From the NCBI GenBank assembly GCA_964057225.1, contig OZ059894.1, positions 3,472,001 through 3,536,000 on the forward strand: DNA of 64,000 nucleotides. The letters run 5' to 3'. Below the pieces are notes generated by a model, which made no database searches, was not told where the DNA came from, and saw only the letters and a program-made list of their open reading frames with translations. Source of the stretch: Auanema rhodensis (Eukaryota; Animalia; Nematoda). Of the stretch, positions 1 through 64,000 are shown piece by piece (position 1 is the first letter of the stretch; each line of letters opens with the position of its first letter). The translations under genes and the position numbers were made by a program.

Positions 1-135
1 ACGTAAAAATTAGTTTTTTAGGGTGAAAATCGAGGATATAGGTGTGAACTTATATCAGTTGATATCTTGTTGCATTTTTAAGCTACCGCAAATCTGATAA
101 CACAGATCGACGCAGCTTAAAAATCCGCATCGAAT
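1..135 (+). repeat. Diverged partial monomer of 351-bp satellite SatB (array probably continues left of the window)
   Basis: Matches the SatB segment gggtgaaaatcgaggatata...atctgataacacagatcgacgcagcttaaaaatccgcatcgaat seen from 11776 onward, in the same orientation, with several substitutions. Confidence 0.95.
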
Positions 136-339
136 AAGGAAAACCTTGACAAGGAAAACCTTGAGAACTCCACGAGTATTTTCATAGATGAGTCGAGAGA
201 TACGCTTTACTCCACCACGACGAGCAAGACGACGGATAGCAGGCTTGTTTATACCTTGGATGTTATCACGGAGAACCTTACGATGGCGTTTGGCTTCTCC
301 CTTTCCAAGACCTTTTCCTCCTTTAACACGTCCAGACAT
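136..339 (-). pseudogene. H4: Truncated, degenerate histone H4
   Basis: 339..151 encodes H4 residues 1-62 with five substitutions at near-invariant sites (G4V, G14E, T30N, G48R, E53N). A 15-bp duplication follows (KVFL-VKVFL), then the sequence runs into SatB. The C-terminal 40 aa and the stem-loop are missing. Confidence 0.93.
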
Positions 340-381
340 GCTGATCGAGCTGTGTGTTGAATAGTAACCCTAGCATTTACC

Positions 382-406
382 TTATATACTAGTGCTGTAG
401 AGGTCA
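382..406 (-). promoter_or_regulatory. H4 promoter: TGACCTC-N7-CTAGTATATAA (TATA box plus upstream element)
   Basis: TATATAA lies ~43 bp upstream of the H4 ATG. The same bipartite motif with the same spacing recurs at 2227-2251. TTTGCGCG lies immediately upstream. Confidence 0.65.
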
Positions 407-775
407 CCGCGCAAAAACCCATTGTAATCGCCACCAAGCATATTGGCGCTTAATTTTGCTGCTCAATTCTAAAAATGTATTTTTAAATTTCATATAAACG
501 ATAAGAATAACATAAACAACTGTTTATTTGCGAACAAACGTAGAATAGAAGCATGTGAGGCATTAGATATGATAACTGTTGTTGTTATCAACATGAAAGC
601 ATAATTAATGAAATTCATAAAAAAAAATGAAGATGGATATGGAATATCAAAGACAGGGATTCTCCTTTACATAACAACAAAACATATCATATCAATTAAC
701 ATTACATAGCAAAAAAAGACAAGACAGACACAGTATTATATTATAAATCATTATGAATACATCAAATTTAAGTGT

Positions 776-791
776 GGCCCTGAAGAGGGCC
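776..791 (-). other. Histone mRNA 3' stem-loop (SLBP-binding element) of the H3 gene
   Basis: The minus strand reads AACCCAAC-GGCCCT-CTTC-AGGGCC-ACA, a 6-bp stem with a 4-nt loop, 26 nt after the H3 stop codon. Confidence 0.95.
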
Positions 792-817
792 GTTGGGTTA
801 TGTAACGTTTCAAGTGC

Positions 818-1321
<504 letters not shown>

Positions 1322-1704
1322 TCACTATTTTGGTATTTTGACTATAAATATATTAAATCGGATCATAGCTACATAAATAAAGTGTTACAGTAATAAGGAC
1401 AAAAACTTAGTAACTGTGCGTTGATTGGAATGTAATAGTAAATTGTATTAAAACATTCACTGTTCCATTTAAAAAATAATTGTCTTCACGTATTATATAG
1501 TAAAATTTTTAATTAGAATACACTTGACCAATTATGGATATTTCAACATCATTATAGCAAACATCTTAAAATTAACTAAATGCACCACTTGACAAGAGTT
1601 ACTCATCTCATAAGAATTACATCAATATTAAGAAGCTCAAAAAAACTAACTATAACAACAACCGATCAACTGCCATCTGTTTCAAAAATGAAATATCAAT
1701 CAAA

Positions 1705-2052
1705 ATTATTGAACACGCCAGTTTGTTATTATATTTATTTTTATATTATTTTATATTATATTTGTTTATAAATATTAGGTCCTGCATGGAAATTCCTTTT
1801 GTTCACTAAAAAACACGGTACGCAATTCGGGCAACACATTGTCTGGAATAATGTTGAAGCTCCAGTTAATTTATGCAATTAAGTTATTTTGTTAAAAGTT
1901 AGCTTTACTTTCGTAATTCATTATTGAACACGCCAGTTTGTTATTATATTTATTTTTATATTATTTTATATTATATTTGTTTATAAGTATTAGGTCCTGC
2001 ATGGAAATTCCTTTTGTTCACTAAAAAACACGGTACGCAATTCGGGCAACAC
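1705..2052 (+). repeat. 133-bp direct repeat (1705-1837 and 1920-2052)
   Basis: attattgaacacgccag...gcaattcgggcaacac occurs twice with an offset of 215 bp. One mismatch was seen. Confidence 0.93.
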
Positions 2053-2067
2053 TTTTTTTTTTTTTTT
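2053..2067. repeat. Poly(T)15 tract at the end of the second direct-repeat copy
   Basis: Fifteen consecutive T, followed by further T-rich sequence to ~2118. Confidence 0.9.
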
Positions 2068-2226
2068 ACTTTTTTATTTGGATGTGACATTACTTCCTTT
2101 TTTTTATTTGTGATTTTTCGATCATCTATATTTTAGTTATTATTATTTAAATATACACAATGTATATTTAAAACACTTTTGTAGCATCTTGTTATTATGA
2201 TCATGCTCAAATGAGTTGTTGCAGGT

Positions 2227-2251
2227 TGACCTCCCTGGTCCTAGTATATAA
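2227..2251 (+). promoter_or_regulatory. Histone-promoter-like element at the head of SatA
   Basis: TGACCTC-cctggtc-CTAGTATATAA. All 18 fixed positions and the 7-nt spacing match the H4 upstream element. Confidence 0.6.
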
Positions 2252-2356
2252 TGAAGAAAATTCTTCACTTCATCTCCTGGTTTGCGCGCTAACTAACATA
2301 CAGGTCAGCAAAGGGAGTGGCACAATAACAGTTCATTCGTCAGCGTAAGAATAACC

Positions 2357-2428
2357 ATGCCACCCAAGACATCCGCCAAGGGAGCTGAAGAAACGGAGAG
2401 AAGAAGAAGAGAAATTCCTGAAAGTAAG
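2357..2428 (+). pseudogene. First (most divergent) H2B-like 5' fragment of SatA
   Basis: ATG CCA CCC AAG ACA TCC GCC AAG GGA GCT = MPPKTSAKGA. It is preceded by TTCATTCG (histone cap-site-like YCATTCR) at ~2332. No histone-fold sequence follows. Confidence 0.65.
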
Positions 2429-3250
2429 TTTTTAAGTTTTTAATGTTTAAATAATTCAAATAATTTCGAGTTGAATCAAATGTGTTTATCTATATTTTAG
2501 TTATTATTATTTAAATAAACACAATTCTTATAGTAAAGCTTCTAACCAGAGTTGGGAGAATGGGGGCGTGGTTTGCGCGCTAACTAACATATAGGTCAGC
2601 AAAGGAAGTTGTACAATAACAGTTGATTCGTCAGCGTAGGAATAACCATGCCACCCAAGCCATCCGCCAAGGGAGCTGAAGACAAAGGAGAGAAGAAGAA
2701 GAGAAATTCCTGAAAGTAAGTTTTTAATGTTTAAATAATTCAAATAATTTCAAGTTGAATCAAATGTCTTTATCTATATTTTAGTTATTATTATTTAAAT
2801 ATACACAATTCTTATAGTAAAGCTTCTAACCAGAGTTGGGAGAATGGGGGCGTGGTTTGCGTGCTAACTAACATATAGGTCAGCAAAGGGAATTGTACAA
2901 TAACAGTTGATACGTCAGCGTAGGAATAACCATGCCATCCAAGCCATCCGCCAAGGGAGCTGAAAAAGAGAAATTCCAGAAAGTAAGTTTATATCAATAG
3001 TTTTCATGTAAAACAGCCTTTTATGAGGAAATTTAAAGTTTTTAATGTTTAAATAATTCAAATAATTTCAAGTTGAATCAAATGTCTTTATCTATATTTT
3101 AGTATATTATTATTTAAATATACACAATTCTTATAGTAAAGCTTCTAACCAGAGTTGGGAGAATGGGGGCGTGGTTTTCGCACTAACTAACATATAGGTC
3201 AGCAAAGGGAGTTGTACAATAACAGTTGATTCGTCAGCGTAGGAATAACC

Positions 3251-3316
3251 ATGCCACCCAAGCCATCCGCCAAGGGAGCTGAAGAGAAAGGAGAGAAGAA
3301 GAAGAGAAATTCCTGA
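3251..3316 (+). pseudogene. Representative H2B N-terminal-tail mini-ORF of a 292-bp SatA monomer (MPPKPSAKGAEEKGEKKKRNS*)
   Basis: The first 10 aa match the nematode H2B N-terminus (M/A)PPKPSAKGA as recalled. KGEKKKRNS(R)K resembles the basic patch before ESY. The stop TGA is AGA (Arg) in the 319-bp monomers. Confidence 0.65.
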
Positions 3317-6300
3317 AAGTAAGTTTTTAAGTTTTTAATGTTTAAATAATTCAAATAATTTCAAGTTGAATCAAATGTCTGTATCTATATTTTAGTTATT
3401 ATTATTTAAATATACACAATTCTTATAGTAAAGCTTCTAACCAGAGTTGGGAGAATGGAAGCGTGGTTTGCGTGCTAACTAACATATAGGTCAGCAAAGG
3501 GAGTTGTACAATAACAGTTGATACGTCAGCGTAGGAATAACCATGCCACCCAAGCCATCCGCCAAGGGAGCTGAAGAAGAGAAATTCCAGAAAGTAAGTT
3601 TATATCAATAGTTTTCATGTAAAACAGCCTTTTATGAGGAAATTTAAAGTTTTTAATTTTTAAATAATTCAAATAATTTCAAGTTGAATCAAATGTCTTT
3701 ATGTATATTTTAGTATATTATTATTCAAGTATACACAATTCTTATAGTAAAGCTTCTAACCAGAGTTGGGAGAATGGGGGCGTGGTTTGCGCGCTAACTA
3801 TCATATAGGTCAGCAAAGGGAGTTGTACAATAACAGTTGATTCGTCAGCGTAGGAATAACCATGCCACCCAAGCCATCCGCCAAGGGAGCTGAAGAAGAG
3901 AAATTCCAGAAAGTAAGTTTATATCAATAGTTTTCATGTAAAACAGCCTTTTATGAGGAAATTTAAAGTTTTTAATGTTTAAATAATTCAAATAATTTCA
4001 AGTTGAATCAAATGTCTTTATCTATATTTTAGTATATTATTATTTAAATATACACAATTCTTATAGTAAAGCTTCTAACCAGAGTTGGGAGAATGGGGGC
4101 GTGGTTTTCGCACTAACTAACATATAGGTCAGCAAAGGGAGTTGTACAATAACAGTTGATTCGTCAGCGTAGGAATAACCATGCCACCCAAGCCATCCGC
4201 CAAGGGAGCTGAAGAGAAAGGAGAGAAGAAGAAGAGAAATTCCTGAAAGTAAGTTTTTAAGTTTTTAATGTTTAAATAATTCAAATAATTTCAAGTTGAA
4301 TCAAATGTCTGTATCTATATTTTAGTTATTATTATTTAAATATACACAATTCTTATAGTAAAGCTTCTAACCAGAGTTGGGAGAATGGAAGCGTGGTTTG
4401 CGTGCTAACTAACATATAGGTCAGCAAAGGGAGTTGTACAATAACAGTTGATACGTCAGCGTAGGAATAACCATGCCACCCAAGCCATCCGCCAAGGGAG
4501 CTGAAGAAGAGAAATTCCAGAAAGTAAGTTTATATCAATAGTTTTCATGTAAAACAGCCTTTTATGAGGAAATTTAAAGTTTTTAATTTTTAAATAATTC
4601 AAATAATTTCAAGTTGAATCAAATGTCTTTATGTATATTTTAGTACATTATTATTCAAGTATACACAATTCTTATAGTAAAGCTTCTAACCAGAGTTGGG
4701 AGAATGGGGGCGTGGTTTGCGCGCTAACTAACGTATAGGTCAGCAAAGGGAGTTGTACAATAACAGTTGATTCGTCAGCGTAGGAATAACCATGCCACCC
4801 AAGCCATCCGCCAAGGGAGCTGAAGAGAAAGGAGAGAAGAAGAAGAGAAATTTCTGAAAGTGAGTTTTCAAGTTTTTAATGTTTAAATAATTCAAATAAT
4901 TTCAAGTTGAATCAAATGTCTTTATCTATATTTTAGTTATTATTATTCAAATATACACAATTCTTATAGTAAAGCTTCTAACCAGAGTTGGGAGAATGGG
5001 GGCGTGGTTTGCGCGCTAACTATCATATAGGTCAGCAAAGGGAGTTGTACAATAACAGTTGATTCGTCAGCGTAGGAATAACCATGCCACCCAAGCCATC
5101 CGCCAAGGGAGCTGAAAAAGAGAAATTCCAGAAAGTAAGTTTATATCAATAGTTTTCATGTAAAACAGCCTTTTATGAGGAAATTTAAAGTTTTTAATGT
5201 TTAAATAATTCAAATAATTTCAAGTTGAATCAAATGTCTTTATCTATATTTTAGTATATTATTATTTAAATATACACAATTCTTATAGTAAAGCTTCTAA
5301 CCAGAGTTGGGAGAATGGGGGCGTGGTTTTCGCACTAACTAACATATAGGTCAGCAAAGGGAGTTGTACAATAACAGTTGATTCGTCAGCGTAGGAATAA
5401 CCATGCCACCCAAGCCATCCGCCAAGGGAGCTGAAGAGAAAGGAGAGAAGAAGAAGAGAAATTCCTGAAAGTAAGTTTTTAAGTTTTTAATGTTTAAATA
5501 ATTCAAATAATTTCAAGTTGAATCAAATGTCTGTATCTATATTTTAGTTATTATTATTTAAATATACACAATTCTTATAGTAAAGCTTCTAACCAGAGTT
5601 GGGAGAATGGAAGCGTGGTTTGCGTGCTAACTAACATATAGGTCAGCAAAGGGAGTTGTACAATAACAGTTGATACGTCAGCGTAGGAATAACCATGCCA
5701 CCCAAGCCATCCGCCAAGGGAGCTGAAGAAGAGAAATTCCAGAAAGTAAGTTTATATCAATAGTTTTCATGTAAAACAGCCTTTTATGAGGAAATTTAAA
5801 GTTTTTAATTTTTAAATAATTCAAATAATTTCAAGTTGAATCAAATGTCTTTATGTATATTTTAGTATATTATTATTCAAGTATACACAATTCTTATAGT
5901 AAAGCTTCTAACCAGAGTTGGGAGAATGGGGGCGTGGTTTGCGCGCTAACTATCATATAGGTCAGCAAAGGGAGTTGTACAATAACAGTTGATTCGTCAG
6001 CGTAGGAATAACCATGCCACCCAAGCCATCCGCCAAGGGAGCTGAAGAAGAGAAATTCCAGAAAGTAAGTTTATATCAATAGTTTTCATGTAAAACAGCC
6101 TTTTATGAGGAAATTTAAAGTTTTTAATGTTTAAATAATTCAAATAATTTCAAGTTGAATCAAATGTCTTTATCTATATTTTAGTATATTATTATTTAAA
6201 TATACACAATTCTTATAGTAAAGCTTCTAACCAGAGTTGGGAGAATGGGGGCGTGGTTTTCGCACTAACTAACATATAGGTCAGCAAAGGGAGTTGTACA

Positions 6301-9300
6301 ATAACAGTTGATTCGTCAGCGTAGGAATAACCATGCCACCCAAGCCATCCGCCAAGGGAGCTGAAGAGAAAGGAGAGAAGAAGAAGAGAAATTCCTGAAA
6401 GTAAGTTTTTAAGTTTTTAATGTTTAAATAATTCAAATAATTTCAAGTTGAATCAAATGTCTGTATCTATATTTTAGTTATTATTATTTAAATATACACA
6501 ATTCTTATAGTAAAGCTTCTAACCAGAGTTGGGAGAATGGAAGCGTGGTTTGCGTGCTAACTAACATATAGGTCAGCAAAGGGAGTTGTACAATAACAGT
6601 TGATACGTCAGCGTAGGAATAACCATGCCACCCAAGCCATCCGCCAAGGGAGCTGAAGAAGAGAAATTCCAGAAAGTAAGTTTATATCAATAGTTTTCAT
6701 GTAAAACAGCCTTTTATGAGGAAATTTAAAGTTTTTAATTTTTAAATAATTCAAATAATTTCAAGTTGAATCAAATGTCTTTATGTATATTTTAGTATAT
6801 TATTATTCAAGTATACACAATTCTTATAGTAAAGCTTCTAACCAGAGTTGGGAGAATGGGGGCGTGGTTTGCGCGCTAACTAACGTATAGGTCAGCAAAG
6901 GGAGTTGTACAATAACAGTTGATTCGTCAGCGTAGGAATAACCATGCCACCCAAGCCATCCGCCAAGGGAGCTGAAGAGAAAGGAGAGAAGAAGAAGAGA
7001 AATTCCTGAAAGTGAGTTTTCAAGTTTTTAATGTTTAAATAATTCAAATAATTTCAAGTTGAATCAAATGTCTTTATCTATATTTTAGTTATTATTATTC
7101 AAATATACACAATTCTTATAGTAAAGCTTCTAACCAGAGTTGGGAGAATGGGGGCGTGGTTTGCGCGCTAACTAACGTATAGGTCAGCAAAGGGAGTTGT
7201 ACAATAACAGTTGATTCGTCAGCGTAGGAATAACCATGCCACCCAAGCCATCCGCCAAGGGAGCTGAAGAGAAAGGAGAGAAGAAGAAGAGAAATTCCTG
7301 AAAGTGAGTTTTCAAGTTTTTAATGTTTAAATAATTCAAATAATTTCAAGTTGAATCAAATGTCTTTATCTATATTTTAGTATATTATTATTTAAATATA
7401 CACAATTCTTATAGTAAAGCTTCTAACCAGAGTTGGGAGAATGGGGGCGTGGTTTTCGCACTAACTAACATATAGGTCAGCAAAGGGAGTTGTACAATAA
7501 CAGTTGATTCGTCAGCGTAGGAATAACCATGCCACCCAAGCCATCCGCCAAGGGAGCTGAAGAGAAAGGAGAGAAGAAGAAGAGAAATTCCTGAAAGTAA
7601 GTTTTTAAGTTTTTAATGTTTAAATAATTCAAATAATTTCAAGTTGAATCAAATGTCTGTATCTATATTTTAGTTATTATTATTTAAATATACACAATTC
7701 TTATAGTAAAGCTTCTAACCAGAGTTGGGAGAATGGAAGCGTGGTTTGCGTGCTAACTAACATATAGGTCAGCAAAGGGAGTTGTACAATAACAGTTGAT
7801 ACGTCAGCGTAGGAATAACCATGCCACCCAAGCCATCCGCCAAGGGAGCTGAAGAAGAGAAATTCCAGAAAGTAAGTATATATCAATAGTTTTCATGTAA
7901 AACAGCCTTTTATGAGGAAATTTAAAGTTTTTAATTTTTAAATAATTCAAATAATTTCAAGTTGAATCAAATGTCTTTATGTATATTTTAGTATATTATT
8001 ATTCAAGTATACACAATTCTTATAGTAAAGCTTCTAACCAGAGTTGGGAGAATGGGGGCGTGGTTTGCGCGCTAACTATCATATAGGTCAGCAAAGGGAG
8101 TTGTACAATAACAGTTGATTCGTCAGCGTAGGAATAACCATGCCACCCAAGCCATCCGCCAAGGGAGCTGAAGAAGAGAAATTCCAGAAAGTAAGTTTAT
8201 ATCAATAGTTTTCATGTAAAACAGCCTTTTATGAGGAAATTTAAAGTTTTTAATGTTTAAATAATTCAAATAATTTCAAGTTGAATCAAATGTCTTTATC
8301 TATATTTTAGTATATTATTATTTAAATATACACAATTCTTATAGTAAAGCTTCTAACCAGAGTTGGGAGAATGGGGGCGTGGTTTTCGCACTAACTAACA
8401 TATAGGTCAGCAAAGGGAGTTGTACAATAACAGTTGATTCGTCAGCGTAGGAATAACCATGCCACCCAAGCCATCCGCCAAGGGAGCTGAAGAGAAAGGA
8501 GAGAAGAAGAAGAGAAATTCCTGAAAGTAAGTTTTTAAGTTTTTAATGTTTAAATAATTCAAATAATTTCAAGTTGAATCAAATGTCTGTATCTATATTT
8601 TAGTTATTATTATTTAAATATACACAATTCTTATAGTAAAGCTTCTAACCAGAGTTGGGAGAATGGAAGCGTGGTTTGCGTGCTAACTAACATATAGGTC
8701 AGCAAAGGGAGTTGTACAATAACAGTTGATACGTCAGCGTAGGAATAACCATGCCACCCAAGCCATCCGCCAAGGGAGCTGAAGAAGAGAAATTCCAGAA
8801 AGTAAGTTTATATCAATAGTTTTCATGTAAAACAGCCTTTTATGAGGAAATTTAAAGTTTTTAATGTTTAAATAATTCAAATAATTTCAAGTTGAATCAA
8901 ATGTCTTTATCTATATTTTAGTATATTATTATTTAAATATACACAATTCTTATAGTAAAGCTTCTAACCAGAGTTGGGAGAATGGGGGCGTGGTTTTCGC
9001 ACTAACTAACATATAGGTCAGCAAAGGGAGTTGTACAATAACAGTTGATTCGTCAGCGTAGGAATAACCATGCCACCCAAGCCATCCGCCAAGGGAGCTG
9101 AAGAGAAAGGAGAGAAGAAGAAGAGAAATTCCTGAAAGTAAGTTTTTAAGTTTTTAATGTTTAAATAATTCAAATAATTTCAAGTTGAATCAAATGTCTG
9201 TATCTATATTTTAGTTATTATTATTTAAATATACACAATTCTTATAGTAAAGCTTCTAACCAGAGTTGGGAGAATGGAAGCGTGGTTTGCGTGCTAACTA

Positions 9301-11665
9301 ACATATAGGTCAGCAAAGGGAGTTGTACAATAACAGTTGATACGTCAGCGTAGGAATAACCATGCCACCCAAGCCATCCGCCAAGGGAGCTGAAGAAGAG
9401 AAATTCCAGAAAGTAAGTTTATATCAATAGTTTTCATGTAAAACAGCCTTTTATGAGGAAATTTAAAGTTTTTAATTTTTAAATAATTCAAATAATTTCA
9501 AGTTGAATCAAATGTCTTTATGTATATTTTAGTATATTATTATTCAAGTATACACAATTCTTATAGTAAAGCTTCTAACCAGAGTTGGGAGAATGGGGGC
9601 GTGGTTTGCGCGCTAACTAACGTATAGGTCAGCAAAGGGAGTTGTACAATAACAGTTGATTCGTCAGCGTAGGAATAACCATGCCACCCAAGCCATCCGC
9701 CAAGGGAGCTGAAGAGAAAGGAGAGAAGAAGAAGAGAAATTCCTGAAAGTGAGTTTTCAAGTTTTTAATGTTTAAATAATTCAAATAATTTCAAGTTGAA
9801 TCAAATGTCTTTATCTATATTTTAGTTATTATTATTCAAATATACACAATTCTTATAGTAAAGCTTCTAACCAGAGTTGGGAGAATGGGGGCGTGGTTTG
9901 CGCGCTAACTATCATTTAGGTCAGCAAAGGGAGTTGTACAATAACAGTTGATTCGTCAGCGTAGGAATAACCATGCCACCCAAGCCATCCGCCAAGGGAG
10001 CTGAAGAGAAAGGAGAGAAGAAGAAGAGAAATTCCTGAAAGTGAGTTTTCAAGTTTTTAATGTTTAAATAATTCAAATAATTTCAAGTTGAATCAAATGT
10101 CTTTATCTATATTTTAGTTATTATTATTCAAATATACACAATTCTTATAGTAAAGCTTCTAACCAGAGTTGGGAGAATGGGGGCGTGGTTTGCGCGCTAA
10201 CTATCATATAGGTCAGCAAAGGGAGTTGTACAATAACAGTTGATTCGTCAGCGTAGGAATAACCATGCCACCCAAGCCATCCGCCAAGGGAGCTGAAGAA
10301 GAGAAATTCCAGAAAGTAAGTTTATATCAATAGTTTTCATGTAAAACAGCCTTTTATGAGGAAATTTAAAGTTTTTAATGTTTAAATAATTCAAATAATT
10401 TCAAGTTGAATCAAATGTCTTTATCTATATTTTAGTATATTATTATTTAAATATACACAATTCTTATAGTAAAGCTTCTAACCAGAGTTGGGAGAATGGG
10501 GGCGTGGTTTTCGCACTAACTAACATATAGGTCAGCAAAGGGAGTTGTACAATAACAGTTGATTCGTCAGCGTAGGAATAACCATGCCACCCAAGCCATC
10601 CGCCAAGGGAGCTGAAGAGAAAGGAGAGAAGAAGAAGAGAAATTCCTGAAAGTAAGTTTTTAAGTTTTTAATGTTTAAATAATTCAAATAATTTCAAGTT
10701 GAATCAAATGTCTGTATCTATATTTTAGTTATTATTATTTAAATATACACAATTCTTATAGTAAAGCTTCTAACCAGAGTTGGGAGAATGGAAGCGTGGT
10801 TTGCGTGCTAACTAACATATAGGTCAGCAAAGGGAGTTGTACAATAACAGTTGATTCGTCAGCGTAGGAATAACCATGCCACCCAAGCCATCCGCCAAGG
10901 GAGCTGAAGAAGAGAAATTCCAGAAAGTAAGTTTATATCAATAGTTTTCATGTAAAACAGCCTTTTATGAGGAAATTTAAAGTTTTTAACTTTTAAATAA
11001 TTCAAATAATTTCAAGTTGAATCAAATGTCTTTATGTATATTTTAGTATATTATTATTCAAGTATACACAATTCTTATAGTAAAGCTTCTAACCAGAGTT
11101 GGGAGAATGGGGGCGTGGTTTGCGCGCTAACTAACGTATAGGTCAGCAAAGGGAGTTGTACAATAACAGTTGATTCGTCAGCGTAGGAATAACCATGCCA
11201 CCCAAGCCATCCGCCAAGGGAGCTGAAGAGAAAGGAGAGAAGAAGAAGAGAAATTCCTGAAAGTGAGTTTTCAAGTTTTTAATGTTTAAATAATTCAAAT
11301 AATTTCAAGTTGAATCAAATGTCTTTATCTATATTTTAGTTATTATTATTCAAATATACACAATTCTTATAGTAAAGCTTCTAACCAGAGTTGGGAGAAT
11401 GGGGGCGTGGTTTGCGCGCTAACTATCATATAGGTCAGCAAAGGGAGTTGTACAATAACAGTTGATTCGTCAGCGTAGGAATAACCATGCCACCCAAGCC
11501 ATCCGCCAAGGGAGCTGAAGAAAAGGAGAGAAGAAGAAGAGAAATTCCTGAAAGTAAGTTTTTAAGTTTTTAATGTTTAAATAATTCAAATAATTTCAAG
11601 TTGATTCAAATGTCTTTATCTATATCTTAGTTATTATTATTTAAATATACATAATTTTTGTAGTA

Positions 11666-11768
11666 AAGCTTCTAACCAGAGTTGGGAGAATGGGTAAGGA
11701 TAAGCTTCTAACCAGAGTTGGGAGAATGGGTAAGGATAAGCTTCTAACCAGAGTTGGGAGAATGGGGG
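11666..11768 (+). repeat. Three tandem copies of a 36-bp SatA sub-fragment at the SatA/SatB border
   Basis: aagcttctaaccagagttgggagaatggg starts at 11666, 11702 and 11738, joined by the linker taaggat. Confidence 0.95.
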
Positions 11769-11775
11769 AGTGGTT

Positions 11776-14700
11776 TCGAATGCACTATACCACATTAAGA
11801 AACGCTCAATACAAGACTTAGTTATGATCGTTTGAAAAATGATGCATTAGTGTATGTTGAGTTTCCATGTACACTCAACATTGCTTCCAAAAACATTTTG
11901 ACAAAAATTTTTTCGAAAAATTTCGAAATAATTTAGCAAAAAGTAGATGTTTTTAGATTCCTTTTTTCAAGGCAAAGACGATGGACAATGTTATTCAACG
12001 AAAAAATTAATTCTTCAGGGTGAAAATCGAGGATATAAGTGTGAACTTATATCAGTTGATATCTCGGTGCATTTTTAAGCTAGCGCAAATCTGATAACAC
12101 AGATCGACGCAGCTTGAAAATCTGCATCGAATGCACTATACTACATTGAGAAACGCTTAATACAAAAATTAGTTATGATCGTTTGAAAAATGATGCATTA
12201 GTGTATGTTGAGTTTCCATGTACACTCAACATTGCTTCCAAAAACATTTTGACAAAAATTTTTTCGAAAAATTTCAGAATAATTTAGCGAAAAGTAGATG
12301 TTTTTAGATTCCTTTTTTCAAGGCAAAGACGATGGACAATGTTATTCAACGAAAAAATTAATTCTTCAGGGTGAAAATCGAGGATATAAGTGTGAACTTA
12401 TATCAGTTGATATCTCGGTGCATTTTTAAGCTAGCGCAAATCTGATAACACAGATCGACGCAGCTTGAAAATCCGCATCGAATGCACTATACTACATTGA
12501 AAAACGCTTAATACAAAAATTAGTTATGATCGTTTGAAAAATGATGCATTAGTGTATGTTGAGTTTCCATGTACACTCAACATTGCTTCCAAAAACATTT
12601 TGACAAAAATTTTTTCGAAAAATTTCGAAATAATTTAGCAAAAAGTAGATGTTTTTAGATTCCTTTTTTCAAGACAAAGACGATGGACAATGTTATTCAA
12701 CGAAAAAATTAATTCTTCAGGGTGAAAATCGAGGATATAAGTGTGAACTTATATCAGTTGATATCTCGGTGCATTTTTAAGCTAGCGCAAATCTGATAAC
12801 ACAGATCGACGCAGCTTGAAAATCTGCATCGAATGCACTATACTACATTGAGAAACGCTTAATACAAAAATTAGTTATGATCGTTTGAAAAATGATGCAT
12901 TAGTGTATGTTGAGTTTCCATGTACACTCAACATTGCTTCCAAAAACATTTTGACAAAAATTTTTTCGAAAAATTTCAGAATAATTTAGCGAAAAGTAGA
13001 TGTTTTTAGATTCCTTTTTTCAAGGCAAAGACGATGGACAATGTTATTCAACGAAAAAATTAATTCTTCAGGGTGAAAATCGAGGATATAAGTGTGAACT
13101 TATATCAGTTGATATCTCGGTGCATTTTTAAGCTAGCGCAAATCTGATAACACAGATCGACGCAGCTTAAAAATCCGCATCGAATGCACTATACTACATT
13201 GAAAAACGCTTAATACAAAAATTAGTTATGATCGTTTGAAAAATGATGCATTAGTGTATGTTGAGTTTCCATGTACACTCAACATTGCTTCCAAAAACAT
13301 TTTGACAAAAATTTTTTCGAAAAATTTCAAAATAATTTAGCGAAAGTAGATGTTTTTAGATTCCTTTTTTCAAGGCAAAGACGATGGACAATGTTATTCA
13401 ACGAAAAAATTAATTCTTCAGGGTGAAAATCGAGGATATAAGTGTGAACTTATATCAGTTGATATCTCGGTGCATTTTTAAGCTAGCGCAAATCTGATAA
13501 CACAGATCGACGCAGCTTAAAAATCCGCATCGAATGCACTATACTACATTGAAAAACGCTTAATACAAAAATTAGTTATGATCGTTTGAAAAATGATGCA
13601 TTAGTGTATGTTGAGTTTCCATGTACACTCAACATTGCTTCCAAAAACATTTTGACAAAAATTTTTTCGAAAAATTTCAAAATAATTTAGCGAAAAGTAG
13701 ATGTTTTTAGATTCCTTTTTTCAAGGCAAAGACGATGGACAATGTTATTCAACGAAAAAATTAATTCTTCAGGGTGAAAATCGAGGATATAAGTGTGAAC
13801 TTATATCAGTTGATATCTCGGTGCATTTTTAAGCTAGCGCAAATCTGATAACACAGATCGACGCAGCTTGAAAATCCGCATCGAATGCACTATACTACAT
13901 TGAAAAACGCTTAATACAAAAATTAGTTATGATCGTTTGAAAAATAATGCATTAGTGTATGTTGAGTTTCCATGTACACTCAACATTGCTTCCAAAAACA
14001 TTTTGACAAAAATTTTTTCGAAAAATTTCAAAATAATTTAGCGAAAAGTAGATGTTTTTAGATTCCTTTTTTCAAGGCAAAGACGATGGACAATGTTATT
14101 CAACAAAAAAATTAATTCTTCAGGGTGAAAATCAAGGATATAAGTGTGAACTTATATCAGTTGAAATCTCGGTGCATTTTTAAGCTAGCGCAAATCTGAT
14201 AACACAGATCGACGCAGGTTGAAAATCCGCATCGAATGCACTTTACTACATTGAAAAACGCTCAATACAAAAATTAGTTATGATCGTTTGAAAAATGATG
14301 CATTAGTGTATGTTGAGTTTCCATGTACACTCAACATTGCTTCCAAAAACATTTTGACAAAAATTTTTTCGAAAAATTTCAAAATAATTTAGCGAAAAGT
14401 AGATGTTTTTAGATTCCTTTTTTCAAGGCAAAGACGATGGACAATGTTATTCAACAAAAAAATTAATTCTTCAGGGTGAAAATCAAGGATATAAGTGTGA
14501 ACTTATATCAGTTGAAATCTCGGTGCATTTTTAAGCTAGCGCAAATCTGATAACACAGATCGACGCAGCTTAAAAATCCGCATCGAATGCACTATACTAC
14601 ATTAAAAAACGCTTAATACAAAAATTAGTTATGATCGTTTGAAAAATGATGCATTAGTGTATGTTGAGTTTCCATGTACACTCAACATTGCTTCCAAAAA

Positions 14701-17700
14701 CATTTTTACAAAAATTTTTTCGAAAAATTTCAAAATAATTTAGCGAAAAGTAGATGTTTTTAGATTCCTTTTTTCAAGGCAAAGACGATGGACAATGTTA
14801 TTCAACGAAAAAATTAATTCTTCAGGGTGAAAATCGAGGATATAAGTGTGAACTTATATCAGTTGATATCTCGGTGCATTTTTAAGCTAGCGCAAATCTG
14901 ATAACACAGATCGACGCAGCTTAAAAATCCGCATCGAATGCACTATACTACATTGAAAAACGCTTAATACAAAAATTAGTTATGATCGTTTGAAAAATGA
15001 TGCATTAGTGTATGTTGAGTTTCCATGTACACTCAACATTGCTTCCAAAAACATTTTTACAAAAATTTTCCCGGAAAATTTCAAAATAATTTCACGAAAA
15101 GTAGATGTTTTTAGATTCCTTTTTTCAAGGCGAAGACGATGGACAATGTTATTCAGCGAAAAAATTAACTCTTCAGGGTGAAAATCGAGGATATAAGTGT
15201 GAACCGATATCAGTTGATATCTCGGTGCATTCTAAAGCTAGCGCAATTTTGATAACACAGATCGACGCAGCTCAAAAATCCGCATTGAATGCACTATACT
15301 TCATTGAGAAACGCTCAATACAAAAATTAGTTATGATCGTTTGAAAAATGATGCATTAGTGTATATTGAGTTTCCATGTACACTCAACATTGCTTCCAAA
15401 AACATTTTGACAAAAATTTTTTCGAAAAATTTCAAAATAGTTTAGCAAAAAGTAGATGTTTTTAGATTCCTTTTTTCAAGGCAAAAACGATGGACAATGT
15501 TATTCAACGAAAAAAGTAAATCTTCAGGGTGAAAATCGAGGATATAAGTGTGAACATATATCAGTTGATATCTCGGTGCATTTTTAAGCTAGCGCAAATC
15601 TGATAACACAGATCGACGCAGCTCAAAAATCTACATCGAATGCACTATACTTCATTAAGAAATGCTCAATACAAAAATTAGTTATGATCGTTTGGAAAGT
15701 GATGCATTACTGTATGTTGAGTTTCAATGTACACTCAACATTGCTTTCAAAAACATTTTGACAAAAATTTTCCCGAAAAATTTCGAAATAATTTCACGAA
15801 AAGTAGATGTTTTTAGATTTCTTTTTTCGAGGCGAAGATGATGGACAATGTTATTCAGCGAATGACAAAAATTTTTTCGAAAAATTTCAAAATAATTTAG
15901 CAAAAAGTAGATGTTTTTAGATTCCCTTTTTCAAGGCAAAGACGATGGACGATGTTATTCAACAAAAAAATTAATTTTTCAGGGTGAAAATCGAGGATAT
16001 AAGTGTGAACTTATATCAGTTGATATCTCGGTGCATTTTTAAGCTAGCGCAAATCTGATAACACAGATCGATGCAGCTTAAAAATCCGCATCGAATGCAC
16101 TATACTACATTGAGAAACGCTCAATACAAAAATTAGTTATGATCGTTTGAAAAATGATGCATTAGTGTATGTTGAGTTTCCAAGGCAAAGACGATGGACA
16201 ATGTTATTCAACGAAAAAATTAATTCTTCAGGGTGAAAATCGAGGATATAAGTGTGAACTTATATCAGTTGATATCTCGGTGCATTTTTAAGCTAGCGCA
16301 AATCTGATAACACAGATCGACGCAGCTTAAAAATCCGCATCGAATGCACTATACTACATTGAGAAACGCTTAATACAAAAATTAGTTATGATCGTTTGAA
16401 AAATGATGCATTAGTGTATGTTGAGTTTCCATGTACACTCAACATTGCTTCCAAAAACATTTTGACAAAAATTTTTTCGAAAAATTTCAAAATAATTTAG
16501 CAAAAAGTAGATGTTTTCAGATTTTTTTTTTCAAGGCAAAGACGATGGACAATGTTATTCAACGAAAAAATTAATTCTTCAGGGTGAAAATCGAGGATAT
16601 AAGTGTGAACTTATATCAGTTGATATCTCGGTGCATTTTTAAGCTAGCGCAAATCTGATAACACAGATCGACGCAGCTTAAAAATCCGCATCGAATGCAC
16701 TATACTACATTGAGAAACGCTCAATACAAAAATTAGTTATGATCGTTTGAAAAATGATGCATTAGTGTATGTTGAGTTTCCATGTACACTCAACATTGCT
16801 TCCAAAAACATTTTGACAAAAATTTTTTCGAAAAATTTCAAAATAATTTAGCAAAAAGTAGATGTTTTTAGATTCCTTTTTTCAAGGCAAAGACGATGGA
16901 CATTGTTATTCAACGAAAAAATTAATTCTTCAGGGTGAAAATCGAGGATATAAGTGTGAACTTATATCAGTTGATATCTCGGTGCATTTTTAAGCTAGCG
17001 CAAATCTGATAAAACAGATCGACGCAGCTTAAAAATCCGCATCGAATGCACTATACTACATTGAGAAACGCTCAATACAAAAATTAGTTATGATCGTTTG
17101 AAAAATGATGCATTAGTGTATGTTGAGTTTCCATGTACACTCAACATTGCTTCCAAAAACATTTTGACAAAAATTTTTTCGAAAAATTTCAAAATAATTT
17201 AGCAAAAAGTAGATGTTTTTAGATTCCTTTTTTCAAGGCAAAGACGATGGACATTGTTATTCAACGAAAAAATTAATTCTTCAGGGTGAAAATCGAGGAT
17301 ATAAGTGTGAACATATATCAGTTGATATCTCGGTGCATTTTTAAGCTAGCGCAAATCTGATAACACAGATCGATGCAGCTTAAAAATCCGCATAGAATGC
17401 ACTATACTACATTGAGAAACGCTTAATACAAAAATTAGTTATGATCGTTTGAAAAATGATGCATTAGTGTATGTTGAGTTTCCATGTACACTCAACATTG
17501 CTTCCAAAAACATTTTGACAAAAATTTTTTCGAAAAATTTCAAAATAATTTAGCAAAAAGTAGATGTTTTTAGATTCCTTTTTTCAAGGCAAAGACGATG
17601 GACATTGTTATTCAACGAAAAAATTAATTCTTCAGGGTGAAAATCGAGGATATAAGTGTGAACTTATATCAGTTGATATCTCGGTGCATTTTTAAGCTAG

Positions 17701-20700
17701 CGCAAATCTGATAACACAGACCGACGCAGCTTAAAAATCCGCATCGAATGCACTATACTACATTGAGAAACGCTCAATACAAAAATTAGTTATGATCGTT
17801 TGAAAAATGATGCATTAGTGTATGTTGAGTTTCCATGTACAATCAACATTGCTTCCAAAAACATTTTGACAAAAATTTTTTTGAAAAATTTCAAAATAAT
17901 TTAGCAAAAAGTAGATGTTTTTAGATTCCTTTTTTCAAGGCAAAGACGATGGACGATGTTATTCAACGAAAAAATTAATTCTTCAGGGTCAAAATCGAGG
18001 ATATAAGTGTGAACTTATATCAGTTGATATCTCGGTGCATTTTTAAGCTAGCGCAAATCTGATAACACAGATCGACGCAGCTTAAAAATCCGCATCGAAT
18101 GCACTATACTACATTGAGAAACGCTTAATACAAAAATTAGTTATGATCGTTTGAAAAATGATGCATTAGTGTATGTTGAGTTTCCATGTACACTCAACAT
18201 TGCTTCCAAAAACATTTTGACAAAAATTTTTTCGAAAAATTTCAAAATAATTTAGCAAAAAGTAGATGTTTTTAGATTCCTTTTTTCAAGGCAAAGACGA
18301 TGGACGATGTTATTCAACGAAAAAATTAATTCTTCAGGGTCAAAATCGAGGATATAAGTGTGAACTTATATCAGTTGATATCTCGGTGCATTTTTCAGCT
18401 AGCGCAAATCTGATAACACAGATCGACGCAGCTTAAAAATCCGCATCGAATGCACTATACTACATTGAGAAACGCTCAATACAAAAATTAGTTATGATCG
18501 TTTGAAAAATGATGCATTAGTGTATGTTGAGTTTCCATGTACACTCAACATTGCTTCCAAAAACATTTTGACAAAAATTTTTTCGAAAAATTTCAAAATA
18601 ATTTAGCAAAAAGTAGATGTTTTCAGATTTTTTTTTTTAAGGCAAAGACGATGGACAATGTTATTCAACGAAAAAATTAATTCTTCAGGGTGAAAATCGA
18701 GGATATAAGTGTGAACTTATATCAGTTGATATCTCGGTGCATTTTTAAGCTAGCGCAAATCTGATAACACAGATCGACGCAGCTTAAAAATCCGCATCGA
18801 ATGCACTATACTACATTGAGAAACGCTCAATACAAAAATTAGTTATGATCGTTTGAAAAATGATGCATTAGTGTATGTTGAGTTTCCATGTACACTCAAC
18901 ATTGCTTCCAAAAACATTTTGACAAAAATTTTTTCGAAAAATTTCAAAATAATTTAGCAAAAAGTAGATGTTTTCAGATTTTTTTTTTTAAGGCAAAGAC
19001 GATGGACAATGTTATTCAACGAAAAAATTAATTCTTCAGGGTGAAAATCGAGGATATAAGTGTGAACTTATATCAGTTGATATCTCGGTGCATTTTTAAG
19101 CTAGCGCAAATCTGATAACACAGATCGACGCAGCTTAAAAATCCGCATCGAATGCACTATACTACATTGAGAAACGCTCAATACAAAAATTAGTTATGAT
19201 CGTTTGAAAAATGATGCATTAGTGTATGTTGAGTTTCCATGTACACTCAACATTGCTTCCAAAAACATTTTGACAAAAATTTTTTCGAAAAATTTCAAAA
19301 TAATTTAGCAAAAAGTAGATGTTTTTAGATTCCTTTTTTCAAGGCAAAGACGATGGACATTGTTATTCAACGAAAAAATTAATTCTTCAGGGTGAAAATC
19401 GAGGATATAAGTGTGAACATATATCAGTTGATATCTCGGTGCATTTTTAAGCTAGCGCAAATCTGATAACACAGATCGATGCAGCTTAAAAATCCGCATA
19501 GAATGCACTATACTACATTGAGAAACGCTTAATACAAAAATTAGTTATGATCGTTTGAAAAATGATGCATTAGTGTATGTTGAGTTTCCATGTACACTCA
19601 ACATTGCTTCCAAAAACATTTTGACAAAAATTTTTTCGAAAAATTTCAAAATAATTTAGCAAAAAGTAGATGTTTTTAGATTCCTTTTTTCAAGGCAAAG
19701 ACGATGGACATTGTTATTCAACGAAAAAATTAATTCTTCAGGGTGAAAATCGAGGATATAAGTGTGAACTTATATCAGTTGATATCTCGGTGCATTTTTA
19801 AGCTAGCGCAAATCTGATAACACAGACCGACGCAGCTTAAAAATCCGCATCGAATGCACTATACTACATTGAGAAACGCTCAATACAAAAATTAGTTATG
19901 ATCGTTTGAAAAATGATGCATTAGTGTATGTTGAGTTTCCATGTACAATCAACATTGCTTCCAAAAACATTTTGACAAAAATTTTTTTGAAAAATTTCAA
20001 AATAATTTAGCAAAAAGTAGATGTTTTTAGATTCCTTTTTTCAAGGCAAAGACGATGGACGATGTTATTCAACGAAAAAATTAATTCTTCAGGGTCAAAA
20101 TCGAGGATATAAGTGTGAACTTATATCAGTTGATATCTCGGTGCATTTTTCAGCTAGCGCAAATCTGATAACACAGATCGACGCAGCTTAAAAATCCGCA
20201 TCGAATGCACTATACTACATTGAGAAACGCTCAATACAAAAATTAGTTATGATCGTTTGAAAAATGATGCATTAGTGTATGTTGAGTTTCCATGTACACT
20301 CAACATTGCTTCCAAAAACATTTTGACAAAAATTTTTTCGAAAAATTTCAAAATAATTTAGCAAAAAGTAGATGTTTTCAGATTTTTTTTTTTAAGGCAA
20401 AGACGATGGACAATGTTATTCAACGAAAAAATTAATTCTTCAGGGTGAAAATCGAGGATATAAGTGTGAACTTATATCAGTTGATATCTCGGTGCATTTT
20501 TAAGCTAGCGCAAATCTGATAACACAGATCGACGCAGCTTAAAAATCCGCATCGAATGCACTATACTACATTGAGAAACGCTCAATACAAAAATTAGTTA
20601 TGATCGTTTGAAAAATGATGCATTAGTGTATGTTGAGTTTCCATGTACACTCAACATTGCTTCCAAAAACATTTTGACAAAAATTTTTTCGAAAAATTTC

Positions 20701-23700
20701 AAAATAATTTAGCAAAAAGTAGATGTTTTCAGATTTTTTTTTTTAAGGCAAAGACGATGGACAATGTTATTCAACGAAAAAATTAATTCTTCAGGGTGAA
20801 AATCGAGGATATAAGTGTGAACTTATATCAGTTGATATCTCGGTGCATTTTTAAGCTAGCGCAAATCTGATAACACAGATCGACGCAGCTTAAAAATCCG
20901 CATCGAATGCACTATACTACATTGAGAAACGCTCAATACAAAAATTAGTTATGATCGTTTGAAAAATGATGCATTAGTGTATGTTGAGTTTCCATGTACA
21001 CTCAACATTGCTTCCAAAAACATTTTGACAAAAATTTTTTCGAAAAATTTCAAAATAATTTAGCAAAAAGTAGATGTTTTTAGATTCCTTTTTTCAAGGC
21101 AAAGACGATGGACGATGTTATTCAACGAAAAAATTAATTCTTCAGGGTCAAAATCGAGGATATAAGTGTGAACTTATATCAGTTGATATCTCGGTGCATT
21201 TTTCAGCTAGCGCAAATCTGATAACACAGATCGACGCAGCTTAAAAATCCGCATCGAATGCACTATACTACATTGAGAAACGCTCAATACAAAAATTAGT
21301 TATGATCGTTTGAAAAATGATGCATTAGTGTATGTTGAGTTTCCATGTACACTCAACATTGCTTCCAAAAACATTTTGACAAAAATTTTTTCGAAAAATT
21401 TCAAAATAATTTAGCAAAAAGTAGATGTTTTCAGATTTTTTTTTTTAAGGCAAAGACGATGGACAATGTTATTCAACGAAAAAATTAATTCTTCAGGGTG
21501 AAAATCGAGGATATAAGTGTGAACTTATATCAGTTGATATCTCGGTGCATTTTTAAGCTAGCGCAAATCTGATAACACAGATCGATGCAGCTTAAAAATC
21601 CGCATCGAATGCACTATACTACATTGAGAAACGCTTAATACAAAAATTAGTTATGATCGTTTGAAAAATGATGCATTAGTGTATGTTGAGTTTCCATGTA
21701 CACTCAACATTGCTTCCAAAAACATTTTGACAAAAATTTTTTCGAAAAATTTCAAAATAATTTAGCAAAAAGTAGATGTTTTTAGATTCCTTTTTTCAAG
21801 GCAAAGACGATGGACATTGTTATTCAACGAAAAAATTAATTCTTCAGGGTGAAAATCGAGGATATAAGTGTGAACTTATATCAGTTGATATCTCGGTGCA
21901 TTTTTAAGCTAGCGCAAATCTGATAACACAGATCGATGCAGCTTAAAAATCCGCATCGAATGCACTATACTACATTGAGAAACGCTTAATACAAAAATTA
22001 GTTATGATCGTTTGAAAAATGATGCATTAGTGTATGTTGAGTTTCCATGTACACTCAACATTGCTTCCAAAAACATTTTGACAAAAATTTTTTCGAAAAA
22101 TTTCAAAATAATTTAGCAAAAAGTAGATGTTTTTAGATTCCTTTTTTCAAGGCAAAGACGATGGACATTGTTATTCAACGAAAAAATTAATTCTTCAGGG
22201 TGAAAATCGAGGATATAAGTGTGAACATATATCAGTTGATATCTCGGTGCATTTTTAAGCTAGCGCAAATCTGATAACACAGATCGATGCAGCTTAAAAA
22301 TCCGCATCGAATGCACTATACTACATTGAGAAACGCTTAATACAAAAATTAGTTATGATCGTTTGAAAAATGATGCATTAGTGTATGTTGAGTTTCCATG
22401 TACACTCAACATTGCTTCCAAAAACATTTTGACAAAAATTTTTTCGAAAAATTTCAAAATAATTTAGCAAAAAGTAGATGTTTTTAGATTCCTTTTTTCA
22501 AGGCAAAGACGATGGACGATGTTATTCAACGAAAAAATTAATTCTTCAGGGTCAAAATCGAGGATATAAGTGTGAACTTATATCAGTTGATATCTCGGTG
22601 CATTTTTAAGCTAGCGCAAATCTGATAACAAAGATCGACGCAGCTTAAAAATCCGCATCGAATGCACTATACTACATTGAGAAACGCTCAATACAAAAAT
22701 TAGTTATGATCGTTTGAAAAATGATGCATTAGTGTATGTTGAGTTTCCATGTACACTCAACATTGCTTCCAAAAACATTTTGACAAAAATTTGTTCGAAA
22801 AATTTCAAAATAATTTAGCAAAAAGTAGATGTTTTTAGATTCCTTTTTTCAAGGCAAAGACGATGGACATTGTTATTCAACGAAAAAATTAATTCTTCAG
22901 GGTGAAAATCGAGGATATAAGTGTGAACATATATCAGTTGATATCTCGGTGCATTTTTAAGCTAGCGCAAATCTGATAACACAGATCGACGCAGCTTAAA
23001 AATCCGCATCGAATGCACTATACTACATTGAGAAACGCTTAATACAAAAATTAGTTATGATCGTTTGAAAAATGATGCATTAGTGTATGTTGAGTTTCCA
23101 TGTACACTCAACATTGCTTCCAAAAACATTTTGACAAAAATTTGTTCGAAAAATTTCAAAATAATTTAGCAAAAAGTAGATGTTTTTAGATTCCTTTTTT
23201 CAAGGCAAAGACGATGGACGATGTTATTCAACGAAAAAATTAATTCTTCAGGGTCAAAATCGAGGATATAAGTGTGAACTTATATCAGTTGATATCTCGG
23301 TGCATTTTTAAGCTAGCGCAAATCTGATAACACAGATCGACGCAGCTTAAAAATCCGCATCGAATGCACTATACTACATTGAGAAACGCTCAATACAAAA
23401 ATTAGTTATGATCGTTTGAAAAATGATGCATTAGTGTATGTTGAGTTTCCATGTACACTCAACATTGCTTCCAAAAACATTTTGACAAAAATTTGTTCGA
23501 AAAATTTCAAAATAATTTAGCAAAAAGTAGATGTTTTTAGATTCCTTTTTTCAAGGCAAAGACGATGGACGATGTTATTCAACGAAAAAATTAATTCTTC
23601 AGGGTCAAAATCGAGGATATAAGTGTGAACTTATATCAGTTGATATCTCGGTGCATTTTTAAGCTAGCGCAAATCTGATAACACAGATCGACGCAGCTTA

Positions 23701-26700
23701 AAAATCCGCATCGAATGCACTATACTACATTGAGAAACGCTCAATACAAAAATTAGTTATGATCGTTTGAAAAATGATGCATTAGTGTATGTTGAGTTTC
23801 CATGTACACTCAACATTGCTTCCAAAAACATTTTGACAAAAATTTGTTCGAAAAATTTCAAAATAATTTAGCAAAAAGTAGATGTTTTCAGATTTTTTTC
23901 TTTCAAGGCAAAGACGATGGACAATGTTATTCAACGAAAAAATTAATTCTTCAGGGTGAAAATCGAGGATATAAGTGTGAACTTATATCAGTTGATATCT
24001 CGGTGCATTTTTAAGCTAGCGCAAATCTGATAACACAGATCGACGCAGCTTAAAAATCCGCATCGAATGCACTATACTACATTGAGAAACGCTCAATACA
24101 AAAATTAGTTATGATCGTTTGAAAAATGATGCATTAGTGTATGTTGAGTTTCCATGTACACTCAACATTGCTTCCAAAAACATTTTGACAAAAATTTTTT
24201 CGAAAAATTTCAAAATAATTTAGCAAAAAGTAGATGTTTTTAGATTCCTTTTTTCAAGGCAAAGACGATGGACATTGTTATTCAACGAAAAAATTAATTC
24301 TTCAGGGTGAAAATCGAGGATATAAGTGTGAACTTATATCAGTTGATATCTCGGTGCATTTTTAAGCTAGCGCAAATCTGATAAAACAGATCGACGCAGC
24401 TTAAAAATCCGCATCGAATGCACTATACTACATTGAGAAACGCTCAATACAAAAATTAGTTATGATCGTTTGAAAAATGATGCATTAGTGTATGTTGAGT
24501 TTCCATGTACACTCAACATTGCTTCCAAAAACATTTTGACAAAAATTTTTTCGAAAAATTTCAAAATAATTTAGCAAAAAGTAGATGTTTTTAGATTCCT
24601 TTTTTCAAGGCAAAGACGATGGACGATGTTATTCAACAAAAAAATCAATTTTTCAGGGTGAAAATCGAGGATATAAGTGTGAACTTATATCAGTTGATAT
24701 CTCGGTGCATTTTTAAACTAGCGCAAATCTGATAACACAGATCGATGCAGCTTAAAAATCCGCATCGAATGCACTATACTACATTGAGAAACGCTTATTA
24801 CAAAAATTAGTTATGATCGTTTGAAAAATGATGCATTAGTGTATGTTGAGTTTCCATGTACACTCAACATTGCTTCCAAAAACATTTTGACAAAAATTTT
24901 TTCGAAAAATTTCAAAATAATTTAGCAAAAAGTAGATGTTTTTAGATTCCTTTTTTCAAGGCAAAGACGATGGACATTGTTATTCAACGAAAAAATTAAT
25001 TCTTCAGGGTGAAAATCGAGGATATAAGTGTGAACTTATATCAGTTGATATCTCGGTGCATTTTTAAACTAGCGCAAATCTGATAACACAGATCGATGCA
25101 GCTTAAAAATCCGCATCGAATGCACTATACTACATTGAGAAACGCTTATTACAAAAATTAGTTATGATCGTTTGAAAAATGACGCATTAGTGTATGTTGA
25201 GTTTCCATGTACACTCAACATTGCTTCCAAAAACATTTTGACAAAAATTTTTTCGAAAAATTTCAAAATAATTTAGCAAAAAGTAGATGTTTTTAGATTC
25301 CTTTTTTCAAGGCAAAGACGATGGACGATGTTATTCAACGAAAAAATTAATTCTTCAGGGTCAAAATCGAGGATATAAGTGTGAACTTATATCAGTTGAT
25401 ATCTCGGTGCATTTTTCAGCTAGCGCAAATCTGATAACACAGATCGACGCAGCTTAAAAATCCGCATCGAATGCACTATACTACATTGAGAAACGCTCAA
25501 TACAAAAATTAGTTATGATCGTTTGAAAAATGATGCATTAGTGTATGTTGAGTTTCCATGTACACTCAACATTGCTTCCAAAAACATTTTGACAAAAATT
25601 TTTTCGAAAAATTTCAAAATAATTTAGCAAAAAGTAGATGTTTTCAGATTTTTTTTTTTAAGGCAAAGACGATGGACAATGTTATTCAACGAAAAAATTA
25701 ATTCTTCAGGGTGAAAATCGAGGATATAAGTGTGAACTTATATCAGTTGATATCTCGGTGCATTTTTAAGCTAGCGCAAATCTGATAACACAGATCGATG
25801 CAGCTTAAAAATCCGCATCGAATGCACTATACTACATTGAGAAACGCTTAATACAAAAATTAGTTATGATCGTTTGAAAAATGATGCATTAGTGTATGTT
25901 GAGTTTCCATGTACACTCAACATTGCTTCCAAAAACATTTTGACAAAAATTTTTTCGAAAAATTTCAAAATAATTTAGCAAAAAGTAGATGTTTTTAGAT
26001 TCCTTTTTTCAAGGCAAAGACGATGGACATTGTTATTCAACGAAAAAATTAATTCTTCAGGGTGAAAATCGAGGATATAAGTGTGAACTTATATCAGTTG
26101 ATATCTCGGTGCATTTTTAAGCTAGCGCAAATCTGATAACACAGATCGATGCAGCTTAAAAATCCGCATCGAATGCACTATACTACATTGAGAAACGCTT
26201 AATACAAAAATTAGTTATGATCGTTTGAAAAATGATGCATTAGTGTATGTTGAGTTTCCATGTACACTCAACATTGCTTCCAAAAACATTTTGACAAAAA
26301 TTTTTTCGAAAAATTTCAAAATAATTTAGCAAAAAGTAGATGTTTTTAGATTCCTTTTTTCAAGGCAAAGACGATGGACATTGTTATTCAACGAAAAAAT
26401 TAATTCTTCAGGGTGAAAATCGAGGATATAAGTGTGAACATATATCAGTTGATATCTCGGTGCATTTTTAAGCTAGCGCAAATCTGATAACACAGATCGA
26501 TGCAGCTTAAAAATCCGCATCGAATGCACTATACTACATTGAGAAACGCTTAATACAAAAATTAGTTATGATCGTTTGAAAAATGATGCATTAGTGTATG
26601 TTGAGTTTCCATGTACACTCAACATTGCTTCCAAAAACATTTTGACAAAAATTTTTTCGAAAAATTTCAAAATAATTTAGCAAAAAGTAGATGTTTTTAG

Positions 26701-29700
26701 ATTCCTTTTTTCAAGGCAAAGACGATGGACGATGTTATTCAACGAAAAAATTAATTCTTCAGGGTCAAAATCGAGGATATAAGTGTGAACTTATATCAGT
26801 TGATATCTCGGTGCATTTTTAAGCTAGCGCAAATCTGATAACAAAGATCGACGCAGCTTAAAAATCCGCATCGAATGCACTATACTACATTGAGAAACGC
26901 TCAATACAAAAATTAGTTATGATCGTTTGAAAAATGATGCATTAGTGTATGTTGAGTTTCCATGTACACTCAACATTGCTTCCAAAAACATTTTGACAAA
27001 AATTTGTTCGAAAAATTTCAAAATAATTTAGCAAAAAGTAGATGTTTTTAGATTCCTTTTTTCAAGGCAAAGACGATGGACATTGTTATTCAACGAAAAA
27101 ATTAATTCTTCAGGGTGAAAATCGAGGATATAAGTGTGAACATATATCAGTTGATATCTCGGTGCATTTTTAAGCTAGCGCAAATCTGATAACACAGATC
27201 GACGCAGCTTAAAAATCCGCATCGAATGCACTATACTACATTGAGAAACGCTTAATACAAAAATTAGTTATGATCGTTTGAAAAATGATGCATTAGTGTA
27301 TGTTGAGTTTCCATGTACACTCAACATTGCTTCCAAAAACATTTTGACAAAAATTTGTTCGAAAAATTTCAAAATAATTTAGCAAAAAGTAGATGTTTTT
27401 AGATTCCTTTTTTCAAGGCAAAGACGATGGACGATGTTATTCAACGAAAAAATTAATTCTTCAGGGTCAAAATCGAGGATATAAGTGTGAACTTATATCA
27501 GTTGATATCTCGGTGCATTTTTAAGCTAGCGCAAATCTGATAACACAGATCGACGCAGCTTAAAAATCCGCATCGAATGCACTATACTACATTGAGAAAC
27601 GCTCAATACAAAAATTAGTTATGATCGTTTGAAAAATGATGCATTAGTGTATGTTGAGTTTCCATGTACACTCAACATTGCTTCCAAAAACATTTTGACA
27701 AAAATTTGTTCGAAAAATTTCAAAATAATTTAGCAAAAAGTAGATGTTTTTAGATTCCTTTTTTCAAGGCAAAGACGATGGACGATGTTATTCAACGAAA
27801 AAAATAATTCTTCAGGGTCAAAATCGAGGATATAAGTGTGAACTTATATCAGTTGATATCTCGGTGCATTTTTAAGCTAGCGCAAATCTGATAACACAGA
27901 TCGACGCAGCTTAAAAATCCGCATCGAATGCACTATACTACATTGAGAAACGCTCAATACAAAAATTAGTTATGATCGTTTGAAAAATGATGCATTAGTG
28001 TATGTTGAGTTTCCATGTACACTCAACATTGCTTCCAAAAACATTTTGACAAAAATTTGTTCGAAAAATTTCAAAATAATTTAGCAAAAAGTAGATGTTT
28101 TCAGATTTTTTTCTTTCAAGGCAAAGACGATGGACAATGTTATTCAACGAAAAAATTAATTCTTCAGGGTGAAAATCGAGGATATAAGTGTGAACTTATA
28201 TCAGTTGATATCTCGGTGCATTTTTAAGCTAGCGCAAATCTGATAACACAGATCGACGCAGCTTAAAAATCCGCATCGAATGCACTATACTACATTGAGA
28301 AACGCTCAATACAAAAATTAGTTATGATCGTTTGAAAAATGATGCATTAGTGTATGTTGAGTTTCCATGTACACTCAACATTGCTTCCAAAAACATTTTG
28401 ACAAAAATTTTTTCGAAAAATTTCAAAATAATTTAGCAAAAAGTAGATGTTTTTAGATTCCTTTTTTCAAGGCAAAGACGATGGACATTGTTATTCAACG
28501 AAAAAATTAATTCTTCAGGGTGAAAATCGAGGATATAAGTGTGAACTTATATCAGTTGATATCTCGGTGCATTTTTAAGCTAGCGCAAATCTGATAAAAC
28601 AGATCGACGCAGCTTAAAAATCCGCATCGAATGCACTATACTACATTGAGAAACGCTCAATACAAAAATTAGTTATGATCGTTTGAAAAATGATGCATTA
28701 GTGTATGTTGAGTTTCCATGTACACTCAACATTGCTTCCAAAAACATTTTGACAAAAATTTGTTCGAAAAATTTCAAAATAATTTAGCAAAAAGTAGATG
28801 TTTTTAGATTCCTTTTTTCAAGGCAAAGACGATGGACGATGTTATTCAACGAAAAAATTAATTCTTCAGGGTCAAAATCGAGGATATAAGTGTGAACTTA
28901 TATCAGTTGATATCTCGGTGCATTTTTAAGCTAGCGCAAATCTGATAACACAGATCGACGCAGCTTAAAAATCCGCATCGAATGCACTATACTACATTGA
29001 GAAACGCTCAATACAAAAATTAGTTATGATCGTTTGAAAAATGATGCATTAGTGTATGTTGAGTTTCCATGTACACTCAACATTGCTTCCAAAAACATTT
29101 TGACAAAAATTTGTTCGAAAAATTTCAAAATAATTTAGCAAAAAGTAGATGTTTTTAGATTCCTTTTTTCAAGGCAAAGACGATGGACGATGTTATTCAA
29201 CGAAAAAATTAATTCTTCAGGGTCAAAATCGAGGATATAAGTGTGAACTTATATCAGTTGATATCTCGGTGCATTTTTAAGCTAGCGCAAATCTGATAAC
29301 ACAGATCGACGCAGCTTAAAAATCCGCATCGAATGCACTATACTACATTGAGAAACGCTCAATACAAAAATTAGTTATGATCGTTTGAAAAATGATGCAT
29401 TAGTGTATGTTGAGTTTCCATGTACACTCAACATTGCTTCCAAAAACATTTTGACAAAAATTTGTTCGAAAAATTTCAAAATAATTTAGCAAAAAGTAGA
29501 TGTTTTCAGATTTTTTTCTTTCAAGGCAAAGACGATGGACAATGTTATTCAACGAAAAAATTAATTCTTCAGGGTGAAAATCGAGGATATAAGTGTGAAC
29601 TTATATCAGTTGATATCTCGGTGCATTTTTAAGCTAGCGCAAATCTGATAACACAGATCGACGCAGCTTAAAAATCCGCATCGAATGCACTATACTACAT

Positions 29701-32508
29701 TGAGAAACGCTCAATACAAAAATTAGTTATGATCGTTTGAAAAATGATGCATTAGTGTATGTTGAGTTTCCATGTACACTCAACATTGCTTCCAAAAACA
29801 TTTTGACAAAAATTTTTTCGAAAAATTTCAAAATAATTTAGCAAAAAGTAGATGTTTTTAGATTCCTTTTTTCAAGGCAAAGACGATGGACATTGTTATT
29901 CAACGAAAAAATTAATTCTTCAGGGTGAAAATCGAGGATATAAGTGTGAACTTATATCAGTTGATATCTCGGTGCATTTTTAAGCTAGCGCAAATCTGAT
30001 AAAACAGATCGACGCAGCTTAAAAATCCGCATCGAATGCACTATACTACATTGAGAAACGCTCAATACAAAAATTAGTTATGATCGTTTGAAAAATGATG
30101 CATTAGTGTATGTTGAGTTTCCATGTACACTCAACATTGCTTCCAAAAACATTTTGACAAAAATTTTTTCGAAAAATTTCAAAATAATTTAGCAAAAAGT
30201 AGATGTTTTTAGATTCCTTTTTTCAAGGCAAAGACGATGGACGATGTTATTCAACAAAAAAATCAATTTTTCAGGGTGAAAATCGAGGATATAAGTGTGA
30301 ACTTATATCAGTTGATATCTCGGTGCATTTTTAAACTAGCGCAAATCTGATAACACAGATCGATGCAGCTTAAAAATCCGCATCGAATGCACTATACTAC
30401 ATTGAGAAACGCTTATTACAAAAATTAGTTATGATCGTTTGAAAAATGATGCATTAGTGTATGTTGAGTTTCCATGTACACTCAACATTGCTTCCAAAAA
30501 CATTTTGACAAAAATTTTTTCGAAAAATTTCAAAATAATTTAGCAAAAAGTAGATGTTTTTAGATTCCTTTTTTCAAGGCAAAGACGATGGACATTGTTA
30601 TTCAACGAAAAAATTAATTCTTCAGGGTGAAAATCGAGGATATAAGTGTGAACTTATATCAGTTGATATCTCGGTGCATTTTTAAACTAGCGCAAATCTG
30701 ATAACACAGATCGATGCAGCTTAAAAATCCGCATCGAATGCACTATACTACATTGAGAAACGCTTATTACAAAAATTAGTTATGATCGTTTGAAAAATGA
30801 CGCATTAGTGTATGTTGAGTTTCCATGTACACTCAACATTGCTTCCAAAAACATTTTGACAAAAATTTTTTCGAAAAATTTCAAAATAATTTAGCAAAAA
30901 GTAGATGTTTTTAGATTCCTTTTTTCAAGGCAAAGACGATGGACATTGTTATTCAACGAAAAAATTAATTCTTCAGGGTGAAAATCGAGGATATAAGTGT
31001 GAACTTATATCAGTTGATATCTCGGTGCATTTTTAAGCTAGCGCAAATCTGATAACACAGACCGACGCAGCTTAAAAATCCGCATCGAATGCACTATACT
31101 ACATTGAGAAACGCTTAATACAAAAATTAGTTATGATCGTTTGAAAAATGATGCATTAGTGTATGTTGAGTTTCCATGTACAATCAACATTGCTTCCAAA
31201 AACATTTTGACAAAAATTTTTTCGAAAAATTTCAAAATAATTCAGCAAAAAGTAGATGTTTTTAGATTCCTTTTTTCAAGGCAAAGACGATGGACGATGT
31301 TATTCAACAAAAAAATTAATTTTTCAGGGTGAAAATCGAGGATATAAGTGTGAACTTATATCAGTTGATATCTCGGTGCATTTTTAAGCTAGCGCAAATC
31401 TGATAACACAGATCGATGCAGCTTAAAAATCCGCATCGAATGCACTATACTACATTGAGAAACGCTTGATACAAAAATTAGTTATGATCGTTTGAAAAAT
31501 GATGCATTAGTGTATGTTGAGTTTCCATGTACACTCAACATTGCTTCCAAAAACATTTTGACAAAAATTTTTTCGAAAAATTTCAAAATAATTTAGCAAA
31601 AAGTAGATGTTTTTAGATTCCTTTTTTCAAGGCAAAGACGATGGACATTGTTATTCAACGAAAAAATTAATTCTTCAGGGTGAAAATCGAGGATATAAGT
31701 GTGAACTTATATCAGTTGATATCTCGGTGCATTTTTAAGCTAGCGCAAATCTGATAACACAGACCGACGCAACTTAAAAATCCGCATCGAATGCACTATA
31801 CTACATTGAGAAACGCTTAATACAAAAATTAGTTATGATCGTTTGAAAAATGATGCATTAGTGTATGTTGAGTTTCCATGTACAATCAACATTGCTTCCA
31901 AAAACATTTTGACAAAAATTTTTTCGAAAAATTTCAAAATAATTTAGCAAAAAGTAGATGTTTTTAGATTCCTTTTTTCAAGGCAAAGACGATGGACGAT
32001 GTTATTCAACGAAAAAATTAATTCTTCAGGGTCAAAATCGAGGATATAAGTGTGAACTTATATCAGTTGATATCTCGGTGCATTTTTAAGCTAGCGCAAA
32101 TCTGATAACACAGACCGACGCAACTTAAAAATCCGCATCGAATGCACTATACTACATTGAGAAACGCTCAATACAAAAATTAGTTATGATCGTTTGAAAA
32201 ATGATGCATTAGTGTATGTTGAGTTTCCATGTACACTCAACATTGCTTCCAAAAACATTTTGACAAAAATTTTTTCGAAAAATTTCAAAATAATTTAGCA
32301 AAAAGTAGATGTTTTTAGATTCCTTTTTTCAAGGCAAAGACGATGGACATTGTTATTCAACGAAAAAATTAATTCTTCAGGGTGAAAATCGAGGATATAA
32401 GTGTGAACTTATATCAGTTGATATCTCGGTGCATTTTTAAGCTAGCGCAAATCTGATAACACAGATCGACGCAGCTTAAAAATCCGCATCGAATGCACTA
32501 TACTACAT
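11776..32508 (+). repeat. SatB: 351-bp satellite, ~59 monomers
   Basis: The marker ttcttcaggg lies at 12011 and 12362 and so on (period 351). Monomers are highly homogeneous except around 15.0-16.2 kb. Confidence 0.98.
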
Positions 32509-32510
32509 GA

Positions 32511-34130
32511 ACACATGATGTGCACTTGGTATGTAACTCGCTTCACGTGAAAGATAAAGGGATGCGGTTTTCAAAATTAGATTCCCCATGTCCATATAAG
32601 TCTAAAAACAAATTTTTATTGATATTGGTGCATGGTAACCATGACTTTGAAATTTACGTGAACTTTAATTTATGCTAATTGGTATGTAACTCGCTTCACG
32701 TGAAAGATAAAGAGATGCGGTTTTCAAAATTAGATTCCCCATGTCCATATAAGTCCAAAAACGAATTTTTCTTGATATTGGTGCATGGCAACCATGACTT
32801 TGAAATTTACGTGAACTTTAATTTATGCTAATTAAGTGTACACGTGATGTGCACTTGGTATGTAACTCGCTTCACGTGAAAGATAAAGAGATGCGGTTTT
32901 TAAAATTAGATTCCCCATGTCCATATTAGTCTAAAAACAAATTTTTATTGATATTGGTGCATGGTAACCATGACTTTAAAATTTACGTGAACTTTAATTT
33001 ATGCTAATTAAGTGTACACATGATGTGCACTTGGTATGTAACTCGCTTCACGTCAAAGATAAAGAGATGCGGTTTTCAAAATTAGATTCCTCATGTCCAT
33101 ATTAGTCTAAAAACGAATTTTTATTGATATTGGTGCATGGTAACCATGACTTTGAAATTTACGTGAACTTTAATTTATGCTAATTAAGTGTACACATGAT
33201 GTGCACTTGGTATGTAACTCGCTTCACGTCAAAGATAAAGAGATGCGGTATTTAAAATTAGATTCCCCATGTCCATATTAGTCTAAAAACGAATTTTTAT
33301 TGATATTGGTGCATGGTAACCATGACTTTGAAATTTACGTGAACTTTAATTTATGCTAATTAAGTGTACACATGATGTGCGCTTGGTATGTAACTCGCTT
33401 CACGTCAAAGATAAAGAGATGCGGTATTTAAAATTAGATTCCCCATGTCCATATTAGTCTAAAAACAAATTTTTATTAATATTGGTGCATGGTAACCATG
33501 ACTTTGAAATTTACGTGAACTTTAATTTATGCTAATTAAGTGTACACATAATGTGCGCTTGGTATGTAACTCGCTTCACGTGAAAGATAAAGAGATGCGG
33601 TTTTCAAAATTAGATTCCCCATTTCCATATTAGTCTAAAAACGAATTTTTATTGATATTGATGCATGGTAACCATGACTTTGAAATTTACGTGAACTTTA
33701 ATTTATGCTAATTAAGTGTACACATGATGTGCACTTGGTATGTAACTTGCTTCACGTGAAAGATAAAGGGATGCGGTTTTCAAAATTAGATTCCCTATGT
33801 CCATATTAGTCTAAAAACAAATTTTTATTGATATTGGTGCATGGCAACCATGACTTTAAAATTTACGTGAACTTTAATTTATGCTAATTAAGTGTACACA
33901 TGATGTGCACTTGGTATGTAACTCGCTTCACGTCAAAGATAAAGAGATGCGGTTTTCAAAATTAGATTCCCCATGTCCATATTAGTCTAAAAACAAATTT
34001 TTATTAATATTGGTGCTTGGTAACCATGACTTTGAAGTTTACGTGAACTTTAATTTATGCTAATTAAGTGAGCACATGATGTGCACTTGGTATGTAACTC
34101 GCTTCACGTGAAAGATAAAGAGATGTGGTT
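32511..34130 (-). repeat. SatC inverted block (~9 monomers of the 176-bp satellite)
   Basis: Reverse complement of the monomer that fills 34.13-64 kb, e.g. gatgcggttttcaaaattagattcccc versus ggggaatctaattttgaaaaccgcatc. Confidence 0.97.
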
Positions 34131-37100
34131 ACCATGCACCAATATCAATAAAAATTTGTTTTTAGACTTATATGGACATGGGGATCTCTTTATCTTTGAT
34201 GGGGATCTCTTTATCTTTAAAGTCATGGTTACCATGCACCAATATTAATAGAAATTCGTTTTTAGACTAATATGGACATGGGGAATCTAATTTTGAAAAC
34301 CGCATCCCTTTATCTTTCACGTGAAGCGAGTTACATACCAAGTGCACATCACGTGTACACTTAATTAGCATAAATTAAAGTTCACGTAAATTTCAAAGTC
34401 ATGGTTACCATGCACCAATATCAATAAAAATTCGTTTTTAGACTAATATGGACATGAGGAATCTAATTTTGAAAACCGCATCTCTTTATCTTTGACGTGA
34501 AGCGAGTTACATACCAAGTGCACATCATGTGTACACTTAATTAGCATAAATTAAAGTTCACGTAAATTTTAAAGTCATGGTTACCATGCACCTATATCAA
34601 TAAAAATTTGTTTTTAGACTAATATGGACATGGGGAATCTAATTTTAAAAACCGCATCTCTTTATCTTTCACGTGAAGCGAGTTACATACCAAGTGCACA
34701 TCACGTGTACACTTAATTAGCATAAATTAAAGTTCACGTAAATTTCAAAGTCATGGTTGCCATGCACCAATATCAAGAAAAATTCGTTTTTGGACTTATA
34801 TGGACATGGGGAATCTAATTTTGAAAACCGCATCTCTTTATCTTTCACGTGAAGCGAGTTACATACCAATTAGCATAAATTAAAGTTCACGTAAATTTCA
34901 AAGTCATGGTTACCATGCACCAATATCAATAAAAATTTGTTTTTAGACTTATATGGACATGGGGAATCTAATTTTGAAAACCGCATCCCTTTATCTTTCA
35001 CGTGAAGCGAGTTACATACCAAGTGCACATCACGTGTACATTTAATTAGCATAAATTAAAGTTCACGTAAATTTCAAAGTCATGGTTACCATGCACCAAT
35101 AATAATAAAAATTTGTTTTTAGACTAACATGGAAATGGGGAATCTAATTTTGAAAACCGCATCTCTTTATCTTTCACGTGAAGCGAGTTACATACCAATT
35201 AGCATAAATTAAAGTTCACGTAAATTTCAAAGTCATGGTTACCAGGCACCAATATCAATAAAAATTTGTTTTTAGACTTATATGGACATGGGGAATCTAA
35301 TTTTGAAAACCGCATCCCTTTATCTTTCACGTGAAGCGAGTTACATACCAAGTGCACATCACGTGTACATTTAATTAGCATAAATTAAAGTTCACGTAAA
35401 TTTCAAAGTCATGGTTACCATGCACCAATAATAATAAAAATTTGTTTTTAGACTAACATGGAAATGGGGAATCTAATTTTGAAAACCGCATCTCTTTATC
35501 TTTCACGTGAAGCGAGTTACATACCAAGTGCACATCATGTGTACACTTAATTAGCATAAATTAAAGTTCACGTAAATTTCAAAGTCCTGGTTGCCATGCA
35601 CCAATATCAAGAAAAATTCGTTTTTGGACTTATATGGACATGGGGAATCTAATTTTGAAAACCGCATCTCTTTATCTTTCACGTGAAGCGAGTTACATAC
35701 CAATTAGCATAAATTAAAGTTCACGTAAATTTCAAAGTCATGGTTACCATGCACCAATATCAATAAAAATTTGTTTTTAGACTAACATGGAAATGGGGAA
35801 TCTAATTTTAAAAACCGCATCTCTTTATCTTTCACGTGAAGCGAGTTACATACCAAGTGCACATCACGTGTACACTTAATTAGCATAAATTAAAGTTCAC
35901 GTAAATTTCAAAGTCATGGTTGCCATGCACCAATATCAAGAAAAATTCGTTTTTGGACTTATATGGACATGGGGAATCTAATTTTGAAAACCGCATCTCT
36001 TTATCTTTCACGTGAAGCGAGTTACATACCAATTAGCATAAATTAAAGTTCACGTAAATTTCAAAGTCATGGTTACCATGCACCAATATCAATAAAAATT
36101 TGTTTTTAGACTTATATGGACATGGGGAATCTAATTTTGAAAACCGCATCCCTTTATCTTTCACGTGAAGCGAGTTACATACCAAGTGCACATCACGTGT
36201 ACACTTAATTAGCATAAATTAAAGTTCACGTAAATTTCAAAGTCATGGTTGCCATGCACCAATATCAAGAAAAATTCGTTTTTGGACTTATATGGACATG
36301 GGGAATCTAATTTTGAAAACCGCATCTCTTTATCTTTCACGTGAAGCGAGTTACATACCAATTAGCATAAATTAAAGTTCACGTAAATTTCAAAGTCATG
36401 GTTACCATGCACCAATATCAATAAAAATTTGTTTTTAGACTTATATGGACATGGGGAATCTAATTTTGAAAACCGCATCCCTTTATCTTTCACGTGAAGC
36501 GAGTTACATACCAAGTGCACATCACGTGTACATTTAATTAGCATAAATTAAAGTTCACGTAAATTTCAAAGTCATGGTTACCATGCACCAATAATAATAA
36601 AAATTTGTTTTTAGACTAACATGGAAATGGGGAATCTAATTTTGAAAACCGCATCTCTTTATCTTTCACGTGAAGCGAGTTACATACCAAGTGCACATCA
36701 TGTGTACACTTAATTAGCATAAATTAAAGTTCACGTAAATTTCAAAGTCATGGTTACCATGCACCAATAATAATAAAAATTTGTTTTTAGACTAATATGG
36801 ACATGGGGAATCTAATTTTGAAAACCGCATCTCTTTATCTTTGACGTGAAGCGAGTTACATACCAAGTGCACATCATGTGTACACTTAATTAGCATAAAT
36901 TTAAGTTCACGTAAATTTTAAAGTCATGGTTGCCATGCACCAATATCAATAAAAATTTGTTTTTAGACTAACATGGAAATGGGGAATCTAATTTTGAAAA
37001 CCGCATCTCATTATCTTTCACGTGAAGCGAGTTACATACCAAGCGCACATCATGTGTACACTTAATTAGCATAAATTTAAGTTCACGTAAATTTCAAAGT

Positions 37101-40100
37101 CATGGTTACCATGCACCAATATCAATAAAAATTTGTTTTTAGACTAACATGGAAATGGGGAATCTAATTTTGAAAACCGCATCTCTTTATCTTTCACGTG
37201 AAGCGAGTTACATACCAAGCGCACATCATGTGTACACTTAATTAGCATAAATTAAAGTTCACGTAAATTTCAAAGTCATGGTTACCATGCACCAATAAAA
37301 ATAAAAATTTGTTTTTAGACTAATATGGACATGGGGAATCTAATTTTGAAAACCGCATCTCTTTATCTTTGACGTGAAGCGAGTTACATACCAAGTGCAC
37401 ATCATGTGTACACTTAATTAGCATAAATTTAAGTTCACGTAAATTTTAAAGTCATGGTTGCCATGCACCAATATCAATAAAAATTTGTTTTTAGACTAAC
37501 ATGGAAATGGGGAATCTAATTTTGAAAACCGCATCTCTTTATCTTTCACGTGAAGCGAGTTACATACCAAGCGCACATCATGTGTACACTTAATTAGCAT
37601 AAATTAAAGTTCACGTAAATTTCAAAGTCATGGTTACCATGCACCAATATTAATAAAAATTTGTTTTTAGACTAATATGGACATGGGGAATCTAATTTTG
37701 AAAACCGCATCTCTATATCTTTGACGTAAAGCGAGTTACATACCAAGTGCACATCATGTGTACACTTAATTAGCATAAATTAAAGTTCACGTAAATTTTA
37801 AAGTCATGGTTGCCATGCACCAATATCAATAAAAATTTGTTTTTAGACTAATATGGAAATGGGGAATCTATTTTGAAAACCGCATCTCTTTATCTTTCAC
37901 GTGAAGCGAGTTACATACCAAGTGCACATCATGTGTACACTTAATTAGCATAAATTAAAGTTCACGTAAATTTCAAAGTCATGGTTACCATCCACCAATA
38001 TCAACAAAAATTTGTTTTTAGACTAATATGGACATGGGGAATCTAATTTTGAAAACCGCATCTCTTTATCTTTCACGTGAAGCGAGTTACATACCGAGTG
38101 CACATCATGTGTACACTTAATTAGCATAAATTAAAGTTCACGTAAATTTCAAAGTCATGGTTACCATCCACCAATATCAACAAAAATTTGTTTTTAGACT
38201 AATATGGAAATGGGGAATCTATTTTGAAAACCGCATCTCTTTATCTTTCACGTGAAGCGAGTTACATACCAAGCGCACATCATGTGTACACTTAATTAGC
38301 ATAAATTAAAGTTCACGTAAATTTCAAAGTCATGGTTACCATGCACCAATATTAATAAAAATTTGTTTTTAGACTAATATGGACATGGGGAATCTAATTT
38401 TGAAAACCGCATCTCTATATCTTTGACGTAAAGCGAGTTACATACCAAGTGCACATCATGTGTACACTTAATTAGCATAAATTAAAGTTCACGTAAATTT
38501 TAAAGTCATGGTTGCCATGCACCAATATCAATAAAAATTTGTTTTTAGACTAATATGGAAATGGGGAATCTATTTTGAAAACCGCATCTCTTTATCTTTC
38601 ACGTGAAGCGAGTTACATACCAAGTGCACATCATGTGTACACTTAATTAGCATAAATTAAAGTTCACGTAAATTTCAAAGTCATGGTTACCATCCACCAA
38701 TATCAACAAAAATTTGTTTTTAGACTAATATGGACATGGGGAATCTAATTTTGAAAACCGCATCTCTTTATCTTTCACGTGAAGCGAGTTACATACCGAG
38801 TGCACATCATGTGTACACTTAATTAGCATAAATTAAAGTTCACGTAAATTTCAAAGTCATGGTTACCATCCACCAATATCAACAAAAATTTGTTTTTAGA
38901 CTAATATGGACATGGGGAATCTAATTTTGAAAACCGCATCTCTTCATCTTTTACGTGAAGCGAGTTACATACCAAGTGCACATCACGTGTACACTTAATT
39001 AGCATAAATTAAAGTTCACGTAAATTTCAAAGTCATGGTTACCATGCACCAATATCAATAAAAATTTGTTTTTAGACTAATATGGACATGGGGAATCTAA
39101 TTTTGAAAACCGCATCCCTTTATCTTTCACGTGAAGCAAGTTACATACCAAGTGCACATCATGTGTACACTTAATTAGCATAAATTAAAGTTCACGTAAA
39201 TATCAACAAAAATTTGTTTTTAGACTAATATGGACATGGGGAATCTAATTTTGAAAACCGCATCTCTTTATCTTTCACGTGAAGCGAGTTACATACCAAG
39301 TGCACATCATGTGTACACTTAATTAGCATAAATTAAAGTTCACGTAAATTTCAAAGTCATGGTTACCATCCACCAATATCAACAAAAATTTGTTTTTAGA
39401 CTAATATGGAAATGGGGAATCTATTTTGAAAACCGCATCTCTTTATCTTTCACGTGAAGCGAGTTACATACCAAGCGCACATCATGTGTACACTTAATTA
39501 GCATAAATTAAAGTTCACGTAAATTTCAAAGTCATGGTTACCATCCACCAATATCAACAAAAATTTGTTTTTAGACTAATATGGACATGGGGAATCTAAT
39601 TTTGAAAACCGCATCTCTTTATCTTTGACGTGAAGCGAGTTACATACCAAGTGCACATCATGTGTACACTTAATTAGCATAAATTAAAGTTCACGTAATT
39701 TTCAAAGTCATGGTTACCATGCATCAATATCAATAAAAATTTGTTTTTAGACTAATATGGACATGGGGAATCTAATTTTGAAAACCGCATCTCTTTATCT
39801 TTCACGTGAAGCGAGTTACATACCAAGCGCACATCATGTGTACACTTAATTAGCATAAATTAAAGTTCACGTAAATTTCAAAGTCATGGTTACCATGCAC
39901 CAATAATAATAAAAATTTGTTTTTAGACTAATATGGACATGGGGAATCTAATTTTGAAAACCGCATCTCTTTATCTTTGACGTGAAGCGAGTTACATACC
40001 AAGTGCACATCATGTGTACACTTAATTAGCATAAATTTAAGTTCACGTAAATTTTAAAGTCATGGTTGCCATGCACCAATATCAATAAAAATTTGTTTTT

Positions 40101-43100
40101 AGACTAACATGGAAATGGGGAATCTAATTTTGAAAACCGCATCTCTTTATCTTTCACGTGAAGCGAGTTACATACCAAGCGCACATCATGTGTACACTTA
40201 ATTAGCATAAATTAAAGTTCACGTAAATTTCAAAGTCATGGTTACCATGCACCAATATTAATAAAAATTTGTTTTTAGACTAATATGGACATGGGGAATC
40301 TAATTTTGAAAACCGCATCTCTATATCTTTGACGTAAAGCGAGTTACATACCAAGTGCACATCATGTGTACACTTAATTAGCATAAATTAAAGTTCACGT
40401 AAATTTTAAAGTCATGGTTGCCATGCACCAATATCAATAAAAATTTGTTTTTAGACTAATATGGAAATGGGGAATCTATTTTGAAAACTGCATCTCTTTA
40501 TCTTTCACGTGAAGCGAGTTACATACCAAGTGCACATCATGTGTACACTTAATTAGCATAAATTAAAGTTCACGTAAATTTCAAAGTCATGGTTACCATC
40601 CACCAATATCAACAAAAATTTGTTTTTAGACTAATATGGACATGGGGAATCTAATTTTGAAAACCGCATCTCTTTATCTTTCACGTGAAGCGAGTTACAT
40701 ACCAAGTGCACATCATGTGTACACTTAATTAGCATAAATTAAAGTTCACGTAAATTTCAAAGTCATGGTTACCATCCACCAATATCAACAAAAATTTGTT
40801 TTTAGACTAATATGGACATGGGGAATCTAATTTTGAAAACCGCATCTCTTTATCTTTCACGTGAAGCGAGTTACATACCGAGTGCACATCATGTGTACAC
40901 TTAATTAGCATAAATTAAAGTTCACGTAAATTTCAAAGTCATGGTTACCATCCACCAATATCAACAAAAATTTGTTTTTAGACTAATATGGACATGGGGA
41001 ATCTAATTTTGAAAACCGCATCTCTTCATCTTTTACGTGAAGCGAGTTACATACCAAGTGCACATCACGTGTACACTTAATTAGCATAAATTAAAGTTCA
41101 CGTAAATTTCAAAGTCATGGTTACCATCCACCAATATCAATAAAAATTTGTTTTTAGACTAATATGGACATGGGGAATCTAATTTTGAAAACCGCATCCC
41201 TTTATCTTTCACGTGAAGCAAGTTACATACCAAGTGCACATCATGTGTACACTTAATTAGCATAAATTAAAGTTCACGTAAATTTCAAAGTCATGGTTAC
41301 CATGCATCAATATCAATAAAAATTCGTTTTTAGACTAATATGGAAATGGGGAATCTATTTTGAAAACCGCATCTCTTTATCTTTCACGTGAAGCGAGTTA
41401 CATACCAAGTGCACATCATGTGTACACTTAATTAGCATAAATTAAAGTTCACGTAAATTTCAAAGTCATGGTTACCATCCACCAATATCAACAAAAATTT
41501 GTTTTTAGACTAATATGGACATGGGGAATCTAATTTTGAAAACCGCATCTCTTTATCTTTCACGTGAAGCGAGTTACATACCAAGTGCACATCATGTGTA
41601 CACTTAATTAGCATAAATTAAAGTTCACGTAAATTTCAAAGTCATGGTTACCATCCACCAATATCAACAAAAATTTGTTTTTAGACTAATATGGACATGG
41701 GGAATCTAATTTTGAAAACCGCATCTCTTTATCTTTCACGTGAAGCGAGTTACATACCGAGTGCACATCATGTGTACACTTAATTAGCATAAATTAAAGT
41801 TCACGTAAATTTCAAAGTCATGGTTACCATCCACCAATATCAACAAAAATTTGTTTTTAGACTAATATGGACATGGGGAATCTAATTTTGAAAACCGCAT
41901 CTCTTCATCTTTTACGTGAAGCGAGTTACATACCAAGTGCACATCACGTGTACACTTAATTAGCATAAATTAAAGTTCACGTAAATTTCAAAGTCATGGT
42001 TACCATCCACCAATATCAATAAAAATTTGTTTTTAGACTAATATGGACATGGGGAATCTAATTTTGAAAACCGCATCCCTTTATCTTTCACGTGAAGCAA
42101 GTTACATACCAAGTGCACATCATGTGTACACTTAATTAGCATAAATTAAAGTTCACGTAAATTTCAAAGTCATGGTTACCATGCATCAATATCAATAAAA
42201 ATTCGTTTTTAGACTAATATGGAAATGGGGAATCTAATTTTGAAAACCGCATCTCTTTATCTTTCACGTGAAGCGAGTTACATACCAAGCGCACATCATG
42301 TGTACACTTAATTAGCATAAATTAAAGTTCACGTAAATTTCAAAGTCATGGTTACCATGCACCAATATTAATAAAAATTTGTTTTTAGACTAATATGGAC
42401 ATGGGGAATCTAATTTTGAAAACCGCATCTCTTTATCTTCGACGTGAAGCGAGTTACAGACCAAGTGCACATCATGTGTACACTTAATTAGCATAAATTA
42501 AAGTTCACGTAAATTTTAAAGTCATGGTTGCCATGCACCAATATCAATAAAAATTTGTTTTTAGACTAATATGGAGATGGGTAATCTATTTTGAAAACCG
42601 CATCTCTTTATCTTTCACGTGAAGCGAGTTACATACCAAGTGCACATCATGTGTACACTTAATTAGCATAAATTAAAGTTCACGTAAATTTCAAAGTCAT
42701 GGTTACCATGCACCAATATTAATAAAAATTTGTTTTTAGACTAATATGGACATGGGGAATCTAATTTTGAAAACCGCATCTCTTTATCTTTGACTTGAAG
42801 CGAGTTACATACCAAGTGCACATCATGTGTACACTTAATTAGCATAAATTAAAGTTCACGTAAATTTCAAAGTCATGGTTACCATCCACCAATATTAATA
42901 AAAATTTGTTTTTAGACTAATATGGACATGGGGAATCTAATTTTGAAAACCGCATCTCTTTATCTTTGACTTGAAGCGAGTTACATACCAAGTGCACATC
43001 ATGTGTACACTTAATTAGCATAAATTAAAGTTCACGTAAATTTCAAAGTCATGGTTACCATCCACCAATATCAACAAAAATTTGTTTTTAGACTAATATG

Positions 43101-46100
43101 GACATGGGGAATCTATTTTTGAAAACCGCATCTCTTTATCTTTGACGTGAAGCGAGTTACATACCAAGTGCACATCATGTGTACACTTAATTAGCATAAA
43201 TTAAAGTTCACGTAAATTTTAAAGTCATGGTTACCATGCACCAATATCAATAAAAATTTGTTTTTAGACTAATATGGACATGGGGAATCTAATTTTGAAA
43301 ACCGCATCTCTTTATCTTTGACGTGAAGCGAGTTACATACCAAGTGCACATCATGTGTACACTTAATTAGCATAAATTAAAGTTCACGTAATTTTCAAAG
43401 TCATGGTTACCATGCATCAATATCAATAAAAATTTGTTTTTAGACTAATATGCACATGGGGAATCTAATTTTGAAAACCGCATCTCTTTATCTTTCACGT
43501 GAAGCGAGTTACATACCAAGCGCACATCATGTGTACACTTAATTAGCATAAATTAAAGTTCACGTAAATTTCAAAGTCATGGTTACCATGCACCAATATC
43601 AATAAAAATTTGTTTTTAGACTAATATGGACATGGGGAATCTATTTTTGAAAACCGCATCTCTTTATCTTTGACGTGAAGCGAGTTACATATCAAGTGCA
43701 CATCATGTGTACACTTAATTAGCATAAATTAAAGTTCACGTAAATTTTAAAGTCATGGTTACCATGCATCAATATCAATAAAAATTTGTTTTTAGACTAA
43801 TATGGACATGGGGAATCTAATTTTGAAAACCGCATCTCTTCATCTTTCACGTGAAGCGAGTTACATACCAAGTGCACATCACGTGTACACTTAATTAGCA
43901 TAAACTAAAGTTCACGTAAATTTCAAAGTCATGGTTACCATGCACCAATATCAATAAAAATTTGTTTTTAGACTAATATGGACATGGGGAATCTATTTTT
44001 GAAAACCGCATCTCTTTATCTTTGACGTGAAGCGAGTTACATACCAAGTGCACATCATGTGTACACTTAATTAGCATAAATTAAAGTTCACGTAAATTTT
44101 AAAGTCATGGTTACCATGCACCAATATTAACAAAAATGTGTTTTTAGACTAATATGGACATGGGGAATCTAATTTTGAAAACCGCATCTCTTCATCTTTC
44201 ACGTGAAGCGAGTTACATACCAAGTGCACATCATGTGTACACTTAATTAGCATAAATTAAAGTTCACGTAAATTTCAAAGTCATGGTTACCATGCACCAA
44301 TATTAATAAAAATTTGTTTTTAGACTAATATGGACATAGGGAATCTAATTTTGAAAACCGCATCTCTTTATCTTTGACTTGAAGCGAGTTACATACCAAG
44401 TGCACATCATGTGTACACTTAATTAGCATAAATTGAAGTTCACGTAAATTTCAAAGTCATGGTTACCATCCACCAATATCAACAAAAATGTGTTTTTAGA
44501 CTAATATGGACATGGGGAATCTAATTTTGAAAACCGCATCTCTTCATCTTTCACGTGAAGCGAGTTACATACCAAGTGCACATCACGTGTACACTTAATT
44601 AGCATAAATTGAAGTTCACGTAAATTTCAAAGTCATGGTTACCATGCACCAATATCAATAAAAATTTGTTTTTAGACTAATATGGAAATGGGGAATCTAA
44701 TTTTGAAAACCGCATCTCTTCATCTTTCACGTGAAGCGAGTTACATACCAAGTGCACATCATGTGTACACTTAATTAGCATAAATTAAAGTTCACGTAAA
44801 TTTCAAAGTCATGGTTACCATGCACCAATATCAATAAAAATTTGTTTTTAGACTAATATGGACATGGGGAATCTAATTTTGAAAACCGCATCCCTTTATC
44901 TTTCACGTGAAGCGAGTTACATACCAAGTGCACATCATGTGTACACTTAATTAGCATAAATTAAAGTTCACGTAAATTTCAAAGTCATGGTTACCATGCA
45001 CCAATATTAATAAAAATTTGTTTTTAGACTAATATGGACATAGGGAATCTAATTTTGAAAACTGCATCTCTTTATCTTTGACTTGAAGCGAGTTACATAC
45101 CAAGTGCACATCATGTGTACACTTAATTAGCATAAACTAAAGTTCACGTAAATTTTAAAGTCATGGTTAACATGCACCAATATCAATAAAAATTTGTTTT
45201 TAGACTAATATGGAAATGAGGAATCTAATTTTGAAAACCGCATCTCTTTATCTTTCACGTGAAGCGAGTTACATACCAAGCGCACATCATGTGTACACTT
45301 AATTAGCATAAATTAAAGTTCACGTAAATTTCAAAGTCATGGTTACCATGCACCAATATTAACAAAAATGTGTTTTTAGACTAATATGGACATGGGGAAT
45401 CTAATTTTGAAAACCGCATCTCTTCATCTTTCACGTGAAGCGAGTTACATACCAAGTGCACATCATGTGTACACTTAATTAGCATAAATTGAAGTTCACG
45501 TAAATTTCAAAGTCATGGTTACCATGCACCAATATCAATAAAAATTTGTTTTTAGACTAATATGGAAATGGGGAATCTAATTTTAAAAACCGCATCTCTT
45601 CATCTTTCACGTGAAGCGAGTTACATACCAAGTGCACATCATGTGTACACTTAATTAGCATAAATTAAAGTTCACGTAAATTTCAAAGTCATGGTTACCA
45701 TGCACCAATATTAATAAAAATTTGTTTTTAGACTAATATGGACATGGGGAATCTAATTTTGAAAACCGCATCTCTTTATCTTTGATTTGAAGCGAGTTAC
45801 ATACCAAGTGCACATCATGTGTACACTTAATTAGCATAAATTAAAGTTCACGTAAATTTCAAAGTCATGGTTACCATCCACCAATATCAACAAAAATTTG
45901 TTTTTAGACTAATATGGACATGGGGAATCTATTTTTGAAAACCGCATCTCTTTATCTTTGACGTGAAGCGAGTTACATACCAAGTGCACATCATGTGTAC
46001 ACTTAATTAGCATAAATTAAAGTTCACGTAAATTTTAAAGTCATGGTTACCATGCACCAATATCAATAAAAATTTGTTTTTAGACTAATATGGACATGGG

Positions 46101-49100
46101 GAATCTAATTTTGAAAACCGCATCTCTTTATCTTTGACGTGAAGCGAGTTACATACCAAGTGCACATCATGTGTACACTTAATTAGCATAAATTAAAGTT
46201 CACGTAATTTTCAAAGTCATGGTTACCATGCATCAATATCAATAAAAATTTGTTTTTAGACTAATATGGACATGGGGAATCCAATTTTGAAAACCGCATC
46301 TCTTTATCTTTCACGTGAAGCGAGTTACATACCAAGCGCACATCATGTGTACACTTAATTAGCATAAATTAAAGTTCACGTAAATTTCAAAGTCATGGTT
46401 ACCATGCACCAATATCAATAAAAATTTGTTTTTAGACTAATATGGACATGGGGAATCTATTTTTGAAAACCGCATCTCTTTATCTTTGACGTGAAGCGAG
46501 TTACATACCAAGTGCACATCATGTGTACACTTAATTAGCATAAATTAAAGTTCACGTAAATTTTAAAGTCATGGTTACCATGCATCAATATCAATAAAAA
46601 TTTGTTTTTAGACTAATATGAACATGGGGAATCTAATTTTGAAAACCGCATCTCTTCATCTTTCACGTGAAGCGAGTTACATACCAAGTGCACATCATGT
46701 GTACACTTAATTAGCATAAGTTAAAGTTCACGTAAATTTCAAAGTCATGGTTACCATCCACCAATATCAACAAAAATTTGTTTTTAGACTAATATGGACA
46801 TGGGGAATCTATTTTTGAAAACCGCATCTCTTTATCTTTGACGTGAAGCGAGTTACATACCAAGTGCACATCATGTGTACACTTAATTAGCATAAATTAA
46901 AGTTCACGTAATTTTCAAAGTCATGGTTACCATGCATCAATATCAATAAAAATTTGTTTTTAGACTAATATGGACATGGGGAATCTAATTTTGAAAACCG
47001 CATCTCTTTATCTTTCACGTGAAGCGAGTTACATACCAAGCGCACATCATGTGTACACTTAATTAGCATAAATTAAAGTTCACGTAAATTTCAAAGTCAT
47101 GGTTACCATGCACCAATATCAATAAAAATTTGTTTTTAGACTAATATGGACATGGGGAATCTATTTTTGAAAACCGCATCTCTTTATCTTTGACGTGAAG
47201 CGAGTTACATACCAAGTGCACATCATGTGTACACTTAATTAGCATAAATTAAAGTTCACGTAAATTTCAAAGTCATGGTTACCATGCACCAATATTAACA
47301 AAAATGTGTTTTTAGACTAATATGGACATGGGGAATCTAATTTTGAAAACCGCATCTCTTCATCTTTCACGTGAAGCGAGTTACATACCAAGTGCACATC
47401 ATGTGTACACTTAATTAGCATAAATTAAAGTTCACGTAAATTTCAAAGTCATGGTTACCATGCACCAATATTAATAAAAATTTGTTTTTAGACTAATATG
47501 GACATAGGGAATCTAATTTTGAAAACCGCATCTCTTTATCTTTGACGTGAAGCGAGTTACATACCAAGTGCACATCATGTGTACACTTAATTAGCATAAA
47601 TTAAAGTTCACGTAATTTTCAAAGTCATGGTTACCATGCATCAATATCAATAAAAATTTGTTTTTAGACTAATATGGACATGGGGAATCCAATTTTGAAA
47701 ACCGCATCTCTTCATCTTTCACGTGAAGCGAGTTACATACCAAGTGCACATCATGTGTACACTTAATTAGCATAAATTAAAGTTCACGTAAATTTCAAAG
47801 TCATGGTTACCATGCACCAATATTAATAAAAATTTGTTTTTAGACTAATATGGACATAGGGAATCTAATTTTGAAAACCGCATCTCTTTATCTTTGACTT
47901 GAAGCGAGTTACATACCAAGTGCACATCATGTGTACACTTAATTAGCATAAATTGAAGTTCACGTAAATTTCAAAGTCATGGTTACCATCCACCAATATC
48001 AACACAAATGTGTTTTTAGACTAATATGGACATGGGGAATCTAATTTTGAAAACCGCATCTCTTCATCTTTCACGTGAAGCGAGTTACATACCAAGTGCA
48101 CATCACGTGTACACTTAATTAGCATAAATTGAAGTTCACGTAAATTTCAAAGTCATGGTTACCATGCACCAATATCAATAAAAATTTGTTTTTAGACTAA
48201 TATGGAAATGGGGAATCTAATTTTGAAAACCGCATCTCTTCATCTTTCACGTGAAGCGAGTTACATACCAAGTGCACATCATGTGTACACTTAATTAGCA
48301 TAAATTAAAGTTCACGTAAATTTCAAAGTCATGGTTACCATGCACCAATATCAATAAAAATTTGTTTTTAGACTAATATGGACATGGGGAATCTAATTTT
48401 GAAAACCGCATCCCTTTATCTTTCACGTGAAGCGAGTTACATACCAAGTGCACATCATGTGTACACTTAATTAGCATAAATTAAAGTTCACGTAAATTTC
48501 AAAGTCATGGTTACCATGCACCAATATTAATAAAAATTTGTTTTTAGACTAATATGGACATAGGGAATCTAATTTTGAAAACTGCATCTCTTTATCTTTG
48601 ACTTGAAGCGAGTTACATACCAAGTGCACATCATGTGTACACTTAATTAGCATAAACTAAAGTTCACGTAAATTTTAAAGTCATGGTTACCATGCACCAA
48701 TATCAATAAAAATTTGTTTTTAGACTAATATGGAAATGAGGAATCTAATTTTGAAAACCGCATCTCTTTATCTTTCACGTGAAGCGAGTTACATACCAAG
48801 CGCACATCATGTGTACACTTAATTAGCATAAATTAAAGTTCACGTAAATTTCAAAGTCATGGTTACCATGCACCAATATTAACAAAAATGTGTTTTTAGA
48901 CTAATATGGACATGGGGAATCTAATTTTGAAAACCGCATCTCTTCATCTTTCACGTGAAGCGAGTTACATACCAAGTGCACATCATGTGTACACTTAATT
49001 AGCATAAATTGAAGTTCACGTAAATTTCAAAGTCATGGTTACCATGCACCAATATCAATAAAAATTTGTTTTTAGACTAATATGGAAATGGGGAATCTAA

Positions 49101-52100
49101 TTTTAAAAACCGCATCTCTTCATCTTTCACGTGAAGCGAGTTACATACCAAGTGCACATCATGTGTACACTTAATTAGCATAAATTAAAGTTCACGTAAA
49201 TTTCAAAGTCATGGTTACCATGCACCAATATTAATAAAAATTTGTTTTTAGACTAATATGGACATGGGGAATCTAATTTTGAAAACCGCATCTCTTTATC
49301 TTTGATTTGAAGCGAGTTACATACCAAGTGCACATCATGTGTACACTTAATTAGCATAAATTAAAGTTCACGTAAATTTCAAAGTCATGGTTACCATGCA
49401 CCAATATCAATAAAAATTTGTTTTTAGACTAATATGGACATGGGGAATCTAATTTTGAAAACCGCATCCCTTTATCTTTCACGTGAAGCGAGTTACATAC
49501 CAAGTGCACATCATGTGTACACTTAATTAGCATAAATTAAAGTTCACGTAAATTTCAAAGTCATGGTTACCATGCACCAATATTAATAAAAATTTGTTTT
49601 TAGACTAATATGGACATAGGGAATCTAATTTTGAAAACTGCATCTCTTTATCTTCGACTTGAAGCGAGTTACATACCAAGTGCACATCATGTGTACACTT
49701 AATTAGCATAAACTAAAGTTCACGTAAATTTTAAAGTCATGGTTACCATGCACCAATATCAATAAAAATTTGTTTTTAGACTAATATGGAAATGAGGAAT
49801 CTAATTTTGAAAACCGCATCTCTTTATCTTTCACGTGAAGCGAGTTACATACCAAGCGCACATCATGTGTACACTTAATTAGCATAAATTAAAGTTCACG
49901 TAAATTTCAAAGTCATGGTTACCATGCACCAATATTAACAAAAATGTGTTTTTAGACTAATATGGACATGGGGAATCTAATTTTGAAAACCGCATCTCTT
50001 CATCTTTCACGTGAAGCGAGTTACATACCAAGTGCACATCATGTGTACACTTAATTAGCATAAATTGAAGTTCACGTAAATTTCAAAGTCATGGTTACCA
50101 TGCACCAATATCAATAAAAATTTGTTTTTAGACTAATATGGAAATGGGGAATCTAATTTTAAAAACCGCATCTCTTCATCTTTCACGTGAAGCGAGTTAC
50201 ATACCAAGTGCACATCATGTGTACACTTAATTAGCATAAATTAAAGTTCACGTAAATTTCAAAGTCATGGTTACCATGCACCAATATTAATAAAAATTTG
50301 TTTTTAGACTAATATGGACATGGGGAATCTAATTTTGAAAACCGCATCTCTTTATCTTTGATTTGAAGCGAGTTACATACCAAGTGCACATCATGTGTAC
50401 ACTTAATTAGCATAAATTAAAGTTCACGTAAATTTCAAAGTCATGGTTACCATCCACCAATATCAACAAAAATTTGTTTTTAGACTAATATGGACATGGG
50501 GAATCTATTTTTGAAAACCGCATCTCTTTATCTTTCACGTGAAGCGAGTTACATACCAAGCGCACATCATGTGTACACTTAATTAGCATAAATTAAAGTT
50601 CACGTAAATTTCAAAGTCATGGTTACCATCCACCAATATCAACAAAAATTTGTTTTTAGACTAATATGGACATGGGGAATCTATTTTTGAAAACCGCATC
50701 TCTTTATATTTGACGTGAAGCGAGTTACATACCAAGTGCACATCATGTGTACACTTAATTAGCATAAATTAAAGTTCACGTAAATTTTAAAGTCATGGTT
50801 ACCATGCACCAATATCAATAAAAATTTGTTTTTAGACTAATATGGACATGGGGAATCTAATTTTGAAAACCGCATCTCTTTATCTTTGACGTGAAGCGAG
50901 TTACATACCAAGTGCACATCATGTGTACACTTAATTAGCATAAATTAAAGTTCACGTAATTTTCAAAGTCATGGTTACCATGCATCAATATCAATAAAAA
51001 TTTGTTTTTAGACTAATATGGACATGGGGAATCTAATTTTGAAAACCGCATCTCTTTATCTTTCACGTGAAGCGAGTTACATACCAAGCGCACATCATGT
51101 GTACACTTAATTAGCATAAATTAAAGTTCACGTAAATTTCAAAGTCATGGTTACCATGCACCAATATCAATAAAAATTTGTTTTTAGACTAATATGGACA
51201 TGGGGAATCTATTTTTGAAAACCGCATCTCTTTATCTTTGACGTGAAGCGAGTTACATACCAAGTGCACATCATGTGTACACTTAATTAGCATAAATTAA
51301 AGTTCACGTAAATTTCAAAGTCATGGTTACCATGCACCAATATTAACAAAAATGTGTTTTTAGACTAATATGGACATGGGGAATCTAATTTTGAAAACCG
51401 CATCTCTTCATCTTTCACGTGAAGCGAGTTACATACCAAGTGCACATCATGTGTACACTTAATTAGCATAAATTAAAGTTCACGTAAATTTCAAAGTCAT
51501 GGTTACCATGCACCAATATCAATAAAAATTTGTTTTTAGACTAATATGGACATGGGGAATCTAATTTTGAAAACCGCATCCCTTTATCTTTCACGTGAAG
51601 CGAGTTACATACCAAGTGCACATCATGTGTACACTTAATTAGCATAAATTAAAGTTCACGTAAATTTCAAAGTCATGGTTACCATGCACCAATATTAATA
51701 AAAATTTGTTTTTAGACTAATATGGACATAGGGAATCTAATTTTGAAAACTGCATCTCTTCATCTTTCACGTGAAGCGAGTTACATACCAAGTGCACATC
51801 ACGTGTACACTTAATTAGCATAAATTGAAGTTCACGTAAATTTCAAAGTCATGGTTACCATGCACCAATATCAACAAAAATGTGTTTTTAGACTAATATG
51901 GACATGGGGAATCTAATTTTGAAAACCGCATCTCTTCATCTTTCACGTGAAGCGAGTTACATACCAAGTGCACATCATGTGTACACTTAATTAGCATAAA
52001 TTAAAGTTCACGTAAATTTCAAAGTCATGGTTACCATGCACCAATATCAATAAAAATTTGTTTTTAGACTAATATGGACATGGGGAATCTAATTTTGAAA

Positions 52101-55100
52101 ACCGCATCCCTTTATCTTTCACGTGAAGCGAGTTACATACCAAGTGCACATCATGTGTACACTTAATTAGCATAAATTAAAGTTCACGTAAATTTCAAAG
52201 TCATGGTTACCATGCACCAATATTAATAAAAATTTGTTTTTAGACTAATATGGACATAGGGAATCTAATTTTGAAAACTGCATCTCTTTATCTTTGACTT
52301 GAAGCGAGTTACATACCAAGTGCACATCATGTGTACACTTAATTAGCATAAACTAAAGTTCACGTAAATTTTAAAGTCATGGTTGCCATGCACCAATATC
52401 AATAAAAATTTGTTTTTAGACTAATATGGAAATGAGGAATCTAATTTTGAAAACCGCATCTCTTTATCTCTCACGTGAAGCGAGTTACATACCAAGCGCA
52501 CATCATGTGTACACTTAATTAGCATAAATTAAAGTTCACGTAAATTTCAAAGTCATGGTTACCATGCACCAATATCAATAAAAATTTGTTTTTAGACTAA
52601 TATGGAAATGGGGAATCTAATTTTAAAAACCGCATCTCTTCATCTTTCACGTGAAGCGAGTTACATACCAAGTGCACATCATGTGTACACTTAATTAGCA
52701 TAAATTAAAGTTCACGTAAATTTCAAAGTCATGGTTACCATCCACCAATATTAACAAAAATGTGTTTTTAGACTAATATGGACATGGGGAATCTAATTTT
52801 GAAAACCGCATCTCTTCATCTTTCACGTGAAGCGAGTTACATACCAAGTGCACATCATGTGTACACTTAATTAGCATAAATTAAAGTTCACGTAAATTTC
52901 AAAGTCATGGTTACCATGCACCAATATTAATAAAAATTTGTTTTTAGACTAATATGGACATAGGGAATCTAATTTTGAAAACTGCATCTCTTTATCTTTG
53001 ACTTGAAGCGAGTTACATACCAAGTGCACATCATGTGTACACTTAATTAGCATAAACTAAAGTTCACGTAAATTTTAAAGTCATGGTTGCCATGCACCAA
53101 TATCAATAAAAATTTGTTTTTAGACTAATATGGAAATGAGGAATCTAATTTTGAAAACCGCATCTCTTTATCTCTCACGTGAAGCGAGTTACATACCAAG
53201 CGCACATCATGTGTACACTTAATTAGCATAAATTAAAGTTCACGTAAATTTCAAAGTCATGGTTACCATGCACCAATATTAACAAAAATGTGTTTTTAGA
53301 CTAATATGGACATGGGGAATCTAATTTTGAAAACCGCATCTCTTCATCTTTCACGTGAAGCGAGTTACATACCAAGTGCACATCATGTGTACACTTAATT
53401 AGCATAAATTGAAGTTCACGTAAATTTCAAAGTCATGGTTACCATGCACCAATATCAATAAAAATTTGTTTTTAGACTAATATGGAAATGGGGAATCTAA
53501 TTTTAAAAACCGCATCTCTTCATCTTTCACGTGAAGCGAGTTACATACCAAGTGCACATCATGTGTACACTTAATTAGCATAAATTAAAGTTCACGTAAA
53601 TTTCAAAGTCATGGTTACCATCCACCAATATCAACAAAAATTTGTTTTTAGACTAATATGGACATGGGGAATCTATTTTTGAAAACCGCATCTCTTTATC
53701 TTTGACGTGAAGCGAGTTACATACCAAGTGCACATCATGTGTACACTTAATTAGCATAAATCAAAGTTCACGTAAATTTTAAAGTCATGGTTACCATGCA
53801 CCAATATCAATAAAAATTTGTTTTTAGACTAATATGGACATGGGGAATCTAATTTTGAAAACCGCATCTCTTTATCTTTGACGTGAAGCGAGTTACATAC
53901 CAAGTGCACATCATGTGTACACTTAATTAGCATAAATTAAAGTTCACGTAATTTTCAAAGTCATGGTTACCATGCATCAATATCAATAAAAATTTGTTTT
54001 TAGACTAATATGGACATGGGGAATCTAATTTTGAAAACCGCATCTCTTTATCTTTCACGTGAAGCGAGTTACATACCAAGCGCACATCATGTGTACACTT
54101 AATTAGCATAAATTAAAGTTCACGTAAATTTCAAAGTCATGGTTACCATGCACCAATATCAATAAAAATTTGTTTTTAGACTAATATGGACATGGGGAAT
54201 CTATTTTTGAAAACCGCATCTCTTTATCTTTGACGTGAAGCGAGTTACATACCAAGTGCACATCATGTGTACACTTAATTAGCATAAATTAAAGTTCACG
54301 TAAATTTTAAAGTCATGGTTACCATGCATCAATATCAATAAAAATTTGTTTTTAGACTAATATGAACATGGGGAATCTAATTTTGAAAACCCCATCTCTT
54401 CATCTTTCACGTGAAGCGAGTTACATACCAAGTGCACATCATGTGTACACTTAATTAGCATAAATTAAAGTTCACGTAAATTTTAAAGTCATGGTTACCA
54501 TGCACCAATATCAATAAAAATTTGTTTTTAGACTAATATGGACATGGGGAATCTAATTTTGAAAACCGCATCTCTTTATCTTTGACGTGAAGCGAGTTAC
54601 ATACCAAGTGCACATCATGTGTACACTTAATTAGCATAAATTAAAGTTCACGTAATTTTCAAAGTCATGGTTACCATGCATCAATATCAATAAAAATTTG
54701 TTTTTAGACTAATATGGACATGGGGAATCTAATTTTGAAAACCGCATCTCTTTATCTTTCACGTGAAGCGAGTTACATACCAAGCGCACATCATGTGTAC
54801 ACTTAATTAGCATAAATTAAAGTTCACGTAAATTTCAAAATCATGGTTACCATGCACCAATATCAATAAAAATTTGTTTTTAGACTAATATGGACATGGG
54901 GAATCTATTTTTGAAAACCGCATCTCTTTATCTTTGACGTGAAGCGAGTTACATACCAAGTGCACATCATGTGTACACTTAATTAGCATAAATTAAAGTT
55001 CACGTAAATTTTAAAGTCATGGTTACCATGCATCAATATCAATAAAAATTTGTTTTTAGACTAATATGGACATGGGGAATCTAATTTTGAAAACCGCATC

Positions 55101-58100
55101 TCTTCATCTTTCACGTGAAGCGAGTTACATACCAAGTGCACATCACGTGTACACTTAATTAGCATAAACTAAAGTTCACGTAAATTTCAAAGTCATGGTT
55201 ACCATGCACCAATATCAATAAAAATTTGTTTTTAGACTAATATGGACATGGGGAATCTATTTTTGAAAACCGCATCTTTTTATCTTTGACGTGAAGCGAG
55301 TTACATACCAAGTGCACATCATGTGTACACTTAATTAGCATAAATTAAAGTTCACGTAAATTTCAAAGTCATGGTTACCATGCACCAATATTAACAAAAA
55401 TGTGTTTTTAGACTAATATGGACATGGGGAATCTAATTTTGAAAACCGCATCTCTTCATCTTTCACGTGAAGCGAGTTACATACCAAGTGCACATCATGT
55501 GTACACTTAATTAGCATAAATTAAAGTTCACGTAAATTTCAAAGTCATGGTTACCATGCACCAATATTAATAAAAATTTGTTTTTAGACTAATATGGACA
55601 TAGGGAATCTAATTTTGAAAACCGCATCTCTTTATCTTTGACTTGAAGCGAGTTACATACCAAGTGCACATCATGTGTACACTTAATTAGCATAAATTGA
55701 AGTTCACGTAAATTTCAAAGTCATGGTTACCATCCACCAATATCAACAAAAATGTGTTTTTAGACTAATATGGACATGGGGAATCTAATTTTGAAAACCG
55801 CATCTCTTCATCTTTCACGTGAAGCGAGTTACATACCAAGTGCACATCACGTGTACACTTAATTAGCATAAATTGAAGTTCACGTAAATTTCAAAGTCAT
55901 GGTTACCATGCACCAATATCAATAAAAATTTGTTTTTAGACTAATATGGAAATGGGGAATCTAATTTTGAAAACCGCATCTCTTCATCTTTCACGTGAAG
56001 CGAGTTACATACCAAGTGCACATCATGTGTACACTTAATTAGCATAAATTAAAGTTCACGTAAATTTCAAAGTCATGGTTACCATGCACCAATATCAATA
56101 AAAATTTGTTTTTAGACTAACATGGACATGGGGAATCTAATTTTGAAAACCGCATCTCTTTATCTTTCACGTGAAGCGAGTTACATACCAAGTGCACATC
56201 ACGTGTACATTTAATTAGCATAAATTAAAGTTCACGTAAATTTCAAAGTCATGGTTACCATCCACCAATATCAACAAAAATGTGTTTTTAGACTAATATG
56301 GACATGGGGAATCTAATTTCGAAAAGCGCATCTCTTCATCTTTCACGTGAAGCGAGTTACATACCAAGTGCACATCACGTGTACACTTAATAAGCATAAA
56401 TTAAAGTTCACGTAAATTTCAAAGTCATGGTTACCATGCACCAATATCAATAAAAATTTGTTTTTAGACTAATTTGGAAATGGGGAATCTATTTTGAAAA
56501 CCGCATCTCTTCATCTTTCACGTGAAGCGAGTTACATACCAAGTGCACATCACGTGTACACTTAATTAGCATAAATTGAAGTTCACGTAAATTTCAAAGT
56601 CATGGTTACCATGCACCAATATCAATAAAAATTTTTTTTTAGACTAATATGGACATGGGGAATCTAATTTTGGAAACCGCATCCCTTTATCTTTCACGTG
56701 AAGCGAGTTACATACCAAGTGCACATCACGTGTACACTTAATAAGCATAAATTAAAGTTCACGTAAGTTTCAAAGTCATGGTTACCATGCACCAATATCA
56801 ATAAAAATTCGTTTTTAGACTAATATGGACATGAGGAATCTAATTTTTTTGAAAACCGCATCTCTTCATCTTTCACGTGAAGCGAGTTACATACCAAGTG
56901 CACATCATGTGTACACTCAATTAGCATAAATTAAAGTTCACGTAAATTTCAAAGTCATGGTTACCATGCACCAATATTAATAAAAATTTGTTTTTAGACT
57001 AATATGGACATGGGGAATCTAATTTTGAAAACCGCATCTTTTTATCTTTGACGTGAAGCGAGTTACATACCAAGTGCACATCACGTGTACACTTAATAAG
57101 CATAAATTAAAGTTCACGTAAATTTCAAAGTCATGGTTACCATGCACCAATATCAATAAAAATTTGTTTTTAGACTAACATGGACATGGGGAATCTAATT
57201 TTGAAAACCGCATCTCTTTATCTTTCACGTGAAGCGAGTTACATACCAAGTGCACATCACGTGTACATTTAATTAGCATAAATTAAAGTTCACGTAAATT
57301 TCAAAGTCATGGTTACCATCCACCAATATCAACAAAAATGTGTTTTTAGACTAATATGGACATGGGGAATCTAATTTCGAAAAGCGCATCCCTTTATCTT
57401 TCACGTGAAGCGGGTTACATACCAAGTGCACATCACGTGTACACTTAATAAGCATAAATTAAAGTTCACGTAAGTTTCAAAGTCATGGTTACCATGCACC
57501 AATATCAATAAAAATTCGTTTTTAGACTAATATGGACATGAGGAATCTAATTTTTTTGAAAACCGCATCTCTTCATCTTTCACGTGAAGCGAGTTACATA
57601 CCAAGTGCACATCATGTGTACACTCAATTAGCATAAATTAAAGTTCACGTAAATTTCAAAGTCATGGTTACCATGCACCAATATCAATAAAAATTTGTTT
57701 TTAGACTAATATGGACATGGGGAATCTAATTTTGAAAACCGCATCTCTTTATCTTTGACGTGAAGCGAGTTACATACCAAGTGCACATCACGTGTACACT
57801 TAATAAGCATAAATTAAAGTTCACGTAAATTTCAAAGTCATGGTTACCATGCACCAATATCAATAAAAATTTGTTTTTAGACTAATTTGGAAATGGGGAA
57901 TCTATTTTGAAAACCGCATCTCTTCATCTTTCACGTGAAGCGAGTTACATACCAAGTGCACATCACGTGTACACTTAATTAGCATAAATTGAAGTTCACG
58001 TAAATTTCAAAGTCATGGTTACCATGCACCAATATCAATAAAAATTTGTTTTTAGACTAATATGGAAATGGGGAATCTAATTTTGAAAACCGCATCTCTT

Positions 58101-61100
58101 CATCTTTCACGTGAAGCGAGTTACATACCAAGTGCACATCATGTGTACACTTAATTAGCATAAATTGAAGTTCACGTAAATTTCAAAGTCATGGTTACCA
58201 TGCACCAATATCAATAAAAATTTTTTTTTAGACTAATATGGAAATGGGGAATCTAATTTTGAAAACCGCATCTCTTCATCTTTCACGTGAAGCAAGTTAC
58301 ATACCAAGTGCACATCATGTGTACACTCAATTAGCATAAATTAAAGTTCACGTAAATTTCAAAGTCATGGTTACCATGCACCAATATTAATAAAAATTTG
58401 TTTTTAGACTAATATGGACATGGGGAATCTAATTTTGAAAACCGCATCTCTTTATCTTTGACGTAAAGCGAGTTACATACCAAGTGCACATCATGTGTAC
58501 ACTTAATTAGCATAAATTAAAGTTCACGTAAATTTTAAAGTCATGGTTGCCATGCACCAATATCAATAAAAATTTGTTTTTAGACTAACATGGAAATGGG
58601 GAATCTAATTTTGAAAACCGCATCTCTTTATCTTTCACGTGAAGCGAGTTACATACCAAGCGCACATCATGTGTACACTTAATTAGCATAAATTAAAGTT
58701 CACGTAAATTTCAAAGTCATGGTTACCATGCACCAATATCAATAAAAATTTGTTTTTAGACTAATATGGAAATGGGGAATCTAATTTTGAAAACCGCATC
58801 TCTTCATCTTTCACGTGAAGCGAGTTACATACCAAGTGCACATCATGTGTACACTTAATTAGCATAAATTAAAGTTCACGTAAATTTCAAAGTCATGGTT
58901 ACCATGCACCAATATTAATAAAAATTTGTTTTTAGACTAATATGGACATGGGGAATCTAATTTTGAAAACCGCATCTCTTTATCTTTGACGTGAAGCGAG
59001 TTACATACCAAGAGCACATCACGTGTACACTTAATAAGCATAAATTAAAGTTCACGTAAATTTCAAAGTCATGGTTACCATGCACCAATATCAATAAAAA
59101 TTTGTTTTTAGACTAATTTGGAAATGGGGAATCTATTTTGAAAACCGCATCTCTTCATCTTTCACGTGAAGCGAGTTACATACCAAGTGCACATCACGTG
59201 TACACTTAATTAGCATAAATTGAAGTTCACGTAAATTTCAAAGTCATTGTTACCATGCACCAATATCAATAAAAATTTGTTTTTAGACTAATATGGAAAT
59301 GGGGAATCTAATTTTGAAAACCGCATCTCTTCATCTTTCACGTGAAGCGAGTTACATACCAAGTGCACATCATGTGTACACTTAATTAGCATAAATTGAA
59401 GTTCACGTAAATTTCAAAGTCATGGTTACCATGCACCAATATCAATAAAAATTTTTTTTTAGACTAATATGGAAATGGGGAATCTAATTTTGAAAACCGC
59501 ATCTCTTCATCTTTCACGTGAAGCAAGTTACATACCAAGTGCACATCATGTGTACACTCAATTAGCATAAATTAAAGTTCACGTAAATTTCAAAGTCATG
59601 GTTACCATGCACCAATATTAATAAAAATTTGTTTTTAGACTAATATGGACATGGGGAATCTAATTTTGAAAACCGCATCTCTTTATCTTTGACGTAAAGC
59701 GAGTTACATACCAAGTGCACATCATGTGTACACTTAATTAGCATAAATTAAAGTTCACGTAAATTTTAAAGTCATGGTTGCCATGCACCAATATCAATAA
59801 AAATTTGTTTTTAGACTAACATGGAAATGGGGAATCTAATTTTGAAAACCGCATCTCTTTATCTTTCACGTGAAGCGAGTTACATACCAAGCGCACATCA
59901 TGTGTACACTTAATTAGCATAAATTAAAGTTCACGTAAATTTCAAAGTCATGGTTACCATGCACCAATATCAATAAAAATTTGTTTTTAGACTAATATGG
60001 AAATGGGGAATCTAATTTTGAAAACCGCATCTCTTCATCTTTCACGTGAAGCGAGTTACATACCAAGTGCACATCATGTGTACACTTAATTAGCATAAAT
60101 TAAAGTTCACGTAAATTTCAAAGTCATGGTTACCATGCACCAATATCAATAAAAATTTGTTTTTAGACTAATATGGACATGGGGAATCTAATTTTGAAAA
60201 CCGCATCTCTTTATCTTTCACGTGAAGCGAGTTACATACCAAGTGCACATCATGTGTACACTTAATTAGCATAAATTAAAGTTCACGTAAATTTCAAAGT
60301 CATGGTTACCATGCACCAATATCAATAAAAATTTGTTTTTAGACTAATATGGACATGGGGAATCTAATTTTGAAAACCGCATCTCTTTATCTTTCACGTG
60401 AAGCGAGTTACATACCAAGTGCACATCATGTGTACACTTAATTAGCATAAATTAAAGTTCACGTAAATTTTAAAGTCATGGTTGCCATGCACCAATATCA
60501 ATAAAAATTTGTTTTTAGACTAATTTGGAAATGGGGAATCTATTTTGAAAACCGCATCTCTTCATCTTTCACGTGAAGCGAGTTACATACCAAGTGCACA
60601 TCACGTGTACACTTAATTAGCATAAATTGAAGTTCACGTAAATTTCAAAGTCATGGTTACCATGCACCAATATCAATAAAAATTTGTTTTTAGACTAATA
60701 TGGAAATGGGGAATCTAATTTTGAAAACCGCATCTCTTTATCTTTGACGTAAAGCGAGTTACATACCAAGTGCACATCATGTGTACACTTAATTAGCATA
60801 AATTAAAGTTCACGTAAATTTCAAAGTCATGGTTACCATTCACCAATATTAATAAAAATTTGTTTTTAGACTAATATGGAAATGGGGAATCTAATTTTGA
60901 AAACCGCATCTCTTCATCTTTCACGTGAAGCGAGTTACATACCAAGTGCACATCATGTGTACACTTAATTAGCATAAATTAAAGTTCACGTGAATTTCAA
61001 AGTCATGGTTACCATGCACCAATATCAATAAAAATTCGTTTTTAGACTAATATGGACATGAGGAATCTAATTTTGAAAACCGCATCTCTTCATCTTTCAC

Positions 61101-64000
61101 GTGAAGCGAGTTACATACCAAGTGCACATCATGTGTACACTTAATTAGCATAAATTAAAGTTCACGTAAATTTCAAAGTCATGGTTACCATGCACCAATA
61201 TTGATAAAAATTTGTTTTTAGACTAATATGGACATGGGGAATCTAATTTTGAAAACCGCATCTCTTTATCTTTGACGTGAAGCGAGTTATATACCAAGTG
61301 CACATCATGTGTACACTTAATTAGCATAAACTAAAGTTCACGTAAATTTCAAAGTCATGGTTACCATGCACCAATATCAATAAAAATTTGTTTTTAGACT
61401 AACATGGACATGGGGAATCTAATTTTGAAAACCGCATCTCTTTATCTTTCACGTGAAGCGAGTTACATACCAAGCGCACATCATGTGTACACTTAATTAG
61501 CATAAATTAAAGTTCACGTAAATTTCAAAGTCATGGTTACCATGCACCAATATTAACAAAAATGTGTTTTTAGACTAATATGGACATAGGGAATCTAATT
61601 TTGAAAACCGCATCTCTTCATCTTTCACGTGAAGCGAGTTACATACCAAGTGCACATCATGTGTACACTTAATTAGCATAAATTAAAGTTCACGTAAATT
61701 TTAAAGTCATGGTTACCATGCATCAATATCAATAAAAATTTGTTTTTAGACTAATATGAACATGGGGAATCTAATTTTGAAAACCGCATCTCTTCATCTT
61801 TCACGTGAAGCGAGTTACATACCAAGTGCACATCATGTGTACACTTAATTAGCATAAATTGAAGTTCACGTAAATTTCAAAGTCATGGTTACCATGCACC
61901 AATATCAATAAAAATTTTTTTTTAGACTAATATGGAAATGGGGAATCTAATTTTGAAAACCGCATCTCTTCATCTTTCACGTGAAGCAAGTTACATACCA
62001 AGTGCACATCATGTGTACACTCAATTAGCATAAATTAAAGTTCACGTAAATTTCAAAGTCATGGTTACCATGCACCAATATTAATAAAAATTTGTTTTTA
62101 GACTAATATGGACATGGGGAATCTAATTTTGAAAACCGCATCTCTTTATCTTTGACGTAAAGCGAGTTACATACCAAGTGCACATCATGTGTACACTTAA
62201 TTAGCATAAATTAAAGTTCACGTAAATTTTAAAGTCATGGTTGCCATGCACCAATATCAATAAAAATTTGTTTTTAGACTAACATGGAAATGGGGAATCT
62301 AATTTTGAAAACCGCATCTCTTTATCTTTCACGTGAAGCGAGTTACATACCAAGCGCACATCATGTGTACACTTAATTAGCATAAATTAAAGTTCACGTA
62401 AATTTCAAAGTCATGGTTACCATGCACCAATATCAATAAAAATTTGTTTTTAGACTAATATGGAAATGGGGAATCTAATTTTGAAAACCGCATCTCTTCA
62501 TCTTTCACGTGAAGCGAGTTACATACCAAGTGCACATCATGTGTACACTTAATTAGCATAAATTAAAGTTCACGTAAATTTCAAAGTCATGGTTACCATG
62601 CACCAATATTAATAAAAATTTGTTTTTAGACTAATATGGACATGGGGAATCTAATTTTGAAAACCGCATCTCTTTATCTTTGACGTGAAGCGAGTTACAT
62701 ACCAAGAGCACATCACGTGTACACTTAATAAGCATAAATTAAAGTTCACGTAAATTTCAAAGTCATGGTTACCATGCACCAATATCAATAAAAATTTGTT
62801 TTTAGACTAATTTGGAAATGGGGAATCTATTTTGAAAACCGCATCTCTTCATCTTTCACGTGAAGCGAGTTACATACCAAGTGCACATCACGTGTACACT
62901 TAATTAGCATAAATTGAAGTTCACGTAAATTTCAAAGTCATTGTTACCATGCACCAATATCAATAAAAATTTGTTTTTAGACTAATATGGAAATGGGGAA
63001 TCTAATTTTGAAAACCGCATCTCTTCATCTTTCACGTGAAGCGAGTTACATACCAAGTGCACATCATGTGTACACTTAATTAGCATAAATTGAAGTTCAC
63101 GTAAATTTCAAAGTCATGGTTACCATGCACCAATATCAATAAAAATTTTTTTTTAGACTAATATGGAAATGGGGAATCTAATTTTGAAAACCGCATCTCT
63201 TCATCTTTCACGTGAAGCAAGTTACATACCAAGTGCACATCATGTGTACACTCAATTAGCATAAATTAAAGTTCACGTAAATTTCAAAGTCATGGTTACC
63301 ATGCACCAATATTAATAAAAATTTGTTTTTAGACTAATATGGACATGGGGAATCTAATTTTGAAAACCGCATCTCTTTATCTTTGACGTAAAGCGAGTTA
63401 CATACCAAGTGCACATCATGTGTACACTTAATTAGCATAAATTAAAGTTCACGTAAATTTTAAAGTCATGGTTGCCATGCACCAATATCAATAAAAATTT
63501 GTTTTTAGACTAACATGGAAATGGGGAATCTAATTTTGAAAACCGCATCTCTTTATCTTTCACGTGAAGCGAGTTACATACCAAGCGCACATCATGTGTA
63601 CACTTAATTAGCATAAATTAAAGTTCACGTAAATTTCAAAGTCATGGTTACCATGCACCAATATCAATAAAAATTTGTTTTTAGACTAATATGGAAATGG
63701 GGAATCTAATTTTGAAAACCGCATCTCTTCATCTTTCACGTGAAGCGAGTTACATACCAAGTGCACATCATGTGTACACTTAATTAGCATAAATTAAAGT
63801 TCACGTAAATTTCAAAGTCATGGTTACCATGCACCAATATCAATAAAAATTTGTTTTTAGACTAATATGGACATGGGGAATCTAATTTTGAAAACCGCAT
63901 CTCTTTATCTTTCACGTGAAGCGAGTTACATACCAAGTGCACATCATGTGTACACTTAATTAGCATAAATTAAAGTTCACGTAAATTTCAAAGTCATGGT
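34126..64000 (+). repeat. SatC: 176-bp satellite, ~170 monomers, runs off the window end
   Basis: The marker catggttacc lies at 37101 and 37277 (period 176). Length variants of 175, 153 and 148 bp are present. Confidence 0.98.

Follow-up and report, generated by a model that had tools for sequence, protein, structure and literature searches.

A satellite apparently derived from the 5' end of a histone H2B gene, and its putatively spliced RNA, in Auanema rhodensis

The window is a stretch of 64,000 nucleotides of Auanema rhodensis DNA (assembly GCA_964057225.1, contig OZ059894.1, positions 3,472,001 to 3,536,000 of the forward strand). It contains a tandem array, SatA, which lies beside an intact histone H3 gene and other histone relics and is followed by a 351-bp satellite, SatB. 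The features are listed below in window coordinates.

150..339 (-): relic of an H4 gene that retains codons 1 to ~63, several of them replaced, and is fused to SatB
752..796 (-): 3' stem-loop of histone H3 (Rfam RF00032, 29.7 bits, E=3.6e-5)
818..1228 (-): intact gene for histone H3, separated from the array by 1050 bp
1749..2156 (no strand): non-histone flank, common to all seven SatA-bearing units
2124..2161 (+): 38-bp piece with 100% identity to the 3' portion of the monomer's AT-rich putative intron
2157..2274 (+): relic of an H4 promoter of the C3 5.26-Mb type, oriented towards the array, 81% identity to L041 3559..3445
2278-11775 (+): SatA array (Tandem Repeats Finder and unit census of the window)
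2278..2533 (+): truncated first unit of SatA, beginning at H2B position -79 (TGGTTTGCGCGC) and lacking -125..-80
2534..11663 (+): 30 full SatA monomers of 284, 292, 293, 319 and 291 bp
3137..3318 (+): example of a putative exon, 292-type, 182 nt, limits from RNA contig joints
3251..3316 (+): residual H2B frame MPPKPSAKGAEEKGEKKKRNS, then a stop (parental AGA -> TGA in the alignment)
3319..3428 (+): AT-rich spacer of 110 nt, putative GT..AG intron (GTAAGT...TTCTTATAG), from RNA contig joints
11664..11775 (+): array tail, two 36-bp mini-repeats and then a last promoter piece
11776..32508 (+): SatB, the 351-bp satellite that encloses the block of histone relics and SatA

Tandem Repeats Finder reports 31.0 copies at 2278-11694, with periods of 284, 292 and 319 and 88% matches, and a 36-bp tail of 2.8 copies that reaches 11766. 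The census of the window gives 31 head-to-tail units of a ~290-base repeat, one truncated and 30 full, which bears out the position and the ~31 copies given in an earlier note on this DNA. SatA therefore forms a many-kilobase head-to-tail array (9.5 kb, 31 units in the window), as expected of a satellite. Most full units form 611-bp dimers (292+319), and the longest array of the locus has a 1222-bp order, which points to higher-order repeats and homogenisation. The 284-bp unit is the closest to the parent H2B and is confined to array starts, a pattern of older variants at the edges. The left junction of the array is spanned by a contig from a DNA run (2199-2318). At the other end, the 36-bp mini-repeat of the tail consists of the first 30 nt of the exon and GTAAGGAT; the last promoter piece ends in ...GGGGGAGTGGTT and is fused directly to SatB.

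The sequence to the left of the array is of mixed histone origin. Positions 150-1748 are collinear with the histone unit of the 18.5-Mb type on contig C3. The H4 relic is joined to SatB through a 15-bp duplication (136-164); it has 89-92% identity to canonical H4 and 99.5-100% among its copies in the locus. The H3 gene lies at the distance of about 1.1 kb that had been claimed for it, and its stem-loop is the sole RF00032 match in 1-12500. Contigs from runs that are only probably RNA cover H3 at 896-1075 with 0 mismatches, which suggests that this H3 variant is expressed. Pieces of the non-histone flank recur at C1:14,149,999-14,150,243, its one partial relative elsewhere in the genome. The H4-promoter relic carries TATATAA at 2245-2251, and its homology stops in the presumed H4 start region, immediately before the first SatA unit. 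The adjoining H3 gene and H4 fragment are a relic of the 18.5-Mb cluster type, the relic contains no H2B, and the closest H2B genes are on another contig; therefore the parent cluster is not adjacent, contrary to the earlier note. SatB and SatC were also considered as histone derivatives and were rejected, since neither has such similarity.

The window holds one part of a larger structure. The locus is a ~160-kb repeat of the 351-bp satellite, the H4 fragment, H3, the flank and SatA. SatA is present in seven arrays with 133 full units in total, from 5 to 48 units and from 1.3 to 14 kb per array. It is confined to a single 105-kb locus, with no further copy in the genome, whereas SatB and SatC occur genome-wide. 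The first and last units are the same in all SatA arrays, and the ends of SatA (TGGTT) and of SatB (TCGAAT) are in register, while the copy number varies widely between near-identical mega-units. The block has been amplified segmentally and carries seven copies of the array; the copy in the window therefore does not represent the single gene-to-satellite birth in place that had been proposed. DNA runs of two other organisms, B and C, share 22-24% of words with window 1-6000.

Each SatA unit has about 180 bp with 93-95% identity to the intact H2B genes of contig C3 (5.26-5.34 Mb). The match begins at about -125 and reaches codon 33, interrupted by an in-frame deletion of 27 bp (alignment A1). 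In blastn, window 2525-2682 matches L041 2774..2618 at 93%, and window 2687-2719 matches H2B codons ~23-33 at 88%, collinear with the promoter and coding sequence. Twelve copies on C3 match the monomer at 94-95% over 120 nt, and the adjoining 38 nt upstream match too. These matches directly adjoin hits to the PF00125 histone fold, which belong to intact H2B genes of 123 aa. Identity to the H2B genes of the same genome is thus contiguous through the distal promoter, the 5'UTR and the first N-terminal codons (93-95%, ~-125 to +34). The outcome that the earlier note had set as refuting its reading, no nucleotide similarity there, did not occur. A search of SatA for the PF00125 histone fold gives no match, the homology ending at codon 33, and an Rfam scan of 1-12500 finds no histone 3' stem-loop in SatA. 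Accordingly, the description of the monomer as an H2B promoter, 5'UTR and internally deleted tail exon from which the histone fold has been lost agrees with the alignment. These comparisons support the reading that SatA derives from the 5' end of a histone H2B gene. The AT-rich part of the monomer has no collinear match to either canonical histone unit in local alignments with shuffled controls; the same alignments give only a marginal AT-rich match, on the wrong strand, with z about 4.

The SatA units retain the boxes of the H2B promoter in gene order: GGGGCGTGG, TTTGCGCGC, CATATAGG, TTGATTCG and AACCATG, with TTCATTCG in place of TTGATTCG in the first unit. The codons MPPKPSAKGA follow, and then (E/D)KGEKKKRNS. 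All of the motifs and codons that the earlier note had named are present in that order. For the motif TTTGCGCG the window has 15 occurrences where 1.6 would be expected, and a copy at 408-415 (-), ~70 nt upstream of the ATG of the H4 fragment, confirms that it also precedes H4. The KGEKKKRNS(R)K tract stands in part: the tract is there, but in the 292-type it terminates at a TGA that replaces the parental AGA, and the open reading frame is therefore 21 codons long.

Conservation is uneven along the unit. The 5'UTR, the ATG and the first 11 codons are invariant in 133/133 units, and the exon shares with the canonical H2B of the 5.26-Mb type a perfect stretch of 46 nt that comprises the 5'UTR end, the ATG and the first 11 codons. 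This invariance could reflect youth, homogenisation or constraint. Five of the eight variable sites between units fall within a 19-nt block in the promoter boxes. The consensus sequences of the 292-type and the 319-type are ~90% identical in exon and intron alike, indels allowed for. A GGGCG(G/T)G...GCGCGC module lies at ~-85 to -60 in the canonical H2B and H3 promoters; the canonical H2A promoters have only its GGGCGG half. Across the whole locus, both GC-rich motifs are intact in only 64 of the 133 units. The intact module is thus found in 64 SatA units, compared with the 21 H2B and 21 H3 genes detected in two canonical clusters.

The RNA evidence consists of Logan contigs from a k=31 graph, which do not give starts, ends, strand or abundance. 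The runs X11, X12 and X15 are probable RNA runs whose status is guessed, and all come from one study. Each has one 212-nt contig with a GT..AG joint, in which the first 30 nt equal the last 30 nt, so that the contig has a period of 182 and closes on itself. In X15 the joint runs from 3318 to 3429 and skips 110 nt with GT..AG ends, and equivalent joints are present in X11 and X12. The exon-exon joint has 0 matches in the 214-kb region and in the whole genome at <=2 mismatches, and no such joint is among those listed for the DNA run X1. The three runs cover H3 and contain neither SatB, whose depth is in the millions in DNA run X1, nor the intergenic flank. Taken as RNA, which for these runs is a guess, they place the joint in RNA and not in DNA, as for an intron. 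Since the spacer is removed in the RNA contigs and the joint is absent from the genome, the H2B-derived part appears to act as an exon. These contigs lend support to the earlier proposal of the array as an RNA source.

The example exon at 3137..3318 represents H2B from -125 up to codon 33, minus the deleted 27 bp, and carries the GC box, the TTTGCGCGC-type box, a TATA-like box and the 5'UTR. The 5' splice site arises at the junction of H2B codon 33 and the spacer. GT and AG are kept in 133/133 units, with AAA|GTAAGT or GTGAGT donors and TTATAG| or TTTGTAG| acceptors that agree with the intron consensus. The TTATAG| acceptor belongs to the next unit, where it borders the H2B-derived part on the upstream side. 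The style of the splice sites, like the N-terminus of H2B, fits a nematode. In the 319-type the exon is predicted to be 165 nt. In the first unit the GT is at 2424-2425, and no RNA contigs lie over this unit. The spliced repeats contain no long sense open reading frame, and the long frames are antisense only. Together, these data suggest that SatA is transcribed and that the AT-rich spacer is removed like an intron. The cyclic 182-nt k-mer path is equally compatible with a circle and with a tandem exon chain; the SatA RNA may be either.

It is doubtful, though less so than the other alternatives, that the 182-nt periodic RNA is mainly circular through back-splicing of a single SatA exon. All three contigs are exactly 182+30 nt and self-closing, one is placed as 'goes back 785', and identical flanking repeats are a classic setting for back-splicing. 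However, a tandem chain of the same exons would be expected to give the identical cyclic k-mer graph, and a 'goes back' placement can result when, among repeats, the monomer with the best match is chosen. The introns on either side are direct, not inverted, repeats; therefore they would not pair and so draw the splice sites towards each other. In the X15 contig, 5' exon sequence of the 319-type is combined with a 3' end of the 292-type, which fits splicing between adjacent units, although it is unphased at k=31. An apparent splice produced by DNA contamination, by a strain with intron-less repeats or by regional misassembly is very improbable. The runs were only guessed to be RNA and repeat contigs can be chimeric, but the runs contain H3 without SatB or the intergenic flank, and in all three the segment that is removed starts with GT and ends with AG in a consensus context. 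Moreover, the joint is neither in the assembly nor among those listed for X1, and a DNA-run contig confirms the left junction. Capture and spread of the H2B piece by a transposable element, for instance a Helitron-like one of which the array would be an internal tandem repeat, is just as hard to credit. Gene-fragment capture followed by tandem amplification within mobile elements is known in other animals, Helentrons reportedly carry satellite-like repeats, and the 6-bp TCGAAT flanks the block on both sides like a target-site duplication. Against this, SatA is at one 105-kb locus only, the flank has one partial relative elsewhere, 1-2300 has no transposase-like open reading frame or terminal repeat, and the adjoining pieces are histone-cluster relics in canonical order (H4 promoter, then H2B).

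A role in regulating the histone genes, either through RdRP/Argonaute small RNAs against H2B mRNA 5' ends or through titration of transcription factors, is unlikely. The perfect 46-nt stretch is invariant in all units, the array appears to be transcribed, and the module shared with canonical H2B and H3 is intact in more SatA units than detected genes of either kind. On the other hand, the variation between units is concentrated in the promoter boxes and resembles decay rather than maintenance, and the spread of copy number among near-identical mega-units fits unconstrained unequal exchange. Less likely still is a 'promoter-exon-intron' satellite recruited to histone dosage control through small RNAs or factor titration, in which every unit could initiate and the spliced tandem-exon or circular RNAs would bear the 46-nt copy of H2B. 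The default position, and the most likely one, is that SatA RNA has no evolved function and arises neutrally, as a by-product of a repeat that carries promoters.

The best explanation of the locus is probably a young, one-locus, H2B-derived satellite whose spliced RNA is a neutral by-product. The monomer would be an H2B 5' module fused to ~100-154 bp of AT-rich DNA. A rearranged piece of the 5.26-Mb type, with an H4 promoter and then the H2B 5' end, may have been duplicated in tandem and then expanded into 292+319 dimers by unequal exchange. The block of H4 fragment, H3, flank and SatA would have been placed at a single phase-preserving site in the 351-bp satellite array and co-amplified with it into ~14 mega-units, seven of them with SatA. 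Transcription of the + strand would start from H2B-type promoters within the units, from the H4-type promoter at the left edge, or from both. Since no histone-type 3' end is possible, transcription presumably reads through. The breakpoint that truncated H2B also made the 5' splice site, and therefore every monomer is a putative exon-intron unit. After GT-AG removal of the AT-rich part, the 182-nt H2B-derived exons of the 292-type would be joined head to tail.

Known sources of gene-derived satellites are 5S rDNA, tRNA genes and a few protein genes. The Stellate and Suppressor of Stellate repeats of Drosophila melanogaster are tandem repeats of a protein gene, with a promoter and introns in each unit, that are transcribed and spliced; Stellate units have a full open reading frame, and Su(Ste) has been proven to give rise to piRNAs. 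SatA is likewise tandem and derived from a protein gene, but it retains only <=21 codons. In newts, histone clusters are embedded in satellite 1, and read-through from histone promoters on lampbrush loops, which arises from failed histone 3' end formation, yields transcripts that contain the satellite. Histone promoters adjoin satellite DNA there as at the SatA locus; however, the newt satellite has no sequence relationship to the histone genes, whereas the SatA monomer itself is a histone promoter and 5' end. The frog satellite PcP190, derived from 5S rDNA, has a conserved gene-homologous part and a variable part, and there is evidence of its transcription (PMC11675491). Its monomer thus resembles that of SatA in joining a part homologous to a multicopy gene to a variable part. 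PcP190, however, is old, widespread over frog families and descended from a Pol III RNA gene. SatA differs in having the promoter and 5' coding end of a Pol II protein gene, a single locus and a variable part that appears to be spliced out. The canonical quartet repeats of the same genome (C3 5.26-5.34 Mb and 18.51-18.55 Mb) share with SatA the boxes, the 5'UTR, the first codons and the head-to-tail tandem order. Their units are 3.5-3.7 kb long with four intact genes and stem-loops, in contrast to the SatA unit of 0.28-0.32 kb, which has neither an intact gene nor a stem-loop.

No precedent for a satellite built from a histone gene was found in full-text searches of the literature, including a 2025 review of satellite DNA. 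SatA would be a rare and well-preserved case of a gene fragment becoming a satellite. Several stages are kept: the intact parent genes in the same genome, a near-parental edge unit, two diverged monomer types arranged as dimers, and seven arrays of 5 to 48 units within otherwise near-identical duplicated blocks. SatA would also show how a repeat can gain processed transcripts by accident. Should recruitment be the true reading, a newborn satellite would have been drawn into histone dosage control. The locus is tractable for studies of the birth of satellites, the onset of satellite transcription and the interference of promoter-bearing repeats with their parent genes.

SatA is a satellite derived from the 5' end of an H2B gene. 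Tandem Repeats Finder places it at 2278-11694 of the window, with 88% matches over 31.0 copies whose periods are 284, 292 and 319 bp; a 36-bp tail repeated 2.8 times comes next, and the 351-bp satellite SatB begins at 11776; the position proposed in the earlier note is therefore borne out. Direct reading of each unit gives GGGGCGTGG, TTTGCGCGC, CATATAGG, TTGATTCG and AACCATG, followed by the codons MPPKPSAKGA and a purine-rich (E/D)KGEKKKRNS tract, all in the gene order that had been described. The window has 15 copies of the motif TTTGCGCG (1.6 expected), and the one reported upstream of H4 is ~70 nt from the H4 fragment.

Positions 3,472,001-3,536,000 of contig C1 correspond to the window. 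The 181-Mb assembly has its intact histone genes on contig C3, in two tandem arrays of quartets that each follow the order H4>H2B>H2A>H3 on a single strand:

C3 5.256-5.343 Mb, histone quartet array 1, period about 3545 bp
C3 18.512-18.545 Mb, histone quartet array 2, period 3688 bp

In the 5.26-Mb array, 12 sites match the 284-bp SatA monomer at 94-95% over 120 nt; the next 38 nt upstream are also alike, and each site directly adjoins the part of a 123-aa H2B gene that encodes the histone fold. H2B of the 18.5-Mb type reaches only about 84% identity with SatA. By blastn and in alignment A1 of SatA with H2B, window 2525-2682 corresponds to H2B -123 to +34 at 93%, and a collinear segment at 2687-2719 corresponds to codons ~23-33 at 88%. 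An in-frame 27-bp deletion separates the two segments, which agrees with the suggested H2B 5' end carrying an internal deletion. The similarity spans the ATG region, so the core inference of an H2B origin stands. The homology stops between ...CCTGAAAG and TAAGTT, and the 292-type units have TGA in place of the parental AGA. The histone fold was claimed to be lost, and neither a fold nor a stem-loop was found in SatA.

The histone sequences beside the array are as follows:

150-339, minus strand, truncated H4
818-1228, minus strand, intact H3 gene, 3' stem-loop at 752-796
2157-2274, H4 promoter relic of the 5.26-Mb type, directed into the SatA array

The intact H3 gene had been noticed correctly; the parent cluster, however, is not next door as claimed. 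Window 150-1748 (H4 5' part, spacer, H3 and H3 upstream region) lacks H2B and aligns collinearly, at 89-94%, with the unit type of the 18.5-Mb array. The H4 promoter match at 2157-2274 extends beyond the TATA box as far as cttcacttcatc, where the sequence changes to H2B position -79. The block thus consists of two histone-cluster relics placed head to head. Between them lie ~400 bp of non-histone DNA with one partial relative at C1:14.15 Mb; the flank pieces 1765-1924 and 2063-2119 are 93-96% alike to C1:14,149,999-14,150,243, far off on the same contig. Contigs from X11, a run guessed to be RNA, fit the H3 variant of the SatA locus at 896-1075 with 0 mismatches, suggesting that H3 copies stranded among satellites are expressed. 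A second H3 variant, with 19 mismatches, is present in run X12.

The feature map of C1:3.342-3.556 Mb has about 14 mega-units on the plan SatB array, H4 fragment, H3, flank and SatA array. SatA is present in seven of these, with 3 to 45 full units apiece (133 in total), and was found nowhere else in the genome. Five mega-units (L044, L050, L045) represent a second, deleted form of the amplified block, in which H3 is truncated at 303 bp and joined straight to SatB, without flank or SatA:

C1:3414277-3414579, cut H3
C1:3426465-3426767, cut H3
C1:3429857-3430159, cut H3
C1:3433586-3433888, cut H3
C1:3440127-3440429, cut H3

From one mega-unit to another, flanks and H3 agree at 99.5-100%, so the amplification is recent. 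All SatA arrays share their starts (mostly truncated unit, 284, 319, 292) and their ends (mostly 292, 291, 36, 36); how many 292+319 dimers lie between is their only difference. The neighboring satellites each occur on several contigs:

SatB, window 11776-32508; C1 1.85, 20.0 and 22.9 Mb; C4 19.2 and 21.4 Mb; C6 1.26-1.66 and 19.2-19.8 Mb
SatC, window 32526-64000 (rest of window), 153/176/352-bp sub-periods

SatB is spread across the genome, forming long arrays on at least three large contigs, and has no similarity to the histone units. The 176-bp SatC switches orientation near 34,130-34,219, reaches at least C1:3.65 Mb and is also present on C6.

Both satellites end in register, SatA starting with TGGTTTGCG and finishing with ...GTGGTT, and SatB starting with TCGAATGC and finishing with ...GCATCGAAT. 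On both sides of the histone-relic block the sequence is TCGAAT for SatB and TGGTT(T) for SatA (130-165, 2270-2285, 11765-11785), and the H4/SatB junction carries a 15-bp duplication (AAGGAAAACCTTGAC, 1.9 copies). The in-register ends and the duplication suggest single-site insertion and microhomology-mediated duplication. SatA may have begun when a segment bounded by microhomology, possibly a histone repeat that a deletion had collapsed, was duplicated in tandem. The relic and SatA block would sit at one position within a SatB array and have been copied together with SatB by unequal exchange.

Three runs of one study, X11, X12 and X15, carry the label 'RNA?'. They cover H3 but neither the intergenic flank nor SatB; the SatB depth in DNA run X1 is in the millions. 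Each of the three has one 212-nt SatA contig with a joint, 3318 to 3429, that skips 110 nt bounded by GT..AG (equivalent placements 3318 to 4678 and 3318 to 2534). No such joint is among those listed for X1. The 60-nt exon-exon joint occurs 0 times in the 214-kb region, and its 36-nt core has no match in the whole genome with up to 2 mismatches. The joint is thus present in probable RNA and absent from DNA. The donor AAA/GTAAGT arises where H2B codon 33 meets the AT-rich DNA at the breakpoint, and the acceptor TTCTTATAG marks the upstream limit of the H2B homology, where the parent has TTCTTACAG. GT (as GTAAGT or GTGAGT) and AG are kept in all 133 units. In contigs that are probably RNA, the SatA monomer therefore acts like one exon with one intron.

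The X12 contig, rebuilt from coordinates, begins and ends with the same 30 nt, so its k=31 path closes on itself with period 182. These 182 nt are exactly the ones derived from H2B, TAAAGCTTC...CCTGAAA, and 22 units of the locus carry them without change. In the X15 contig the 5' part of the exon has sequence of the 319 type, so both unit types feed the RNA. Transcription may start at the H2B-type promoters within units, at the left-edge H4-type promoter (presumed start just before 2278), or at both. Since SatA has no histone 3' signal, the polymerase would read on through the array, with the spliceosome removing each AT-rich segment. The contigs fit both a linear exon chain and a 182-nt circle as the product. 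On their sense strand, the spliced repeats contain no long ORF.

Canonical H2B and H3 promoters share a composite GGGCG(G/T)G...GCGCGC module at about -85 to -60, and H2A promoters have only the GGGCGG half. In units of both canonical cluster types (L041 and L042) it reads GGGCGG/GGGCGTGG, then GCGCGC within a few bases; it is a candidate site for a histone-specific factor in A. rhodensis. The module is intact in 64 of the 133 SatA units, five of the eight variable sites in the first 145 exon nt fall within its 19-nt block, and copy number differs widely among near-identical mega-units. These observations probably reflect decaying promoter boxes in a young, unconstrained repeat, with transcription and splicing as by-products. 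The 5'UTR, ATG and first 11 codons show no variation between units. A putative regulatory role, through small RNAs against the 46-nt 5' end shared with H2B or through factor titration, seems improbable. Decay in a by-product repeat is the preferred reading.

SatA belongs to the already-known class of gene-derived satellites. Among the closest cases are Stellate/Su(Ste) of Drosophila and the read-through transcripts of newt histone genes and satellite 1. Another is PcP190, described as a 5S-derived, transcribed satellite (PMC11675491). A literature search that included a 2025 satellite DNA review found no satellite derived from a histone gene. What marks SatA is that each monomer works as an exon-intron unit whose source is the Pol II promoter and initial codons of a gene.
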